Source of the DNA: Phytomonospora endophytica
Lineage (GTDB): Bacteria > Actinomycetota > Actinomycetes > Mycobacteriales > Micromonosporaceae
Assembly: GCF_014202425.1 (NCBI RefSeq)
Contig: NZ_JACHGT010000021.1
Location: 29,884-93,883, forward strand
Direction: 5' to 3'
Length of the DNA: 64,000 bases
The notes under the pieces are model-generated. The model saw nothing but the letters and a program-made list of their open reading frames with translations, had not been told where the DNA came from and made no database searches. The translations under genes were made by a program, and so were the position numbers. This document shows, in pieces, positions 1 to 64,000 of the stretch (positions are counted from its first letter, which is position 1; each line of letters begins with the position of its first letter).

Positions 1-1678
1 TTCAACTCGGATGGCTCACTCACTGGGGGCCGAATATCGCACGGTGTTGCACGACCACAGACGGCTGCTGAGAGGCGTCCTCGGACGCAGTACCGGCGCC
101 GAGCTCCTCACCGAGGGCGACAGTTTCTTCGTCGCCTTCGCCGACGCGGCCACCGCGATCACCGCGGCGATCGACACCCTCCGCGCGCTCGCCGCGCACA
201 CCTGGCCCTACCGCAAGGGCTGGACCGAACCGTGCATGCCGCGGCTGCGGATCGGAATCCACACCGGCCCGGCCGTGCCGAAGGGCGGTGAGTACGCCAC
301 CCACGTCGTGCACAGAGCGGCCCGCGTGCGCGACGCCGCACACGGCGGGCAGGTCCTGTGCTCGCAGGCGACGCTCGACGCGGCGAAACGCCGGTTGCCG
401 CCCGACATCAAGGCCGTCGACCTCGGGCTGCACCGCCTGCGCGGTTTCGACGACCCCGAGCGGCTGATGCAGCTCGTCGTGCCCGACCTGGAGTCGGAGT
501 TCCCGCCGCCGCGCACCGAGGACGCGCGCGCCCACAACCTGCCCTCCTTCGCCGACTTCGTGGGCCGCGAGACCGAGATCCACCGGCTGCGCAGGCTCGT
601 CGACGGGCACCGCCTCGTCTCGGCGACCGGGCCGAGCGGCGTCGGGAAGACCCGCGTGGCCGTCGAGATGGCACTGCGCGCCGCGAGGTCATACTCCGAC
701 GGCGTCTGGTACGCCGACCTGCCCGCGGGCGGCGACGCCGACGCGACGGCCGGGCTCGCCCTCGCACGGGCGGTCGGGGTGCGGCCCGACCCGTTCCGGC
801 CCGCGGCCGAGACCGTCCTCGACTGGCTGCGGCACCGCAAATGCCTGCTGATCCTCGACAGCGCGCAGGCGAGGCACGCCGACTTCGTCCGGCGGGTGCT
901 CGCCGAATGCTGGCAGGCGCGGATCCTGCTGGTATCGCGGGCGCCGCTGGGGCTGTCGGGCGAGGTGATCTGGGCCGTGCCCGCCATGGGCGACGGGGAG
1001 GCCGTGCGCCTGCTGGAGCTGCGGGCGGCCGCCGCGCGGGGCGGGGACGTCGTCGACGGCTGCGCCGCCGTCGCCAAGCGCCTGGGGGGCATACCGCTGG
1101 CGCTGGAGCTGGCGGCCGCGCGGATGCGGGTGGTGTCGCCGCAGGATCTCGCCAAGCGCCTGGACAGTGACCTGCTCGGGGTCCTCGACGGGCCCGGCCG
1201 CGTGTGGAGCGCCGCGCTGGACGCCTCCTACGAGGCGCTGCCCACCGGGGCCGTCGACCTGCTGCACGCCTTCGCCGAGGAACCCGACCCCGTCGACGTC
1301 GACGCCGTCGAAGGGCGCCTGCTGGGCGACGTCGGCACCGCCGCCGCGCTCGACGCCCTCGCCGCGCTGGTCGACGCGTCCCTGGTGGACGTGCGGTATA
1401 CGGGGACGACCGCGCTGTACCGCCTGTCCGCGCCCGTCCGCGCCTACGCGGCGTCGCGGGCGCCGTCGTCCTCGGCGTCGTCGGACCCCGCCTGTCGCCC
1501 CGACCCGGACCCGCCCGCCGACCACGTCGCCCCGCACGACTTCGGGCCCCTGCCGGGCGGCGTCGTGCCGGGAGCGCTGCCGGGGTCGCTGTTCGCGGTC
1601 AGCGGTTTACTCCCGGCCGCGACGGACGACCGGCGCTGGCCGGGGGATGCGGTGAGGGTGGGGAAATTACTGTGGTGA
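1..1678 (+). CDS. Adenylate/guanylate cyclase domain + NB-ARC/AAA ATPase regulatory protein (5' partial, continues upstream of window)
   Basis: ORF 11..1678 stays open to the window edge. Cyclase-core motifs (GDSFFVAF, RIGIHTGP) are followed by P-loop GPSGVGKT and an NB-ARC-like region. Family assigned from motifs only. Confidence 0.6.
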   Translation, partial: STRMAHSLGAEYRTVLHDHRRLLRGVLGRSTGAELLTEGDSFFVAFADAATAITAAIDTLRALAAHTWPYRKGWTEPCMPRLRIGIHTGPAVPKGGEYATHVVHRAARVRDAAHGGQVLCSQATLDAAKRRLPPDIKAVDLGLHRLRGFDDPERLMQLVVPDLESEFPPPRTEDARAHNLPSFADFVGRETEIHRLRRLVDGHRLVSATGPSGVGKTRVAVEMALRAARSYSDGVWYADLPAGGDADATAGLALARAVGVRPDPFRPAAETVLDWLRHRKCLLILDSAQARHADFVRRVLAECWQARILLVSRAPLGLSGEVIWAVPAMGDGEAVRLLELRAAAARGGDVVDGCAAVAKRLGGIPLALELAAARMRVVSPQDLAKRLDSDLLGVLDGPGRVWSAALDASYEALPTGAVDLLHAFAEEPDPVDVDAVEGRLLGDVGTAAALDALAALVDASLVDVRYTGTTALYRLSAPVRAYAASRAPSSSASSDPACRPDPDPPADHVAPHDFGPLPGGVVPGALPGSLFAVSGLLPAATDDRRWPGDAVRVGKLLW

Positions 1679-1687
1679 GAGGGGGCT

Positions 1688-1900
1688 TCACGCGACGCCC
1701 GCTTCCACCAGGAAGCGGCTGGGCGTATCGGCCCAGGACACGTGCAGGCGCTCCCGTGCCCTCGTGCACGCCACGAACAGCAGGCACCGTTCCGTCATGA
1801 GGTCCGTCTCATGCTGGAGCCGGTCGACCTCGGCGTCGGTGATCGCCTTCGGGAACGGCATGGAGGCCGCGTTGACGCCGTGGTCTTGCGCATCTTCGTG
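1688..1900 (-). pseudogene. UvrD/PcrA-like helicase C-terminal remnant
   Basis: Only the last ~60 codons of ORF 1688..2305 look protein-like (…ERCLLFVACTRARERLHVSW resembles the UvrD C-terminal motif). The upstream part is Arg/Gly junk and no helicase core is found upstream. Confidence 0.4.
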
Positions 1901-2088
1901 CTTCGCCCAGCCCGAACTCGCGTGACCTGGCGCTCGCGGAGAGTGGACGGCATTCGCTTTCGCGAAGCCGGGGGGAGGGTCATGGGAGATCCGAGCGCGG
2001 CTCTCAAGGCGATTCACAAGACGGGGGCCGTCCATTTGGCGACCGCCGCGGCTGGCTTCGGTGGCGCGTCGCCACCGCCGAAGGAGAT

Positions 2089-2436
2089 CTACGCCTGAAC
2101 CGGCACCACCGACGCCTCCTCCCCGGGCCCGGGCACCGGAAACCTCCCCGCGTTCCGCGCCATCTTCGCGCGCGTCGCCGTCTCCAGGTCCACGCCCAGG
2201 ACGTCGGCGAGGCGTGTCAGGTACATGAGCACGTCGGCCATCTCCGCCCCGACGGCGTCGCGTTGGGCGTCGGTCAGCGACTCGCACTCCTCCGGGGTGA
2301 GCCACTGCAACTCCGCGACCAGTTCGCCGACCTCACCGGCGAGGGCCATGGCCAGGTTCTTCGGCCGGTGGAACTTCTCCCAGCCGCGTTCGGCGGCGAA
2401 GGCGCGGAGGTCGGCGGTCAGGGCATCCAGAGACAT
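2089..2436 (-). CDS. MazG-like nucleotide pyrophosphohydrolase
   Basis: ATG at 2434-2436. Sequence MSLDALTADLRAFAAERGWEKFH…LAGEVGELVAE…EMADVLMYL matches the all-alpha MazG NTP-PPase pattern. Confidence 0.6.
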   Translation of the reverse strand: MSLDALTADLRAFAAERGWEKFHRPKNLAMALAGEVGELVAELQWLTPEECESLTDAQRDAVGAEMADVLMYLTRLADVLGVDLETATRAKMARNAGRFPVPGPGEEASVVPVQA

Positions 2437-2475
2437 CCCCGGATGATAGGCGCGCCGACCTCGCACGCCGTCGCG

Positions 2476-3417
2476 CTACTCGAACGCCGTCGTGTAGATC
2501 CTGGCCTTGTAGAACTCGGCCCCTGTCCTGGTGCGGTCGGCGCCGACGGAGAACCGCACGGTCGGGCTGCCCCAGGTGCGTGAGCCGGTGCCGTCGGCGC
2601 GGACGGAGACGTCTTCACCCGAGGAGTGGCGGGACCACGCCTTGAGCGAGCCCTCCGTCGACACGGTGGTCTTGGTCAGCGTCGCCGTGTCGACGCGGTA
2701 GGCGCCATAGGTGTCGGTGACGAACAGGTGCCCCGGCGAGCTGTAGTCGGGCTGGAGGTCGTGGCCCAGCCCGGACAGCGCGACCGACTTCCCCGCCGAC
2801 ACCAACCGCGTGTTCCGGTACGTCCCCGTCACGTTGTACGCCCGCAGCACCTTGTCGCCCACGGCCCACAGGTGGCCCAGCGACGGGTCCCACAGCACCC
2901 CGTGCGCGCCCTTGAACGCGATCGTCTGCACCCTGGCCAGGGTGCTCGGGTTGCTGATCGCCGTCGGCCCGTAGACGCACAGGTAGCCGCCGGCGAGCAG
3001 CCCGTCCGACGACGACGCCGTCACGATCGCGCCGATGTCGGGGATGCGTTCGACCGCGTGCGGGTTTCCGCCGGGCGAACCGGTCCACAGCAGGTCGTTG
3101 AGTTCCTGGTGCTGCTCGGTGGTCTTGTCGACGATGCCGACGTTGCCCCCCGACGCGGCGACCAGCGCCACCTCGCCGAAGGACGCGGTGTTGCGGAAGC
3201 GCACGTCGGACAGGTTGTACCAACCCCCGGCGCCGGGGGTCCAGCTCCACTGCACGTTCGCGTCGCTGAACGCGACGTCCTTGTCCCACATCAGGACCTT
3301 GTTGGACACCTGCTCGGTGGCCGCGATCGACCAGGTCGCGGCTTTCGCCGGCGAACCCAGGAGTAACGACGCGGGTGCGGCTAAGGCCGCGCCCGCCAGA
3401 AGCGTGCGACGTTTCAT
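2476..3417 (-). CDS. Tat-signal secreted protein of unknown function (paralog A of a 3-member family in this window)
   Basis: ATG at 3415-3417 with an AAGGG RBS. N-terminus MKRRTLLAGAALAAPASLLLGSPAKA is a twin-arginine signal. The protein is ~55-60 % identical to the products of 3429..4379 and 61708..62638. Confidence 0.7.
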   Translation of the reverse strand: MKRRTLLAGAALAAPASLLLGSPAKAATWSIAATEQVSNKVLMWDKDVAFSDANVQWSWTPGAGGWYNLSDVRFRNTASFGEVALVAASGGNVGIVDKTTEQHQELNDLLWTGSPGGNPHAVERIPDIGAIVTASSSDGLLAGGYLCVYGPTAISNPSTLARVQTIAFKGAHGVLWDPSLGHLWAVGDKVLRAYNVTGTYRNTRLVSAGKSVALSGLGHDLQPDYSSPGHLFVTDTYGAYRVDTATLTKTTVSTEGSLKAWSRHSSGEDVSVRADGTGSRTWGSPTVRFSVGADRTRTGAEFYKARIYTTAFE

Positions 3418-3428
3418 TCGGGAAACCC

Positions 3429-4379
3429 TTACTGGTAGTGGGTCGTGTAGATCCGTGCCTTGTAGAACTCGGCGCCCTCGCGCGTCTGCCACGGCGAACG
3501 CGAGAAACGCACGGTCGGGCTGCCCCAGGTCTTCTCGCCGACGAGGTCGGCGCGCACCGAGACGTCCTCTCCGCAGCGGTGACGGGAGTAGGCCTTCACG
3601 GAGTCCTCGACGGAGACGGTCGCCGCCGTCAGCGTCGCCTTGTCGATGTGGTGGACGCCGTAGGTGTCGGTGACGAAGAGTTTCCCGCGGTCGGTGTAGT
3701 CGGGCTGCAGGTCGTGCCCGAGCCCGGCGAGGGGCACCGCGCGGCCGGTGTCGACCAGGCGCACGTCCCGGCGCTCGCCGGTGACCTCGTAGGCGCGCAC
3801 GACCTTGTCGCCGATCGCCCAGAGCACGTCGCCCTCCGGGTCCCACAGGACACCGTGCGCGCCCTTGAAGGGGATGACCTGGACCTGTTCGAGGGTCTCG
3901 ATCTTCCGCGGGTGCGAGGGCGCGTACACGCACAGGTAGCCGCCGGCGACCTGCCCGTTCGAGGAGCTCGCGGTGACCACGGCGCCGACGGGGTGCACGT
4001 ACTCGGCGGCGTGCGGGTTCCCGCCGGGCGCGGCCGACCAGAGCAGGTCGTCGAGGCCCTGCTCGCGCACACCGTGCTTCTTCTCGACGACACCGACGTC
4101 GCCGCCCGACGCCGCCGCGAGGGCGACCTCGCCGATGCGCGGGATGCGGCGGAAGCGCGCGTCGGACAGGTTGAACCAGCCGCCGACGCCCGGCGACCAG
4201 GACCACTCCAGGTTCTCGTCGGTGAACGGGGTGTCCTTGTTCCACATCATCAGGCGGTTGAGGATCTGCTCGGTGCCGACCACCGAGAACGTGGCCGCGG
4301 CCTGCGCGGGGGCCGATCCGAGGAGCGCGGCAGCGGGGACGCCGAGGGCGGCGGCGGACAGGAGAGTACGTCGCTTCAC
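3429..4379 (-). CDS. Tat-signal secreted protein of unknown function (paralog B, tandem to A)
   Basis: GTG (VKRRTLLSAAALGVPAAALLGSAPAQA) preceded by GAAGG. The stop lies 11 nt before the paralog A start. Shared motifs: WSWSPG, NLSD.RFR, GGNPHA, GAHGVLWDP, GLGHDLQPDY, GAEFYKARIYT. Confidence 0.7.
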   Translation of the reverse strand: MKRRTLLSAAALGVPAAALLGSAPAQAAATFSVVGTEQILNRLMMWNKDTPFTDENLEWSWSPGVGGWFNLSDARFRRIPRIGEVALAAASGGDVGVVEKKHGVREQGLDDLLWSAAPGGNPHAAEYVHPVGAVVTASSSNGQVAGGYLCVYAPSHPRKIETLEQVQVIPFKGAHGVLWDPEGDVLWAIGDKVVRAYEVTGERRDVRLVDTGRAVPLAGLGHDLQPDYTDRGKLFVTDTYGVHHIDKATLTAATVSVEDSVKAYSRHRCGEDVSVRADLVGEKTWGSPTVRFSRSPWQTREGAEFYKARIYTTHYQ

Positions 4380-4500
4380 GGGGGAACCTTCGTCTACAAG
4401 GGGCAAGGTGATCTCAGTATGCCGAAGAAAAGCTCGAATCCTTGACCGCGAGGTGAAGGTTTTCTACCCTGCGGGTAGCCGACGAAAGGACTACCACCCC

Positions 4501-6198
4501 ATGCCCACCGAAGACGCCGCCTCCGGCACCGCGCGCCGCACCCTTTTCCGCACCGGAGCGGGCGTCGGCATCGCCGCCCTGGGCGCCACGACGCTCGTCG
4601 CCGGCGCCACCGCCGCGCACGCCGAGGAGGCCGGGGAGGCCGCCGCGGCGGCCGCCGCCCCGAACCCCGCGTTCCCCAAGCACGAGCTGCGCGCCTCCTG
4701 GATCGCCAGCACCGTCAACATCGACTGGCCCAGCCGCCCCGGTCTGGACGTCGCCACCCAGAAGGCCGAGCTGATCCGCTGGCTCGACGAGGCCGTCGCG
4801 TACGGCTTCAACGCCGTCATGTTCCAGATCCGCCCGACCGCCGACGCGTTCTGGCCCTCGCCCCACGAGCCCTGGTCGCGCTGGCTGACCGGCGCGCAGG
4901 GCACCGACCCGGGCTACGACCCGCTCGCCTACGCCGTCGACGAGGCGCACAAACGCGGCCTGGAGATCCACGGCTGGTTCAACCCGTTCCGCATCTCCAT
5001 GAAGGCCGTCAGCGGCGACGTGGGCACCGACCCGTCGAAGCTCGTCGACGGTCACCCCGCCAAGGACAACCCCGACTGGGTCGTCGCCTACCCCGCCGAC
5101 GCCACCGGGCAGCTCTACTTCAACCCGGGCGTGCCCGAGGCGCGTCAGCACAACGTCGACGCGATCTGCCACGCCGCGGAGAACTACGACCTCGACGGCG
5201 TCCACTTCGACGACTACTTCTACCCCTACCCCGTCGGGACGCAGCAGTTCAACGACGACGCCACCTTCGCCGAGTACGGCGGCGACTTCACCGACAAGAA
5301 GGCGTGGCGCCGCCACAACGTCGACCTGTTCGTCAAGGCGATCTCCGACCGTCTCCGCGAGAACAAGCCGAACGTGAAGTTCGGCATCAGCCCCTTCGGC
5401 GTGTGGCGCAACAAGGCCGACGACCCGGTCCTCGGGTCCGACACCGCCGCCGGTGCGCCGACCTACGACGCCCTGTCCGCCGACACCCGCAAGTGGGTCA
5501 AGGAGGAGTGGATCGACTACATCGTTCCGCAGGTCTACTGGGCCGACTCCCTGGCCGTCGCCAGCTACGGCAAGATCGTGCGCTGGTGGGACGAGGTGTG
5601 CCGCGGCACGAACGTCCAGCTGTTCATCGGCGAGGCGACCTACAAGGTCAACGCCTCCACCCAGTCGCCCGAGTGGAACAACGACGCGCACGAACTCGAC
5701 CGGCACGTGGTCATGGGCCGCGAGCTGGCCGACGTCGACGGCAACATCTACTTCTCCGCGAAGTCGGTGCGCGCCAACGAGCTCAACGCCATGGGCATCA
5801 TCCGGGACACGCACTACCAGCGTCCCGCGCTGATTCCGCCCTCCGACGGCCGGTTGCGCCGTCCCGGTACCCCCCGCATCAGTGACTCGCGCTGGCGTGA
5901 GGGGAAGCTGGAGCTGCGCTTCGGCTGCGGTGACGAGCACGGCGGCCACGGTGGCCACGGCGGCGGGCACGGACGCCGTGAGGCGAGCTGGTTCGCGGTG
6001 TGGCGCTTCGACGGGCACCGCCGCCACGTCGAGGCCGGTGACATCGCCGACGCGACCGCGCTCGTCGGGCGCGTGCACGCCGACGCGGGCAAGTTCGTCG
6101 ACGCCACCGCCGTCAAGGGCAAGAAGTACACCTACGTGGTGACCGCCTACAACGGCGTGTGGACCGAGAGCAAGATCAGCAAGGCGCGCAAGGTCTAG
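4501..6198 (+). CDS. Secreted glycoside-hydrolase-like family 10 (GHL10/YngK/DUF4015-type) protein with C-terminal His/Gly-rich and beta-sandwich region
   Basis: ATG 4501 with GAAAGGA RBS and Tat-like signal RRTLFRTGAGVGIAALGATTLVAGATAAHA. The TIM-barrel-like core (…NAVMFQIRPTADAFW…GLEIHGWFNPF…) is typical of GHL10 proteins. Family from recall only. Confidence 0.6.
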   Translation: MPTEDAASGTARRTLFRTGAGVGIAALGATTLVAGATAAHAEEAGEAAAAAAAPNPAFPKHELRASWIASTVNIDWPSRPGLDVATQKAELIRWLDEAVAYGFNAVMFQIRPTADAFWPSPHEPWSRWLTGAQGTDPGYDPLAYAVDEAHKRGLEIHGWFNPFRISMKAVSGDVGTDPSKLVDGHPAKDNPDWVVAYPADATGQLYFNPGVPEARQHNVDAICHAAENYDLDGVHFDDYFYPYPVGTQQFNDDATFAEYGGDFTDKKAWRRHNVDLFVKAISDRLRENKPNVKFGISPFGVWRNKADDPVLGSDTAAGAPTYDALSADTRKWVKEEWIDYIVPQVYWADSLAVASYGKIVRWWDEVCRGTNVQLFIGEATYKVNASTQSPEWNNDAHELDRHVVMGRELADVDGNIYFSAKSVRANELNAMGIIRDTHYQRPALIPPSDGRLRRPGTPRISDSRWREGKLELRFGCGDEHGGHGGHGGGHGRREASWFAVWRFDGHRRHVEAGDIADATALVGRVHADAGKFVDATAVKGKKYTYVVTAYNGVWTESKISKARKV

Positions 6199-6211
6199 TC
6201 TCAATCCGGCG

Positions 6212-6252
6212 GTGCCGCCCCCGGTCTGGGCACGGAACGGGGGTGGCACCGC
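6212..6252. terminator. Bidirectional stem-loop between convergent genes
   Basis: GGTGCCGCCCCC…GGGGGTGGCACC inverted repeat immediately after the 6198 stop and before the 6263 stop. Confidence 0.5.
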
Positions 6253-6262
6253 TTCTCGGTGT

Positions 6263-6706
6263 CTAGGTCCAGCTGACGCCGTCGGCGGGGACGGCGCTGA
6301 TCTCGCCGCTGCCGTCGGTGCCGGCCGAACCCCAGTGGGTGTTGTCGGACCCGGCGGTGCCCCAGGGGTCGCCGTTGTTGCGCTCGCCGTCGGCGCCGAT
6401 GCCGAACAGCGCGGTGTTGCGGAATCCGGCGGCGTTCGACCGGCCCTCGGCGCCCTGGGACGCGTCCCAGCGATCGGAGTCGCCGCCCTCGCCGTCGCGT
6501 GCCGACTTCGCCGGCCAGACGAAGTCGGTCCAGCTCACGCCGTCCCGGTGTTCGACGATGCCGCCGTTGGAGTCCCACGGGTCGCCGTGGTCGACGGCCG
6601 CCCGGGCCCCGGCCCGGCCCGGTGTCGTGAACGCGATGACCGCGATGGCGGCCAGCGCGGCGAAGATCATGCCCGCCAGCAGGCGGATTCGTGCGGTGTC
6701 GCTCAT
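6263..6706 (-). CDS. Small secreted/membrane-anchored Trp-Gly-Asp repeat protein (147 aa)
   Basis: ATG 6704-6706 with GGAAGGAAA RBS. An N-terminal hydrophobic segment is followed by short repeats (GDPW, DGVSWT, RWDAS, HWGSAG). No recognisable family. Confidence 0.5.
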   Translation of the reverse strand: MSDTARIRLLAGMIFAALAAIAVIAFTTPGRAGARAAVDHGDPWDSNGGIVEHRDGVSWTDFVWPAKSARDGEGGDSDRWDASQGAEGRSNAAGFRNTALFGIGADGERNNGDPWGTAGSDNTHWGSAGTDGSGEISAVPADGVSWT

Positions 6707-6790
6707 GGGTTTCCTTCCCCGTGTGGTGGGAAGGGTGCGCACCCTCGTGGACTCAGGGTACGAAAATCGGCGGCGGCCGTGGGGGCACGC
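6707..6790 (-). promoter_or_regulatory. Conserved 5' leader/promoter element, copy 1 (shared with 7073..7160)
   Basis: About 70 nt are ~85 % identical to the region upstream of the next gene. It contains the palindrome GGGTGCGCACCC and the hairpin CCTTCCC-ACCACAC-GGGAAGG, whose 3' arm is the Shine-Dalgarno. Confidence 0.4.
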
Positions 6791-6892
6791 GGTGGCGAGG
6801 GTGCGCCGCGCGGGATCCGGCCGCCGGTGGGAGAACTCGCCGGAGAGGCGGCGGCGCCGTCCCCGCCCGGGCACGGCGCCGCCGCTTCACCG

Positions 6893-7072
6893 CTAGGCCC
6901 CGTCGGCGTTGTCGGCGGGCGTGGAGTCCGCCTTGCCGGTGTCGTCGACACCGCTGTCGTGGTAACCGTCGGCGGGTGCGGCGTCGTCTTCGGCGCCGCT
7001 GTCGTGGTAGCCCTCGTCGACGCCGCTGTCGTGGTAACCGTCGGCGGGCGTGGAGCCGGTCTTGTCGCTCAT
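6893..7072 (-). CDS. Small acidic tandem-repeat peptide (59 aa; DGYHDSG x3)
   Basis: ATG 7070-7072 behind the same GGAAGGAAACC leader as the 6263 gene. The product starts MSDKTGSTPADGYHDSGVDEGYHDSGAEDDAAPADGYHDSGVDD…. Confidence 0.45.
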   Translation of the reverse strand: MSDKTGSTPADGYHDSGVDEGYHDSGAEDDAAPADGYHDSGVDDTGKADSTPADNADGA

Positions 7073-7160
7073 CGTCGTGGTTTCCTTCCCCGTGTGGTGT
7101 GGGAAGGGCGCGCACCCCTTGGATCCAGCGTACGAAGTCCGGCGCTCACGCCGGGCGATC
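7073..7160 (-). promoter_or_regulatory. Conserved 5' leader/promoter element, copy 2
   Basis: Duplicate of 6707..6790, same motifs. Confidence 0.4.
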
Positions 7161-7162
7161 AC

Positions 7163-8213
7163 TCAGGCGCCTCTCAGCATCAGCCGCCGTCCCGGCCGCT
7201 CCACCCACTCGTGCAGCGCCCACGACAGCGCCAGGGAGATCCCACCCGCCAGGACCGTCAGTCCCAGCGCGGGAAACACCCCCGGCTGCGGATGTCGCGC
7301 CCACACGTACTCGCCGGTGCGGATCACCAGGATGTGCACCATGTAGAACGCGCAGGACAGCTCGCCGAGCCGCACCATCAGCGGGTGCCGCACGAGCGAG
7401 GGTCTCCCGTCCAGGCCGGACACCGCGCCGGCCACGATGAGCAGTCCGAAGCCGACGACCGTGCAGGCCGCGTAGCGGAAGGGCCCGGGCGAGAACACCG
7501 CCGCGGTCGCGTAGCCCATGGCGGTCACCGCCAGGGCGATCGGGTAGCCGACGCCGCGCCATGCCCCGAGCCGCACGAGCCTGGCCAGGGCGACGCCGAG
7601 GGCGAACTCGGCGAGCCGCACCGGCGGGAAGAAGTAGACGACGCGCGGTTCCAGGAACAGCGGCGCGAGCAGCACGATCGCCGTCGACGCGGCCGCGACC
7701 GCCCACAGCCACCGCGCTCGCAGCCTGCGGGTCAGCCGGAACAGCAGCGGGAAGGCCAGGTAGAAGAAGGCCTCGCAGGCCAGTGACCAGCTCACGGGGT
7801 TGAGCGACTGGTCGTATTCGGCGACGGGCACCCAGCTGTGCACGAGCAGGCAGTTCGCGGTGGCCGCCTCGACGGTCGGGATCAGTCCGGGGATGAGCTG
7901 GAGGGCCAGCAGGAGCGCGGCGGCCACGGTGACGACGTGTACGGGGTAGACGCGGGCGAGCCGGCGTCGCCAGAAGCGGACGGGGTCGTCGCCGTCACGC
8001 GCGGACCAGGCGAGGACGAAGCCGGACAGGATGAAGAAGGACACTTCCCGGTAGGGGGATTGCACAGCCCCCGCACAGCCAGCGCACCTGCTGCCCCGCT
8101 CCGTCGCCGTCGAAGTACCGCACAACGTGGACGTGCAGCCCGAAGACGAGGAGTGCGGCGAACCAGCGCATGCCGGTTAGTGAGGGAAGGTGCTCATTAC
8201 GGCTTTTGAGCAT
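7163..8213 (-). pseudogene. Acyltransferase family 3 (OafA-like) membrane protein, apparent frameshift near 8060-8120
   Basis: ORF 7995..8213 carries the N-terminal AT3 signature (LTGMRWFAALLVFGLHV). ORF 7163..8125 in another frame carries the rest (EVSFFILSGFVLAW…). The switch falls in a GGGGG/CCCCC-run region. Confidence 0.55.
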
Positions 8214-8301
8214 CGGGGGAGGGTAGCCGACGAAAATGTGAAGGCGGTTACAGTCCGCCCCTCTCAGCTTTTATCCCCGGGACGGCTGCGACAATCCGCC
8301 A

Positions 8302-9600
8302 GTGGCCGACATCCAGAGCACCGAAAAGTCGCGAGAACTCTTCGACCGCGCCGCACGGGTCGTGCCCGGTGGCGTGAACTCCCCGGTCCGGGCGTTCCGC
8401 TCGGTCGGCGGCGATCCCCGCTTCATGGTCAGCGGTGAAGGCTGCCGCATGACCGACGCCGACGGCAACACCTACGTCGACCTGGTGTCCTCCTGGGGCC
8501 CGCTCATCCTCGGCCACGCGCATCCGCACGTCATCGACGCCGTGACCGCCGCCGCCGTGAAGGGCACGTCCTTCGGGACGCCGACGCCCGGCGAGGTCGA
8601 CCTCGCCGAGGAGCTCGTCGCGCGCACGGGCGTCGAGCGCGTCCGCATGGTCAACTCCGGCACCGAGGCGACGATGACCGCGCTGCGCCTGGCGCGCGCC
8701 GCCACCGGCCGCACCAAGATCATCAAGTTCGCCGGCTGCTACCACGGCCACGTCGACCCGCTCCTGGCCGCGGCCGGGTCGGGCGTGGCGACCCTCGCGC
8801 TGCCCGACTCGCCGGGCGTCGTCGGCACCGACGAGACGATCGTCGCGCCCTACAACGACATCGACTCCGTGGCCAAGATCTTCGCCGAGCACGACGGTCA
8901 GATCGCCTGTGTCATCACCGAGGCCGCGGCCGGGAACATGGGCGTCGTCGCCCCCCGTGACGGGTTCAACCGCAAGCTCGCCGAGCTGTGCCGCGCCAAC
9001 GGCGCCCTGCTCATCCTCGACGAGGTCATGACCGGCTTCCGGGTGAGCAAGAACGGCTGGGCCGGGTTCTCCGGCGACACCGCCGACCTGTTCACCTACG
9101 GCAAGGTCATGGGCGGCGGCCTGCCCGCCGCGGCCTTCGGCGGCCGCGCCGAACTGATGGACATGCTCGCGCCCTCCGGCCCGGTCTATCAGGCGGGCAC
9201 CCTGTCGGGAAACCCCCTGGCCTGCGCCGCCGGTCTCGCGACCCTCCAGCTCTGCGACGACGACCTCTACGCCAAGCTCGACGCCGTCTCCCAGACCCTG
9301 GGTGAGGCCGCCGTCGCCGCCCTCACCGAGGCCGGTGTCCCGCACCGCCTGTCGCGGGCCGGGAACATGTTCAGCGTGTTCTTCACCGCAGACGACGTCT
9401 CCGACTTCGCCGGTGCCCAGGCCCAGAACGTCGCCGCCTACCGCGCCTTCTTCCACGAAATGCTGGCAAAGGGGGTCTATCTGCCCCCGAGCGCCTACGA
9501 GGCCTGGTTCGTCTCCGGCGCCCTCGACGACGAGGCCGTCGCACAGATCGCCGACGCTCTCCCGTACGCCGCGCGTGCTGCGGCTAAGGTCGCACCGTGA
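8302..9600 (+). CDS. hemL: Glutamate-1-semialdehyde 2,1-aminomutase
   Basis: GTG start. Full-length class-III aminotransferase with hemL-typical blocks ([39 protein letters not shown]). Confidence 0.9.
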
Positions 9601-10268
9601 GCACAGCTCAACCCAAAAGCGACGACCGGACCGTGGTGCACGTGCTGCGCCACGGCGAGGTGCACAACCCGGCGCGCATCCTCTACGGGCGCATCCCCGG
9701 CTACAAGCTGTCGACCCTCGGCGAGCAGATGGCCGAGGTCGCCGCGCGATCCCTGGAAGGACGCGACGTGACCTACGTCGTCGCGTCCCCACTGGAGCGT
9801 GCGCAGCAGACCGCGGAGCCCTTCGGGAAACTCTTCGCCACGCAGGTCGCCGTCGACGAGGACCTCATCGAGTCGGAGAACTTCTTCGAGGGCAAGGTCG
9901 TCTCGGTCGGCGACGGCGCCCTGCGCAGCCCGCGCAACTGGTGGCGCCTGCGCGACCCGTTCACGCCCTCGTGGGGCGAGCCGTACCGGATGATCGCCAA
10001 GCGCATGTTCACCGCGCTGCACGCCGCGCGCGTCAAGGCGCAGGGCCATGAGGCGGTGTGCGTCTCGCACCAGCTGCCGATCTGGACGCTGCGCCGTTAC
10101 GCCGAGGGCAAGCGCCTGTGGCATGACCCGCGCCGCCGCCAGTGCGCCCTGGCCAGCCTCACGTCCTTCCACTTCGAGGGCTCGAAGCTGGTCGGGATCG
10201 GCTACGACGAACCGGCCGCCGCGCTCGTCGCGCAGTCGGCGACCGCCGCCCAGGCCAAGGGCGCCTGA
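9597..10268 (+). CDS. Histidine phosphatase (phosphoglycerate-mutase-like) family protein
   Basis: RHGE motif (VLRHGEVHN). GTGA overlap with the hemL stop. Sits in the conserved position between hemL and the ccs genes in actinobacteria. Confidence 0.75.
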
Positions 10269-10269
10269 C

Positions 10270-10869
10270 GTGCGACTGAAATCCCTCGGCCTCGCGCTGT
10301 CCGCGTTGTTCCTGCTGTCCGCCTGCGGTTCGGGCGGCGACGCCGCCACCAACCAGCAGCGCTTCGTCAGCCAGGACGGGCAGACGACCCTCTACGACGA
10401 CCCCGCCGACCGCCCCAAGGCCCCGGCGCTGTCCGGTGAGGACCTGGCCGGCAACGCCCTGGACATCGCCGCCGCCTACCCCGGCAAGGTCATCGTCGTG
10501 AACTTCTGGGCCTCCTGGTGCCCGCCGTGCCGCGCCGAAGGCCCCGAACTGGTCGCCGTCGCCGAGGCCACCGCCGACCTCGACGTGCAGTTCGTCGGCA
10601 TCGACATCCGCGACGAGCGCAGCAAGGCCGAGGCCTTCGAGCAGGGCCTGGGCGTGCCGTACCCGAGCTTCTTCGACCCGTCGGGCCGCCTGGCGATGCA
10701 GTTCGCCGACGTTCCACCGACGACCATCCCCGCCACCATCGTCATCGACCGCGAAGGCCGCATCGCCGCCGTCTTCCGCAAGGCGCTGCTCGCCTCCGGC
10801 CTCCAGCCGACCGTCGAGCAGATCGCACTGGAGGCGGGGCCGCGCCCGATCCCCTCGGGTTCCGGGTGA
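10270..10869 (+). CDS. resA: Thiol-disulfide oxidoreductase lipoprotein, ResA/TlpA family
   Basis: Lipobox LLSAC and thioredoxin CPPC motif (WASWCPPCRAE). Confidence 0.8.
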   Translation: MRLKSLGLALSALFLLSACGSGGDAATNQQRFVSQDGQTTLYDDPADRPKAPALSGEDLAGNALDIAAAYPGKVIVVNFWASWCPPCRAEGPELVAVAEATADLDVQFVGIDIRDERSKAEAFEQGLGVPYPSFFDPSGRLAMQFADVPPTTIPATIVIDREGRIAAVFRKALLASGLQPTVEQIALEAGPRPIPSGSG

Positions 10870-11038
10870 ATATGTTCGCCGCGACCATCGAACAGAGCGG
10901 ACGTCCGCGCGAAGCCCGCACCCTCGACGTCCGCGAGCTGACCGTGCGCACGTGGACCTGAAAGTCGATCACCCCCACCATGGTTCTACGATGTGTCGAA
11001 CTTGTCCCACTAGCCTCGCGCGCTGAGAGGAGGCCCCG

Positions 11039-11788
11039 GTGAACGGATTCTCCGAGATCGCCACCGGCGGCCCGCTGCTCATCGCCATGGCGGTGGCGGC
11101 GCTCGCCGGGCTGGTCAGCTTCGCCTCCCCGTGCATCCTCCCGCTGGTGCCCGGTTACCTCTCCTACGTGACGGGCCTTGCCGGGTCGGACCTCGACTCC
11201 GGGAAGCGTCGCGGCCGGATCATCGCCGGGTGCGCGCTGTTCATCGCGGGCTTCACCGTCATCTTCGTGCTGCTGAGCTTCGCCTTCGCCGCGATCGGGC
11301 AGACGCTGCTGCTCAACCAGGAGACGGTCGAGCGCTGGGTCGGGGTGGCGATCATCGCCCTCGGCGTGGTGTTCCTCGGCGTCATCCCCGGCACGCGCGG
11401 GATGTGGCGTACCAACCGCAAGCTCCCCGACGCCGGGCTGATCGGCGCGCCCGTCCTCGGCGCGGTCTTCGCGCTGTCGTGGACGCCGTGCCTGTCGCCG
11501 ACGCTCGGCGCCGTGCTGGGCATGTCGGCGATCTCCGGCCAGTCGGGCCGCGGGGTGGTCCTCGCCGTCGCCTACTGCCTCGGGCTCGGGCTGCCGTTCC
11601 TGGTCTTCGGCCTCGGGTTCCGCAAGTTCCTCGGGGTCTTCTCCTTCATCCGCCGCCACAGCCGCTGGGTCACCGCCGTCGGCGGGGTCCTGCTGATCCT
11701 GGTCGGCCTCGCGCTGGTCACCGGCGTGTGGATGGACTTCAACAACTGGCTGCGGGCCGAGGTCGGGCCGGTCGAGGTGGGCATATGA
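11039..11788 (+). CDS. ccdA: Cytochrome c-type biogenesis protein CcdA (DsbD-family thiol-electron transporter)
   Basis: GTG start. Polytopic membrane protein with paired Cys (SPCILPLVP… WTPCLSP). Confidence 0.85.
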   Translation: MNGFSEIATGGPLLIAMAVAALAGLVSFASPCILPLVPGYLSYVTGLAGSDLDSGKRRGRIIAGCALFIAGFTVIFVLLSFAFAAIGQTLLLNQETVERWVGVAIIALGVVFLGVIPGTRGMWRTNRKLPDAGLIGAPVLGAVFALSWTPCLSPTLGAVLGMSAISGQSGRGVVLAVAYCLGLGLPFLVFGLGFRKFLGVFSFIRRHSRWVTAVGGVLLILVGLALVTGVWMDFNNWLRAEVGPVEVGI

Positions 11789-13362
11789 GCGTCGACGTGC
11801 AGGAGCGCCCGGGCGCGGCCTCGCCGAAGCGGAAGCGTCCGGTGTGGAAGCGGCCGCTCGCCGTCGCCCGCAAGTGGTGGGGCCAGCTGACCAGTATGCG
11901 CACGGCGCTGATCCTGCTGTTCGCGCTCGCCGTCGGCGCGATCCCGGGCTCGATCCTGCCGCAGCGCACGGTCAACGTCGAGAACGTCAACAAGTACTTC
12001 GCGGAGAACCCGGGCCTGGCGAAGTTCCTCGACCACCTGTGGATGTTCGACGTCTACGCCGCACCCTGGTTCGCCGCCGTCTACGGGCTGCTGTTCATCT
12101 CCCTCATCGGCTGCCTCGTCCCGCGCCTGCGCGAGCACTTCGACGCCCTCCGGCGCCGTCCGCCCGACGCGCCCGCGCGGCTCGACCTCATGCCCGAGAA
12201 CGCCTCGTGGGCCGATGACGCCGCCGAGGGCGCCGATGTGGTCGACCGCCTGCGGACCCTGCTGCGTTCGCGCCGGTACCGCACGGTCGTCCGCGAGCAC
12301 GCCGACGGCACGGTCACCTTGAGCGCGGAGAAGGGCTACCTGCGCGAGACCGGCAACCTGGTCTTCCACTTCGCGCTCGTCGGGCTGCTGATCGGGGTCG
12401 CCTTCGGCGCCCTGTTCGGCTGGCACGGCAACCGGGTCCTCGGCGAGGGCCCCGACAACGCCTTCTGCAACAACCTCCAGCAGTACGACGACTACGGTCT
12501 CGGCCCGAACGTCAGCCCGGCCGAGCTGCCGAAGTTCTGCATCGAGCTCGCGTCCTTCAAGGCCGACTACCTCGACAACGGCCAGCCGATCCAGTACTCC
12601 GCCGAGCTCCTCTACGGCGAGGGCGGCGGCATGCCGGACGAGACGTTCCACCTTGAGGTCAACGAACCCCTGCGGCTCGACGGGAACAACGTCTATCTCC
12701 TCGGCCACGGGTACGTCCCGATCATCGAGTTCACCGACCAGTACGGCAACGTGCAGACCTCGAACACGCCCTTCCTGGCGATGAACCCGTCGATGCTCAG
12801 CGAGGGCGTGGCGATCTTCCCCGACGCCAACATCACCCCCGACGGTGTGCGGGACAAGACGAAGCAGGTCGCCTTCGAGGGCATGTTCATGCCGACGGCG
12901 CCCGAGGAACCCCCGTACACCAGCTCCCTGTTCCCCGAACCGAACAACCCCGCCGTCATGCTCTTCCCCTACGTCGGCGACACCGGCCTCGACCGGGGCA
13001 AGCCCGGGTCGGTCTACGCGCTCGACCGGCAGCAGGTCGCCTCCGGCGCGCTGCAGGCCGAGGGCGAGGGTTTCCTGCTGAGGATGGGCGAGTCGAAGGC
13101 CGTCGCGGGCGGGACCGTCACCTTCAAGGAGCTCCAGCAGTACGCCGTGCTCCAGACCCGCTCCGACCCCGGTGAGGGGATCGTCCTGTGGTCGTCGGTG
13201 GCGCTGCTCGCCGGACTGCTGCCGTCCCTGCTGGTCAAGCGCCGCCGGGTGTGGTTCCGCGTCAAGGGGAACGACGTCACCGCGGGCGGCCTGCCCCGTA
13301 CCGAGAACCAGACTTTCGCCGCGGAGTTCGGCGAACTCGTCGCCAAGGCCAAGGAGTCTTAA
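11785..13362 (+). CDS. resB: Cytochrome c biogenesis protein ResB/Ccs1
   Basis: ATG 11785 overlaps the ccdA stop. ResB-like N-terminal TM segments and a large extracytoplasmic domain. The longer ORF 11131.. is an out-of-frame artefact. Confidence 0.85.
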   Translation: MSVDVQERPGAASPKRKRPVWKRPLAVARKWWGQLTSMRTALILLFALAVGAIPGSILPQRTVNVENVNKYFAENPGLAKFLDHLWMFDVYAAPWFAAVYGLLFISLIGCLVPRLREHFDALRRRPPDAPARLDLMPENASWADDAAEGADVVDRLRTLLRSRRYRTVVREHADGTVTLSAEKGYLRETGNLVFHFALVGLLIGVAFGALFGWHGNRVLGEGPDNAFCNNLQQYDDYGLGPNVSPAELPKFCIELASFKADYLDNGQPIQYSAELLYGEGGGMPDETFHLEVNEPLRLDGNNVYLLGHGYVPIIEFTDQYGNVQTSNTPFLAMNPSMLSEGVAIFPDANITPDGVRDKTKQVAFEGMFMPTAPEEPPYTSSLFPEPNNPAVMLFPYVGDTGLDRGKPGSVYALDRQQVASGALQAEGEGFLLRMGESKAVAGGTVTFKELQQYAVLQTRSDPGEGIVLWSSVALLAGLLPSLLVKRRRVWFRVKGNDVTAGGLPRTENQTFAAEFGELVAKAKES

Positions 13363-14384
13363 TGCCCGACGTGGATGCGACACTCGCCAACACCGCCGAC
13401 AAGCTATTCGTCGCCACGATCGTGTTCTACGCCGTGGCGATGCTCGGATACGCCCTGGAGTACGCCTTCGGGCGCAAGGCCGCCGCCGTCGCCGGGGCCC
13501 GGTCGAAGGTCCTCGCCGGAGCCGGCGGACCCGACCACGCCGAAACGTCCGATGTGGACGACGGCGAGGACGGGCACGTCGACGAACGCGCCGAACGCCT
13601 CGGCATCACCATGAACCAGGCCAACCGCGCCGGCGTGGTCGCCCTGTGGCTCACCTGGATCGGCGCCGCGCTGCACCTGAGCTGCCTGGTCCTGCGTGCG
13701 TGGTCGGTCGGGCGCGTGCCGTGGGGCAACATGTACGAGTTCATCATCGCCGTCTGCCTCGTCGGTGTCGGCACCTGGCTCGTCGTCGTCGCGACCGGTC
13801 TGGCCGCCCGCCGTCTCGGGCTGTTCACGACGCTCGTCGCGATCCTCCTGCTCGGCACCGCCACCCGCCTCTACACCGAGGCCGCGCCGCTGGTGCCCGC
13901 GCTGAACTCCTACTGGATCGCCATCCACGTCACCGCCGCAGTGCTGGCCAGCGGGATCTTCATGGTCGGCTTCGTGCCGGCCGCGCTCCAGATCATCCGC
14001 CGCCGTTACGACCAGGTCGAGGGCAGTGGCAGGAAACCGCGCTTCCCGATCACCCTCGGCGAGCGGCTCCCGGCGGTGGAGAACCTGGAGCGGCTGGTCT
14101 TCAAGCTGCACGTCTTCGCGTTCCCGCTGTGGACCTTCGGGGTCATCGCGGGCGCGGTGTGGGCCGAGCGCGCCTGGGGCCGCTACTGGGGCTGGGACCC
14201 CAAGGAGATCTGGTCCTTCATCGCGTGGGTCGTCTACGCCGCCTACCTGCACGCCCGCGCGACCGGCCCGGGCGGGCGCAAGCTCGCGCCGTGGATCGTC
14301 GTGCTCGGCTGGGTCACGATGATCATCAACCTGTTCGGGGTGAACCTCGTGGTGAGCGGGCTGCACTCCTACGCGGGGGTCTAG
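13362..14384 (+). CDS. ccsA: Cytochrome c-type biogenesis protein CcsA/ResC
   Basis: ATG overlaps the resB TAA. Trp-rich WGxxWxWD motif (YWGWDPKEIWSF). Confidence 0.85.
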   Translation: MPDVDATLANTADKLFVATIVFYAVAMLGYALEYAFGRKAAAVAGARSKVLAGAGGPDHAETSDVDDGEDGHVDERAERLGITMNQANRAGVVALWLTWIGAALHLSCLVLRAWSVGRVPWGNMYEFIIAVCLVGVGTWLVVVATGLAARRLGLFTTLVAILLLGTATRLYTEAAPLVPALNSYWIAIHVTAAVLASGIFMVGFVPAALQIIRRRYDQVEGSGRKPRFPITLGERLPAVENLERLVFKLHVFAFPLWTFGVIAGAVWAERAWGRYWGWDPKEIWSFIAWVVYAAYLHARATGPGGRKLAPWIVVLGWVTMIINLFGVNLVVSGLHSYAGV

Positions 14385-15037
14385 AAAGCCCAGAGCGGGT
14401 TCAGCTCGTGCAGTACGGCGATCACGAGCACCGGCACGGTGAACAGGTTGACCGCCGTACCGGTGAAGCGGGCCGCCGGGGACGTCTTCCGCCCGAGCCG
14501 GATGGAGAGGACCACGGCGGCGAAGGTGAACGCGGCGGCCACGAACATGACCGGCGAGTCTTGCACGTAGAAGTAGAAGTCCCCCATGAGGAACAGCGCG
14601 AGCCCGACGCTCAAGATGAGCGCGCGCGCCACCCACCAGCCGGGCCGTAGCGCGTAGAGCATGTCCGTGGCCCGGCGGTAGGCGAAGAGCTCGCCGAGGA
14701 AGCCGTCGGCGCGGTCGGCGACGGCGTGCCAGTCCACTGTCGACGGTGGTGCGGCGGCGACCATGGCGGTTCCGGCGAAGGCGGGTTGCGGCATCCGCGC
14801 TCCCGTGTCGGCCGTCGTCGGCAGGGTCGAGCGGAGTTCCGACGCGTAGGCCTCCGGGGGGCCCAGGCGGGTCGCGAGCGGGACGGCCGTGGTGATCTCG
14901 CCGGCGACCTCGGTGAGGTGGTCGATGAGGTCGCCGATCAGTTCGCCGCGGACGTGCGGCGGCAGGTCGGACAGCGCGTCCTCGACGGCGGCTATGTAGT
15001 GGGCGATCTCGTCGTCGCGGGTGCCGGTGACGTTCAC
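14381..15037 (-). CDS. HAAS-domain (PadR-associated) transmembrane protein
   Basis: Ten nt downstream of PadR. N-terminal helical domain then 2-3 TM helices, matching the usual PadR partner architecture. Confidence 0.5.
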   Translation of the reverse strand: MNVTGTRDDEIAHYIAAVEDALSDLPPHVRGELIGDLIDHLTEVAGEITTAVPLATRLGPPEAYASELRSTLPTTADTGARMPQPAFAGTAMVAAAPPSTVDWHAVADRADGFLGELFAYRRATDMLYALRPGWWVARALILSVGLALFLMGDFYFYVQDSPVMFVAAAFTFAAVVLSIRLGRKTSPAARFTGTAVNLFTVPVLVIAVLHELNPLWAF

Positions 15038-15047
15038 TCGGATTCTC

Positions 15048-15395
15048 CTAGCGGGCTCGGTTGCCGAGGAGGTCGCCCATCGTGTCGGCGAACTCGGTCC
15101 AGGTCTTGGCGGCCAGGTCGAGCTGGACCCGGCCGGAGTAGTTGAGCGAGTAGTACTTGCGGTGCGGTCCGGAGTCGCTGGGCACGACGTAGGTCACGAG
15201 GTGGCCGGCCTGGAAGAGCCGCCGCAGGGTGCCGTAGACGGAGGCGTCGCCGACGTCGGTGAAACCGGCCTGCCGCAGGCGCCGCAGGATGTCGTAGCCG
15301 TAGCCGTCCTGGTCTTTGAGCACGGCGAGCACGGCGATGTCGAGCACTCCTTTGAGCAGCTGCGTTCTGTCCACAGGGGACAGGCTACTTCGCAA
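15048..15395 (-). CDS. PadR family transcriptional regulator
   Basis: Winged-helix PadR pattern (LKGVLDIAVLAVL…GYGYDILRRL…). Confidence 0.75.
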   Translation of the reverse strand: MRSSLSPVDRTQLLKGVLDIAVLAVLKDQDGYGYDILRRLRQAGFTDVGDASVYGTLRRLFQAGHLVTYVVPSDSGPHRKYYSLNYSGRVQLDLAAKTWTEFADTMGDLLGNRAR

Positions 15396-15522
15396 TGCGG
15401 AATAGTGTCAATGGCGCACTAGTGATCGACGGGACCGGCGAGCCGCCGTTTTCTCGCTTGCCCCGGTCGCCGAGCGGGGGACATGATCACCTGGTCCACT
15501 CCTCTGCGAACCGGAGTCAGCC

Positions 15523-16761
15523 GTGCTCCCCCTCCTGCGCGACCGTCGCTTCCAGGCCTTCTGGCTCGGCCAGGCCACCAGCGTCGTCGGCGTCGGCGTC
15601 ACCGTCGTGGCGCTGCCCGGTCTGCTGCTGACGCACCGCAGCGGCACCGACTTCGCCTACGTCCTGGCCGCCCAGGCCGGTACGGGCGCCTTCTGCACGA
15701 TCTTCGGCGGGGTCTTCGCCGACCGGTACTCCCGCAGCATGCTCATGGCCGTGTCCGACGTGCTCTGCATCCTCGGGGTGGGCGCCTATCTCGCGCTCGG
15801 CGCGAACGGTCCACTATGGGCACTGCTGCTGTCGGCGGGCGTGATCGGCGTCGGGACCGGCCTCTACCAGCCCGCGCACCGGGCCGCGATGCCGCAGATC
15901 GTGCCCGGGGAACTCCTGGAACGCGCCAACGCGCTCGACTCGGCCACGAAACGGATCGGGATGGCCGCCGGTTCGGCACTCGGCGGACTGCTGATCGCGA
16001 CGGTGAACCCCGAGGTCGCGCTCGTCGTGAACCTCGGCACCTACGCCGTCAGCCTCGCGACCCTGCTCTTCCTGCGGCTCCCGGCGGTCACCGGCGGCGG
16101 CTCGGGCGGCGGGATCGCCGCGGTGTTCCGGGAAGCGGGCGAAGGCGTGCGGATCGTGCTGCGCAACCGCTGGGCCACCGCGATCATGGTGCAGGGCACC
16201 ATCCAGGTCTTCTTCCTCTTCGCGCCCAACTACATCCTCACCGCCATCGTCGCCGCCGAGCGTTACCCGAAAGGCGCCTACGGCTGGATCATGACCGCTG
16301 GTTTCGTCGGCGCGCTCGCCGGTTCGCTGATCTCCGGGCGGATCAAGGCGAAGCGGCCGGGTCTGCTCGCGATGAACGCGCTGGTGCCGTGCGCGGCCTT
16401 GCCCGTCTGCCTGGTCTGGAACGTGCCGCTGTGGGCCTTCTGCGCGATCGCGTTCCTCGCCTGGGCCGGGATCTCCACCTTCTTCGTCTTCTGGCTGTCG
16501 GCGCTGTCGCGGGCCTTCCCGCCGGAGGTGCACGGCCGCGTGTTCGGCATCGAGCACCTCCTGACGTTCTGCCTGGACCCGGTCGCCAAGGCGGTGATCC
16601 CGGCCGTCGCGCTGGCGGTCGGCATGGGAGTGTTCGGGATCGTCGCGGCGGTCGTGCTGCTGGTGAGCACCTACGCCGTACTGCTGGTGCCGGGCGCGAT
16701 CAGACTCTCGACTCCGTCAGACGCGCCGAAGCCTCCTTCCGTGCCGACAGCTGCCCACTGA
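15523..16761 (+). CDS. MFS transporter
   Basis: GTG start. Twelve predicted TM helices and a conserved MFS loop (GVFADRYSR). Confidence 0.8.
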   Translation: MLPLLRDRRFQAFWLGQATSVVGVGVTVVALPGLLLTHRSGTDFAYVLAAQAGTGAFCTIFGGVFADRYSRSMLMAVSDVLCILGVGAYLALGANGPLWALLLSAGVIGVGTGLYQPAHRAAMPQIVPGELLERANALDSATKRIGMAAGSALGGLLIATVNPEVALVVNLGTYAVSLATLLFLRLPAVTGGGSGGGIAAVFREAGEGVRIVLRNRWATAIMVQGTIQVFFLFAPNYILTAIVAAERYPKGAYGWIMTAGFVGALAGSLISGRIKAKRPGLLAMNALVPCAALPVCLVWNVPLWAFCAIAFLAWAGISTFFVFWLSALSRAFPPEVHGRVFGIEHLLTFCLDPVAKAVIPAVALAVGMGVFGIVAAVVLLVSTYAVLLVPGAIRLSTPSDAPKPPSVPTAAH

Positions 16762-17563
16762 GCACGATCCACAGGCACAGCGCGCCCATCGGGACGAGCA
16801 TCAGCAGGGTCACGACGATCGCGTCGAGCTCGCCGCCCTCGCCGGCGGTGAGCAGGGTCGCGGTGAGCAGCGACAGGACCATGTTGTTCCCGGCGTGGGC
16901 GAGACTGGCCGTCCAGATCGTGCCGCTGCGGATCCGCAGCCAGCTCAGCATGATCTCCTGGAGCAGGAACGAGGCCGTCCACACGAGCAGGCCCAGGGCG
17001 ACGTTGGAGTACTCGGCGTAGCCAAGGAAGGCCAGCGGATAGTGCCAGACGGCCCAGATCAGGCCCGTGGCGACGGTCGCGGCGACGGGCCGGCCGCGGT
17101 AGATCCGCAGCCGCAGGTAGCTCGTCCAGCCGAACTCCTCGCCCCAGTAGATCGGGATGAGGACGATGACGAGGGCCTGGAGGCCCAGGATCACCGCCCA
17201 CCAGGGGATCCCGAACCCGTCGAGCGCCGACAGGTCGGGCGTCCACAGCCCGGTGGCCGCGGCGACGACGCAGGTCGCGACGGCGATCGCGAGCGGCGCC
17301 AGCCACGCGACCAGGTAGTGCCACCAGGCCTTCCGCAGGCGCGGTTTGAGGCCGGCGTCGGCGAAGCCCTCGCGCGTCACCCACCTGCGGACGACGAAGG
17401 CCGCGATCGCCGGCAGGAACGCCATCGGCAGCTGTGCGAGGGGATTGACCAGGGACCAGTCGAGGACCAGCCGTGCGAAGAACTGGTAGCCCCAGGTGGC
17501 CCCGAAGGAGATGAGCAGGAACACCGCCAGGCCCTTGTGCCTGGCGAGAAGTGAAGCGGACAC
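16700..17563 (-). CDS. CPBP-family intramembrane metalloprotease (CAAX protease-like)
   Basis: GTG with GGAAGGA RBS. Motifs EEFGWTSYLR, AVWH and HAGNN. The 3' end overlaps the MFS gene convergently by ~60 nt. Confidence 0.7.
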   Translation of the reverse strand: MSASLLARHKGLAVFLLISFGATWGYQFFARLVLDWSLVNPLAQLPMAFLPAIAAFVVRRWVTREGFADAGLKPRLRKAWWHYLVAWLAPLAIAVATCVVAAATGLWTPDLSALDGFGIPWWAVILGLQALVIVLIPIYWGEEFGWTSYLRLRIYRGRPVAATVATGLIWAVWHYPLAFLGYAEYSNVALGLLVWTASFLLQEIMLSWLRIRSGTIWTASLAHAGNNMVLSLLTATLLTAGEGGELDAIVVTLLMLVPMGALCLWIVLSGQLSARKEASARLTESRV

Positions 17564-17736
17564 GTGCGTCCTTCCGGTCGACGGCAACCGGGACAGCGTC
17601 GCCGCCGAAGGGGGTCGCGCGCATCGCGCGTGAGAGGGGGATCGGGCCTCCCGCGAAAGGGCCGGGAACCGCTCGCTCGGAAGAGGGAGACGCGCCGACG
17701 GTCGCGGCATCATCGTGACCGTCGGCGCGGGTCGAT

Positions 17737-17871
17737 CTACTCGTCCGCGTCCGGGGCGGGCTTCTCGGGCTCGCCGGTCGGACCGGTGTAGTCATCCTCG
17801 GCGGGGTCGCCCGTGGGACCGGTGTAGTCGTCGCCCACCGGAGCCGTTCCCGTGCCGTCGTGGTCCCCCAT
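17737..17871 (-). CDS. Small acidic tandem-repeat peptide (44 aa; DDYTGPTG x2)
   Basis: ATG 17869-17871 with GGAGAAGGA RBS. Product MGDHDGTGTAPVGDDYTGPTGDPAEDDYTGPTGEPEKPAPDADE. Second peptide of this style in the window. Confidence 0.35.
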   Translation of the reverse strand: MGDHDGTGTAPVGDDYTGPTGDPAEDDYTGPTGEPEKPAPDADE

Positions 17872-18081
17872 GATCCTTCTCCTCTTCCGTGTGGCGCGCG
17901 CATCCCCGCGGGCGCCGTACCTCCACCATCGCACCGATCCGCGCGTCGTGAACCGGCAGAAAGGCTCGCCGCTACCGCCGGTGGGCCCCACGGTGACCTC
18001 GGTCATTGGTATGACCTGGGCGAGCGGTTTTCCCTCCTTGGAGGGAGGTGCGCGCCTGACGTCTCACGCACACTTCTTGTC

Positions 18082-19320
18082 ATGCGGAAACTCCTCGGTG
18101 CCCTGGTCGGCGTGCGCGCCTTCAACGGCTGGATCCACGGTCTGGCCGGTTTTGTCCTCGGCATGCTCCCGTTGCCCGTCGCCCTCGTGTTCGCGCTCGC
18201 GGTGCGCTCACCTAAACCCCTGGGGGTCTTCGCCTTCGCGGTCGTGTGGACCGTGCTGATCGCCGCGCTGGGCCTCCCGGACCCGATCCGCTCCTTCCAC
18301 GTCCGCCTCGGCAACCGCCTGCTCGGGACGTCCCTGCCCCGCCCGGCGGGCGGCGGCTGGCCGAACCGTTTCCGCACTTCGGCCTGGACGGTCCTGCACG
18401 CCCTCGGCGGCGGGCTGCTGGCGTCGGCGGCCTTCATCCTCGTGCTGGCCGCGTTCACACCCATGTTCGTGTGGGCGAGCGGTGGCGGGAAGCTCGCCTA
18501 CTTCGACATGGAGATCACCGTCGGCGGTGGCGTCGAGGGGGTGTGGACCTTGCCGGTCGCCGCCTTCTACCTGGTCCTGCTCGCCGCGGCGGGCACCCTG
18601 GTGACCTTCGCCCAGCGCCGTCTCGCGCCGGTCCTGCTCGGCCCGCGCAACGCCGAGAAGGTCGCCGTCCTCGAAGAGCGCACGGCCGTGCTGACCCAGC
18701 GCAACCGGCTCGCGCAGGAGCTGCACGACTCGATCGGCCACACCCTGACGACCTCGACCATCCAGGCCGCCGTCGCCGGGCGCCTCATGGAGCAGGACCC
18801 CGAGACCGCCCGTCGCGCGCTCAACAGCATCGAGGAGTCCTCGCGCACCGCGCTCGAAGACCTCGACCACGTCCTCGGCATCCTCCGCGACGGCCGCACC
18901 GCCACCAAGGCCCCGGAGCGGACCCTCGTCGACCTGCCCGCGCTCTTCGAGCACGTCCGGCAGACCGGCACCGCCGTCGACGCCGTCGTCAGCCGCAGGC
19001 TCGACAAGGTCCCCTCGACCGTCTCGCGCGAGGCCTACCGGATCGTTCAGGAAGGGCTGACCAACGCCGTCCGGCACGCCGGGCCGGTCCCGGTGAGCGT
19101 CCGCGTCGAGGATTCGGGTCCCTGGCTGCACGTCGAGCTGAGCAACCCCATCGAGCAGCGCGCCCTCCGTCCCGAGCGGGACGGCGGCGGTCACGGCCTG
19201 GTCGGCATCGTCGACCGCGTCCGCCTCCTGCGCGGCGAGGTCACCTTCAGCCCCGTCGAGGCCGAGGACGGACCGCACTGGCGCCTTGCGGCCCGCCTTC
19301 CCCTGAGAGCCGGCGCATGA
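18082..19320 (+). CDS. Sensor histidine kinase (HisKA_3/NarL-partner type) with polytopic N-terminal membrane domain
   Basis: ATG 18082. TM segments, then ELHDSIGHTL H-box and a HATPase_c region. Confidence 0.8.
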   Translation: MRKLLGALVGVRAFNGWIHGLAGFVLGMLPLPVALVFALAVRSPKPLGVFAFAVVWTVLIAALGLPDPIRSFHVRLGNRLLGTSLPRPAGGGWPNRFRTSAWTVLHALGGGLLASAAFILVLAAFTPMFVWASGGGKLAYFDMEITVGGGVEGVWTLPVAAFYLVLLAAAGTLVTFAQRRLAPVLLGPRNAEKVAVLEERTAVLTQRNRLAQELHDSIGHTLTTSTIQAAVAGRLMEQDPETARRALNSIEESSRTALEDLDHVLGILRDGRTATKAPERTLVDLPALFEHVRQTGTAVDAVVSRRLDKVPSTVSREAYRIVQEGLTNAVRHAGPVPVSVRVEDSGPWLHVELSNPIEQRALRPERDGGGHGLVGIVDRVRLLRGEVTFSPVEAEDGPHWRLAARLPLRAGA

Positions 19321-19973
19321 GCCCGGTCTCGGTGCTCGTCGTCGACGACGACGAACTCACCCGCACCGGCCTGCGTGCCCTGCTGTCCACGGAGGACGAC
19401 CTCACCGTCGTCGGTGAGGCCGCCGACGGTTCCCAGGTCCTGCCCATGGTCGTGGAACTGCGCCCCGACATCGTCCTGATGGACGTGCGCATGCCCGGCA
19501 TGGACGGCATCACCGCCACCCGCCTGCTGCGCCGGGAACTGCCCGAGCCGCCCAAGGTCGTCGTCATCACCACCTTCGAGAACGACGAGTACGTCTACGA
19601 CGCACTGCACGCCGGGGCCAGCGGTTTCCTCCTCAAACGAGCCCGCTCCGCCCAGATCGCCCACGCCCTGCGCCTCATCGCCACCGGCGAGTCCGTCCTC
19701 TTCCCCGATACCATCCGCCGCCTGGCCGCCGCCCGTCCCGGCCGCCCGCCGAACGGCTCGCCCGGCTCGGCCCCGCTCACCGGCCGCGAACTGGACGTAC
19801 TGCGGCTCATGGCATCCGGTCTGTCCAATCTCGACATCGCCGGGCGCCTCTACGTGAGCCTGGAGACGGTGAAGACCCACGTCGGCAACATCCTCGCCAA
19901 ACTCGGCGCGGACAACCGGACGCAGGCCGTCGTCATGGCCTACGAGTCGGGCTTCGTCACACCCGGGGGCTGA
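19317..19973 (+). CDS. NarL/LuxR-family response regulator
   Basis: ATGA overlap with the kinase gene. Receiver domain (VLVVDDDELTR…DIVLMDVRMPG) plus a LuxR HTH. Confidence 0.85.
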   Translation: MSPVSVLVVDDDELTRTGLRALLSTEDDLTVVGEAADGSQVLPMVVELRPDIVLMDVRMPGMDGITATRLLRRELPEPPKVVVITTFENDEYVYDALHAGASGFLLKRARSAQIAHALRLIATGESVLFPDTIRRLAAARPGRPPNGSPGSAPLTGRELDVLRLMASGLSNLDIAGRLYVSLETVKTHVGNILAKLGADNRTQAVVMAYESGFVTPGG

Positions 19974-20083
19974 ACGCTCCAGGATCGGCCGCACCGCGCG
20001 GATCCCGGGGTAGCACGCGCGTGCGCGCGGACCGTCCCGTATGGACGTTCCGCTCGTCCGCGCCTCCCCCTAGGCTGTCCGGC

Positions 20084-21880
20084 ATGCCCTCCACGCACCT
20101 CGGCATCGACTTCGGCACCTCGCACACCGTCGCCGCCCTCACCCGGCCCGACGGTTCCGTCGAACCCCTCCTCTTCGACGGCTCGCCGCTGCTCCCGTCG
20201 GCCGTCCTTGCCGAGGAGGACGGGCGCCTCATCGTCGGCTCCGACGCGCTCCAGGCCGCCCGCATGCGACCGGACCGCTGCGAACCGCACCCCAAACGCC
20301 GTGTCGACGACGGGACCGTCCTGCTCGGCGAGCGCGAGTACCCGGTCGGCGACCTGTTCGCGGCCGTGCTCGGCCTGGTACGGCGGCGCTGTGTCGAGGT
20401 CGCGGGCGCGGTCCCGCCGTCGGTGGGGCTGACGCACCCGGCGTCGTGGGGGCCGACGCGCAGGCGGGTCCTGACGCAGGCGGCGTCGGCGGCGGGGTTC
20501 CCGACGGTGCGGCTCATGCCCGAGCCGGTCGCCGCGGCCAGGTATTACACGAACGCGCTGCACCTCGACGTGCCGGTCGGCGCGGCCGTCGCGGTCCACG
20601 ACTTCGGTGGCGGCACCTTCGACGCGAGCGTCGTCCGCCGCACCACGGACGGTTTCGAGGTCCTGTCCGTCGACGGTCTCGACAATCTCGGTGGCGTCGA
20701 CATCGACCACGCCCTCATCGACCACGTCAAACCGGGGGAGACGGCCGGAGCGATCAGCGCCCGCGAGGAGTGGCTGTTCCGCGAAGACGCGCGGCGGGTC
20801 AAGGAGAGCCTGTCGCGCAGGGCGTCGGCGGAGCTGTACGTCCCCGGCGGCGCCGACGTGCACGTCACGCGCGAGGAGCTCGACGCCCTCGCCGCGCCCA
20901 TGCTGGCGCGCGCGGTCACGGTGACGCAGGCCGTGGTCGCCGACTCCGGCGTCGCGCCCGGTGAACTCGCCGGGGTCTTCCTCGTCGGCGGGGCGAGCCG
21001 GATGCCGCTCGTCGCGACGCTCCTGCACCGGGCCCTCGGCGTCGCACCCGTCGCCGCCGACGACCTGGAGCAGGTCGTCGTGCGTGGTTCGATGCCCGAC
21101 GGCCGCGCGCCGGCGCCGGTGCCCGTGCCGCCGATGGTTCCCGCGCAGGCCACGCCGGTCTCGGCGCCTCCCGTCGCGCAGGCCGTGCCGGTGTACCCGC
21201 CGCCCACCGGACCGCCGGTGGCCGCGCCCGTGTACCCGCCGTCGGTCTACCCGGCGCCGGCCCCGCAGCCGGTCTATCCGCCGCCCGCGGGTCCGCCGGA
21301 CCCTGCCGCGTACCCGCCGCCCGTCCAGGCCGCCCACCCGGCGCCCGGGCGGCCCTCGCTCACCGGCCAGAGCATCAGCGACCGCTTCGGCCCGATCGCG
21401 CTGTGGATCCTGGCCGCCTGCCTGCTCGGTGTCGTCGCCATCGGCCCGTTCCTCGGCGGGGACCTTGAGTCCGACTACGGCTGGCGTGAAGAGGGCGGCT
21501 TCGACCACGACATGGTGGACTTCGTCGAGGTCTCGCGGATCATCACCATGATCATCGCGGGGGGACTCCTGCTGCTCCACCGCATCCGGGTCCCCGGGAT
21601 GCGGTGGGTCCTCACCGGTGTCTTCGCCGTCGGTGCCGCCGCACTCAGCGTCGCCACCCTCGGCATGGCCGCCCTCGGAGACGACGACGTCGCCACCGCG
21701 CACTATTTCTGCACCCTCCTCGCCGTGGCGGCACTCGAACTGCTCTTCACCGACGCCGTCGCCGACTGGTACCGCGCCGGACCCCGCGTCGGCGTCGCAC
21801 CCGTCACCCGCTGGTTCCTCGGAGGCGCGTTCGCCGCCGTCCTCGGCGGCTTCGCCCTGGGTCTCGACGCCATGGGCTGA
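20084..21880 (+). CDS. Hsp70-family (DnaK-like ATPase) protein with Pro-rich linker and C-terminal 4-TM membrane domain
   Basis: Actin-fold motifs GIDFGTSHT and DFGGGTFD. A Pro/Tyr-rich repeat (VYPPP…) is followed by hydrophobic helices. Confidence 0.7.
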   Translation: MPSTHLGIDFGTSHTVAALTRPDGSVEPLLFDGSPLLPSAVLAEEDGRLIVGSDALQAARMRPDRCEPHPKRRVDDGTVLLGEREYPVGDLFAAVLGLVRRRCVEVAGAVPPSVGLTHPASWGPTRRRVLTQAASAAGFPTVRLMPEPVAAARYYTNALHLDVPVGAAVAVHDFGGGTFDASVVRRTTDGFEVLSVDGLDNLGGVDIDHALIDHVKPGETAGAISAREEWLFREDARRVKESLSRRASAELYVPGGADVHVTREELDALAAPMLARAVTVTQAVVADSGVAPGELAGVFLVGGASRMPLVATLLHRALGVAPVAADDLEQVVVRGSMPDGRAPAPVPVPPMVPAQATPVSAPPVAQAVPVYPPPTGPPVAAPVYPPSVYPAPAPQPVYPPPAGPPDPAAYPPPVQAAHPAPGRPSLTGQSISDRFGPIALWILAACLLGVVAIGPFLGGDLESDYGWREEGGFDHDMVDFVEVSRIITMIIAGGLLLLHRIRVPGMRWVLTGVFAVGAAALSVATLGMAALGDDDVATAHYFCTLLAVAALELLFTDAVADWYRAGPRVGVAPVTRWFLGGAFAAVLGGFALGLDAMG

Positions 21881-21975
21881 TTTGCCGCGAGCGCACCGAA
21901 AACACGCGACCTCGCCCCACGACAACGAGATCTTCGCCCCTACCCGCCCTGGCCGCGACCGGCTACCGTGTGCAC

Positions 21976-22380
21976 ATGACCGACGCCGAGCCCGTTCTCC
22001 AGCCGTCCGGTGGCGCCCGTCCGCCCGACAACGCCCCTGGCGACCTCGCGTTCACCACGGTGAAGTACATGGTCGCCAACGGCCCCACCGCGGTCGTCGC
22101 GGGCAGCGAAGCCGAAGGCAAACTCCTCGCCGTGCACGCCGTCCGCGCCCGCTGCGACGACCTCGGATGGGTCCCGCCCACGGTCGCCGATCTGGAGATC
22201 GAAGGCAGCTCCCCCGACGGCGAAGGCGGCCGCACCTTCCGCGTCGCCAGCCTCGACAGGGCCCTCACCGCGACCGTCCACGTACCGGCGGAGACGCCGG
22301 GAGCGTCGATCGCCGTGACGCTGTCGAAGATCGACGAGCAGGACGCCTGGAACGACGACGGGTTCGCCTGGGACAGCTGA
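21976..22380 (+). CDS. Hypothetical protein
   Basis: Codon-biased ORF with no recognised motifs. Confidence 0.4.
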   Translation: MTDAEPVLQPSGGARPPDNAPGDLAFTTVKYMVANGPTAVVAGSEAEGKLLAVHAVRARCDDLGWVPPTVADLEIEGSSPDGEGGRTFRVASLDRALTATVHVPAETPGASIAVTLSKIDEQDAWNDDGFAWDS

Positions 22381-22483
22381 GGGGCTGTGCTCGTTCGGGT
22401 CGCTGCGCTCGCGATGCGGCCGGCGCCGCCTTACGCTGCCCACACCACGGTTCCCGTGGTCGTGGTCTTCGTGGTGGGTCTTC

Positions 22484-23386
22484 CTACCGCGTCACCAGAT
22501 CCGCCAGCGCGAACACGAACAGCGCGATCCCCACGAACCCGTTCGACGTGAAGAACGCCCGGTTCACCTTCGACAGGTCTCCCGGGCGCACGATCACGTG
22601 CTGGTAGACGAACGCCGCCGCCGCCAGGGCCAGGCCGACCCACCACAGCGGGCCGTACCCGGTGAGCGCGCCGAACCACACGAACAACCCGAACGTCACC
22701 ACATGCACGACGCTCGACGTGTGCAGCGAGGCGGCGATGCCCCACTTCGCGGGGAACGACTTCACGCCGTTCGTGCGGTCGGCCGCCACGTCCTGGCAGG
22801 CGTAGATCAGGTCGAAGCCGCCGATCCAGAGTCCGACGCCGATGCCCAGAACCCACGCCGGTCCCGAGCCCTCGAAGGTGCCCGTCACGGCGAGCCAGGC
22901 GCCGACGGGGGCGACGGCCTGGGCGAGTCCCAGGATCGCGTGCGGGTAGTACGTGAACCGCTTCCCGTACGGGTAGACGATCATCGGCACCACGGCCAGC
23001 GGCGACAGCACCAGGCACAGCGGGTTCAGCAGCGCGGCGGCGGCGAAGAACACCACCAGCGACACCGCGCTGCCGACGTACGCCGTCCGCATGCTGACCG
23101 CGCCCGTCACCAGTTCGCGCTGGGCGGTGCGGGGGTTGCGGGCGTCGATCTGCCGGTCGATGATCCGGTTGGCCGCCATCGCGAAAGTCCGGCCCGACAC
23201 CATCGCCACCGTCACCAGCAGCAGATCCCACCAGCGGACCCACCCGCCGGAGTCGGGGCGCTCGACGTACATCGCCGTCAGCGTCGCCAGGTAGGCGAAC
23301 GGCAGCGCGAAGACCGAGTGCTCGATCACCACGAGCTTCGTGAACGCCCGCACCGGGTTCGTGCGGGCCACGGCCGCGGCGCTCAC
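22484..23386 (-). CDS. UbiA-family aromatic prenyltransferase (menaquinone/futalosine-pathway type)
   Basis: Polytopic protein with Asp-rich UbiA motifs (NRIIDRQIDARN; DLIYACQDVAADR). Adjacent to and overlapping the UbiD-family gene. Confidence 0.75.
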   Translation of the reverse strand: MSAAAVARTNPVRAFTKLVVIEHSVFALPFAYLATLTAMYVERPDSGGWVRWWDLLLVTVAMVSGRTFAMAANRIIDRQIDARNPRTAQRELVTGAVSMRTAYVGSAVSLVVFFAAAALLNPLCLVLSPLAVVPMIVYPYGKRFTYYPHAILGLAQAVAPVGAWLAVTGTFEGSGPAWVLGIGVGLWIGGFDLIYACQDVAADRTNGVKSFPAKWGIAASLHTSSVVHVVTFGLFVWFGALTGYGPLWWVGLALAAAAFVYQHVIVRPGDLSKVNRAFFTSNGFVGIALFVFALADLVTR

Positions 23387-24840
23387 AGCCCGAACTCCGA
23401 CCAGCGCTTGTCGACCTTGGCCACGATGTCCGGCGACATCACCGTCATCTCCGGCCAGCCGCGCGTGTAGCCCTCCGTCACCAGCTTCGCCGTCGCGTCG
23501 ATCCCCGCCTTGCCGCCCCAGAACTGCTGGTACGACGCGTGGTCCAGGTGATCGACCGGCCCCTCGGTGAGCAGCAGGTCGTGCTTGTAGTCGACGTTCC
23601 CGAAGGCCCGGAACGCGACCTCGCGCAGGTCCTGCACGTCGCAGTCCTCGTCGACGACCACGATCAGCTTCGTCAGCGACAGCAGGTGCAGCCCCCAGAT
23701 CGCGTTCATCACCTTCTGCGCGTGCTTCGGGTAGCGCTTGCGGATCGACACGACCAGCGCGTTGTGGAACACCCCCGGCTCGGGCATGTTCATGTCGACG
23801 ATGTCGGGGATCATCAGCTTGATCAGCGGCTTGAAGATCCGCTCGGTCGCCTTGCCCAGGCCCAGGTCCTCCTGCGGCGGGCGCGAGGTGATGATCGAGT
23901 GGTAGATCGGGTTCCTCTGCGTCGTCATCGTCTCGACGTGCAGCACCGGGAACGGCTCGACCGGCGTGTAGAAGCCCGTGTGGTCCCCGAAGGGCCCCTC
24001 CGGCAGGCGCTCGCCCGGCTCGACGTAGCCCTCCAGCACGACCTGCGCGTTGGCCGGCACCTGGAGCGGGACGGTCAGGCAGTCGACCATCTCGACGCGC
24101 TGCCCGCGCAGGAAACCCGCGAACAGGTACTCGTCGATGTCGCCCGGCAGCGGGGCCGAGGCCGCGTAGGACACGACCGGGTCGCAGCCGAAGGCGATCG
24201 CGACGGGCAGCCGCTCCCCGCGCCGCTCGGCGACGGCGTGGTGGGCGGTGGAGTCCTTGTGGATCTGCCAGTGCATGCCCAGGGTGCGGTGGTCGTGCTG
24301 CTGAAGGCGGTACAGCCCGAGGTTGCGTTTGCCCGTCTCCGGGTGGCGCGTGTGGGTCAGCCCGTAGTTGTGGAAGATCCCGCCGTCGCCGGGCCAGGTC
24401 ACCAGGCCGGGGAGGCGGTTGAGGTCGACCTTGTCGCCCTTGTAGACGACCTCCTGGCAGGGCGCGCTCCTGGTCTTCTTCGGCGGCAGCGACTTGAGCT
24501 GCATGAGCTTGCCGAGCCCGTCGCGGATCCCCGACCAGCCGATCGGCAGGTCGGGCTTGATCAGGTCGCCGATGCGGGCGCCGATCTCGTCGAGGTGACC
24601 GACGCCGAGGGCCTTGGCCATGCGGTCGACGTTGCCGAAGAGGTTCATCGCGACGGGCATGTCGCCGCGCGTGGGGTTCTCGAAGAGCAGGGCCGGGCCG
24701 CCCGCGCGCACGACCCGCTGGGTGATCTCGCTGATCTCAAGAGCCGGGTCGACGGGGGCGGTGATGCGGCGCAGGTCCCCGTCGCGCTCCAGGGCGGTCA
24801 GGAACTCGGGGAGGTCTGCGTACGGGAAGCCTTTGGCCAT
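23383..24840 (-). CDS. UbiD-family decarboxylase (menaquinone biosynthesis decarboxylase-like)
   Basis: ATG 24838-24840. Full-length UbiD fold recognisable (…GPFGDHTGFYT…). Confidence 0.8.
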   Translation of the reverse strand: MAKGFPYADLPEFLTALERDGDLRRITAPVDPALEISEITQRVVRAGGPALLFENPTRGDMPVAMNLFGNVDRMAKALGVGHLDEIGARIGDLIKPDLPIGWSGIRDGLGKLMQLKSLPPKKTRSAPCQEVVYKGDKVDLNRLPGLVTWPGDGGIFHNYGLTHTRHPETGKRNLGLYRLQQHDHRTLGMHWQIHKDSTAHHAVAERRGERLPVAIAFGCDPVVSYAASAPLPGDIDEYLFAGFLRGQRVEMVDCLTVPLQVPANAQVVLEGYVEPGERLPEGPFGDHTGFYTPVEPFPVLHVETMTTQRNPIYHSIITSRPPQEDLGLGKATERIFKPLIKLMIPDIVDMNMPEPGVFHNALVVSIRKRYPKHAQKVMNAIWGLHLLSLTKLIVVVDEDCDVQDLREVAFRAFGNVDYKHDLLLTEGPVDHLDHASYQQFWGGKAGIDATAKLVTEGYTRGWPEMTVMSPDIVAKVDKRWSEFGL

Positions 24841-24929
24841 GGCGCTATTGAACCCGATCCCCGGAGCGGATGATCGGGCGCGCCGGGCGGGGGTGAGCCG
24901 GGAGACGCCGGAGCGCCGCCCGGCGCCGC

Positions 24930-25568
24930 TCACCCGCGCCGCCTGAAGCCGATCTTGAGCACGTTCTCGATGTAGTACTCCAGGAACGGCGGCAGGTACG
25001 GCCCCATGATCTGGTCGAACACCTTCGACAGCTCACCGCCGTCGGGCGCGTCGGTCAGCGACACCAGCCTCCACGTGTTCAGCGGCCGCTCCTCGGTCCC
25101 GGCGGCGCCGTGCTCGACGTGGAACAGCGGCTGGGCGGTCGTCGCGGTGACGGTCTCGCCGCGGTCGTCGACCGCCTCGGCCGCGCCCAGGAAGGTCACC
25201 GTCCGCGTCTCGTGGTTCAGGTGCGTCTTCTCGATGATCAGGCCGGAGGACGACATGTCCTTCCACAGCCACTGCTCCGACACCCGCGTGTAGGTCGGAT
25301 CATCGCCCCATGAGCGGACCGAGGCCTTGTCGGCGACGGGGATGTACAGGTCGGGCCGGCGTGCCTTGCGGACCTCCATGTCCCACAGCATCGTGCGGGT
25401 GAAGGTCAAGGGCTCGGCGACCTCATAGCGTTCGGCGAGGACGGCGTTGACGTCGAGGTCGGGGAGGTGGATCAGGGTGTGGCGGGGGTCGGCCCAGGCC
25501 TCGGCGAAGCTTTTCTCGTACTCGTGAGCGGTCACGGTGATCTCCGGTCTAGAATTGGTTATCCGCAT
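24930..25568 (-). CDS. Hypothetical protein (start uncertain)
   Basis: 212-aa ORF with coding bias and no recognised family. Confidence 0.4.
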   Translation of the reverse strand: MRITNSRPEITVTAHEYEKSFAEAWADPRHTLIHLPDLDVNAVLAERYEVAEPLTFTRTMLWDMEVRKARRPDLYIPVADKASVRSWGDDPTYTRVSEQWLWKDMSSSGLIIEKTHLNHETRTVTFLGAAEAVDDRGETVTATTAQPLFHVEHGAAGTEERPLNTWRLVSLTDAPDGGELSKVFDQIMGPYLPPFLEYYIENVLKIGFRRRG

Positions 25569-25627
25569 AATGGTTACTCGGCTAAAGGTTATGCGACTAA
25601 CTATCCTTGCGCAAGAGGGGACATTCC

Positions 25628-26074
25628 ATGGACTTCGCCCGCGCCGACGCGCTCAACACCGCGATCCGCACGATCGCCATCCGGCACCGGGCCCTCGCCG
25701 CCTCGATGCTCGCCGAACTCGGCCTGCACCCCGGCCACGAGGCCGTCCTGCTCGCGCTGGCCACCCACGGCCCGCAGACCCAGAAGGAACTCGCCGTCGA
25801 GGCCAACTGCGAGCCCCCGAGCATCACGGTCATGGTCCGCAAGCTGGAGACCGCCGGGCTCGTCGAGCGCGCCTCCGACGCCGGCGACGCCCGCGCCCGC
25901 GTCGTCAGCCTCACCCAGCGGGGCAGCGAGCTCATCGGCCCACTCAAACGCGTCTGGACCAGGCTGGCCGAGGAGACCGTCGTGGGCATCGACGAGGAGG
26001 CCGTCGCCGAACTCCTCGGCGCCCTGGAACTCCTCGCGGGAAACCTCCGCGCACGCGGGAAACTCCGCCTGTGA
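25628..26074 (+). CDS. MarR family transcriptional regulator
   Basis: MarR winged-helix pattern (…LLALATHGPQTQKELAVEANCEPPSITVMVRKLETAGLVER…). Confidence 0.7.
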   Translation: MDFARADALNTAIRTIAIRHRALAASMLAELGLHPGHEAVLLALATHGPQTQKELAVEANCEPPSITVMVRKLETAGLVERASDAGDARARVVSLTQRGSELIGPLKRVWTRLAEETVVGIDEEAVAELLGALELLAGNLRARGKLRL

Positions 26075-26126
26075 CGGCGAAGGGCCGCACCCCTGGCGGG
26101 ATGCGGCCCTCGTAGAGCTGTGAGAC

Positions 26127-27212
<1,086 letters not shown>

Positions 27213-27393
27213 GATGTTTCCTTCCACCGGCAGGAACGTGCCGGACGATCCGAGTAAAAGGTGACGGCCCCGCCTGTTTAAGTGAACGGGCGAGGCCGAC
27301 CAGGTGAGACCACCTAAGCAGGTGATCTTCACGGCGACAAGTGCGCGCGGGTGTTATGCCCGGATCCTGGGCAATTTTTGTTGTGAGGGTGAA

Positions 27394-28230
27394 CTATCGG
27401 AAGGCCCCGGCCCTCTCCTCGGCCCACTCGGCGAAGGTCAGCGGCGGGCGGTCGAGCAGCCCGGCGAGGACCTCGGTGGTCGGTCCGGGCCGCTCCAGGC
27501 AGGCCGCGAGGTAGCCGTACATGCGCTGCGGGACCTCGGCGGGGACGCCGCGGGCGGTCATGGCGGCACCGGCCTCCTCGGGGGTGACCTCGGTCCAGGG
27601 GACGTCCTCGCCGAGCGCGGCGGCGATCGCGGCGACCTGCTCGCGCTGGGTGAGCGACTGCGGGCCGGTGATCGCGTAGGACCGCCCGGCGTGCGCGGGG
27701 TCGGTGAGGGCGGCGGCCGCGACCGCGGCGATGTCGCGTTCGTGGAGGGGCGAGGTGGCGGCGTCGCCGAGGGCGCAGCGCACGGCACGGGCCGTCCGGA
27801 TCTGCCCGGCCCAGACCATGGCGTTGCCGTCGAACTGCGCGCAGCGCAGGAAGGTGTGGTCCAGTCCCGACGCCGCCACGGCCGTCTCGGCCAGCTTGAA
27901 GGCCGTGGCGAAGCGCTCATAGCCGCCGCCGTACTCGACGGTGATGGCCGACAGCAGGACCGCGCGGCGCACGCCCCGCCGTCGCGCCTCCACGAGCAGC
28001 TCGGGAAGGCCCTCGCCGACCGCGCGCGGGCTGATCAGGATCGCCTCGGCCCCGTCGAGGGCGGCGGCGTAGGTCGCGGGCTTCGACGCGTCGCCGTGGA
28101 CGACGGTGGTGCCGTCGGGGAAGGCCGCACCGGCGTCGCGGGTGAGGGCGGCGGGTTTGTGGCCGAGGTGGCGGAGACGCGCGACGGTCTCGCGGCCGAC
28201 CGCGCCGGTGGCTCCGGTAATGAGGATCAT
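27394..28230 (-). CDS. NmrA-like / NAD(P)H-binding SDR-type oxidoreductase
   Basis: N-terminal Rossmann motif MILITGATGAVG. Confidence 0.7.
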   Translation of the reverse strand: MILITGATGAVGRETVARLRHLGHKPAALTRDAGAAFPDGTTVVHGDASKPATYAAALDGAEAILISPRAVGEGLPELLVEARRRGVRRAVLLSAITVEYGGGYERFATAFKLAETAVAASGLDHTFLRCAQFDGNAMVWAGQIRTARAVRCALGDAATSPLHERDIAAVAAAALTDPAHAGRSYAITGPQSLTQREQVAAIAAALGEDVPWTEVTPEEAGAAMTARGVPAEVPQRMYGYLAACLERPGPTTEVLAGLLDRPPLTFAEWAEERAGAFR

Positions 28231-28287
28231 GGCTGCCCTTTCGGTACCGTGTGTTATGCGGGTCGTTCTATACGAGGAGCGTATTCT

Positions 28288-28773
28288 ATGAGTTCCGTAG
28301 TAAATACGGAAGGTGCCCGGGCTCACAGGCGGGCGTCGGCCGCCGTCCGGGAGTCCCTGCGCGGTCTGGCCGTCCAGTTGTCGCTGCTCAACCAGGGCGT
28401 CGGCGGCCGCCTGGAGCTCAAGGGCACCGACGTCGGATGCCTCGACCTGGTCAACCGGCTCGGGCCGCTGAGCCCGACGGCGCTGGCCAAGGCGGCCGGC
28501 ATGCACCCCGCGACGATGACCGGCGTGCTGGACCGGCTGGAGAAAGGCGGCTGGGTCGCGCGCGAGCGCGACGAGGCGGACCGCCGTGCCGTGAAGATCC
28601 GTGCGCGCAAGGACCGCAACGGCGAGGTGCTCCAGGCCTACGCGGGCATGAACACGGCCATGGAGGAGCTGTGCGCGGGCTACGGCGTGGAGGAGCTGGA
28701 GCTGATCAACGACTTCATCCGCCGCACCGCCACCGCCGGGCAGGGGGCGGCCGAGGAACTGCGGGCGGGGTGA
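28288..28773 (+). CDS. MarR family transcriptional regulator (divergent from NmrA-like gene)
   Basis: MarR pattern (…LSPTALAKAAGMHPATMTGVLDRLEKGGWVARERD…). A 57-bp AT-rich divergent intergenic region lies upstream. Confidence 0.7.
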   Translation: MSSVVNTEGARAHRRASAAVRESLRGLAVQLSLLNQGVGGRLELKGTDVGCLDLVNRLGPLSPTALAKAAGMHPATMTGVLDRLEKGGWVARERDEADRRAVKIRARKDRNGEVLQAYAGMNTAMEELCAGYGVEELELINDFIRRTATAGQGAAEELRAG

Positions 28774-28776
28774 GGC

Positions 28777-29163
28777 TCACCGCGAGCGGTGGCGAGCGCG
28801 GTACCGGTTCGCGACCGGGGCCGCGGCGCCCGCCGCCAGCATGATCGCCGCAGCGGTCCAGTGCCGCGGCTGGTGTCCCAGGATCAGGGCCGAGGCGGCG
28901 CCCGCCACGGCTCCCACGCTGAGGCCGAGGGCCGGCCACACGGTCTCGTGACGCAGTGACCAGCGCAGCGAGAAGAGCGTCACGACCGCGCCGGTCAGTA
29001 AGGCGAGCTCGAAGATCCCGCGGCCCTCGGGCAGGCTCCAGATGTCGGCGCGCCATCCGTCGCGATGGCGGACGAGACCGAAGTGGACCGCGCCGGCCGC
29101 GCCCCAGCCCAGCGCGATCGCTCCCACGGCGCCGATCGTCGTGCGCCAGGCATCACGGTCCAT
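28777..29163 (-). CDS. Small integral membrane protein, hypothetical
   Basis: Four hydrophobic segments and coding bias. Confidence 0.4.
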   Translation of the reverse strand: MDRDAWRTTIGAVGAIALGWGAAGAVHFGLVRHRDGWRADIWSLPEGRGIFELALLTGAVVTLFSLRWSLRHETVWPALGLSVGAVAGAASALILGHQPRHWTAAAIMLAAGAAAPVANRYRARHRSR

Positions 29164-29175
29164 GCGCCGAGGTTA

Positions 29176-30064
29176 TTACCGCGACGGTGTCGCCCGCTGT
29201 CCCTGAAGCGTCTGGTCGCGGATCATCGACAGCAGCAGCGCGTGCGTCTCGGCGTCGGCCGCCGCCAGGATTCCCCGGCCGCCGGGCCCGAGCGGTTCGC
29301 CGTCGACGCCGGTGACCACGCAGCCCGACGCGCGGCACAACGCGATCCCGGCGGCGAAGTGCACGCTGCCGGACAGGTCGCCGCCGTCGGTGACGTACGC
29401 GGCCCGTTTCCCGGCCGCGACCCACGCCAGCGCGAGGGTCGTCGACACCACGCGCGGGCGGAACCGCGCGACGAAGCCGGGGTGCGCGAGCAGGTCCACG
29501 GCACGGAAGCCCGGCGCGGACGGGAAAGGCGGGTCGAGGTTGACGTCGACGAGGTTCGTCGCGGGCGTCGGCGCCAGCGGCGTGCCCGACTCCAGTTCGC
29601 GCGCGGTCGTCCCGTCGGTGGCGAAGACCTCGCCGCTGAAGGGGTCGGCGACCGCCGCCGCGCCGTCGCGCAGGGCGACGTTGACCGCGACGAGCATGTT
29701 GCCGACGGCGTAGTTCAGGGTCCCGCAGAGCGGATCGACCAGCCACCGCCGTGCCGACTCGGCCGCCCCCTGTTCGCCGCCCTCCTCGCCGAGGATCGCG
29801 TCCGCGGGCCGGGCGGCGGCGAGGACGGCGAGGATCGCCTTCTCGGCGGCGAGGTCGGCGGCGGTGGCGAAGTCCCCGGCGCCCTTGTCGATCCGGTCGA
29901 GGCGCCCGCCGTACATCGAGCGGACGACGTCGGCGCCGGCCCGGGCGGCGGCGGCCGCGACGCCGGTGTCGTCGAGGTTCGTGAAGGAGTCGATCACGCT
30001 GGGAACAGTAGCGCCGAACGCCGTGGCCGTCCCATGCGGTGAGTCGTCCCTTTCGGACTCCATT
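29176..30064 (-). CDS. Inositol monophosphatase family protein (SuhB/CysQ/HisN-like)
   Basis: IMPase motifs (…WLVDPLCGTLNYAVG… and a C-terminal DGG-like region). Confidence 0.7.
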
Positions 30065-30216
30065 CGCGTTCCCGGCGCAGTTATCCGCCTCACATCGCCG
30101 GGCCGCCACCACCGTGTTGACCGTACGGATGATCCCGGATCACCTCAAAACCCAGTCGCCACCGACTGTTTCGGGCTGACGGACCCTTGACGCGCCCCAG
30201 TATCTTGCCTTTACAC

Positions 30217-30876
30217 ATGTACGGGGAGAGCGAGAAAGCGCGAATGAGGGAATTCGTCCAAGCGAGCCTTGGATTTCCGGCCGTTGTCTTCACCTTCGCG
30301 TTGATCGCCGTCATCGGTTTCTGGGTCCTCACGCTCTTCGGCGGTGCCGACCCCGACTTCCTCGACACCGACGGCGGCGCCGAGGCGGCGTCGGGCGAAG
30401 GCGGCGGGTTCTTCGCCTTCTTCGGGCTCGGCGACGTGCCGGCGACGGTCGTGCTGTCCCTGCTCATCACCTTCACCTGGTTCGCCAGCCTCGCCGGGAC
30501 GGTGCTCCTGAACGCGCTCGACATCCCGACCCCGCTGGTCGTGCTCATCGGCGTCGCCGTGCTCCTCGTCGCGGTGGTGCTGGCATGGGTGTTGACGCGC
30601 GCGCTCATCGCGCCACTCCGCCGGGTCTTCCGTCCCGAGGTTCCGGCTTCCCGCAATGATTTCGTCGGCCGGGTCTGCGTCATTCGCACCGGCAGCGTGA
30701 CGCACGACTTCGGTCAGGCCGAGGTCGCCGCCGACGATGGTTCCACCGCGATCGTCCAGGTTCGCGTACCCGAAGAAATAGCGCACGATCCGGAGGATTT
30801 CCGGTCCGGGCGCACGGCCCTGATCTTCGACTACGACGAGACCGGCGAGGTGTTCCTCGTCGCGCCACCGCCCTAG
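30217..30876 (+). CDS. NfeD-like/YqiJ-family membrane protein with C-terminal OB-fold, flotillin partner
   Basis: TM helices then a beta-rich C-terminus. Lies immediately upstream of the flotillin gene. Start codon uncertain (30217 or 30247). Confidence 0.55.
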   Translation: MYGESEKARMREFVQASLGFPAVVFTFALIAVIGFWVLTLFGGADPDFLDTDGGAEAASGEGGGFFAFFGLGDVPATVVLSLLITFTWFASLAGTVLLNALDIPTPLVVLIGVAVLLVAVVLAWVLTRALIAPLRRVFRPEVPASRNDFVGRVCVIRTGSVTHDFGQAEVAADDGSTAIVQVRVPEEIAHDPEDFRSGRTALIFDYDETGEVFLVAPPP

Positions 30877-30962
30877 ACCGGCGGTCGCCGCACTTCTCTT
30901 TCGCATTGCCCGTTATTTGCCCCCGAGCCCTCGACCGAGGGGTCTGCTGAGGTTCTCTTTAG

Positions 30963-33038
30963 ATGGAAGCGATCTCCACCGGACTCGGCGTCGTCATCGG
31001 CGTCGTGCTCCTCGTCGTCATCGTGCTGATCTTCATGATCACGCGCCTGTTCAAGAAGGTCGAACAGGGCAAGGCGCTGATCATCTCGAAGGTGCGGAAG
31101 GTGGACGTGACCTTCACCGGCGCGGTCGTCCTTCCGGTGCTGCACAAGGCCGAGCTGATGGACATCTCGGTGAAGACGATCGAGATCAGGCGGACCGGCC
31201 ATGAGGGCCTGATCTGCCAGGACAACATCCGCGCCGACATCCGCATCTCCTTCTTCGTCCGGGTCAACAAGACCGTCGAGGACGTGGTGAAGGTGGCGCA
31301 GGCGATCGGCACGGCCCGCGCCAGTGACGAGCAGACCCTGCAGGAGCTGTTCAACGCGAAGTTCTCCGAGGCGCTCAAGACCGTCGGCAAGCAGCTCGAC
31401 TTCGTCGACCTGTACACCAAGCGCGACGAGTTCCGCGACCGGATCATCCGCGTCATCGGCACCGACCTCAACGGTTACAGCCTTGAGGACGCGGCCATCG
31501 ACCACCTGGAGCAGACCCCGCTCAACCAGCTCGACCCGGCGAACATCCTCGACGCGCAGGGCATCCGCAAGATCACCGAGCTGACGGCGATCGAGTCGGT
31601 GCGCACCAACGACTACCGCCGCAACGAGGAAAAAGAGATCAAGCGCCAGGACGTCGACGCCCGCGAGGCGATCCTCGAACTCGAACGCCGGCAGGCCGAG
31701 GCCGAGATCAAGCAGAAGCGCGAGGTCGACACCATGCGCGCCCGCGAGGCCGCCGAGACCGAGAAGGTCCAGGCCGAGGAACGCCTCAAGGCGCACTCGG
31801 CCGGTCTGCGCACCGACGAGCAGCTGGACATCCAGCGCGAGAACAAGGCGCGCGAGGTCGCCGTCGCGGAGAAGAACCGCGAACGCGTCATCGCCATCGA
31901 GACCGAGCGCATCGAGAAGGACCGCCTCCTTGAGGTCGTCGGCCGCGACCGCGAGGTCGAACTGTCCACGATCGCCAAGAACAAGGAGATCGAGGGCGAG
32001 AAGCGCGCGATCGCCGAGGTCATCCGCGAGCGCATCGCCGTGGAGAAGACCGTCGCGGAGCAGGAGGAGAACATCAAGCGTCTCCGCACCGTCGAGGAGG
32101 CCGAGCGCAACCGGCAGGCCCTGGTCATCCACGCCGAGGCCGAGGCCCAGGAGGGTCTGGTCAAGGACATCAAGGCCGCCGAGGCGGCCGAGGCGGCGGC
32201 CAAGCACAAGGCGCGGGAGAACCTGATCCTGGCCGAGGCGCGGCAGCAGGCCGCCGAGCTGGACGCGCGGGCGAAGATCCGCCTCGCGGAGGGCACGCAG
32301 GCCGAGGCCGCGGCGGCCGGGCTCGCCGAGGTCCAGGTCCGCGAGCAGGAGGCCGACGTCATCGAGAAGTCGGGTCTGGCCGAGGCCGCGGCGGAGGCCG
32401 CGAAGGGCAAGGCCGCCGCGGAGGTCCTGTCGCAGACGGGTGCCGCCGAGGCCGCTGCGCTGGAGGCGAAGGGCCGCGCCGAGGCCGCCGCGCTGCGCGA
32501 GAAGCTGCGTGGTGAGGCCGAGGGCCTGACCGAGAAGGCCGCCGCGATGGCCGCCCTCGACGAGGCTTCGCGCGGGCACGAGGAGTTCCGGCTGCGCCTC
32601 GAAGCCGAGAAGGACGTGCGGCTGGCGAGCATCAACGTGCACCGCGAGGTCGCCGAGGCGCAGGCCAAGGTCCTCGCGACGGGACTGGAGAAGGCCGACA
32701 TCAACATCGTCGGCGGGGACGGCGCCTTCTTCGAGCGCGTCACCGGCGCCATCGGGATGGGCAAGGCCGTCGACGGGTTCGTGCGGCAGTCGGACGTCGT
32801 GTCGACGCTGGCGCAGCCGTGGCTCGACGGGAGCTCGGACTTCACCGAGGACATCACCCGGATCCTCGGCTCGGTGTCGAGCGAGGACGTGAAGAACCTG
32901 ACCATCTCCGCGCTGCTCGCCAAGCTCATCAAGGGCGGCGGGCCGCACACCGACAAGCTCACCGAGCTGCTCGGTGTGGCGCGGTCGATGGGGATCGCCG
33001 ACGCGCCCGTGGCGGCGCTGACGGCGGGACGGCAGTAA
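30963..33038 (+). CDS. Flotillin-family (SPFH/band-7) protein with long Glu/Ala/Arg coiled-coil
   Basis: N-terminal TM and SPFH domain, ~300 aa EA-repeat coiled-coil and a flotillin C-terminal region. Confidence 0.8.
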   Translation: MEAISTGLGVVIGVVLLVVIVLIFMITRLFKKVEQGKALIISKVRKVDVTFTGAVVLPVLHKAELMDISVKTIEIRRTGHEGLICQDNIRADIRISFFVRVNKTVEDVVKVAQAIGTARASDEQTLQELFNAKFSEALKTVGKQLDFVDLYTKRDEFRDRIIRVIGTDLNGYSLEDAAIDHLEQTPLNQLDPANILDAQGIRKITELTAIESVRTNDYRRNEEKEIKRQDVDAREAILELERRQAEAEIKQKREVDTMRAREAAETEKVQAEERLKAHSAGLRTDEQLDIQRENKAREVAVAEKNRERVIAIETERIEKDRLLEVVGRDREVELSTIAKNKEIEGEKRAIAEVIRERIAVEKTVAEQEENIKRLRTVEEAERNRQALVIHAEAEAQEGLVKDIKAAEAAEAAAKHKARENLILAEARQQAAELDARAKIRLAEGTQAEAAAAGLAEVQVREQEADVIEKSGLAEAAAEAAKGKAAAEVLSQTGAAEAAALEAKGRAEAAALREKLRGEAEGLTEKAAAMAALDEASRGHEEFRLRLEAEKDVRLASINVHREVAEAQAKVLATGLEKADINIVGGDGAFFERVTGAIGMGKAVDGFVRQSDVVSTLAQPWLDGSSDFTEDITRILGSVSSEDVKNLTISALLAKLIKGGGPHTDKLTELLGVARSMGIADAPVAALTAGRQ

Positions 33039-33041
33039 CGG

Positions 33042-33076
33042 ACGCGGGCGGGGCGGGCGCCTTCGGGTGCTCGCCC
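33042..33076. terminator. GC-rich stem-loop after flotillin
   Basis: GGGGCGGGCGCC-TTCGGGT-GCTCGCCCCGCC inverted repeat. Confidence 0.5.
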
Positions 33077-33080
33077 CGCC

Positions 33081-33132
33081 GGGTCGCCTGGGTCGCCTGG
33101 GTCGCCTGGGTCGCCTGGGTCGCCTGGGTCGC
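33081..33132. repeat. 9-bp tandem repeat (GGGTCGCCT) x5.8
   Basis: Perfect head-to-tail copies read directly in the sequence. The array ends at the first base of element X. Confidence 0.85.
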
Positions 33133-33262
33133 AAAACGTGAATCGCCCCAGGGGCCTCCCGGCCTCCGCCCTAAATTCGACCGTAGCCCGCCGTGAGGCG
33201 TGGGTGGCGAACGCGAACCGCCTTCCCTGTGGATAACCCACCGGTTATGTAGCCTGCGTGCT
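33131..33262 (+). other. Non-coding element X, copy 1 (about 130 nt); its 3' end carries attL, so the last ~16 nt are phage-derived
   Basis: About 85 % identical to the reverse complement of 59983..60110. Contains TTATCCACA (reverse strand, 33228-33236). The original 3' end GGTTGTGGACAACC is now found at 54811-54824. Confidence 0.5.
33233..33246. repeat. attL core ATAACCCACCGGTT
   Basis: Direct repeat of 54800..54813 (13/14 identical), lying exactly at the two ends of the phage gene block. Confidence 0.55.
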
Positions 33263-33841
33263 TCTGACCAGGTTCGGAGCGATTACGCCCGGTTCTGTGG
33301 CGTCGGTTTCGTACAGAACTATCCAGTTCGTCAAGAGCTGTTGGCGGTCCGGTGCTCCCGTGGGAGCACCCTCACAGTCGCCTAAGGCGTCGTCGGCGGC
33401 GCCTGCGGGTGGGGCGGGCCACTGAATCAGGCCGTCGTTGCCGAGCGAAAGCCCGGTGGGAACGGCGGTGTTGATCGCGAAGGCAACCCAATAGATCGTC
33501 CAGTTGCCGGTACTCGACCCGCGATAGGTCGTGACTTCCATGTTGGTGCGGGTTACCTGCCCGAGCGCAACGGTGTTGTTGTTCGGGGCGGTCGTGTAGC
33601 CGGTGACGAGTCCGACGACGTCGTTTCCGCCGTTGAGCGCGCGCGGGAATGTGAGTGTGCGGGTTTGGTTGCCGGTGGCGAGTTGGTTCACCAGGAACCG
33701 CCCGGCCATGATGTCGGTAGCCATCCCGAACGTGGCGAGCGCCGTTTCGGTGGCTTCGGCGAGTGCCCGAAACTGCGCCGGGCCGTTGGGCGGGTCGGTG
33801 CTCTCGGGGTAGGGCAGGGCGTATACGGGTGTGCTTCCCAT
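33245..33841 (-). CDS. Phage minor tail / hypothetical structural protein
   Basis: ATG 33839-33841 behind GAGGAGGAA. Last gene of the tail module, followed by hairpin GGTGCTCCCACGGGAGCACC. Confidence 0.4.
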   Translation of the reverse strand: MGSTPVYALPYPESTDPPNGPAQFRALAEATETALATFGMATDIMAGRFLVNQLATGNQTRTLTFPRALNGGNDVVGLVTGYTTAPNNNTVALGQVTRTNMEVTTYRGSSTGNWTIYWVAFAINTAVPTGLSLGNDGLIQWPAPPAGAADDALGDCEGAPTGAPDRQQLLTNWIVLYETDATEPGVIAPNLVRSTQAT

Positions 33842-33883
33842 GGCGCTTTCCTCCTCGGCTCTCATGGCGGGTGTGGGGGCGTT

Positions 33884-34663
33884 TTAGGGGGCGGACCAGT
33901 CGAGTTCCACGGCCCCGGATTGGGGGTCGGATGCCAGACCGGCGGCGGCCAGGAATAGCCCGGTGTCGTCGGGGGTGGCCAGCCCGAGCCCGGACACGGC
34001 GCCGTCGGCGAGGGACTGCGCCCATCCGGCCGGAAGGGGCAACCACGCTGCCTCGCCGACGGCGAGCGCACCGACGGCCGTCGGGCCGTCCACGATCGCC
34101 GGGGGCGCGCTCGTCGGCGCGGTCGCGGTGTGGGCGTAGGCGTAGACGGTCACGGGGCCTTGTGAGCCGCCGGGGAGGCGCCGGACCCAGATGCGCCCGG
34201 CACCGACGACGGCACCCGCGAGGGTGCCCGTGATGGCCGTGCCGTACCACCAGGCGCCTTGATTTGATCCGGCGCCGGATGGGTCGGATCCCTGCAACAC
34301 GTCGCGGCGGTCGGTGCGGGCCGAACCGTCGAGGTAGGACCCGGCGGCGGTGGCCGGGAACGTCGCTGTCCCGCTCGTCGGGGTGTCCGGCGGCGGGTTG
34401 GGGCCGGGGTCGGTGGTGGCGCCGAGCTTGCCCAGCGCGTACCACGTCCCGGCGGCGGTGGCGAGGATCAACACGACGTCGCCGACGGCGGGCGTGTAGG
34501 CGGCGAGATGCCCGACGGTGATCTCCCCACCGTCCAGGTTGACCGTGACGGCGCCGCCGTCCACGCCGGTCACGAGCGCGGTTCGCGCTTCTGTCGTTCG
34601 TGGACGGCGCAGGACGTCGGCGAGGTCAAGCGGCATCGCCGTCACCTCCTTCGGTGGGGTCAA
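33884..34663 (-). CDS. Phage minor tail protein (Gly/Ala/Thr-rich)
   Basis: Position in the tail module and composition typical of actinophage minor tail proteins. Confidence 0.4.
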   Translation of the reverse strand: MTPPKEVTAMPLDLADVLRRPRTTEARTALVTGVDGGAVTVNLDGGEITVGHLAAYTPAVGDVVLILATAAGTWYALGKLGATTDPGPNPPPDTPTSGTATFPATAAGSYLDGSARTDRRDVLQGSDPSGAGSNQGAWWYGTAITGTLAGAVVGAGRIWVRRLPGGSQGPVTVYAYAHTATAPTSAPPAIVDGPTAVGALAVGEAAWLPLPAGWAQSLADGAVSGLGLATPDDTGLFLAAAGLASDPQSGAVELDWSAP

Positions 34664-35789
34664 GGACGGTGATTCCGGATTCGAGCGCGCGGACGGTGTA
34701 GACGGCGGCGCCGCCTTCGGCGGTGAGCGGCATGTCGACGCTGACGAGTTGGCCGACGAACCGCAGGCGCGGGGTCGAGACGGTCACCGAGTCGAGTGGT
34801 TCGAGGAACGGGACGGGCACGGCCTCGATCCGGTAGAGCCGCTCGCGGCCCCTGATGAGACTGTCCATCCTGGTCTTGGCGGCGCGCTGCGCTTGCTTCA
34901 CCGACTTGATCAGCGGTGAGCTGTAGAAGGTCGGGACCCTCCCATAGGGACCGTCCCAGCGCGTCGGCGAGTTCGGGGTGACGTCGTAGGCGACGGCCTG
35001 CACGGCGGGCTTGTCGCCGTCGGCCTCGCCGCGCGCGACGACGGCGTTGTAGGCGCCGTCGCGACTGGCTACTTGCGACACTGCGAGCAGACCGCCGGCC
35101 GCGGTGCCCTGGAATGTCCACACGGGATCGGTCGGGGCCACCGGCGTCAAGGTGAGCGCGCCCTCGGGCCCGGCATATGCCTTGGCCTCCAAGGCATCGG
35201 CGAGCGCGGCCACGGCCTCCAACCTGGACTCCTCGTAGACGAGCCCGGCTGGTACCGCTTCGTCGGCGACGTCGAAGGTGGACAGCGGGAGCAGCCCCCG
35301 GCACAGGCGGCGGATCTCTGACAGGCACGTTGCGCCCCTTGGTGGCTTCCCGGCGGCGAGTAGCCGGGAGTCGTCCACAGCCGACATCCGGTCGAGGGCT
35401 TCCACCTCGATCGAGGCGCCGCCGGAGACCCAGGATCCGGCGCGGTTGCGGCGGTATGCCTCTTCGGCGTCGGTCTGCTGAATTCGGAACCAGCCCAGCG
35501 AGACCGTTTCGACGGCGCCGCCGGGGATGCGTACACCGCGCCGAATGTGCAGCTCTCCACCGAACGGGGTGAGCCCGTTCGCGCCGTCGGGGACGAGTTC
35601 GCCGGTCGGGCACGCGATCGTGCACGTGAGGCGGGCGCGGATGTCGTCGTCGGCGTCTTGCTGGACCTGTCCGTCTACAAGTGGCAGCCCGGCGGCGACC
35701 AGGCGCCCGGCGTACCAGAGATCGGCGGTCGTGACGACCTCGTGCGAGGCGGCCAGCGTCGCGGCGAACGCGCCGGAGTGGCCGATCAC
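34626..35789 (-). CDS. Phage tail protein (Tal/tip-like)
   Basis: GTGA overlap with the upstream gene. Sits after the Dit-like gene in canonical order. Confidence 0.45.
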   Translation of the reverse strand: MIGHSGAFAATLAASHEVVTTADLWYAGRLVAAGLPLVDGQVQQDADDDIRARLTCTIACPTGELVPDGANGLTPFGGELHIRRGVRIPGGAVETVSLGWFRIQQTDAEEAYRRNRAGSWVSGGASIEVEALDRMSAVDDSRLLAAGKPPRGATCLSEIRRLCRGLLPLSTFDVADEAVPAGLVYEESRLEAVAALADALEAKAYAGPEGALTLTPVAPTDPVWTFQGTAAGGLLAVSQVASRDGAYNAVVARGEADGDKPAVQAVAYDVTPNSPTRWDGPYGRVPTFYSSPLIKSVKQAQRAAKTRMDSLIRGRERLYRIEAVPVPFLEPLDSVTVSTPRLRFVGQLVSVDMPLTAEGGAAVYTVRALESGITVLDPTEGGDGDAA

Positions 35790-36598
35790 GCCGCACCGCC
35801 GGGGGCCGGGTCGCGCATGACGTCGAGCCACGTTGCCTTACCGGCGATGAGGTCGGCCCAGGTGTCCCAGTAGGCCACGACGTCGGCCCACACATAGGGG
35901 AAGGTCAGCAGGGACGGCGAGGGCGCGTCCACGGCCGTGAGCGGCAGTGTCCACACCCGACGCGGGTCGTCGCCGGTCTTCGGCGCCTGCCGCGTCTCCT
36001 CCACGTCGCCGACGAGCCAGTACCGCGCGGGCCACCCCCACGAGGGGTCCGGGCGGATCAGCAGCACCGGCACGGCACACAGCGCGCGCAGCGCGGCGGC
36101 GGCGGAGTCGGTCACGGTGCGGGCGACCATTTCAGACTCGGGCTCTTGACGTACCCCGATTACGGCAATCGCGGTCGCCGACAGCATCGGGCGCAGCACG
36201 GCCGCCGACCGGCCGTAGGCCATGCCCTCCCAGTCCACGACCTGCCAGCGTTGCGCGCTCTCGGGGTCGGTGGGGTCCTGCACCCACGGGCACCCGTCAC
36301 TGTCGACGGTGACCGGCTCGCTCGTCGGTCCCGGCGTCGAGGCGTTCCCGTCGGTGTCGTACCCGACGGCGAAGTACTCCACGGGCTGTCCAAACGGGAC
36401 CTCGTAGTCCACGACGAGCGCCGGGCCGGAGACCTCGATGCGCCACCCGCCCCGGACCGGCACGGTGCCCGAGGAGTCTTGCCGGTAGAGGGTGATCGTG
36501 GCGTTGTCGGCGCCGGGCGTGACGGTGATCTCCACGCGCGGGCACGGATCGGCGTCTTCGTAGGGGATGCAGGTGGGCGCGGCCGGTGGCGTGGTCAT
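35786..36598 (-). CDS. Phage distal tail protein (Dit)-like
   Basis: Immediately downstream of the tape measure gene and of the expected size (270 aa). Confidence 0.4.
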   Translation of the reverse strand: MTTPPAAPTCIPYEDADPCPRVEITVTPGADNATITLYRQDSSGTVPVRGGWRIEVSGPALVVDYEVPFGQPVEYFAVGYDTDGNASTPGPTSEPVTVDSDGCPWVQDPTDPESAQRWQVVDWEGMAYGRSAAVLRPMLSATAIAVIGVRQEPESEMVARTVTDSAAAALRALCAVPVLLIRPDPSWGWPARYWLVGDVEETRQAPKTGDDPRRVWTLPLTAVDAPSPSLLTFPYVWADVVAYWDTWADLIAGKATWLDVMRDPAPGGAA

Positions 36599-38160
36599 CG
36601 CGTGCTCCGTCCGGGCCGGGCCTGGATACGGCGGGCGAGCCCGAGGTTTTCGGCACGGATCTCGGTCTTGACCATGCCGGTCAACTCACGGTCTCCGATG
36701 TAGACGCGCACGACCGGCACCCGCAGCGCGGCGAGGTTCGTCGGCGACGTCGCCGACGGCGCGGCGCGAGCGGCGGTAAGCCCGGCCGGGGTGACGGCCA
36801 TGCGCAGTGTCGGGGCCGACTGCGAGGAGAAGATGTCACCGAACCAGCCGCCGACGTCCTTAAGCCAGTCGGGAACGGAGATGCGACCGAACCAGTCGAT
36901 CACGCTTTGAATCTTGCCGATCAGGTCGTCGAAGAATCCAGTGATGCCGGAGACCACGCCGTTGATCACGTCGAAGATCGCCGTCCACACCTTGTCGACC
37001 ATGTCGGCGCACCACTCAAACGCCTCCACGACGGCATCCACAGTGGTCTCGACGGCGACACCGACGGCGCGGAACACAGCCTGAACGATCTTGCGGAAGG
37101 TCTCCGACCGCTGGTAGGCGATGACCACGGCGGCGACCAGGGCGACGATGGCCAGGATGATGAGGTTGATCGGGCTGGCGGCTTGGGCGGCGTTGAGAAG
37201 CCACTGAGCAGCCGTCCACGCGATCGTCGCCACCCGGATCACACCGAGGACGACGGCGTAGGCCGTGAGGGCGGCGACGATGCCGCCGATGATCGGCAGG
37301 AGCACTTGCGCCGCCGTCGAGGTGCCGGTGAGCCACTCCACGAAGGACTGAACCCCGTCGGCGGTGGCGAGTACGGCGGGGATGAGGTTGTCTCCGATGA
37401 ACGACGTCACGGCCGTCAAGGCCGGTAGCATCCGTTCGCCGAGTTCGGCCGATGCGTTGGCGAACGCGGCGGTCGCCTGCTGCTGTGCTCCGGCGGCGGT
37501 GTCGGACTCCCTGGCGAAGGCGCCTTGCGCGTCGGCGGTCTGTTCGGCGAGCAGTGCGAGCGTGGCTTGTGCGGTCGCGTTGCGCTGCGCGGCATCGGTG
37601 GACGTGTCGAGCCCCAACGCGGCGATGCGCGCGTTGACGGCGGCCTGTGAGATCGACACGCCGTACTGTTCGATCGGGTCGCGCTCTCCACGTAGGAGTG
37701 ACGACAAGGCTTCCACGGCTTGCGAGGTGGGGCCGCCGAACTGTGCGGCGAGGTCGGCGCCGATGGTGACGAGCTGGTCAGTTTGCCCGGCGAGCGCGTC
37801 GAGCGGAACGCCCATGTTCTTCAACTGCGAACCGAGGACGGCCGACAGTTGCCCGTACTGGGCCCGGGACAGGCCGACGGCTTCGGCGGCGGCGTCGGCG
37901 AAGCCTCGCACCTGTCCGGCGGCGCCCTTGAAAACCGAGTCCACCGCGCCCATGGCCTGCTGAGCGTCGGAGGCGGCCGTCAAGGCGTCCTGCCCGAACT
38001 GCAACAGACCGTCCACAGCGAACGCCCCGGCGGCCACGGACGCCACGTTGCGGATGGTGCGCCCCAGGCCGTTGATCGCGCGGTCGCTGGTGTTGGTCGC
38101 GTTCACGAAGGACTGCGACTTGCCGATGATGTTGACGACCAGCGTTGCGGGCTTTCCCAC
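36595..38160 (-). CDS. Phage tail tape measure protein (521 aa)
   Basis: Ala/Gln-rich helical N-terminal half, central TM-like hydrophobic segments, and position after the chaperone genes. Confidence 0.7.
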   Translation of the reverse strand: MGKPATLVVNIIGKSQSFVNATNTSDRAINGLGRTIRNVASVAAGAFAVDGLLQFGQDALTAASDAQQAMGAVDSVFKGAAGQVRGFADAAAEAVGLSRAQYGQLSAVLGSQLKNMGVPLDALAGQTDQLVTIGADLAAQFGGPTSQAVEALSSLLRGERDPIEQYGVSISQAAVNARIAALGLDTSTDAAQRNATAQATLALLAEQTADAQGAFARESDTAAGAQQQATAAFANASAELGERMLPALTAVTSFIGDNLIPAVLATADGVQSFVEWLTGTSTAAQVLLPIIGGIVAALTAYAVVLGVIRVATIAWTAAQWLLNAAQAASPINLIILAIVALVAAVVIAYQRSETFRKIVQAVFRAVGVAVETTVDAVVEAFEWCADMVDKVWTAIFDVINGVVSGITGFFDDLIGKIQSVIDWFGRISVPDWLKDVGGWFGDIFSSQSAPTLRMAVTPAGLTAARAAPSATSPTNLAALRVPVVRVYIGDRELTGMVKTEIRAENLGLARRIQARPGRSTR

Positions 38161-38173
38161 GGCGCACCTCCTC

Positions 38174-38491
38174 TCATCCCTTGCGGCGGGCGCGCTTGTG
38201 CGCCTCGTTCACCTCGTCCAGGACGGCGACCATCGCGCGCGCCTCACCAACGGTCAGGTCTCGCAGATCGACCGGGGAGCACTGGAAGGCGTAGGCCAGA
38301 CGCGCGCGGTTCATCACGCCGCCGCCGGGGTCCGTGTAGGGTCCGGCGGCTCCGCGTCCTCGTCGGCGTCCTCGCCGTCGGCGTCGTCCTCGTCGGACAG
38401 TGCGGCGACCTTCTGCCATCCGGCCATGGACCCGTTGTTGTAGATGTCGGTCAGCGACACCGGCTGTCCGGCGCGGGTCCGTGCCGACCAC
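38174..38491 (-). CDS. Putative -1 frameshift extension of tail assembly chaperone (GT-like)
   Basis: The ORF is in the -1 frame relative to the G-like gene and overlaps its last ~180 nt, matching the conserved G/GT arrangement. No canonical slippery heptamer was identified. Confidence 0.35.
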   Translation of the reverse strand: MVGTDPRRTAGVADRHLQQRVHGRMAEGRRTVRRGRRRRRGRRRGRGAAGPYTDPGGGVMNRARLAYAFQCSPVDLRDLTVGEARAMVAVLDEVNEAHKRARRKG

Positions 38492-38703
38492 TCCAGGACG
38501 GCGAGCCGCTTGCCGGGCTTGAGGTTCGCGCCGAACAGGTCGACGTTGGTCACGCGCTTGATGCGGTCCACTTCTGCGTACGACAGCTGGTCGAGTGACG
38601 GAACCTCGATGGGCCCGTACCTGTCCTGAATGGATTCCGTGGCGCCGGAGCCGGTCTCGGCCGGCACCGCATTGCGGGGGCTGGATCCCTTACGTGTAGC
38701 CAT
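38314..38703 (-). CDS. Tail assembly chaperone (G-like)
   Basis: Small acidic protein just upstream of the TMP. Its 3' part overlaps the -1-frame ORF 38174..38491. Confidence 0.5.
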   Translation of the reverse strand: MATRKGSSPRNAVPAETGSGATESIQDRYGPIEVPSLDQLSYAEVDRIKRVTNVDLFGANLKPGKRLAVLEWSARTRAGQPVSLTDIYNNGSMAGWQKVAALSDEDDADGEDADEDAEPPDPTRTPAAA

Positions 38704-38706
38704 TTC

Positions 38707-39093
38707 TCACACTCCCCTTACGGTGTCGCAGATGGACTGCATGTCTCGGAAAAACGCGGCCAGCCACAGCGCCTCGGTCGCGCGGGCGGCGTCGGACAGG
38801 AACGGTTGCGCGGCGATGCCCCGGCGCGGCCATCCCCAGTGGATCGGCGCGGCGTAGGGGACCCGGGCGCCTCCGGCGCGCACCACGGCCGCACCAACGG
38901 CGCGGTTGCCGCGCACGGACGCGGCGAGCCGTCCCGTGCGGCGGGGCGCGGCGGCGGCCCCGGCGCGAGCGACGATCGCGGCGGCGGCGGCGTTGGCGTC
39001 CTTGAGGTCGGCGGCATCGGCCCCCGCCTTACGCAAGGTGCGCCGTAGCTGCGCGGCGCCGTCCACGTCGATCGTGAACGCCTCGCGGGCCAT
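38707..39093 (-). CDS. HK97 gp10-like tail-completion family protein
   Basis: Product MAREAFTIDVDGAAQLRRTLRKAG…PRRTGRLAASV…VPYAAPIHWGWP resembles the HK97 gp10 family. Confidence 0.45.
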   Translation of the reverse strand: MAREAFTIDVDGAAQLRRTLRKAGADAADLKDANAAAAAIVARAGAAAAPRRTGRLAASVRGNRAVGAAVVRAGGARVPYAAPIHWGWPRRGIAAQPFLSDAARATEALWLAAFFRDMQSICDTVRGV

Positions 39094-39776
39094 CACCCGC
39101 CCCCGCCGCCGGTGTAGGGCAGGGTCACAGACTTTGTGGCGGAGGCTCCACTCTGGCCGGTGACCTTGACGGTGAACGTGTTCGGCTCGGTGTAGAGGTG
39201 GCTGGCGGTTCCCGCGTCGGGGGTGTCGGTGGTGTCGTCGCCTTTGTCGCGGGCGTCGCCGAAGGCGATCGCGGCCGGGCCGCCGGAGACCACGGTGACC
39301 TTGACGGTCATGCGCGTGGTGTCGGTGGTGTCCTCCTCGGCGGTGAACACCGGGGCGGCGGGGAAGGCCCGGTCTACCTCCCCGATCACCGGAAGCTCCA
39401 GATCGGACGTGAGCTGTGCGGCCACGTCGCCGCCGATGTCGCCAAGACGGCATTGCACGCGCCCGGTGTAGGTCGGGCCGCCGTCGCTGTTGGGCGTCCA
39501 GGTGAAGGCCACGACCTCGGTTTCGTTGTCCCACAGGAAGTTGATGAACCCGTTGGGGTCGTCGAAGTCCTGTACAGCGGTGACCTTGAGCGTGCGGCCC
39601 GTCTTGAGCGTCGGGGCGTCGGAGTCGCCACAAAGGACCTCCAAGACTTCGCCGTCCTCCTCGTACTCCGTCGAGAGAGTGACGTTGGTGGGCTGGCACG
39701 AGAAGTCCACGGCGATCCCGCCGTCGGGGGTCAAGGTGAGCTTGCCCTTCTTGAGGCGGCTCTTGGTGATCGTCAT
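39093..39776 (-). CDS. Putative major tail protein with C-terminal Ig-like domain
   Basis: A 227-aa beta-rich protein with a Thr/Asp-rich C-terminal Ig-like repeat, in the major-tail position. Confidence 0.5.
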   Translation of the reverse strand: MTITKSRLKKGKLTLTPDGGIAVDFSCQPTNVTLSTEYEEDGEVLEVLCGDSDAPTLKTGRTLKVTAVQDFDDPNGFINFLWDNETEVVAFTWTPNSDGGPTYTGRVQCRLGDIGGDVAAQLTSDLELPVIGEVDRAFPAAPVFTAEEDTTDTTRMTVKVTVVSGGPAAIAFGDARDKGDDTTDTPDAGTASHLYTEPNTFTVKVTGQSGASATKSVTLPYTGGGGG

Positions 39777-39785
39777 CGGTTGCTC

Positions 39786-40127
39786 CTATGTGGTGACCTG
39801 CACGCGCACGCACGGCAGGAGGTTTCCGGCCGGGTCGGTCCCGGCGAGCTGGACGGGTTCGATGAGGTCGACTTGGCCGACCTCGCCGCACGCGGCGGCC
39901 AGCGCCGGGATAACGGGGTCCTCGGCGTCGACGACGGTTCCGTGATCGGCGCCTGCCATGACCACCCACACGTGCCAGACGACGGCGAGCGAACATCCGG
40001 TGAGGACGGTCGCCGACACCCACGACGGCCACCCGTCCCCGGCCTGCGGCGTGTCGGGCATGACCCGATACCCCGTGCAACCGGCCACCGTGGACACAGC
40101 GGCAGCGAGGTCTTCGCGGATGCCCAT
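39786..40127 (-). CDS. Head-tail adaptor-type small protein
   Basis: A 113-aa ORF with coding bias, between the connector and tail genes. Confidence 0.4.
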   Translation of the reverse strand: MGIREDLAAAVSTVAGCTGYRVMPDTPQAGDGWPSWVSATVLTGCSLAVVWHVWVVMAGADHGTVVDAEDPVIPALAAACGEVGQVDLIEPVQLAGTDPAGNLLPCVRVQVTT

Positions 40128-40129
40128 AA

Positions 40130-40447
40130 GCCCATCACCGCGATCCGCAAAGGGCCCTCTAGCCGCTCGATCTCGGCGTCATAGGCCGGGAGCCGGGTGG
40201 GTCCGTACTCATCGGACGGACCGGTCAGCCCCAGCGGGACCCCGCGCGCGGCGACCTCCCGGGCGCAGCGCCGCAGCAGCGCCGCGTAGGCGTCGGGCGG
40301 GAGGGTCCCGTCTGCGGGGAGTCGGCAGGCGCGAGACTGCGCGGCCGTCTCGGCGTCCAGGACGACCCCAAGCTCGGCGTCGTCCATTGAGGACGAGGCG
40401 AGCTTGAGCCACGCGCGGACCTGCTCTACGGTGGGATAAGCCGCCAT
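40130..40447 (-). CDS. gp6-like head-tail connector protein (3' end unclear)
   Basis: The N-terminal ~105 aa of ORF 39773..40528 (MAAYPTVEQVRAWLKL…EIERLEGPLRIA) look like gp6-family. The frame then continues as low-complexity text over the next gene. Confidence 0.4.
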
Positions 40448-40615
40448 CACGTCGCCCCCGAGTGTGATGGCGGCGCCGTGCGCCCCGGCACCGGCAGGCG
40501 CCCCGGCGCGGGCGGGGAGAACCCGCACCGGGGACGACCCGCAGCGCGACCGCGACCGCCCACACCGGACGGCACGTCACGACGCGAAACCAGCAGCGCC
40601 ACAGAAACCCGGCCA

Positions 40616-41896
40616 TCACTTCCCGGCCTTCTGGGTCTCGACGGGCGGTACGACGGCGGGCGCGATCTTGCAGAAGCCCTTGGGCTCCAGGAATCCCGAC
40701 GCGGCATAGCCGCCGTAGGCGACCTCCACACCGAGGATGGACGGTTCGATGGCCTGGATCAGTCCCAACTGGACCTCGTAGTACTCGTACAGGCTCTTGG
40801 ATCCGACGATGACGGTCTTCTCCGGCAGCAGCGGCGCCACGATGCGCGGCGCGTTGAACACGTCGCCGGAGAAGCTCGTGATGTCCTGCGTTCCGCCGTT
40901 GCCGTCGGCGCGGGGCGGGAGCATCAGCCGGGCGGTGTCACAGACGGCGCCCATGATCGCCCACATGTCCACCGAGCACCAGATGGTGTCGGGCATGCGC
41001 TGACCACCGGCGTACGCCTTGGCGGCGGCGGAGTAGAGCGCCGTCGCCCACCCGGCGAGATCGTTGGTGGCCACGGTGACCGACTGCGTGATCCCGGTCG
41101 CGAACGCGGTAGCGGTCGCCGCTTCGGTGGCCAGGCCGTACTGGTCGGCGAGGTCGGTCGTGAGGATGTTCCACGCGCCGGGGTCGGTCCAGTCGATGTC
41201 CTGCCGGGACACGTTGACCACGCCGCCGTAGGTGGCCTTGGGGAACTCCAGGCTCTCCACCTTGAGCGCCTGCGAAGCAAGCTCGGTCTTCTCCGCCGTC
41301 TGGACGCCCACCTTCGTGTGCTGGGTGACGATCGGACGGGAGAACGTCTTGCCGGGGATGTTCCCCAAGGGACGGACACCAAGGCTGGTGATGAGTGGGC
41401 GGCGCGCGTCGATGATGTTGATGACCGGCCCGACGATCGGCGTCGGGAGGATGCCGGGCGTCTCGGCCGTGGTCATCTTCGCCACGGCGCGAGTCAGGCG
41501 CTCGGCGGCGGCCGGATCGCGGGCGATGCCGATCTTCGGCGCACCGAAGGAACGCACCCGGTCGAGGAGCAGCGCACCGGGCGAGTCGTAGACCGGACCG
41601 TCCTCAGCGGACGGCGCGGCCCGCTCGGTGACCCGTGCGCCGCCGCCGACGGCGCGCGTGGTGGCCGTGTCGGCGCTGGCGCGCAGGGTCTCGAACTCGC
41701 GCAGCGGCTTGAGCTGCGCGTCGATCGCGGCGATGCGTTCACGGGCGGCGACTAGGTTGCCCTGCTCGGCGTCGACGAGGTCGCGCCCGCCGTCGTCTTC
41801 CACATGGGACAGGAGGTTGTCGACGAACTCGACCTGCGCTTCGCGCTGCTCTTCCAGGCGCGAGATGACCGGGTTGGGCGTGCAGTTGGTGACCAT
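40616..41896 (-). CDS. HK97-fold major capsid protein
   Basis: A 426-aa protein with an N-terminal delta/coiled-coil segment and HK97-like core. It follows the prohead protease gene. Confidence 0.75.
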   Translation of the reverse strand: MVTNCTPNPVISRLEEQREAQVEFVDNLLSHVEDDGGRDLVDAEQGNLVAARERIAAIDAQLKPLREFETLRASADTATTRAVGGGARVTERAAPSAEDGPVYDSPGALLLDRVRSFGAPKIGIARDPAAAERLTRAVAKMTTAETPGILPTPIVGPVINIIDARRPLITSLGVRPLGNIPGKTFSRPIVTQHTKVGVQTAEKTELASQALKVESLEFPKATYGGVVNVSRQDIDWTDPGAWNILTTDLADQYGLATEAATATAFATGITQSVTVATNDLAGWATALYSAAAKAYAGGQRMPDTIWCSVDMWAIMGAVCDTARLMLPPRADGNGGTQDITSFSGDVFNAPRIVAPLLPEKTVIVGSKSLYEYYEVQLGLIQAIEPSILGVEVAYGGYAASGFLEPKGFCKIAPAVVPPVETQKAGK

Positions 41897-42033
41897 GAGA
41901 AGGCTCCAATGCGGACAGACGGATGAAGGTCTGTTCGGGTGCCTTCCGGGTGACCGCCAGGTGGTGCCCGCAAGGGTCCGGCGTGGACGGTCGGCGCAGC
42001 GAGGCGGCGCGAACTACTAAGGGCGATAGTAGA

Positions 42034-42681
42034 TCAGGTGGTGAGGTTCGCGCGCCAGTTCTGCCACTCCGCCAGTGCCGGGCGCGGCGCCGGGGCGGGG
42101 CCGGTGCGTTGTCCGCCGACGGGGCGCCCTGCGGTGCGCACGAGGGTGACTCCGGCCCCGGCGTAGGCCGGGACGGCGCACAGCGAGGTCTCCAGTAGAC
42201 GGCCCTCGTGATGGACGACCCGCGCGAGCGAGTCTCGCGTGGCGGGGTCGACGGTGGAGCGCCCGGCCATCGGCGCGAACCCCACCGACAGGCCGGTGAG
42301 CAGGCCCTCGCGCGCCAGCCGCCCGGCCTCCTGCGCACGCGGCGAGGAGTCGAGTTCCCACGCCCCGTACAGGCCGTCCAGCTCTTCACGCCACGCGATG
42401 GCGCGCCCGATGGGGAATGCGTCGTGGTCGTGCCACAGCATCAGCGGCAGCGCGCGGGCCGCCTCCTTCGTGGACTTGCGGAACGCGCCGGGCGCGATCG
42501 TCTCGAAGTACGTGCCGTACTCGTCGCTGACCTGCTCGGCCACGCCGTAGGGAACGGCGCGGCCTTCCAGGACGACCGGCGCGTCGCGCTCTTCGCGGAC
42601 GGTCTCCAGTGGAGCCATGCGAATCCGCGGGGAGCCGTAGACGCGCAGCTCCGGCGCGAACGTGGTGGGTGCGCTCATGAC
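42034..42681 (-). CDS. HK97-family prohead protease
   Basis: Product MSAPTTFAPELRVYGSPRIRMAPLETVREERDAPVVLEGRAVPYGV… matches the S78/U35 protease pattern. Lies between the portal and capsid genes. Confidence 0.7.
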   Translation of the reverse strand, partial: VMSAPTTFAPELRVYGSPRIRMAPLETVREERDAPVVLEGRAVPYGVAEQVSDEYGTYFETIAPGAFRKSTKEAARALPLMLWHDHDAFPIGRAIAWREELDGLYGAWELDSSPRAQEAGRLAREGLLTGLSVGFAPMAGRSTVDPATRDSLARVVHHEGRLLETSLCAVPAYAGAGVTLVRTAGRPVGGQRTGPAPAPRPALAEWQNWRANLTT

Positions 42682-43853
42682 TGCTCGGTCTCCTCGATCT
42701 GTGCTCCGCCAACGGTTTCGGTCTCCGGCGGCGGCGTGTCGGATGTGGACGGTGCGGCATTCGCCGGCACCGGGGACAGTCCCATGTAGGCACGCGCCTC
42801 CTCGGTGGTCATCAGCCCGCCCGAGACGGCCTCGGTGAGGGTCGTGACGGTGGTCGACATGTCGTCGGCGAGGAGCTGTTGACGGTCGAGCCGGAGCGAG
42901 TGTCCACGCGGGACGAGCTGTGCGGTCCACGTCTGCTCGAAATCGGTCATGATCGGCTCCAGCGTGGTCCGCAGGAGGTTGAGGTACATCGGCCCCGGGG
43001 ACCGGTAGGTCAAGGACTCCGAGGGCGCGCCCAGCCAGTACGGATCGAGAGAGAACGCGTTGGCGATGTCGACGAGCGTCGCCGACCGCGCGGCGGTGAG
43101 TTCGGCGTCCGAAGGGGACCACGACAACGGGAGGATCTGCGTACCGGCGGGGAACACCCCGGGCTCGCGGCGCGGCCCGCCGAACAGGTCGGTCCACCGC
43201 TGCTTAGCGGCAGTCGCCTCCTCTTCGGACAGACGCGGGTTCGGCGCGATCACCGCCACCGACGGCACGGCGCCGTCGGCGAGCGCCGACGCCTCGTACT
43301 CCTCCTCTGCGATCGCCCGGGACAGGGTGCGCATGTGCTGCTCCACGACGCCCACACCCCGCGCGGGACACCACGAGTCGGCGCCGCGCTGCACGTGCAC
43401 GATGTCGGCGGCCGGGATCTCCTTGCCGCGAGCCCAGTAGCGCGGCCGGGCGTAGTCCTCCTGTGCGCACTCGATCGCCACCCATGCAGCGGGCAGCCAC
43501 CGCAGGGCGGCGGGGTAGCCGTAGAAGTCGCGGGCGGAGATGTAGGCCACCGCGTTGCCGTGCATGAGGTAGTCGTCGACGAGCTGCCCGAACAGCCACG
43601 CGAACGAGCGCGCCGGGTCCGGCTGCTCCAGGAACCGCGTGCGCGGCAGCGGCTGCGTTCCCTTGTAGTCGTCCAAGGTGGTCTGCCGGATCATCCCCGT
43701 GATGAGCAGCAGTGCACGGGCCACACCCGGCACCGTGCGCGCCCGGTCGGCGTCCATCCACGGCAGCACATCCGGCCAGACGACGCGGTTGTACGGCGAC
43801 AGTCCACCCCGGATCGGCGCGGCGGCGCCCGAAGAGCTTTCCATGATCCACAC
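42675..43853 (-). CDS. Phage portal protein (HK97 family)
   Basis: A 392-aa protein directly downstream of terminase, with an acidic C-terminus. Confidence 0.7.
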   Translation of the reverse strand: MWIMESSSGAAAPIRGGLSPYNRVVWPDVLPWMDADRARTVPGVARALLLITGMIRQTTLDDYKGTQPLPRTRFLEQPDPARSFAWLFGQLVDDYLMHGNAVAYISARDFYGYPAALRWLPAAWVAIECAQEDYARPRYWARGKEIPAADIVHVQRGADSWCPARGVGVVEQHMRTLSRAIAEEEYEASALADGAVPSVAVIAPNPRLSEEEATAAKQRWTDLFGGPRREPGVFPAGTQILPLSWSPSDAELTAARSATLVDIANAFSLDPYWLGAPSESLTYRSPGPMYLNLLRTTLEPIMTDFEQTWTAQLVPRGHSLRLDRQQLLADDMSTTVTTLTEAVSGGLMTTEEARAYMGLSPVPANAAPSTSDTPPPETETVGGAQIEETEQS

Positions 43854-43867
43854 CGTACCGCGATCTA

Positions 43868-45586
43868 CTAGGCGGCATAGTAGGAAGCATGACGAACACG
43901 CCCACGGCTCCGCATCCGCAGCGCTCCGCCGACAAGCACAAGGCGCGCCAGGCCCTCACGCTCGCGATGACCGGCCTGTCCGCTGCGACGGTCCTTGACG
44001 TCCTCATTGGGCACGAGCTGGCGCGGCGTGGGCTCGAACTCGGCGAGGGCGCACACCTCGAACTCGTCTCGATGGTCGCCGGAGTTGTCGACGACGAGTT
44101 GCGCACGCTTGAACTCTCCGCCCGCGCGCCGCTCGCGGCGGCGGCGCGCGCGTCCTAACAGGATCGCGAACTCTGGCAGCTCGGCCGGTGCGTTCTCCAC
44201 GGCCCATGCGGCGAGGGTGACGGCCACGAGCGGCGCGATGTCTCCGGCGCTGCCCCGGCGTCCCCATGCCCATCCGTCTCCGACGGAGCGCTTCGCGGCG
44301 ACCTCTGCGGCGGCGTCGAGCGCCGGGTGAGCAGCGAGGCGCACCCCGCCGTCGCGCATTCCGGCGAGGAGTCCGGCACACGCACGGGTGTACTCCGTTG
44401 CGGACGTCTCGTGCAGGATCTCGGCGAGCCCGTCATGCCGCCGGACTTCGTCGGTCACGTGCGCGATCGGTGAGCGCGAGTCGGCGACCGCCCACCGTGG
44501 ACGCCACCGCCCGGCGAGTTCGAGGAGGCGCGGCACCACCCACGCCGTGCCCTCCCGGCGGTCGGCGACCTCGGCGACCAGGCGCCCGGAATCGTCGCGC
44601 CAGCCGATACCGATCGTGGCCGACGACCCGTCCACCGGACCGTCCCATGTGAGCACCGGCCCGCCGGGTTCGGGCTGGTCGGGTTCGCGTTCGCGGGCGG
44701 CCTCCCACAACTCGGCGGGGATGGCGAGTTCGGCGGTCTGTGTCCAGCGGTTGCCGTAGGCGCGCGCGAACTCGCCGGGCGGGAGCAGCTCGGCGGCCGA
44801 CGCGATCGCGTCGGGGCGCAGCGTGTAGCCGCGCGCGGGGTGGTTCTGATACACGGTCTCGACGTCGGTTGCGGCTCCGTCCGGAAGGGACCATTCGAAG
44901 TACGCCACTGTGGACCGGCGGGTCCCCGCCGGCCCCGGGTCCGCGGTGGCGTCCCGTCCCTTGTCGACGAACTCGCGCAGCCACGCACTCGTTGCGGTGC
45001 CAGCGGTCGAGACGATCCACAGTTGAGCGTCGGTCGTCGTCTGCGTCGGGATGATCGCCTGCGCCAGCTCCGCGCCGCGCACCGCGTCGAAGGCCCACGC
45101 CTCGTCCACCGACACGAGGTGCGTCGTCTTCCCGTGCAGCGCCTCGGGACCCGGTGAGAACGGGCGCAATGTGGACGCCAGGGCCGTGTATTTCAGCTCT
45201 TCAGAGCCGTTGGACATGCGCGAGGTGATCAGCGTCGAGAGTGGAGAGGAGTCCACGGCGTCGACGTGCTCAAGCCAGAGGTCGCGGGCGTCGGCGCGGG
45301 TCTGCGCGGTCATCCACACCCGGCGGCGGCGCCCCGTCAGGCATCGGTGCGCCGACAGCGCCCCGAGAAGCAGCGATTTACCCGCCTGTCGCGGCACCGT
45401 GACCACCACGACCCGGTACGCCCACTGGCCGGTGGGCGTGATCTCCAGGGCCGTGTCACAAACCTGCCGCTGCCACGGCATGAACGGCGCCCCGAGCGCC
45501 GTCGACACCTTCGCGACCTTCCCGCCGAAGGTCAGCCGGGACGGGTCACGGGCGGTGGCGTAACGCGGCGGGACCGGGCACAGCAT
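43868..45586 (-). CDS. Terminase large subunit
   Basis: Walker A-like VTVPRQAGKS, an ATPase plus nuclease two-domain organisation, and its position. Start codon uncertain. Confidence 0.7.
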   Translation of the reverse strand: MLCPVPPRYATARDPSRLTFGGKVAKVSTALGAPFMPWQRQVCDTALEITPTGQWAYRVVVVTVPRQAGKSLLLGALSAHRCLTGRRRRVWMTAQTRADARDLWLEHVDAVDSSPLSTLITSRMSNGSEELKYTALASTLRPFSPGPEALHGKTTHLVSVDEAWAFDAVRGAELAQAIIPTQTTTDAQLWIVSTAGTATSAWLREFVDKGRDATADPGPAGTRRSTVAYFEWSLPDGAATDVETVYQNHPARGYTLRPDAIASAAELLPPGEFARAYGNRWTQTAELAIPAELWEAAREREPDQPEPGGPVLTWDGPVDGSSATIGIGWRDDSGRLVAEVADRREGTAWVVPRLLELAGRWRPRWAVADSRSPIAHVTDEVRRHDGLAEILHETSATEYTRACAGLLAGMRDGGVRLAAHPALDAAAEVAAKRSVGDGWAWGRRGSAGDIAPLVAVTLAAWAVENAPAELPEFAILLGRARRRRERRAGGEFKRAQLVVDNSGDHRDEFEVCALAEFEPTPRQLVPNEDVKDRRSGQAGHREREGLARLVLVGGALRMRSRGRVRHASYYAA

Positions 45587-45914
45587 CCGGCTTCCCCAGA
45601 TCCTCCAACAACTCCGTCAACCGGTCCGGCGCCGACGCACCCCGCGCGGCCGGAGTCAGCCCGAGATCGGCGAGCGTGGCGCGCAACTCGGCGGCCAGCT
45701 TCGCCGCCGCCCACCGGTCGTCATCCAGACAGGCCGCGTCGAGCAGCCGCGCCAGCGTCCGCGCGGTCGCCGCAAGCGGTCCATCCGCGACGGTCTGAAT
45801 CGTCTTCGCTCGCTGCCCTGCTGTGATCGCCGCGCCGACGGCGCGCTCAGTTCGGCCCGCCGGACGCTGCTTGAGCCCGGGGAGCGCGTCGCGCTGCGCC
45901 GACTTCTTCGCCAT
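45546..45914 (-). CDS. Putative terminase small subunit
   Basis: A 122-aa basic/helical protein immediately upstream of the terL gene. Confidence 0.35.
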   Translation of the reverse strand: MAKKSAQRDALPGLKQRPAGRTERAVGAAITAGQRAKTIQTVADGPLAATARTLARLLDAACLDDDRWAAAKLAAELRATLADLGLTPAARGASAPDRLTELLEDLGKPDAVPGPAALRHRP

Positions 45915-45993
45915 GCCGACAGCGTCTCATGCCAACATGCGCATACCTGCATGTTTGCTCGAGGTCTGGTCGACATAGGACGGCCGGGTCTGG

Positions 45994-46224
45994 CTATCCG
46001 TCCCGGTCGTCTTCGTCGTCGGGTTCTGCCCACACCAGGCCGATGTCCTCGCCGTCCGGTCCGAACTCGCGGACAGTGGCCCACCCGGGCCGTTCGTCGG
46101 GCGGGAGAAGCCCCAGGGTCTTGACGTGCTCGGTCAGCTCGCGCGTGCCCATGGTTTCGCTGAGCGCCTTGAGTTCGGCGTGTAGTGCCTCGTCGGTGGT
46201 GACCGGTGTCCCGTCAAGACTCAC
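45994..46224 (-). CDS. Small acidic protein, candidate immunity partner of upstream deaminase-like gene
   Basis: A 76-aa product whose start overlaps the stop of the 46214 gene by 11 nt. Confidence 0.3.
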   Translation of the reverse strand: MSLDGTPVTTDEALHAELKALSETMGTRELTEHVKTLGLLPPDERPGWATVREFGPDGEDIGLVWAEPDDEDDRDG

Positions 46225-47044
46225 TGCCGCGCTCCCGTTCGATCGCTTCCCCGGTGCCCGGGTAGATCCACACGCGGGTGCTTCCCCGCTTCGTCACCTC
46301 GTGAACGTACAGCGTCTTTCCTTCTGGGATGAGCGCGGACAGGTTCGGGTCGCACCCGTCGGGGTAGTTGCACGGCTTCATGTTGATGTACACGACGGCC
46401 TTGGTCATGTTCTCGTCCTGGCGCAGGCGGGCGGCGGCGTGCGCCTCGATGTGGCGACGCATCCGGGGGTAGGACCGCCACGGGTCCACAATGTCCTTCC
46501 CGTCTCCGGCCGGGCCGTCGTCGTCGGCTTCGTGGACCGGCCCCAGCGGGCGGCCCTCGCCGTCGTAGACGCGGCCGACGGCGATCCGGCGGCCGTTGGC
46601 GTTGCGCTTGCCGACGTGCGGCTTGATTTCCGAGACGGCCTCCGGATGAGACGCCAGCGGCCGGAACCCTTGCAGCACAGGCGTTCTCGGCTCCGGCGTC
46701 CTTTCGGCCGGCTGCGGCCCGGTGTCTACGGTGGACGGCACCCCCGAATCCACAATGGCGGCGTCGGCGTAGATCTGGCGCAGGTACTCGGTGAACGTCT
46801 CCCCGGCGCCGACAGAGCCCACGTCGGCGCGCTCCAGGACTTCCCCCACGGTCTCCAGCCGGGCCAGTGACGCCGAGACCCGGTCGTTGCCCGCGCCCTC
46901 GGTCGCGTCGGTCAGTTCGCCGCGCGCCTGGCTGTACTTCTCCCGGGCGCCGCGTAGTAAACGCTGCGCCTCTGACAGCAGCTCAAGTGCGCGCCGTGCT
47001 CCGTTCTGGAATTCCTCGAAAGGCCCTGTCACGCGGGCAATCAT
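46214..47044 (-). CDS. Two-domain protein: N-terminal helical (WXG100/LXG-like) region + C-terminal deaminase-fold domain (HxE…PCx5C), putative nucleic-acid deaminase toxin
   Basis: ATG 47042-47044. The C-terminus …YPRMRRHIEAHAAARLRQDENMTKAVVYINMKPCNYPDGCDPN… has the zinc-deaminase catalytic signature, H-x-E and then PC-x5-C about 23 residues later. Confidence 0.5.
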   Translation of the reverse strand: MIARVTGPFEEFQNGARRALELLSEAQRLLRGAREKYSQARGELTDATEGAGNDRVSASLARLETVGEVLERADVGSVGAGETFTEYLRQIYADAAIVDSGVPSTVDTGPQPAERTPEPRTPVLQGFRPLASHPEAVSEIKPHVGKRNANGRRIAVGRVYDGEGRPLGPVHEADDDGPAGDGKDIVDPWRSYPRMRRHIEAHAAARLRQDENMTKAVVYINMKPCNYPDGCDPNLSALIPEGKTLYVHEVTKRGSTRVWIYPGTGEAIERERGSES

Positions 47045-47099
47045 GCAGGACGGCGCGCGTCCCCGGCAGGCCGCGCGCCGTTTCCTCACTGTGGAAGGT

Positions 47100-47321
47100 C
47101 TACACCGGTCGTTCCTCTTCGCCGCGCAGCACCGCGCGCGGGTTCACACCCGCCTGCGCGAGCCGCCGGGTCGCCTCGTTGCGCTTCTCGCACGGCCAGC
47201 CCCCGCAACCGGCCGTGCACCTCCTCGAATCGGGGTCGGACGCGTCATACCACCTGCTTCGGTGCTCGCCCCAGATCTCGTACCACTCGGCGGAACTCTT
47301 GCCGCCGAATGTCGTCGTCAT
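47100..47321 (-). CDS. Small Cys-containing phage protein (73 aa)
   Basis: ATGA overlap with the upstream gene. Product MTTTFGGKSSAEWYEIW…CTAGCGGWPC…. Confidence 0.4.
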   Translation of the reverse strand: MTTTFGGKSSAEWYEIWGEHRSRWYDASDPDSRRCTAGCGGWPCEKRNEATRRLAQAGVNPRAVLRGEEERPV

Positions 47322-47491
47322 GCCGGTGCCTTGCGTTCGTCCACAAGGGGGTCCACGCCGAGTTTGAGCATCGCGTCGCGGACGTCGGCGCGCCAGCGAC
47401 AGGGGTACGACGAGGCGCTGCATGAGCACCGGCCGCCCTTGATCCGCTGGTGTTTCTGGTATTCGTCCCAGAGGGTTTCGATGTCGCTCAT
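47318..47491 (-). CDS. Small phage protein (57 aa, below ORF-track cutoff as an independent start)
   Basis: ATGA overlaps at both ends. Product MSDIETLWDEYQKHQRIKGGRCSCSASSYPC…. Confidence 0.4.
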   Translation of the reverse strand: MSDIETLWDEYQKHQRIKGGRCSCSASSYPCRWRADVRDAMLKLGVDPLVDERKAPA

Positions 47492-47880
47492 GACGGCGGC
47501 GCCTCCGGCTCGCGCCAGCGGGACGGCGTGACGTTGAGGTCCAGCCGGGTGTTGTCGACCAGCCAGTACGAGACCGTCACCGGCCGGAAGGCCGTCAGCC
47601 TGTCCCGGAAGTCCTCGATGGACGTCGTGAACCGCGACCAGGCCCCGGGTTCCTTGATCTGCGGGCTGACGGCGTTGACTTCGGTCTCCAGCCACGCAAC
47701 GGCGTCATCGGCGGTGGCGCACGTCTTCGCGCGAAGCTCCCTCGGCTTGTTCAGCCACTCCGATGTGATCAGCGGCGGGAGGTTCGTCAACGGGTTGCGG
47801 CGGTCGGCGTCGGTGGCCTTGTTGAGCACGTCGCCGTGTCCGCGCCAGCGGTGGCAGATCCATTGGTCCTCGATGGTCAT
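47488..47880 (-). CDS. Hypothetical phage protein (130 aa)
   Basis: Coding bias. First gene of a translationally coupled trio. Confidence 0.4.
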   Translation of the reverse strand: MTIEDQWICHRWRGHGDVLNKATDADRRNPLTNLPPLITSEWLNKPRELRAKTCATADDAVAWLETEVNAVSPQIKEPGAWSRFTTSIEDFRDRLTAFRPVTVSYWLVDNTRLDLNVTPSRWREPEAPPS

Positions 47881-47967
47881 GGCATCCCCTGTGTGTGGTG
47901 GTGGAAGGCCCCGGCGGCTCGGAGGGGCGCCGCCGGGGCCGGTGTTGCGATCGGGGCGGGAAGGGGC

Positions 47968-48195
47968 CTACAGGCCCTGATAGCTCTGCACGAACGCGTC
48001 CAGCTCTTCGGCGCTGAACCGCAGTTCGGGGCCGTCGGGGTTCTTCGTGTCGCGCAGGGCGTAACCGCCGCCGGTGATCGGCGCGTACTCCACACAGGAG
48101 TCCTGCGTCCCGGGGTCGGACTGGTCACCGGTGTTGCCGCCGCAGGCGCGGACGTAGCCGCCGGACAGGTCACGGCTGTACAGATCGCTGCTCAT
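47968..48195 (-). CDS. DUF397 domain protein
   Basis: DUF397 signature …YVRACGGN…CVEYA…DTKNPDGPELRFSAEELDAFV…. Confidence 0.7.
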   Translation of the reverse strand: MSSDLYSRDLSGGYVRACGGNTGDQSDPGTQDSCVEYAPITGGGYALRDTKNPDGPELRFSAEELDAFVQSYQGL

Positions 48196-48788
48196 CGTGA
48201 TCTCCTTGGTGTAGGACGTCAGCCTCGGCCGACGTCGGTTCCGAACCTGGCCGGGCGCCGATGCTTCCTAGGGCCGAAGCGCCCGGCCAGGGGCTCGCGT
48301 TGGACTGTCCGCAGGGGACGCGAGGGCTCCGGGCGGTCGTGGGGACCGGCGCCGGGAGACGATCGACCGTGGTGCGTGTGGACAGTGCGGATACGTTGTG
48401 CCGCAGGCACATTCGAACCCGCCGCCTTCCGCCACGAAGTACAGATGTCGTCCGCCGTCCATCGCAGCTCCCTGCGGGTTGGACCGGGACACGGGCAGGT
48501 GGAAACCCGAAAAGAGGCCGCTCGGCCCCGATCAGGAAAAAGGGCCCGCGCCCCGGCGTGTGTACACCCGGCGCGGCGGGCACTGAGCCACCCCGCGCCG
48601 GGGAACTTCGGGACGAGGAAGGGGAGAGCGCCCACCAACGGGAATCCGGTAACCGACAACGTTCTCCCCTCCCTCCGTCATGTCGCCCGGGTGCTGACTC
48701 CCGAGGCTTCCGCCCTGCTCAGGGACGGTGTACAAGGGACAGTACGAAAGGAACGGTGCAGAAGCCACGACTCAGCGTGCAAGACACG

Positions 48789-48807
48789 TTGTCCCACCAC
48801 GGGACAA
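48789..48807. promoter_or_regulatory. Palindromic operator candidate TTGTCCC-N5-GGGACAA upstream of XRE gene
   Basis: Perfect 7-bp inverted repeat about 70 bp upstream of the 48878 start, in a 680-bp divergent intergenic region. Confidence 0.4.
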
Positions 48808-48877
48808 GCAAGATGGGGAGACGACTCCCCCACGCCAAGGGTTCTCATGTCGCGCAGTGATGCGGCATCCTGTGCTG

Positions 48878-49705
48878 ATGCCTGGACCGATCCTCACGCG
48901 TCGCCAGCTCGGCCGCCGTCTGCTCAACCTCCGTGAAGTCGCCGGAATCTCAGCGGGAGCCATCGCGCGAACGAAGCTCATGAGCACCAGCAAGCTTTAC
49001 CGGCTTGAGGCCGGAGAGATCGTCGAACCCGCCTGGGTCGAGGTCAAGGAACTGTGTGACATGTACGGCCAGAACCCCGCCAGCGATCTGAGCAAGGAAC
49101 TCGTCAGGATGGCAAAGGCGTGCCTAGAGGCCGGGTGGTGGGAGCCGTTCGGTTCCGGTGTGCCGAAATGGTTCCAGCTCTACCTTGAGCTTGAGCAGAT
49201 CGCCCACACGATCCGGACCTATGAGGTCGCCTACGTCACAGGTCTGTTGCAGACGGAGGCGACCATGCGAGCCCTGCTGTCGGCGAACCCAGCCCTTCAA
49301 GCTGAAGCCGTTGACAGCACAGTGGACCTTCGACTGAAGCGGCACCTGAACTTCTTCGCACGTATCCCGCTCCCCAGCCTTGAACTGGCGATTGACGAAG
49401 GCGCACTGCGCCGCGTCATCGGTGGCCCCGCAGCGCACGCCGAACAGCTTGAGCGCCTCTACACGATGAACAGCCGCCCGAACGTTCGCGTCTTCGTCCT
49501 GCCCGCGTCCGTCGGCGCCTATGCCGGGCAGGGGCAGCCGTTCACCCTGCTGGAATTCCCCGATGACCTAGATCCGGATGTGGTGTACTCGGAGGCTGCA
49601 ACGGGAGCGCATTACGATGAGTCGGCCGAAGCCTTCGCGAGCCGTAGGGCTACCTTCGGAAGCATGATCGCGCAAGCAGTGCCACTTGAGGAGTACCAGC
49701 TATGA
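48878..49705 (+). CDS. XRE-family HTH + DUF5753 regulator (only plus-strand gene of the prophage; repressor candidate)
   Basis: N-terminal HTH (LTRRQLGRRLLNLREVAGISAGAIA…LYRLEAG) and a DUF5753-like C-terminus. ATGA overlap with the downstream DUF397 gene. Confidence 0.7.
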   Translation: MPGPILTRRQLGRRLLNLREVAGISAGAIARTKLMSTSKLYRLEAGEIVEPAWVEVKELCDMYGQNPASDLSKELVRMAKACLEAGWWEPFGSGVPKWFQLYLELEQIAHTIRTYEVAYVTGLLQTEATMRALLSANPALQAEAVDSTVDLRLKRHLNFFARIPLPSLELAIDEGALRRVIGGPAAHAEQLERLYTMNSRPNVRVFVLPASVGAYAGQGQPFTLLEFPDDLDPDVVYSEAATGAHYDESAEAFASRRATFGSMIAQAVPLEEYQL

Positions 49706-49881
49706 AGCCTTCCCCCTGGCGCAAGTCCAGCCGCAGCGGTGGGAATCAGGGCCAGTGCGTCGAGGCCCGCACCAACGCGGGCCGTTTCGAGCTTCGCGAC
49801 AGCAAGCTTGCCGACGGCTCGCCGATCCTCGAACTCAGCGCCAACGACTGGCGCGGCTTTCTCAGCACCGTTACCCGCTGA
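49702..49881 (+). CDS. DUF397 domain protein (59 aa; absent from supplied ORF track)
   Basis: Product MKPSPWRKSSRSGGNQGQCVEARTNAGRFELRDSKLADGSPILELSANDWRGFLSTVTR is a textbook DUF397 partner of XRE-DUF5753 regulators. Confidence 0.7.
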   Translation: MKPSPWRKSSRSGGNQGQCVEARTNAGRFELRDSKLADGSPILELSANDWRGFLSTVTR

Positions 49882-49892
49882 CCGAGCATCTG

Positions 49893-49920
49893 AAGAGCCC
49901 CCGCGCTCGCGCGGGGGCTC
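49893..49920. terminator. Bidirectional hairpin AGAGCCCCCGCGC-TC-GCGCGGGGGCTCT
   Basis: Perfect 13-bp inverted repeat between convergent genes. Confidence 0.6.
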
Positions 49921-50059
49921 TTGTCGTCTCCTCCGGGCCGCAACCGTGAGGATCATTCGCGTTCCGGGTGGTTCTCGCGTGGGGTAGGCCGGTGCGGGGG
50001 AGAGACGGACAGGGGACGCGGGGTGTCCGGCCCGGGGCCGGAGGAAAAAACCGGGTGTC

Positions 50060-50764
50060 TCACCAGCGCGACGAGGGCGCCGTAGGCGCGTCGGTGGGTA
50101 GGCGGGGCGGGTTGGTGTACCAGTCGGCGACGTACCGCGCCCACTCGCGGGGCCGCTCGTCGGCGGCGCGGCGTAGGCACTCATCACGGCCGGGGTCCAC
50201 GAGTTCGAACACGGCGCCCGCGCGCACGTACGCGGCGACCTGCCCGCGCCCCGGTGCGGTGTGCACGATGTAGACGGTGCCGCCCGTGGGCGGGGTGGCC
50301 AGCAGCGAGCGGACGACGGCGGCGCGGGCGACGCCAGCGAGCCGCATGGGCAGCCGGTCACGGCCGTAGCGCTCGCCGCCGAAGCACTCCACCAGGTCGT
50401 CATAGTCCACGATGGCGTCCCCCTGCCCGGCGAGGTCGCGGGCGCGGGTGGTCTTCCCGCCGCAGGGCGGGCCGACGACCACGACCAGGGCGCCGGGGCG
50501 GCGCACGAGGGCGCCGGACTTCGTGTTGCAGGTCGAGCACGCGGCCCGCAGGTTCGCGGGGTCGTCGGTGCCGCCGTGGGCGCGCGGGATGATGTGGTCG
50601 ACGGTGCGCGCGTACCGGCCGCACACCCGCCCGTCGGCGCCGGGGACGAGGCACGTCCACCCGTCGCGGTCGAGGATGAACGCGCGCAAGCGGCGCCAGG
50701 CCCTTGTGGAGCCCGACGCCGCCAGCAGAGACATCGCGTGGTCTATCCGAAGAGGATCGAGCAA
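50060..50764 (-). CDS. HNH endonuclease fused to P-loop NTPase/kinase-like domain
   Basis: HNH motif (CGRYARTVDHIIPRAHGGTDDPANLRAACSTCNTKSG), then Walker A GPPCGGKTT and a kinase-like fold. Confidence 0.6.
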   Translation of the reverse strand: MLDPLRIDHAMSLLAASGSTRAWRRLRAFILDRDGWTCLVPGADGRVCGRYARTVDHIIPRAHGGTDDPANLRAACSTCNTKSGALVRRPGALVVVVGPPCGGKTTRARDLAGQGDAIVDYDDLVECFGGERYGRDRLPMRLAGVARAAVVRSLLATPPTGGTVYIVHTAPGRGQVAAYVRAGAVFELVDPGRDECLRRAADERPREWARYVADWYTNPPRLPTDAPTAPSSRW

Positions 50765-50985
50765 CCGATGAACACGGCCATGATGGACAGCAACGCGATC
50801 ACGTATCCCGCTAGTACCAAGGAAACTAGCTGCACGATGAGCCCGAACGTCGTCGTCCGAAATGGAATCCGCGGTTCCAGTCGGTGGGCGCCGGCGGGAG
50901 CAGGGTGCTCCATGATGGACAGGCCGGGGATTGTGGACTGGACGTCAGCGAAGCGGGCGTCCAGGTCGTCAGGCTGCTGCGGCAC
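50743..50985 (-). CDS. Small protein with C-terminal transmembrane helix (holin-like?)
   Basis: An 80-aa product with a C-terminal segment FGLIVQLVSLVLAGYVIALLSIMAVFIGCSILF. Confidence 0.3.
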   Translation of the reverse strand: MPQQPDDLDARFADVQSTIPGLSIMEHPAPAGAHRLEPRIPFRTTTFGLIVQLVSLVLAGYVIALLSIMAVFIGCSILFG

Positions 50986-51220
50986 TGGCGGTCGCCTCCT
51001 CGGAGATCTCCTCGGCGGGCAGGGCGGTGGTGAACACCAGTCCGCAGCCGCCGCACCGGTAGTGGGCGTGCATGCCGCATCCGCACTGGAAGTCGTCTAG
51101 GACGGCTTCCAGGATGGTCGCGATGGTCGGTGCCATCACGCACAGCAGGTCGGCGACGACGGCCGTGGTGGTGCGCTGCACGTTGGACGCGAGGCACTGT
51201 GGACAGGTCAAGTCGGTCAT
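50969..51220 (-). CDS. Zinc-ribbon (Cys-rich) small protein
   Basis: Paired CxxC motifs (CPQC…CGCG…CGGCG). ATGA-coupled to an upstream small ORF at 51217..51480. Confidence 0.4.
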   Translation of the reverse strand: MTDLTCPQCLASNVQRTTTAVVADLLCVMAPTIATILEAVLDDFQCGCGMHAHYRCGGCGLVFTTALPAEEISEEATASAAAA

Positions 51221-51457
51221 GATTCCCCCGGGCCGCTCAGGCGGCGGTTGAGTTCGTGGTGCCGTTCGTCCACGTCGGACGGTGTTTCGTTCGGGACGTC
51301 GTGCCAGCGGGAGGACTTCGGGAGTCCGCACCGGCAGTAGGCGGTTCCTCGGTGGTCGACCGGGACGGCCGGGTCCGGCCGGTAGGGATGCGGGCGGAAC
51401 GGCCGCCCGCATCCCCGGGGGTGGCTGGCGGCCACCCGCAGCCCGGCCAGCCACCGG

Positions 51458-52333
51458 TCAAGCGGCGGCGGGCAACCCACCGTCTTCGTCCACTTCGGGC
51501 AGCCCGGCGAAGTGCTCCGGGTCGAGCCGGTTGGGGCCTCGGTGGTACGGGTTGGGACGGTCGGCGGGTCGGGAGATCTCCGGAGGTCCGACCGACGCGA
51601 ACGCGTCGGCGGGTTCTTCGTCTTCCCCGTACCGTCCCGTACCGTACGAAGCCGGATAGCTCGCGTCCCCGTGGTCGGCGACCTCGGCCCCGTGGTCCGC
51701 CCGTGGTCGGCGAGCGCCGATCTCGGCCAGGGTCAGCAACCGCATCCCGGCTTCCCCGGGTGTGCGCTGCCCCTTGCGCTGGTTGCACTCGCGGCAGGCG
51801 GTGACCATGTTGGACGCCCCGGCGGCGGTGTGTGGGTCGACGTGGTCGAATTGCTGCCCCGTCGCGCCCCTGGTGTCCTTGGGGTTGGTCTCCCGGGCGC
51901 AGTAGCGGCACATCCCGCCGTCCCGCTCGCGCAACTGGCGACGCAACCCCCGGTCGTCGCGCTCGGCGGCCTGCCGGTTCTTAACGGCGGCCTCGACTGC
52001 GTCGGGCTGGAAGTCCAGGTAGTCGTGTAGCAGGTAGTCGAACCCGAACGGCCACCGGTTGCGGTGCACTTCCATGCACCGGCACCTGTCGCCGCGCTGA
52101 TGCAGTAGCGGCGCCTTGCCGTGCTTTGTGGACACCAGCATGTCCAGCAGCGGCGGCGTGCTGAACTCCCGCACCATCGCGCTGGTAAGGAACCCGTTGG
52201 AGTAAGCCAACGACGCCTCCCCCAGCAGCGCCGACCACGCCCCGAACAGCGCCAAGAACTTCTGCGGCGAGGTCGCCAGGACCCGGAACTTCATGTTCCT
52301 GGCGGCCTCGGCCTGCTTCTTCACCCACACCAT
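51458..52333 (-). CDS. HNH endonuclease domain protein
   Basis: C-terminal HNH motif (CRYCAR…FDHVDPHTAAGASNMVTACRECNQRKG). Confidence 0.6.
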   Translation of the reverse strand: MVWVKKQAEAARNMKFRVLATSPQKFLALFGAWSALLGEASLAYSNGFLTSAMVREFSTPPLLDMLVSTKHGKAPLLHQRGDRCRCMEVHRNRWPFGFDYLLHDYLDFQPDAVEAAVKNRQAAERDDRGLRRQLRERDGGMCRYCARETNPKDTRGATGQQFDHVDPHTAAGASNMVTACRECNQRKGQRTPGEAGMRLLTLAEIGARRPRADHGAEVADHGDASYPASYGTGRYGEDEEPADAFASVGPPEISRPADRPNPYHRGPNRLDPEHFAGLPEVDEDGGLPAAA

Positions 52334-52759
52334 TCAGGAGCCGTCCTTTCTCGATCGGCGCCACGGGCGCCAGCGGGAGGATTGCTTGGGCACGGCGGCG
52401 TGTTTGCCCCATGCGGAGAACGTGACCCTGATGCCGTGCATGTGGACCTCGGCGATGCGAAAGCCGGGGTCGGGGTGGAAGGTGTGGGCGGCCGGTGCAC
52501 CAATCTGCGGGAGCACCGACCAGGCGTCTAGATCGGACTGTGTGCGTAGCCGGACGCGCGCGGTGCCGTCGCCAAGAGACACCAGCGCGGCCGGGAGCGG
52601 CGCGCCGTCGGCGACCAGTGCGGCCAGTGACGCCAGTAGCGCCGCCCACCGGTCGGAGTCGGTTACATCGTGGCCGCGCCGTTCGTCGGCGAGCCGGGCG
52701 AGGGCGTAGGCGGCTCCCTGTAGGGGGCCGTACACCTCGGCGCGGTGAACACCGGTCAC
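52334..52759 (-). CDS. Hypothetical phage protein
   Basis: A 141-aa ORF with coding bias, in the early region. Confidence 0.4.
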   Translation of the reverse strand: MTGVHRAEVYGPLQGAAYALARLADERRGHDVTDSDRWAALLASLAALVADGAPLPAALVSLGDGTARVRLRTQSDLDAWSVLPQIGAPAAHTFHPDPGFRIAEVHMHGIRVTFSAWGKHAAVPKQSSRWRPWRRSRKDGS

Positions 52760-53033
52760 CGTGGACCGTTCCCGGGCTTGCGGCGTCGCTGTGGAGCGAT
52801 CGGCGGCAGGGGCGGCGGGTTGGGGAAGGTGAGCGCGGGTCGCTCGGGTGCGGCGGTGGTCGCGCGGTGGACCATCGCGGCTATGGCCGACTCGGGGACG
52901 CGGAAGGCGCCGCCGGACGACGGGCGGACGGCGGTCAGGACTCCCGACTTGATCCAGCCGTACACAGTGGACCGGCTGGCCTTGAAACGTGCTGCAACGT
53001 CCTTGACCTTCCAGTATGGGTCTTGCGTGGACA
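52756..53033 (-). CDS. Excisionase/MerR-like helix-turn-helix DNA-binding protein (Xis candidate)
   Basis: TTG start behind GGAAG. HTH segment WKVKDVAARFKASRSTVYGWIKSGVLTAV. Adjacent to the integrase gene. Confidence 0.5.
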
Positions 53034-53414
53034 ACGTGGCCTGCTTCCTGCGGTTTCGGGCGCGCCCGCCGATCGGACGCGAGAAGTCCACAGAGTGTGC
53101 CAGTTCGGTCACCGACCGTCGATCTTGGACAGAACGTGTTTTCTCGTTCTGGTGAGAAACGGTGAGAATCTCACCGATCAACCCCCTTTTTTGACCCCAG
53201 AAATGGGTGTAAATATTGATACGTTTCTGGTGAAACCGGCTCATTCTTCGCATTAGTTGTATGCGTCGCACAAGGGTCGTTGTGGGGATCCTGAAGACTT
53301 GATATTTCCGGGCAGGGACTCGCGTCTAACGGCGTGTCGCTTCCCCACGGGAAACGCTTCCCAACGGGAAGCGCCCCCGCCGACGAGTCGGCGGGGGCGC
53401 GGTAATGGGTTGGG
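53034..53414. promoter_or_regulatory. int-xis intergenic control region
   Basis: The most AT-rich stretch of the window (53161-53290). Tandem palindromes TTCCCCACGGGAA and CTTCCCAACGGGAAG (53339-53372) and hairpin CGCCCCCGCCGACGAGTCGGCGGGGGCG (53377-53404) lie downstream of int. Confidence 0.45.
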
Positions 53415-54650
53415 TTAGGCGGCGGCGGTCTCCGGCCTCTGCCGGGCCGACAGGCGCGCCAGGAGCGCCGTGGACACTGTCGCCACGGCGGCGGTATCAA
53501 CGGTGTCGTCATGGATGTAGGTTCGCGTGCTGCGCTCGCTTGAGTGCCCGATCACGGCGGCCAGGGTCCGGCCGTCCACGCGCGCCTTGCGCATCTCCGT
53601 GGCGTAGGTGTGCCGGTAGTCGTGCCCGGTCAAGGTCTCAAAGTCGGGAATGCGCGCCCGCTCGGCGGCCTTGCGCATGCGGTTGACGAACGTCCCCCGG
53701 TGCAGGTGGCGCCCGTCGCGGTCGGACAGCAGCACCGCGCCCCGGTGCTTCCCCTCGGCGCGGCCGGTGATCAGCGGCGCCAGCTCCGGCGCGTAGGGCG
53801 CCATGCGGAAACCCGCCTTACTCTTCGGGCCGACCTGCAACACGCGCTTGCCCGTGCCGTCGGGCTTGAACACCCACCGCACCTCGAATGACGCGATGTC
53901 CTCGTGAACGGACTCGCCGACCAGCAGCCCCGCCCACTCGCTGTAGCGCAGGCCCGTGGTCACCGCCACGACGGCCGGGTCATAGGCGTCCGGGCCCATG
54001 AGTGCCAGCTCATAGAACAGCGCTTCAAGGGCGCCCAGCCCCAACGCACGGCCCTCCCGCCCGTCTCCGCAGGGCTCGGGCACCAGGGACAACGGGTTGC
54101 GCTCCAGGACGGCCGGGGAGCCGTCCAGGCCGGGCCGGGAGAGATCATCGAAGACCGGTTCGAGCAGCCCCCGCCGGTAGGCGCGAACCGTCGTCGGCGC
54201 CAGTTTCCCACGCTCGCCGCCGACAGAGAGCAGATGGTCTTGCCACCCCTTCAGAACGGCCCCGGTAGCCTCCTGCGGCCAGTAGGCCGCGAGACCGTAT
54301 ACCGCATTGTCGATATGGGCGGCGGCGTTTCGCCGATACTGCGTCGCGCTGTACGCCTTGATACGGCCGTTGCGCTCGCGGTCGTCGATGCTGGCGTGAA
54401 TGAGTTCGCCCAGCTTCGGGCCGACCCCGACCGCGCCCGGGACGAGGTAGTCAAAGCCCATCGCGCGCAACTGCGCACGGTTCGGCCACCGATTCCGATT
54501 GAGGTCCACCAGCGCCTTGAAACGCTCCGCCTCGCCCGCGTCGGTGAACGTCTGAGATTGCGCCGCGCCGTCCCGCGTACCGCCCTCGTTCCATTTCACC
54601 CGGAGCGAGGTCTCACCGTTTTTACGCAGGCGTGACTCTATGCTGGCCAT
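53415..54650 (-). CDS. int: Tyrosine-type phage integrase
   Basis: Catalytic R (TGLRYSE), HxxR (HDYRHTYAT) and Y (STRTY) motifs. The SAM-like N-terminal domain is present. Confidence 0.85.
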   Translation of the reverse strand: MASIESRLRKNGETSLRVKWNEGGTRDGAAQSQTFTDAGEAERFKALVDLNRNRWPNRAQLRAMGFDYLVPGAVGVGPKLGELIHASIDDRERNGRIKAYSATQYRRNAAAHIDNAVYGLAAYWPQEATGAVLKGWQDHLLSVGGERGKLAPTTVRAYRRGLLEPVFDDLSRPGLDGSPAVLERNPLSLVPEPCGDGREGRALGLGALEALFYELALMGPDAYDPAVVAVTTGLRYSEWAGLLVGESVHEDIASFEVRWVFKPDGTGKRVLQVGPKSKAGFRMAPYAPELAPLITGRAEGKHRGAVLLSDRDGRHLHRGTFVNRMRKAAERARIPDFETLTGHDYRHTYATEMRKARVDGRTLAAVIGHSSERSTRTYIHDDTVDTAAVATVSTALLARLSARQRPETAAA

Positions 54651-54799
54651 AGCTGGCCCTCCATGATCCGTAGCGGTTCAGGGAGTAACCCGTCTGTCGC
54701 CAAACTGAGCGGGTGCTCCCAAGGTGCTCCCGAAATCTGCCGGGAGCACCGGAGGGCCAGCGTAATGCCTGGTCAGAGGATTGCCAAGACCGGCGCGTC

Positions 54800-54813
54800 A
54801 TAACGCACCGGTT
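54800..54813. repeat. attR core ATAACGCACCGGTT
   Basis: Direct repeat of 33233..33246. It is followed by GTGGACAACC, the host-type 3' end of element X, 27 nt before the ATPase start codon. Confidence 0.55.
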
Positions 54814-54848
54814 GTGGACAACCTGCCCGCCCGAGCGAGGAGCCCCCG

Positions 54849-57800
54849 ATGACCGACCCGAACACCCCGGCCGCGCCCGAAGCCGAGGCCGCGACCGACC
54901 GCCTCGACGCCGGCACCTACGAGGTCCTCCGCGCCCGCCTCGCCGACCAGGCCGCGAACCTCGCTCGCCGCGCCGAGGAGCTCAACACCCGCCGCCTCGA
55001 CGTCTTCGGCGGCACCGAACTCACCCTCCTGGGCACCGAGCGCATCCGCACGCTGAACAACTGCGTCCCGCGCGACATCGTCCAGGTCGGCGGCCGGATG
55101 CTGTTCGGCTACAACGTCTTCATCGGCCTGCGCCCCGAGACCACCGTCGACGACGTCTTCTCCCTCCACCGCTTCGAACGCGACGGCGACGCCTTCACCT
55201 TCACCGCGGCGGAGGCCTCCGGCGCCGCCGAACTGCCCGGCCTGATCGCCGATCCGCAGTTCCAGCGCGACTTCGCCGAGATGTACCGCTACTACCGCCA
55301 GACGCACCTCACGCAGCTGCGCCGCGTCGAGGGCCGCCTGCTCGCGGTCTTCCAGATCGGCGAGAAGCTCGCCGACCTGCGCGTGCTGCGCTGGACCGTC
55401 GCCGCCGACGGCTCGGTGTCCTATCTGGACAATCGCGGCGAGCGCGACCACGTCTTCCCGGCCTCGCATGACTTCGAGTGGACCGAGACGACACGCGACG
55501 ACCACGTCCTCGGCCGTTTCCCGCACATCTCGATCGGCGGGGAGGTCTTCGTCGAGACCGTCAACGGCGACCTGACCATCAAGATCGAGAACAACACCGA
55601 GTCCGGTGAGGGCATCTACCGCGAGCCCGTCGACGAGCCCCTGCAGAGCCTCGCCGACGCCGAGGTGGCCTACGCCCGCGTCGGCGCGCTGATCCTGCTG
55701 CGCATCCGCCCGTACAACGAGAAGGCCGCGCGGCACCTGGTCTTCAACACCCGCACCAAGTCCGTGCACCGGCTCGACGGGATCGGCCAGTCCTGCCGCA
55801 CGCTGCCCGAGGACCAGGGCATCATCTTCCCCGGCGGCTACTACCTCGCCACCGGCGTGGCCAAGACCTTCGACGCCGACGTCGCCGACCTGGAGTTCGA
55901 GCGCGTCCTGCGCTCGCCCAACGGCGAGGACGTCCTCTACGTCTTCCACGAGCGCGCCGAGGGCCGCACGCTTCTGTTGCCCTACAACGTGATCCGCAAG
56001 GAGGTCGCGAGCCCGCTGACCTGTCACGGGTACTCGCTGTTCGACGACGGCACGATGGTCGCCTTCCGCGCCAACGGCGAGGAGCCTTCGCGGGTGCACC
56101 CGATGCAGGTGTGGCAGACGCCGTTCGTGTCCGACACCTTCGCGGCCGCGCAACCGGTCGGAACCGGTCCCCTGGAACGGATCGGGAACGCCGAACTGGT
56201 CCGCGGGGTCTCCGACTGCCTGTCGGTGGCGCGGATGGTCGGCGAGATGGCGCCCTCGATCGAGGTCTACGAGGCGCTCATCGCGACCTGCGTGCGCGCG
56301 ATCGACAACTACCACTGGCTCGGGGACGAGGCCCTCGGCGGCCTGCGCGATCCCCTCGACGGTGTGCGCGCCACGGCCGAGCAGGTCCTCGACGAGTACG
56401 AGACCGTCCGGGAACTGACGGCCCAGTCGGCCGATGCGGTGGAGCGGGCCGCGGCCGAGACGGCGTCGATGATCCGCCGCTCCAGCGGCGAGGCGCCCAA
56501 GACCGCCGACGCCTGGGTCTCCCAGCTCGCCGAACTGCGTGGAGCGCAGGGCCACCTGATCACCCTGCGCGACATGCGATACGTCGACCTCGCGCGACTG
56601 TCCACTCTGGACGACGCGGTGGCCGGTGAGCTCAAGTCGGCCGCCGGGCGGGCGGTGGCCTTCCTGGAGGGCCCCGACGCCTTCGCCGGCTACCACGACT
56701 CCATCGACCGCCTTACCGCCGACGCCGAGGCGATCGCGAGCGTCGCCCAGTCGACCCCGCTCACCCAGCGGCTGGCCGAGCAGACCGCCGGACTCGAAGT
56801 CCTCACCGAGGTCGTGTCCACACTCGACATCGCCGACGCGACCGTCCGCACCCAGATCCTGGAACGGATCGGCGAGGTGCTGGCCGGTGTCAACCGCGCC
56901 CGCGCGACCCTGGACGCCCGCCGCCGTGAACTGCTGTCGGCCGAAGGCCGCGCCGAGTTCGCCGCCGAGTTCGCCCTCCTCGGCCAGGCCGTCACGGGCG
57001 CGCTCGCCGCGGCCGGGACGCCCGAGGCCTGCGACGAGCAGCTCGGCCGCCTCATGCTCCAGCTGGAGAACCTGGAGTCCCGCTTCGGCGAGTTCGACGA
57101 CTTCCTCGGCGAACTGGCCGCCAAGCGCACCGACGTCTACGAGGCCTTCTCCTCGCGCAAGCAGACCCTGCTCGACGAGCGCGCCCGCCGCGCCGAACGC
57201 CTCGCCGACTCCGCCGCGCGGATCCTCGACAGCGTCAACCGGCGGGTGTCCACACTGGACTCCCTGGACGCGGTCAACACCTACTTCGCCACCGACCCGA
57301 TGGTGTCGAAGCTGCGTTCGGTCACCGAGGAGCTGCGCGCGCTCGGCGACCAGGTCCGCGCCGAGGAACTGGCCGGCCGGATCAAGGCCGCGCGTCAGGA
57401 GGCCGGGCGTTCGCTGCGCGACCGCCAGGACCTCTACGACGGCGGCGGTGAGACGATCCGCTTCGGGCAGCACCGGCTGCCGGTCAACACCCAGCCGCTC
57501 GACCTGACGCTGGTACCGCAGGACGGACGGCTGGCGTTCTCGCTCACCGGCACCGACTACCGCAGCCTCGTCACGGATCCCGCCTTCGCCGAGACCCACG
57601 CCTACTGGGACCAGCTGCTGGTCTCCGAGACCGCCGAGGTCTACCGCGCGGAGTACCTCGCGTCGTCGATCCTGGCCGACGAACTGGCCGCCGGGCGGAT
57701 CCTCCAGCTGCACGAGGCCGCCGTCGGCGACGGGCTGCCCGCCAAGGTCCGCGAGGCCGCCGAGTCCCGCTACGACGAAGGCTACGAGCGCGGTGTGCAC

Positions 57801-59831
57801 GACCACGACGCCACCGAGATCTTGCGCGTCATGCTGCGCCTCTACGAGGCCGCCGGTCTCCTGCGCTACCCGCCGGACGCGCGCGCGGCCGCCCAGCTCT
57901 ACTGGGCCTACGGCCCCGCCGAGACCGACCGGGCCGGGCTGCTGACCCGGATCGGTTCCCTGGCAAGGGTTCGCGAGGTCTTCGGGCTCCCGAAGGCGAT
58001 GGGCGACCTGCTCGCCGAACTGGCGACCGCGATCGCCGCCTTCCACGCCGACCGCGAACTCCCGGGCGTCACCGACCCCGCGCTGGCCGCCGAGTACCTC
58101 TTCGAGGAGCTCGCCGGGTCCCGCAACGGGTTCGTCACCAGCGCCGCCGCCAAGTCGCTCGTGCAGCGTTTCCGGGCCGCCCTCGGCGGACCGGGATCGG
58201 CGCGGCTGGCCGGATACGAGGAGGACCTGCGCGGTCTCGGTGACGACCTCGCCGCCCGCCACCAGCTCGTCACGGCCTGGCTGGGCGCGTTCCTGTCGTC
58301 GACGGGTGAGGGCGACGTCGACCTGCCCGAGGCCGTCGCGGTCGAGGTCCTCGGTAAGGAACTGCCCCGCCGCGACTCCTCGGCGACGTTGACGGCCACA
58401 GTGGACGGTCTACTGGGGACACATCCGCGGATCGAGGCCCGGAAGATGGGGTTGCGCCTCGACGAGGTGCTCGCCCGCACCACCCGCTTCCGTCGCGAGC
58501 GCGTGCCCGGTTTCCGTTCCTACCAGCGGATCCGTAACGCCCTCGTGGACGCCGAGCGCGGCCGTCTGCGCCTCGACGAGTACAAGCCGAAGGTGTTGAG
58601 CTCCTTTGTGCGCAACCGCCTCCTCGACGAGGTGTACCTGCCGCTGATCGGCGCCAACCTGGCCAAGCAGATCGGTGCGGCCGGCGACGACAAGCGCACC
58701 GACCAGTCGGGCATGCTGCTGCTGATCTCCCCGCCCGGGTACGGCAAGACGACGCTCATGGAGTACGTCGCCTCCCGTCTCGGTCTGGTCTTCGTCAAGG
58801 TCAACGGCCCCTCGCTCGGCCACGACGTGACCTCCCTCGACCCCGCCGACGCGCCCAACGCGACCGCGCGTCAGGAGGTCGAGAAGATCAACTTCGCGCT
58901 CGAAGCGGGCGGGAACGTCCTGCTGTACCTCGACGACATCCAGCACACCTCGCCGGAACTGCTGCAGAAGTTCATCTCGCTGTGCGACGGGCAGCGCCGG
59001 ATGGAGGGCGTCTGGGGCGGCCGGACCAAGACCTACGACCTGCGCGGCAAGCGCTTCGCCGTCTGCATGGCCGGCAACCCCTATACCGAGTCCGGGCAGC
59101 GCTTCCGGATCCCCGACATGCTCGCCAACCGCGCCGACGTGTGGAACCTCGGCGACGTCCTGTCGGGCCGGGAGGAACTCTTCTCCCTGAGCTACCTGGA
59201 GAACTCGCTCACCTCCAACGCCGTCCTCGCGCCACTGTCCACAAGGGAACGCGGCGACGTGGAGGTGCTGGTGCGGCTGGCCTCCGGCGACGCCTCGGCC
59301 ACCCCCGAGCAGCTCGCGCACCCCTACTCGCCGACCGAGCTCGAACGCGTCCTCTCGGTACTGCGCAAGCTCCGCCACGTGCAGAAGACCGTGCTGGCCA
59401 ACAACCAGGCCTACATCGCCTCGGCCGCCCAGTCCGACGCCGCCCGCACCGAACCGCCGTTCCAGCTGCAGGGCAGCTACCGCAACATGAACAAGCTCGC
59501 CGAGCGGGTCGTGGCCGCCATGAACGACGACGAGGTCGAGGCCGTCATCGACGACCACTACCTCGGCGAGGCCCAGACCCTCACCAGCGGCGCCGAGGCG
59601 AACCTCCTCAAACTCGCCGAACTGCGCGGGCGGCTCACCCCCGAGCAGGCCGCGCGCTGGGCCGAGGTCAAGGAGGGCTTCCTGCGGGCCCGCGCCCTCG
59701 GCGGCGACGGCGACGACCCGATGAGCCGCGCCGTCGGCGCCGTCGGGCTGCTCGCCGACCGGGTCGGCTCGGTGGAGAAGGCGATCCGGCAGGCGTCGGG
59801 GGGAGTGGGCCAGCCGGGCGTGACTGGGTAA
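54849..59831 (+). CDS. Very large (1660 aa) AAA+ ATPase, MoxR/dynein-related C-terminal ATPase domain
   Basis: GAGGAG RBS. Long helical N-terminal two-thirds, then C-terminal Walker A LLISPPGYGKTTL, Walker B VLLYLDDIQH and sensor motifs. Confidence 0.7.
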   Translation: MTDPNTPAAPEAEAATDRLDAGTYEVLRARLADQAANLARRAEELNTRRLDVFGGTELTLLGTERIRTLNNCVPRDIVQVGGRMLFGYNVFIGLRPETTVDDVFSLHRFERDGDAFTFTAAEASGAAELPGLIADPQFQRDFAEMYRYYRQTHLTQLRRVEGRLLAVFQIGEKLADLRVLRWTVAADGSVSYLDNRGERDHVFPASHDFEWTETTRDDHVLGRFPHISIGGEVFVETVNGDLTIKIENNTESGEGIYREPVDEPLQSLADAEVAYARVGALILLRIRPYNEKAARHLVFNTRTKSVHRLDGIGQSCRTLPEDQGIIFPGGYYLATGVAKTFDADVADLEFERVLRSPNGEDVLYVFHERAEGRTLLLPYNVIRKEVASPLTCHGYSLFDDGTMVAFRANGEEPSRVHPMQVWQTPFVSDTFAAAQPVGTGPLERIGNAELVRGVSDCLSVARMVGEMAPSIEVYEALIATCVRAIDNYHWLGDEALGGLRDPLDGVRATAEQVLDEYETVRELTAQSADAVERAAAETASMIRRSSGEAPKTADAWVSQLAELRGAQGHLITLRDMRYVDLARLSTLDDAVAGELKSAAGRAVAFLEGPDAFAGYHDSIDRLTADAEAIASVAQSTPLTQRLAEQTAGLEVLTEVVSTLDIADATVRTQILERIGEVLAGVNRARATLDARRRELLSAEGRAEFAAEFALLGQAVTGALAAAGTPEACDEQLGRLMLQLENLESRFGEFDDFLGELAAKRTDVYEAFSSRKQTLLDERARRAERLADSAARILDSVNRRVSTLDSLDAVNTYFATDPMVSKLRSVTEELRALGDQVRAEELAGRIKAARQEAGRSLRDRQDLYDGGGETIRFGQHRLPVNTQPLDLTLVPQDGRLAFSLTGTDYRSLVTDPAFAETHAYWDQLLVSETAEVYRAEYLASSILADELAAGRILQLHEAAVGDGLPAKVREAAESRYDEGYERGVHDHDATEILRVMLRLYEAAGLLRYPPDARAAAQLYWAYGPAETDRAGLLTRIGSLARVREVFGLPKAMGDLLAELATAIAAFHADRELPGVTDPALAAEYLFEELAGSRNGFVTSAAAKSLVQRFRAALGGPGSARLAGYEEDLRGLGDDLAARHQLVTAWLGAFLSSTGEGDVDLPEAVAVEVLGKELPRRDSSATLTATVDGLLGTHPRIEARKMGLRLDEVLARTTRFRRERVPGFRSYQRIRNALVDAERGRLRLDEYKPKVLSSFVRNRLLDEVYLPLIGANLAKQIGAAGDDKRTDQSGMLLLISPPGYGKTTLMEYVASRLGLVFVKVNGPSLGHDVTSLDPADAPNATARQEVEKINFALEAGGNVLLYLDDIQHTSPELLQKFISLCDGQRRMEGVWGGRTKTYDLRGKRFAVCMAGNPYTESGQRFRIPDMLANRADVWNLGDVLSGREELFSLSYLENSLTSNAVLAPLSTRERGDVEVLVRLASGDASATPEQLAHPYSPTELERVLSVLRKLRHVQKTVLANNQAYIASAAQSDAARTEPPFQLQGSYRNMNKLAERVVAAMNDDEVEAVIDDHYLGEAQTLTSGAEANLLKLAELRGRLTPEQAARWAEVKEGFLRARALGGDGDDPMSRAVGAVGLLADRVGSVEKAIRQASGGVGQPGVTG

Positions 59832-59982
59832 GCGGGGTGCGACGGTCCGCTGGGAGGCCGGTGCGGGGTCGCGTTCGGGGCGACCGCGTGAGACGGATTC
59901 TCGTCCGTCCGGGATGTCGTACCTCGCCGGTATCGTCGCTGTTGGGGCCTCCTTCGCGGGCGTGGGCACGTCGCGTCCCGAA

Positions 59983-60110
59983 AGGTTGTCCACAACCGGC
60001 GGGTTATCCACAGGGAACTCCGTTCACGTTCGCCGTCCACGCCTGGCGGCGGGCTACGGTCGAAATTTGGGCGGAGGCCGGGAGGTCCCTGGCGGCATTC
60101 ACGTTCTTGC
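59983..60110 (-). other. Non-coding element X, copy 2 (inverted, intact)
   Basis: Reverse complement aligns to 33131..33246 at ~85 % identity. Carries TTGTCCACA (59986-59994) and TTATCCACA (60004-60012) nine bp apart. Lies ~150 bp after the ATPase stop. Confidence 0.5.
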
Positions 60111-60384
60111 GGGTGGGCCGGTCGGCCGTAGAGGCGCCAGGAGCGCCACACCACCCTGCTGTCGTGGTGGCCCGCCGGAGTCGGGTCGTCGCACTGTCGG
60201 TCCCGGTCCCGGTCCTCGCCCCGACCGGCCTCGGGCAGCTGATTCCGGCCGCGATCGCGGCCGCCACCCGGATCCTGGCGAACCTGGGAGCGTGACCCGC
60301 GCGGCGCCCGCGACGCGCATCACGCGCCATGATCACGTACGATCGCCCGCGCGCCACCCCGGCGCCCTGCGCGAAAGGCGTGCC

Positions 60385-60903
60385 ATGCCCACCCCTCACC
60401 CGAACTTCCGGCTCCGCGGTGCCCTCATCACCGGCACCGCGGCCGTGCCGTGGACGATGATCGCCGACCTCGGTGGCGCGAACCTGCCCATCGGGATCGC
60501 GTCGCTGGTCCTCACCGCCGCCTGCGTCGGTGTCGCGCTGACCCTCGGCCGCAGGCCCGGCCCCGAGCGCACGCCCGCCGAGGGCTGGAACAAGACCTTC
60601 GGCCGCGTCGGACTCCTCGAACTGGCCGGGATCGGCCTCTCCGTGGCGATCCTCGCGCCGACCGGCCTCGCCCAGCTCATCCCCACCGCGATCGCGCTGG
60701 TCGTCGGCGTGCACTTCTTCCCGCTCGCGAAGGTCTTCGGGCAGCCGCAGTACCGGTGGACCGGCGTGGGCATGTGCCTGGCCGCCGCCGTCGCGCTCGT
60801 GCTGTTCGTGGCGAACCTGCGCGACCCGTCGATGGCCGTCGCCGGTCTCGGTACGGCCGCGACGCTGTGGGGCACCTCGCTGGCGGTCTCCGTGCGCGGC
60901 TGA
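60385..60903 (+). CDS. Integral membrane protein, hypothetical
   Basis: ATG 60385. Four hydrophobic helices. Confidence 0.5.
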   Translation: MPTPHPNFRLRGALITGTAAVPWTMIADLGGANLPIGIASLVLTAACVGVALTLGRRPGPERTPAEGWNKTFGRVGLLELAGIGLSVAILAPTGLAQLIPTAIALVVGVHFFPLAKVFGQPQYRWTGVGMCLAAAVALVLFVANLRDPSMAVAGLGTAATLWGTSLAVSVRG

Positions 60904-60904
60904 G

Positions 60905-61210
60905 TCAGCCCCCGACCCCGCGCCGGTCCAGCGCCTCTATCCACGCCGCCGCCACGGCCGCGACCTGCACCAGCTCCCGGCGCAGCTTCACCGGGTCGGT
61001 CTCGGCGAGCGCCTCGGTGGTCTCCTCGGTGAGGATCTCCGCCCAGGTCAGCGTGCCGGCCTCGGCCGAGCGGTCGGTGATGGCGCGGGCCACCTCGGCG
61101 GCGGCGACCTGCGCGGCCCGGCCGGTCCCGTCGGGATGGTTCTGTTCGCCCCACAGGTCGTCCTGGCGGTGGCGTTCACTGGCGACGTCGGCGAGAACAG
61201 GCTGGGTCAC
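60905..61210 (-). CDS. Hypothetical protein
   Basis: A 101-aa acidic helical ORF with coding bias. Confidence 0.4.
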   Translation of the reverse strand: MTQPVLADVASERHRQDDLWGEQNHPDGTGRAAQVAAAEVARAITDRSAEAGTLTWAEILTEETTEALAETDPVKLRRELVQVAAVAAAWIEALDRRGVGG

Positions 61211-61403
61211 GTTGCTCCTCCGGCGGCGTGTTCGAGGTGATGTTGCAAGAGGCTAGCGGCGGGTGTCGATGTGGGGAAGGGCGCGGTGGGGCGGGTGTCG
61301 GGTACGACTCCGCCCGCGCACCGGCGAACGCTTCCCGGTGTCGTCCCGAAGGCCTGGTCCGGGCGGGCGTGATCGGCTGTCCGCGCGGCCCTGATCCACA
61401 TGG

Positions 61404-61448
61404 TGAACAAAAGGCCCCTTCATCTGGTGTTCATCCAGGTGACGGGGC
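61404..61448. terminator. Perfect 10-bp stem terminator AAAAGGCCCC…GGGGCCTTTT downstream of tRNA
   Basis: Read directly. The T/A-tracts flanking the stem allow function in both directions. Confidence 0.7.
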
Positions 61449-61458
61449 CTTTTCGGTG

Positions 61459-61531
61459 AGCTGGTGGCGGGACTCGAACCCGCAACCTACCGCTTACAAG
61501 GCGGTTGCGCTGCCAATTGCGCCACACCAGC
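61459..61531 (-). tRNA. tRNA-Thr (anticodon UGU)
   Basis: Manual cloverleaf fold. Acceptor GCTGGTG/CACCAGC, D-arm GCGC-AATTGGCA-GCGC, anticodon stem ACCGC/GCGGT with loop CTTGTAA, T-arm GCGGG-TTCGAGT-CCCGC. No CCA encoded. Confidence 0.85.
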
Positions 61532-61707
61532 GAATTCCGCTCTGAATCGTACCGGGGGGATCTCTGACCGGGGAAACCTCCCGCCCCCGTACTCGCGTCT
61601 GGTCCGGTGACGGGCCCGAAAGCGCACGCGCGGAGACGGCGGGACGACGCTGCGGGCTGGCGGGGCGCGGGGATACTCGCGCCTTCGGATTTCGATAGGA
61701 GTCGATT

Positions 61708-62638
61708 GATGAACCGACGCAGCATCCTTCGCGGTCTCGCTCTCGGGGCGGCGGCGACACCCGCCGCCGTGCTACTGAGCGGACCCGCGCAGGCCGCCAC
61801 CTACAGCGTGGTCGCGACCGAGCAGGTCGCCAACCGCCTGTACGTGTGGCCGACCGGCAAGTCCCTCTCCTGGGACAACCGCAGCTGGAGCTGGAGCCCC
61901 GGTACGGGCGGCTGGTCCAACCTCTCCGACGTCCGCCTGCGCAACACCTCCGCGCACGGCTGGGTCGTCCTCACCGCCGCCTCCGGCGGCCGGGTCGGCA
62001 TCATCAACCACACCAGCGAGAAGGACGCCGAGCTCAACGACCTCCTCTGGTACGCCACCCCCGGCGGCAACCCGCACGCCATCGAGCGCATCGAGAACAA
62101 CGGCTCGATCGTCGCCGCCAGCTCCAACGGCTATCTGACGCTCTACTCGCCGACCGCGATCAGCAAGCCCAGCACCCTCGCCAAGGTCGCCTCCTACAGC
62201 CTGCCCGGCGCGCACGGCGTCCTGTGGGACCCGGGCTCGAAGCTGCTGTGGGCGATCGGCGACAAGGTCATCCGCTGGTACGCCGTCACCGGCACCTACC
62301 GCGGCACCCGCCTGGCCCTCAAGGGCAGCAAGGCCATCAGCGGCCTCGGCCACGACCTCCAGCCCGACTACAAGGACAAGACCCGCCTGCTGTTCACCGC
62401 CAGCTACGGCACCTACGCCATCAACACCGCCACCAAGGCCGTCACGACCCTCTCCAGCGAGACCCGCGTGAAGGCCCTCGCCCGCCACTCCAGCGGCGAG
62501 TACGTCTCCATCCGCGCCGACAACACCGGCTCGCGCACCTGGGGCAGCCCGACCCTGCGCTTCTCCACCCTCGCCGACCGTTCCCGCACGGGCGCCGAGT
62601 TCTACAAGGTCCGCATCTGGACCCCCTCCTACGAGTAG
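61708..62638 (+). CDS. Tat-signal secreted protein of unknown function (paralog C)
   Basis: ATG 61708 with AGGA RBS. Signal MNRRSILRGLALGAAATPAAVLLSGPAQA. Shares all family motifs with the genes at 2476 and 3429. Confidence 0.75.
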
Positions 62639-62722
62639 CCCTCAGGGCGGCGGGGCGCGATGTTCACCCCGCCGCCTTCTCAGGTCCGCGACATGTCGGC
62701 CCGCGTCCCTAGACTGACGCCC

Positions 62723-63937
62723 ATGCCAGCGCTCGCCCGCCGCCTGGGCCTCACCGACGCCGTCGTCATCGGCCTGTCGGCCATGCTCGGCGCCGGTGTC
62801 TTCGTCGCCTTCGCCCCCGCCGCGAGCCTCGCCGGAGGCCCGCTGTTGCTCGCCGCGCTGGCCGTCGCCGGTGTCGTCGCCTACTGCAACGCCTCCAGCA
62901 GTGCCGCGCTCGCCGCCCTCCATCCCGAATCGGGCGGCACCTACGTCTACGGCCGCGAACGCCTCGGGCCCTTCTGGGGTTTCCTCGCCGGGTGGGGCTT
63001 CGTCGTCGGCAAGACCGCCAGCTGCGCGGCCATGGCCCTGACGATCGGCGCCTACCTGTGGCCCGAGTACGCGCGACCGGTCGGGATCGCCGCCGTCACC
63101 GCCCTCACCGCGGTGAACCTGCGCGGGGTCGCCAAGACCGCCCTCGCCGCGAAGATCTTCCTCGCGGTCACCGCGGCCGTGCTGGTCCTCGTCGCGGCCG
63201 TCGGCGTCGGGGACCTCTCGGCGCCCCTCGACTTCGGGACTCCCGCCGGCGGTCTCCACGGTGTCCTCGGCGCCGCCGGGCTGATGTTCTTCGCCTTCGC
63301 CGGGTACGCCCGCATCGCCACCCTCGGCGAGGAGGTCCGCGAGCCCGCCCGCACCATCCCGCGCGCGATCGGGCTCGCCCTGGCCGTCGTCGTCGTCCTC
63401 TACGCGATCCTCGCCGTCATCGCGCTCCTCGTCCTCGGCCCCGCCCTGCCGAACTCGACCGCACCCCTCGCCGACGTCGTCACCACCGCCGGTCTCCCCG
63501 GCCTCGCGCCGGTCGTGCGCGTCGGTGCGGGCATCGCCGTCGTCGGTGTTCTGCTGTCGCTGCTCGCCGGGGTCGGCCGCACCACCCTGGCCATGGCCCG
63601 CCGCCGCGACCTGCCGGGTTTCCTCGCCGCCGTGCACCCGGTCCGGCAGGTCCCGCACCGCGCCGAACTCGCCGTCGGCGTGCTCGTCGCCGTGCTCGTC
63701 GCGGTCACCGACCTGCGCGGGGTCATCGGCTTCTCCAGCTTCGCCGTCCTCGGCTACTACGCCGTCGCCAACGCCTCGGCCTGGACCCTCGGTGGGCGGT
63801 GGCGGCGGATCGTCGCGGGCGTCGGGCTCGTCGGCTGCCTGGTCGTCGGCTTCAGCCTCCCGTGGCGCAGCCTCGCGGCGGGCGCGGCACTCCTGGCCGT
63901 GGGCGCGGTCGTGTACGCCGTTCGGCGCAGGGCCTGA
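62723..63937 (+). CDS. APC-family amino acid permease
   Basis: Twelve TM helices. N-terminal RRLGLTDAVVIGLSAMLGAGVF motif typical of APC transporters. Confidence 0.8.
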   Translation: MPALARRLGLTDAVVIGLSAMLGAGVFVAFAPAASLAGGPLLLAALAVAGVVAYCNASSSAALAALHPESGGTYVYGRERLGPFWGFLAGWGFVVGKTASCAAMALTIGAYLWPEYARPVGIAAVTALTAVNLRGVAKTALAAKIFLAVTAAVLVLVAAVGVGDLSAPLDFGTPAGGLHGVLGAAGLMFFAFAGYARIATLGEEVREPARTIPRAIGLALAVVVVLYAILAVIALLVLGPALPNSTAPLADVVTTAGLPGLAPVVRVGAGIAVVGVLLSLLAGVGRTTLAMARRRDLPGFLAAVHPVRQVPHRAELAVGVLVAVLVAVTDLRGVIGFSSFAVLGYYAVANASAWTLGGRWRRIVAGVGLVGCLVVGFSLPWRSLAAGAALLAVGAVVYAVRRRA

Positions 63938-64000
63938 GAGACGTTGCCGAGCGTCGCCGCCCCGCCTACGCTCGTCGGCGTGACCTTCGACTTCACCCGT

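Follow-up and report, generated by a model that had tools for sequence, protein, structure and literature searches.

A prophage-like element of ~21.6 kb in the window (the whole 64,000-nt stretch of Phytomonospora endophytica DNA analysed here) probably carries as mobile cargo a polymorphic-toxin-type cassette of two genes, toxin and immunity, with type VII secretion as the most likely export route. We assign this reading a probability of about 0.7. The cassette is a fresh version of a known type of bacterial weapon, and the two-gene unit is also found in other, unrelated phages. Mitochondrial and compact nuclear base editors derive from DNA deaminase toxins of this clade, whose natural inhibitors serve as off-switches. 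Here a compact deaminase comes with a putative inhibitor that is about half the known size, is unrelated to known inhibitors, and would represent a new inhibitor family. The cassette would also place an interbacterial-type DNA-mutating toxin as exchangeable cargo in an actinomycete phage lineage outside mycobacteria. The features of the cassette are as follows.

46214..47044, minus strand: toxin gene, 276 aa (from the ORF list and the sequence)
46748..47023, minus strand: two-helix hairpin, residues 8-99, presumed trafficking or interaction module
46646..46747, minus strand: Pro-rich linker, residues 100-133, low-confidence in the model
46235..46645, minus strand: deaminase domain, residues 134-270
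46451-46453, 46445-46447, 46370-46372 and 46352-46354, minus strand: catalytic codons of H198, E200, C225 and C231, respectively
45994..46224, minus strand: immunity/inhibitor candidate, 76 aa, with a GTG start and a GGGAG ribosome-binding motif

The deaminase and its family

The toxin ORF starts with ATG at 47044 and stops at 46214-46216. An alternative GTG start at 47089 would yield a 291-aa toxin, and we favour the ATG because homologues begin near 'GPFEEF'. An identical 276-aa entry is present at NCBI as 'hypothetical protein Pen01_60270' of Phytomonospora endophytica. The AlphaFold2 model (pLDDT 90.7) contains a helical hairpin, a Pro-rich linker, and a DddA-like/SCP1.201 cytosine deaminase domain. 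The linker has no secondary structure in the model (pLDDT 52-73), and its length and sequence vary among relatives in the alignment.

The zinc-deaminase signature reported in the initial annotation is present in the protein: H-I-E at residues 198-200, 23 residues between, and then P224-C225-N-Y-P-D-G-C231. Pfam PF14428 matches residues 133-257 and covers profile positions 5-130 of 137; the match scores 72.2 bits, above the cut-off of 25, with E 5e-20. All 60 of 60 toxin relatives match PF14428 too. Among these 60 relatives, which are 23-67% identical, no sequence departs from E200, C225, or C231, and conservation of H198 and N221 is at least 90%. Both cysteine ligands are thus kept throughout the alignment, including the second one, whose loss the initial annotation had named as a reason to abandon the assignment. 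The structural check proposed there, like the Pfam search, finds a deaminase fold, and the nearest structure in the fold search is DddA. When the 60-sequence family profile was compared with PDB sequences, the Streptomyces coelicolor umbrella toxin UmbC1 was the closest solved-structure sequence (PDB 8W20, 8w20_A, E 4.6e-8), and TOD6 and DddA were also found; no deaminase was detected among PDB sequences with single-sequence or 3-sequence profiles of the toxin.

The clade signatures described by Iyer et al. (PMC3239186) were used for comparison. Residue P134 opens helix 134-143, a long insert spans residues 162-197, and the conserved N221 is present. The residue two positions past E200 is a histidine (H202) and not K/Q, and most of the toxin subfamily carries HxEGH. 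The Pfam match, the conservation of the catalytic residues, and the fold match agree with the SCP1.201 clade assignment made earlier, and the toxin is a member of the SCP1.201/DddA-like family with an intact catalytic set and a DddA-like fold. Some toxin relatives are named 'DddA-like double-stranded DNA deaminase toxin' at NCBI. The DYW-like pattern that had been suggested alongside was dropped, as there is no DYW match and the matching family is PF14428.

About 500 clusters at 50% identity share the full-length architecture. This family was brought out by an exhaustive HMMER search; a word-indexed protein search gave few matches. Neither the toxin nor its 76-aa partner has any match in PADLOC, NCBIfam, or PHROGs.

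DddA and the UmbC1 toxin domain are the closest characterised relatives, and their activity has been demonstrated; the UmbC1 toxin domain is a mutagenic cytosine deaminase by experiment (PMC11062931). The HxE motif and two cysteine zinc ligands of the DddA-DddI system (Burkholderia cenocepacia type VI secretion) and of the SCP1.201/PF14428 Ddd/Sdd proteins are also present here, and the inhibitor gene lies directly downstream in those systems, as it does here. There are also differences. DddA forms the C-terminal tip of a large type VI-delivered toxin, whereas the protein in the window has 276 aa, a hairpin leader, and a phage location. The zinc knuckle is C-x5-C here and reaches about C-x12-C in relatives, compared with C-x-x-C in the DddA-derived TOD6 chain. 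UmbC1 is likewise an actinomycete interbacterial toxin, but it is a 1368-aa protein with ALF repeats in a secreted lectin-decorated particle, and we found no Umb components, ALF repeats, or HINT domain here.

By analogy with DddA and the UmbC1 toxin domain, zinc would be held by H198, C225, and C231, with E200 as the proton shuttle. Without its partner, the enzyme would turn C to U in DNA and cause C-to-T mutations, and uracil excision may then produce lethal breaks. We infer toxicity, the substrate (ssDNA or dsDNA), and inhibitor binding. Most PF14428 members tested act on ssDNA, and the division into Sdd and Ddd proteins is based on experiment and structural clustering (bioRxiv 10.1101/2023.05.21.541555).

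The 76-aa partner

The partner ORF starts with GTG at 46224 and stops at 45994-45996, with a Shine-Dalgarno-like GGGAG upstream of the GTG. It overlaps the toxin gene by 11 nt at 46214-46224 (GTGAGTCTTGA). The protein is acidic, with a pI of 4.08 and 20 D+E against 6 K+R. The initial annotation had pointed to this acidic ORF in the usual immunity position, and comparison over loci bears it out, as both partner and overlap are conserved. At every locus examined, an ORF follows the toxin and overlaps its stop by 4-11 nt, and partner homologues were found directly downstream of the toxin at nine other loci tested. The tested partners form one family, in which a profile built from five recovers the others at E 2e-19 to 1e-3, and all of them have a pI of about 4.05-4.4. 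Partner identity declines in step with toxin identity among loci, and one locus (L011) carries two tandem partner copies. The partner gene is coupled to the toxin gene, and this coupling is conserved. Chance ORFs were considered as an explanation and ruled out by the conservation of the toxin-partner pair over loci.

The partner has no Pfam match at E 0.1 or below, and it shows no similarity to DddI/Imm1 or Sddi by sequence or fold. Its structure model, built from two sequences, is low-confidence, and a PDB fold search with this model matched nothing and was uninformative. DddI and Sddi are alpha+beta proteins of about 120-140 aa (PMC13034033), and the partner at 76 aa is about half that size. 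From gene position and conservation, we consider it most likely that the partner neutralises the toxin. Coupled translation from the overlapping start would yield the 76-aa protein, which may bind the deaminase one-to-one in the producer cell and cover its DNA-binding or active-site face, as the DddI and Sddi inhibitors do.

The phage element and related loci

The element and the genes around the cassette are listed below.

33200..54800, no strand assigned: prophage-like element carrying the cassette, ~21.6 kb, approximate extent
43868..45586, minus strand: large terminase subunit, TerL (PHROG 9, E 8.5e-55)
45546..45914, minus strand: small terminase subunit, TerS (PHROG 15169, E 1.3e-11)
47100..47429, minus strand: upstream ORF, 109 aa from GTG, Cys-rich (GC3 and frame analysis)
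47488..47880, minus strand: upstream ORF, 130 aa (GC3 and frame analysis)
47968..48195, minus strand: DUF397 (BldB-like) small protein (Pfam DUF397, E 1e-12)
48728..49881, plus strand: divergent WhiJ/BldB-like pair, XRE HTH_31 with DUF5753 (48728-49705) and DUF397 (49702-49881)

Read along the minus strand, the gene order is integrase (53415-54650), xis-like HTH_17 protein, two HNH proteins, WhiJ/BldB-like switch, cassette, TerS, TerL, portal, capsid, and tail genes. The prophage setting proposed earlier is real, with both terminase subunits, an integrase, a portal protein, major capsid and major tail proteins, and tape-measure and other tail proteins all present. No lysis or replication genes are recognisable in the element. 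Host-like genes flank it, namely an inositol monophosphatase at 29176-30093 and an SPFH/Band_7 protein at 30963-33038. A search of the element ends for attachment-site repeats of at least 13 nt found none, so the borders are approximate.

The cassette belongs to a minus-strand gene string that continues into terS, terL, and the structural genes and is divergent from the XRE regulator. The DUF397 gene at 47968..48195 heads the minus-strand unit that includes the cassette, and the ORF at 47100..47429 is probably in one transcription unit with it. The two upstream ORFs have no family match in Pfam, PHROGs, NCBIfam, or PADLOC, and no sigma-70-like promoter was found in 45400-49000. TerS, which matches Pfam Terminase_6 at E 5.6e-5, under the cut-off, is encoded directly downstream of the cassette. 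The 79-nt gap between them is relatively AT-rich and contains stable hairpins, and the closest relative (L001) has the same gene arrangement. In the divergent pair, Pfam matches DUF5753 at 1.4e-42, HTH_31 at 1.4e-9, and DUF397 at 9e-16; this pair is a candidate regulator of the cassette, the prophage switch, or both.

All 12 of 12 related loci lie in phage or mobile-element contexts. L001 shares the cassette and its flanks with the window, and L006 and L002 share the cassette alone. Adjacency to the terminase genes is limited to the window and L001; the cassette lies elsewhere in L002, L006, L007, L009, L011, L013, L015, and L016. No match for the window toxin or for its relatives P0023 and P0037 was found by tblastn against 50,697 GenBank phages and 72,556 plasmids, and no isolated, sequenced phage or plasmid of these sets carries the toxin. 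Scans of IMG/VR yielded one viral contig with the cassette (L006), and other IMG/VR scans with further relatives and a DNA motif added no contig. The cassette travels among unrelated actinomycete phage backbones and in this way behaves as an accessory gene unit, or 'moron'.

WhiJ/BldB-like pairs are of a Streptomyces type, very common, and poorly understood. An XRE-DUF5753 regulator of this kind lies within about 2 kb of the cassette at six loci including the window, and at five of them DUF397 accompanies it. The full XRE-DUF5753/DUF397 pair adjoins the cassette in L007, L009, L011, and L012, and L001 has the XRE regulator gene only. This usual neighbour may control cassette expression, and the repeated pairing provides a testable idea of what such regulators target on mobile elements. 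Similar arrangements are known from Streptomyces WhiJ-BldB-AbaA/IosA loci (PMC10294661) and XRE-DUF397 pairs (PMC6262351, PMC10364602), where XRE-DUF5753 and DUF397 genes stand beside variable cargo, as here. The cargo product of WhiJ-BldB loci inhibits growth or development, and WhiJ9 directly activates its neighbour iosA (PMC10294661). In contrast to those loci, the cargo here is a DNA deaminase with its inhibitor rather than AbaA/IosA, the loci are on phages or mobile elements, and the regulation is putative.

Delivery and alternative explanations

In the AlphaFold2 model, the hairpin is formed by helices 8-47 and 54-99, and as a helix-turn-helix of about 90-100 residues it is in the WXG100 length range. 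The initial annotation had described a helical N-terminal half resembling WXG100/LXG domains. The helical character holds, but for residues 8-99 only, about one third of the protein, and the resemblance is one of shape without the sequence features. The toxin has no Pfam match to WXG100 (PF06013) or LXG at E 0.1 or below. WXG100 appears in 3/60 toxin relatives without a significant match (best E 0.22), and LXG is absent among the 25 families listed of the 65 matched by the 60 relatives. The turn (T45-D-A-T-E-G-A-G, family pattern near A-[AT]-[TD]-[DE]-G-[ST]) contains no WxG or LxG, and a YxxxD/E export motif is absent past helix 2, as Y87-LRQ-I and Y92-ADA-A do not fit. Sub-threshold, end-to-end PDB profile matches of the hairpin include ESAT-6 (E 0.036) and Staphylococcus aureus EsxA (E 0.068), mixed in among designed coiled coils in the same range (E 0.036-0.07), and many unrelated structures match equally well in a fold search. 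No WXG100 partner, ESX gene, or other secretion gene was found among the neighbour genes scanned. The same hairpin is present in proteins P0146 and P0148 with a different, membrane-anchored C-terminus and an overlapping ORF after each. No other alternative C-terminus was seen, and this one does not correspond to any known toxin domain. That a membrane-anchored protein carries it too points to trafficking or localisation as the role of the hairpin.

Type VII secretion has been given as a route for the SCP1.201 clade (PMC3239186), and Mycobacterium abscessus prophages carry toxin-immunity cassettes with WXG100 leaders that are expressed in lysogens (Dedrick et al. 2021, PMC8092301). Those cassettes consist of a helical leader, a variable C-terminal toxin, and then an immunity gene, and their cargo varies between actinobacterial phages, as is the case here. 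They differ in that the M. abscessus toxins are about 50 kDa, have WXG-100 motifs and an adjacent ESAT-6-like gene, and are located at attachment junctions; the toxin here is about 30 kDa without a WXG motif or an ESAT-6-like neighbour, and the cassette lies by a WhiJ/BldB-like pair and, in this element, terS. The delivery route that we consider most likely is export of the unstalked toxin by a type VII (ESX)-like pathway of the host, in which the hairpin of WXG100 size would act as export module; delivery is also the least certain step of the proposed mechanism. The exported toxin could then be the lysogen's weapon against non-lysogenic relatives, as proposed for the M. abscessus prophage cassettes. 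Should the XRE regulator act as the prophage repressor, toxin production would be expected upon induction and not in the lysogen.

The failure of the hairpin in all type VII sequence tests also counts for a reading in which the deaminase is never exported. The pair would then be an intracellular toxin-antitoxin, abortive-infection, or superinfection-exclusion module, in which the acidic protein keeps the deaminase inactive until inhibitor degradation or the WhiJ/BldB-like switch releases it in the lysogen, so that the infected cell is killed or mutated, or the element is stabilised. The presence of a phage or mobile element at every locus is in line with this, as is HicAB close to the cassette in L013. 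Proposals for XRE-DUF397 pairs are that they resemble toxin-antitoxin systems or gate nearby growth-inhibitor genes (PMC7159879, PMC10294661, PMC6262351), and in L007, L009, and L011 such a pair is followed directly by the cassette in the same orientation, as cI is by rexAB in lambda. However, a hairpin, a Pro-rich linker, and a C-terminal toxin with a downstream protector that is sometimes duplicated follow polymorphic-toxin syntax. The gene layout is unlike a typical type II toxin-antitoxin pair, a DNA-binding antitoxin domain is absent, neither protein matches a PADLOC defence model, and the membrane-anchored relative of the hairpin speaks for trafficking. We regard an intracellular module as unlikely. 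An anti-defence role, which had also been suggested, finds no support.

In the window and L001, terS and terL follow directly behind the cassette in the same orientation. This raises the idea that toxin synthesis accompanies late-gene expression, with the cassette leading the packaging operon. The toxin would then either be packed in capsids and ejected into the next cell, or be freed by lysis of the producer, like colicins and Shiga toxin, and act on cells nearby. The initial annotation had called this position unusual. The cassette does lie next to terS, but terminase-adjacent toxins were reported in 2011-2012 (PMC3239186, PMC3482391), which makes its position less exceptional than claimed. 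In MuF/terminase-linked phage toxins (Zhang et al. 2012, PMC3482391; Iyer et al. 2011, PMC3239186), the toxin gene lies by terminase and capsid genes of a prophage-like element, as here, and delivery by 'phage DNA packaging' was proposed. An example is Clostridium perfringens AC5_0860 of the Firmicutes, a deaminase of the BURPS668_1122 clade by prophage-like terminase/capsid genes (PMC3239186). A small element without recognisable lysis or replication genes could also be a specialised particle producer. Against this, terminase adjacency is not conserved in this deaminase family. There is no MuF or other head-targeting domain; MuF is absent from the window toxin by Pfam and from the 25 families listed of the 65 matched by the 60 relatives. 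A free 30-kDa protein would have no obvious entry into an actinomycete cell, and the hairpins and AT-rich gap before terS suggest that the cassette may be a separate transcription unit. Such particle- or lysis-linked delivery is in our view quite improbable. We give hardly any weight to a non-toxic phage enzyme of nucleotide or DNA metabolism (a dCMP/dCTP-type or DNA-modifying deaminase) with an unrelated or regulatory small ORF. Phages do encode nucleotide deaminases (PMC3239186), and L002, L007, L015, and L020 have NUDIX genes close to the cassette, but the matched family is the toxin clade PF14428 and not dCMP_cyt_deam (weak matches in 4/60 relatives only, best E 0.0046). Among characterised proteins, interbacterial DNA deaminase toxins are the nearest relatives, and a toxic enzyme would require just such an acidic partner, strictly conserved and coupled in translation.

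The toxin-immunity cassette that we favour may also be one half of something larger. We suggest, as a tentative possibility, that actinomycete phages and mobile elements share an undescribed conflict module of four genes and that the cassette is its effector half. The module would comprise a WhiJ-like XRE-DUF5753 regulator, a BldB-like DUF397 partner, a hairpin-led effector, and a small coupled neutraliser, with the WhiJ/BldB pair gating the timing of DNA-mutating toxin production. If true, this would provide a concrete molecular 'cargo' role for the abundant, enigmatic XRE-DUF397 pairs and a new family of natural SCP1.201 deaminase inhibitors of about 76 aa. The effector of such a module would be a DNA cytosine deaminase here and a membrane-anchored protein elsewhere.

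Putative toxin gene and acidic partner gene

The cassette contains two overlapping genes on the reverse strand, and the toxin comprises a two-helix hairpin, a Pro-rich linker and a C-terminal deaminase domain.

Genes of the cassette
46214-47044, -, toxin, 276 aa (ATG at 47044, TGA at 46214-46216)
45994-46224, -, inhibitor candidate, 76 aa (GTG at 46224)

The initial annotation of a 276-aa ORF and a 76-aa acidic ORF with an 11-nt overlap is confirmed, since the ORFs, the overlap, the positions of the motifs (H198-I-E200 and P224-C225-N-Y-P-D-G-C231) and the acidic pI (4.08) all hold. The partner GTG sits within the last 11 nt of the toxin ORF, a short way 3' of a GGGAG motif. The toxin ATG is supported because homologues start at the equivalent of 'GPFEEF'; an upstream GTG at 47089 is an alternative start (+15 residues). 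The toxin's 276-aa sequence is exactly that of 'hypothetical protein Pen01_60270' from Phytomonospora endophytica (Micromonosporaceae). Stable RNA hairpins are predicted at 47040-47105 (-), just before the toxin ATG (-32.7 kcal/mol, z -2.65), and at 45910-45998 (-), spanning the terS start (-37.3 kcal/mol, z -3.2); the latter flank is relatively AT-rich by this genome's standard.

Pfam PF14428 covers toxin residues 133-257 with a score of 72.2 bits (E 5e-20; cut-off 25). When 1.84 billion cluster representatives were searched exhaustively with HMMER, 498 relatives came up at E <=0.001; the majority have 240-270 aa and align over their full length. Among 60 aligned sequences, which are 23-67% identical to the query, residues E200, C225, C231, G263 and G265 are invariant, and H198, N221, A204 and P240 show at least 90% conservation; the inter-Cys loop ranges from C-x5-C to about C-x12-C in relatives. 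The AlphaFold2 model from this alignment has a mean pLDDT of 90.7 (96-98 in the deaminase domain). Against PDB sequences, the family profile matches the Streptomyces UmbC1 toxin domain (8w20_A, E 4.6e-8), TALE-deaminase fusions (TOD6, E 2e-5) and DddA (E 8e-4); UmbC1 and DddA are mutagenic cytosine deaminases by experiment (PMC11062931; PMC7901873). The PF14428 match, catalytic conservation and profile matches bear out the proposed SCP1.201 deaminase at the C-terminus. The clade signatures of Iyer et al. (PMC3239186) are mostly present, but two residues past the catalytic Glu the toxin has His, whereas the signature has Lys/Gln. The toxin belongs to this clade, with an intact catalytic set and a DddA-like fold, and NCBI labels for relatives already read DddA-like toxin. 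Three aspects were known beforehand: the domain family, the toxin-immunity logic, and the carriage of cassettes of this type by actinobacterial prophages. Toxicity would arise from C-to-U deamination of DNA; PF14428 members assayed so far are mostly ssDNA-acting (bioRxiv 10.1101/2023.05.21.541555).

The 76-aa partner has no match in Pfam, NCBIfam, PHROGs or PADLOC and represents a new acidic family. Homologues lie directly 3' of the toxin gene in loci L001 (77% identity to the window partner), L002/L003, L005 (Longispora albida), L006 (an IMG/VR viral contig), L007 (Haloglycomyces albus), L009 (Salininema proteolyticum), L011 and L012, and small overlapping ORFs occupy the same position in L013, L015, L016 and L020. 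The toxin-partner overlap is 4-11 nt across loci. An HMM from five partners recovers the remaining ones at E 2e-19 to 1e-3, all partners tested have a pI of ~4.05-4.4, and partner identity declines in step with toxin identity. The partner would neutralise the toxin through one-to-one binding.

Several loci carry variants. At L011 10873-11453 a single toxin gene is followed by two tandem partner paralogues of 109 and 82 aa, a layout that resembles 'polyimmunity' at polymorphic toxin loci. The L009 homologue (10810-11373) is 187 aa, with a DUF397-like C-terminal extension (Pfam E 0.0029, profile positions 2-53/55, below cut-off). The L005 toxin homologue (9935-10810) has one in-frame stop between the hairpin and the linker; the deaminase domain past it is otherwise intact, as is the downstream immunity ORF. 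The stop could be a sequencing error, or the gene could be split or a pseudogene.

Mobile-element context of the cassette

The cassette is carried in a ~21.6-kb element at about 33.2-54.8 kb of the window, flanked on its left by host-like genes.

Other genes of the element
53415-54650, -, integrase
52756-53271, -, HTH_17 xis-like protein
51458-52333, -, HNH protein
50060-50764, -, HNH + AAA protein
49702-49881, +, DUF397
48728-49705, +, XRE HTH_31-DUF5753 regulator
47968-48195, -, DUF397
47488-47880, -, uncharacterised ORF
47100-47429, -, uncharacterised ORF
45546-45914, -, small terminase (TerS)
43868-45586, -, large terminase (TerL)
42675-43853, -, portal
40616-41896, -, major capsid protein
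39093-39776, -, major tail protein
36595-38160, -, tape-measure protein
34626-36598, -, tail proteins

Besides its integrase and two HNH proteins, the element encodes packaging, head and tail functions. 'Prophage-like element' is the safer term, since neither recognisable lysis or DNA-replication genes (~33200-54800) nor clear attachment-site repeats were found; the element could be a prophage that has become defective, or some other type of particle producer. The sole IMG/VR relative, L006, comes from a 21.2-kb contig. At the left edge, intergenic positions 33077-33132 hold a 9-bp tandem repeat, CGCCTGGGT (6.3 copies, 97% matches). The gene directly outside the integrase gene, 54849-59831 (+), codes for a protein of 1660 aa that has no PADLOC match and contains an AAA+ domain, DUF7902 and DUF3686 ('ATPase involved in DNA repair', E 3.6e-221).

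L001 shows the window's gene order of divergent XRE gene, cassette and terS, whereas L006 and L002 have only the cassette in common with it; the cassette therefore moves between unrelated phage backbones. All 12 related loci have a phage or mobile-element setting, marked by tyrosine/serine integrases, DNA polymerase A, gp49, PD-(D/E)XK nucleases, tail fibres, Bro-N or ArdC. The toxin gene was in none of the sequenced GenBank phages or PLSDB plasmids searched. The cassette is mobile and phage-associated, with a conserved, translationally coupled acidic partner, and its apparent restriction to phages and mobile elements is new. NUDIX hydrolase genes lie nearby in four otherwise different loci (L002 2217-2753, L007 6625-7095, L015 3755-4165, L020 5885-6445), directly upstream of the cassette in L015 and L002.

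WhiJ/BldB-like neighbours

The window, L007/8, L009/10, L011 and L012 each have XRE-DUF5753 (WhiJ-like) and DUF397 (BldB-like) genes no more than about 2 kb from the cassette; in L001 the XRE gene alone is in evidence. The pair also adjoins P0146, a protein with the toxin's hairpin and a non-deaminase C-terminus, in L017.

WhiJ/BldB-like genes
Window 48728-49881 (+); 47968-48195 (-)
L007 8874-9837
L009 8581-9520
L011 8853-9883
L012 1616-2775
L017 9105-10126

This recurrence, once beside a non-deaminase hairpin protein, suggests a functional link with the hairpin-effector cassette; the recurrent neighbours are new, and our literature search found no report of such a link. In Streptomyces, WhiJ paralogues regulate an adjacent growth-inhibitor gene and BldB paralogues counteract this regulation (PMC10294661). 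The pair may, by the same logic, gate the cassette and would then control its expression. A four-gene regulated conflict module is a tentative reading that we consider rather unlikely.

N-terminal hairpin and delivery

The suggested WXG100/LXG resemblance of the N-terminus failed every sequence test. Pfam gave no WXG100/LXG match for the window toxin, and of 60 relatives just three had a WXG100 match (best E 0.22); the hairpin turn has no WxG or LxG, and no YxxxD/E follows helix 2. ESAT-6 and EsxA appear in the PDB profile search at E 0.036-0.07, interspersed with designed coiled coils, and DUF6244 matches 5 of 60 relatives (best E 3e-6). The hairpin is a new leader family that lacks WXG features.

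Delivery is the weakest step of the mechanism. Type VII-like export ranks first (probability about 0.4) because of the hairpin-linker-toxin layout, the downstream immunity gene and the precedent of M. abscessus prophages (PMC8092301). A purely intracellular toxin-antitoxin or abortive-infection role, with which the mobile-element context and the XRE-DUF397 neighbours agree, is somewhat less probable. Particle- or lysis-linked release, proposed earlier (PMC3239186, PMC3482391), fits the position of the cassette next to terS in the window, but this adjacency is conserved only in L001, and we consider this route improbable. These rankings concern the delivery step alone; as complete explanations, the rivals to type VII-like export receive lower confidence.

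The hairpin is modular, since P0146 ('MGAFEEF...') and P0148 ('MGPFEAF...') join it to a different region ending in a hydrophobic membrane anchor. Both proteins (L017 8001-9108 and L018 451-1559) are 224 aa with the anchor at the C-terminus, and each is directly followed by an overlapping ORF of ~145 aa, with which it may form a second effector-partner pair on the same N-terminal module.

Follow-up and report, generated by a model that had tools for sequence, protein, structure and literature searches.

X is probably a dispersed intergenic repeat of ~150 nt, specific to Glycomycetales, that carries a head-to-tail pair of DnaA boxes at one end. We analysed a 64-kb stretch of Phytomonospora endophytica DNA (the window), in which two inverted copies of X lie on either side of the gene for a 1660-aa ATPase. 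A comparison of actinomycete genomes showed the box pair to be apparently a far older and wider unit than X, of which X carries one instance, and the bracketing of the ATPase gene appears to be a by-product of the spread of the repeat.

Two inverted copies of X and their boxes

The two arms of X (33135-33249 and 59991-60105) formed a 115-nt inverted repeat with 86% complementarity, which was the longest of the 500 inverted pairs found in 32-64 kb, and blastn aligned the left and right copies at 85.95% identity over 121 nt. A profile search extended X past the inverted-repeat arm to ~60135, giving ~150 nt overall (Table 1). All four perfect consensus DnaA-type 9-mers of the 64-kb window fell inside the X copies. 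TTATCCACA occurred twice in the window, against a chance expectation of 0.02, and none of 100 shuffles reached two; TTGTCCACA also occurred twice, against a chance expectation of 0.18. The two boxes of X were arranged head to tail with a gap of 9 bp (18 bp from start to start). The left copy is split by a prophage between its boxes, and deletion of the prophage (33247-54813) in silico restored the pair as TGTGGATAACCCACCGGTTGTGGACAA, with the same spacing as in the right copy.

These results confirm what a sequence-only reading of the window had described, namely two inverted copies of one element around the ATPase gene, each with paired DnaA-box-like 9-mers; repeat and boxes alike well exceed chance. 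The right copy, which that reading had placed ~150 bp after the stop codon, begins 151 nt after it. On the left, the placement just upstream of the start codon held and the distance of 27 nt was corrected, as the palindrome GGTTGTGGACAACC stops at 54823, which leaves 25 nt to the ATG at 54849. The ribosome-binding site of the ATPase gene (GAGGAG) was located at 54837-54842. In addition, six tandem copies of the 9-mer GGGTCGCCT (33081-33134) adjoin the distal end of left X, between X and a hairpin that follows the stop codon of the SPFH-like gene.

Table 1. Coordinates of the features discussed (positions in the 64-kb window).
Feature	Coordinates	Strand	Description
msiK RNA motif	27212-27269	-	Rfam RF01747, 59.5 bits; unrelated to X
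Operon gene 1	30187-30876		
SPFH/Band-7-like protein	30963-33038	+	691 aa; operon gene 2 (Pfam, synteny)
X left copy, major part at attL	33135-33246	-	Repeat body and TTATCCACA box (33228-33236, minus strand)
attL core	33233-33246		ATAACCCACCGGTT; crossover inferred within CACCGGTT
Prophage	33247-54813		~21.6 kb; separates the two boxes of left X
attR core	54800-54813		ATAACGCACCGGTT
X left copy, small attR remnant	54814-54823	-	Completes TTGTCCACA box (54813-54821, minus strand) and palindrome
ATPase gene	54849-59831	+	1660 aa; DUF3686, DUF7902 and AAA (Pfam)
X right copy, intact	59983-60135	+	~150 nt; nhmmer X profile E=3e-33; box pair first, then repeat body
DnaA-type box TTGTCCACA	59986-59994	+	Within near-palindrome GGTTGTCCACAACC (59984-59997)
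DnaA-type box TTATCCACA	60004-60012	+	Same orientation as first box, 18 bp start to start
TACGGT, -10-like hexamer (TAnnnT)	60055-60060	+	TACNGT in 12 of 12 aligned X copies; promoter role inferred
tRNA-Thr(TGT) gene	61458-61531	-	Unrelated to X

The box pair across Actinomycetota

The isolated two-box motif, yTGTGGAYAAC-N8-TGTGGAYAAC, was found at more than 230 sites across Actinomycetota among the matches listed in two scans. The genome scan, with one genome per species, used TGTGGAYA-N5-CCGGTTGTGGAYAA and yielded more than 112 loci among the matches listed, and the metagenome scan, with a free spacer, used CTGTGGAYAAC-N8-TGTGGAYAAC and yielded more than 120 loci among the matches listed; both scans fixed the 18-bp register, and their site counts therefore say nothing on 18 bp versus other spacings. 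The genome matches came from Streptomyces, Lentzea, other Pseudonocardiales, Dactylosporangium, Solwaraspora, Stackebrandtia, Actinorhabdospora, Tomitella and Phytomonospora, and 16 of the listed sites belonged to a single genome, that of the sister species Phytomonospora sp. NPDC050363. The sequence-only reading had proposed a scan for box pairs and for other copies of the element; at least 9 further copies of X were present in the sister genome.

In the 68 non-redundant genome sites listed, information was confined to the boxes, the preceding C (-1) and the AAC after each box, and the wider flanks carried none. The inter-box spacer was unconserved, CCGGT marking a subfamily only and the last spacer base being C or T. 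Among the 142 non-redundant high-GC sites listed, no third box (at least 7/9 match) recurred at a fixed offset within ~90 nt, and clusters of at least three boxes of the datA, DARS or D78 type were absent; the pairs were isolated. The low-GC metagenome matches consisted of CTGTGGATAAC arrays at 11-bp spacing, an arrangement that origins would be expected to show, and one of them adjoined a dnaA-like gene, and on the strength of these arrays the flanked 11-mer looks like a generic DnaA box. A role of the pairs as replication origins was rejected, since the dnaA signature was absent at all genome loci; three weak matches appeared once metagenome loci were added, and the one at L176 is an ssb-type site. 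Searches of the literature with the motif strings (four 10-mers, plus TTGTCCACA) gave nothing beyond primers and studies of E. coli, and no description of the pair was found in work on Streptomyces DnaA ChIP-seq or on an actinobacterial comEA/dprA regulon. The two-box motif is thus conserved and apparently undescribed.

Larger groups of boxes were seen at a few loci. A 2.9-kb contig of Stackebrandtia soli (L079) held eight CTGTGGATAAC-type boxes at irregular spacing (2019-2190), ~600 nt from an X-like copy, and contained no dnaA gene. Two metagenome loci of 66-67% GC (L121 and L122) held three CTGTGGATAAC boxes in a row in the 18-bp register, indicating that this spacing can run beyond a pair in some organisms.

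Genes next to the pairs

The box pairs were essentially always intergenic. As checked by Pfam or by translation, they recurred at orthologous positions. These lay upstream of yraN(UPF0102)-comM, of an ssb paralogue, of a ParA-like ssd/tadZ-like gene and of comEA (there directly behind degV), and between an M23-peptidase gene and rpsB. Other recurrent neighbours were proS, DUF4192, DUF5926, DUF6099, an M24 peptidase and an XRE-type regulator. A gene start was located within 200 nt on the TCCACA-downstream side at 23 of the 68 non-redundant sites listed, which argues against the pair being just a promoter element. Seven of these 23 starts fell 46-57 nt from the pair, compared with ~1.4 expected under an even spread; this points to a favoured promoter geometry at some sites, from which most sites depart. 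A DnaA box and a palindrome have been noted in the ssbB promoter of S. coelicolor (Paradzik et al., PMC3616714), in agreement with the ssb-type sites found here.

Several further motifs were observed near subsets of the pairs. Many pairs outside Glycomycetales had, ~3 nt further 3', the inverted repeat (G)TCAC(C/T)C-N4-G(G/A)GTGA(C), which was absent from X (L028, L065, L176, L234, L043, L133, L149, L155, L201 and L211), and which we take to resemble the palindrome reported for the Streptomyces regulator BldM. The rpsB-upstream sites of Lentzea and other Pseudonocardiales (L025, L027, L041, L050, L094, L102 and L114) carried TTCGAAGTTTGTCGGGGGTGGGGAGTAGACT ~25 nt after the pair, in keeping with the actinobacterial RecA-independent DNA-damage promoter (PafBC type, TTGTCRGTG-N8-TAnnnT). 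In Dactylosporangium, a 6C RNA (Rfam RF01066; L008, 564-637) lay ~340 nt from the pair upstream of the ssd/tadZ-like gene. As identities for the pair itself, the SigR-type (GGAAT-N18-GTT), WhiG-, CRP-type, PhoP, MtrA and PafBC (RecA-NDp) motifs were rejected, their sequence or spacing not fitting or fitting a subset only.

Candidate occupants of the pair

The conservation of the pair at this many sites makes it very likely that some protein binds there, and DnaA, the likeliest candidate, is on balance the probable occupant. Each half-site was a perfect DnaA-box match that varied only at position 3 (A/G), which is the known difference between E. coli-type and Streptomyces-type DnaA boxes, and the C-TGTGGAYAA-C flanks were also present in arrays of low-GC bacteria that resemble origins. 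The pairs resemble non-origin DnaA sites in that consensus 9-mers occur off the origin, in intergenic and promoter regions of DNA-metabolism genes. Among chromosomal DnaA boxes outside oriC are the DnaA-box clusters of B. subtilis and the D78 cluster of S. coelicolor, from which the pairs differ in their strict isolation and in their neighbouring genes. In E. coli, DnaA binds nearly all its chromosomal targets as a dimer on box pairs (PMC11317965), and the pair would likewise be the functional unit here. The E. coli protein prefers gaps of 2-3 bp and an inserted base abolishes binding (PMC11317965), whereas the actinomycete boxes are separated by 9 bp and stand head to tail, a difference from the documented geometry that speaks against DnaA. 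The dimer formed by DnaA domain I is conserved across Actinomycetes (PMC13270200). We propose that a DnaA dimer would hold the pair, with domain I of the actinomycete protein dimerising and the linker joining it to the DNA-binding domain. Each site would then act as a local transcriptional operator or roadblock, the sites together would amount to high-affinity DnaA-binding sites, and occupancy of the pair that lies 25 nt before the ATPase start codon would adjust how much transcription reads through from genes 1-2 of the operon.

Alternatively, a different regulator, such as a response regulator or an HTH protein on direct repeats, could use the pair as its operator to control a DNA-uptake/processing regulon, with X spreading the operator; we consider this possible, though not probable. 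The neighbours are a classic competence-type set (comEA, yraN-comM, the ssb paralogue and the ssd/tadZ-like genes) that looks like a DNA-uptake regulon and could have a different regulator, and we know of no link between such a regulon and DnaA. The fixed 18-bp register and the strict isolation of the pairs look like a dedicated two-subunit operator, the gap is unlike that documented for E. coli DnaA, and the TCACCC-N4-GGGTGA palindrome after some sites suggests composite regulatory regions. A dedicated operator fits less well with half-sites that are perfect DnaA boxes varying only in the manner known for such boxes, with the recurrence of their flanks in oriC-like low-GC arrays, and with the unconserved spacer; moreover, no candidate regulator gene was consistently adjacent. 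DnaA therefore remains our preferred occupant.

X as a putative interspersed repeat

A profile of X was built from its copies and searched against ~1.7 Mb of collected sequence. Full-length matches were found only in Phytomonospora, in Stackebrandtia soli (n = 2) and in two metagenome contigs. Within Phytomonospora, there were two in the window and at least 9 in the sampled loci of the sister genome, where the X body was present at no fewer than 9 of the 16 box-pair sites sampled. The remaining profile matches covered the first ~40 positions only, that is, the box pair, which was kept in all aligned X copies. X begins with GTTRTCCACAACCGG-N3-GTTATCCACAGG, followed after ~15 nt by a -35-like element (TTGAC in the Stackebrandtia and Actinorhabdospora copies, TTCGCC in Phytomonospora), then by 19-20 nt that include CCACGCCTGGCG, by TACNGT and by CAGAAGTGGGAGGCGGC(ATG)GGCGGCCCC. 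The copies lay in any orientation relative to the neighbouring genes, gaps between convergent genes included. The regions downstream of the copies were unrelated, except in one orthologous pair (the left copy of the window and L061), and the aligned copies shared neither a conserved ORF nor a downstream gene.

Small interspersed repeats with which X can be compared include the Correia elements of Neisseria (an IHF site and promoters), the BIME/REP and ERIC elements of E. coli, and the mycobacterial MIRU. Like these, X is ~150 nt long, multi-copy and lineage-restricted, lies between genes and inside operons, and carries a predicted binding site for a host protein together with a promoter-like segment; like MIRU, it differs in tandem number between close relatives (one copy in P. 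endophytica and two at the corresponding locus of the sister species). X also shares with MITEs that it is short, non-coding, multi-copy and restricted to one lineage. Unlike Correia elements and other MITEs, however, the aligned copies of X showed no terminal inverted repeats and no target-site duplication, their two ends being unrelated (the box pair versus a GGGCGGCCCC block), and unlike REP, X is not palindromic. To our knowledge, a DnaA-box pair is carried as cargo by none of the Correia, BIME/REP, ERIC or MIRU elements. X thus appears to fit no named family; the best description is that of an interspersed intergenic repeat, specific to one lineage, with a predicted protein-binding site.

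The body of X weakly resembles an outward-facing actinobacterial promoter, with the -35-like element, 19-20 nt, TACNGT and a GGGAGG-containing start. This promoter reading rests on the actinobacterial TAnnnT rule; scans for sigma-70 (E. coli-type) promoters and for terminators returned nothing in either copy of the window, the -35-like element was good only in the Stackebrandtia and Actinorhabdospora copies, and a promoter in left X would fire antisense into the SPFH gene. A related possibility, which we regard as unlikely, is that X is a small RNA gene or an element acting at the RNA level, with the boxes as an upstream operator and a transcript starting after TACNGT. The conserved hexamer is indeed followed by a conserved block of ~40 nt, GGGAGGCGGC(ATG)GGCGGCCCC, and the position of X between convergent genes would fit a free-standing small transcription unit. 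On the other hand, the ATG is not conserved and the copies have no ORF in common, no terminator accompanies either copy of the window, and no known RNA family was matched at X or the motif by Rfam (at the gathering threshold for the window and 18 loci, and at E <= 10 for 59800-60400). Single X sequences folded no better than shuffled ones (z = -1.7 and -1.3), and the consensus fold reached only -4 to -10 kcal/mol, without covariation. An interspersed repeat accordingly remains the preferred description of X.

X and the giant ATPase gene

The 1660-aa ATPase is 100% identical to the P. endophytica 'DNA repair ATPase' (order Glycomycetales); a look-up by its exact sequence gave no entry. Synteny placed it as gene 3 of a three-gene unit in Actinorhabdospora, Stackebrandtia, Longispora, Actinokineospora and Streptomyces, in the order ~210-aa protein, ~690-aa SPFH/Band-7-like protein and ~1650-aa DUF3686/DUF7902/AAA ATPase. 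The spacer between genes 2 and 3 was 0-90 nt in these five genera, indicative of a tight operon, and their orthologous loci contained neither X nor DnaA-type boxes nearby. Overall, the unit was syntenic in at least six actinomycete genera, and defence-system annotation with PADLOC returned no match for it.

The sister species Phytomonospora sp. NPDC050363 carries two tandem copies of X in the same orientation upstream of the ATPase gene and none downstream, where the spacer from the stop codon to the next gene is 62 nt. Comparison of the window with the sister species by blastn revealed a 513-bp insertion in P. endophytica (59813-60325) in which lie the right X copy and a DUF7010-type gene fragment (60201-60259), the latter 80% identical to 60638-60696 within the intact neighbour (60385-60903). 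The insertion replaces the last ATPase codons and adds 9 residues (...ASG* becoming ...ASGGVGQPGVTG*). The right X is closer to the left X (84.5% identity) than the left X is to its own sister orthologue (74.4%), which indicates that the right copy is a recent local duplicate or gene-conversion product. The comparison shows that, in Phytomonospora, one X entered an operon that is otherwise tight, between its genes 2 and 3, and that a second, inverted copy arrived 3' of the ATPase gene in P. endophytica, within the ~0.5-kb insertion. From the layout in the sister species and the insertion-borne right copy, the bracketing of the ATPase gene is thereby shown to be, as far as these genomes tell, a recent and lineage-specific accident of repeat spread, neither an element boundary nor an ancestral regulatory design.

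The sequence-only reading had offered two other explanations and had suggested comparing the loci of ATPase orthologues, where the inverted repeat proved to be absent in relatives and the boxes absent in the five genera. Both outcomes are ones that this reading had named as speaking against it, and neither explanation was borne out. That X is a dedicated cis-regulatory module of the ATPase gene, with DnaA or another regulator at both ends acting for example by looping, would suit copies 25 nt before the start codon and 151 nt after the stop, the upstream one being common to the sister species, but it is very unlikely given orthologues without boxes or X, a downstream copy that the sister species lacks, at least 9 copies at unrelated loci in the sister genome, and an upstream copy already split by a prophage. 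That the copies bound an old composite mobile element as its terminal inverted repeats, with the gene as cargo, can be dismissed almost entirely in spite of their inverted orientation and 86% identity, because the left 'end' falls within an operon whose synteny holds across Actinomycetes, both ends are absent in the five genera, the sister species has direct tandem copies upstream but lacks a downstream one, a recent 0.5-kb insertion carries the right copy, and the interval holds no transposase, the only recombinase being the prophage integrase and the ATPase gene (ATPase-type domains only in Pfam) filling the rest.

The prophage attachment site

PHROGs matches in the prophage included a large terminase, a major head/capsid protein, a protease, a tape measure protein and HNH proteins, and a tyrosine integrase gene (53415-54650, minus strand) adjoins attR. 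A common core, ATAAC[C/G]CACCGGTT, was present at both junctions, with the phage genes between them and the integrase beside one, as for a tyrosine-integrase attachment site. The deduced attP core, CATAAC-GCACCG-GTTATG, consists of 6-bp arms in perfect inverted repeat on either side of a 6-bp spacer, and it corresponds to ATAAC-N6-GTTGT, the inner halves of the box pair. This mimicry of the inter-box junction suggests that the temperate phage would take the junction as its attB. After integration, one intact box is left on each side and the ATPase gene is separated from genes 1-2; integration would thus part the two boxes and cut the ATPase gene off from the operon promoter. The attP core pattern had no match in viral contigs, and the integrase gave one weak match among 50,697 phage records, with no close relative of the prophage.

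The site resembles other attB sites of tyrosine integrases (tRNA genes and others) in its short attL/attR core, the integrase gene beside attR, the inverted core-type arms around a 6-bp spacer in attP, and a conserved host sequence as target. Unlike at these sites, the target is not a gene but the inter-box junction of a repeat, which occurs many times in a genome, and integration splits the box pair without regenerating the target.

Discussion

The outcome at the ATPase locus is deflationary, in that the inverted repeats reveal nothing particular to the giant ATPase. The analysis leaves three things: a new repeat confined to one lineage, a two-box motif that is conserved, and a phage attB based on this motif. 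The two-box unit is sharply defined, has an unusual register of 18 bp, is conserved at orthologous promoter regions in several actinomycete orders, and adjoins genes for DNA uptake and single-strand DNA handling.

As a tentative reading of low probability, the box pair with its 9-bp gap may be an ancient actinomycete regulon operator, at which a DnaA domain-I dimer would couple replication status to the genes of DNA uptake and processing; X would copy this operator and an outward promoter to new sites, and phages would exploit the inter-box junction as a multi-copy attB. The regulon proposed in the same tentative reading would comprise comEA, yraN-comM(-dprA), an ssbB-type paralogue and an ssd/tadZ-like (tad pilus) locus. 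An attachment site built on the DnaA-box junction would offer many potential integration sites per genome. X multiplies predicted high-affinity initiator-binding sites within one genome and could affect the titration of DnaA. If DnaA binds the pair, actinomycetes would gain a DnaA regulon with a binding geometry unlike that of E. coli.
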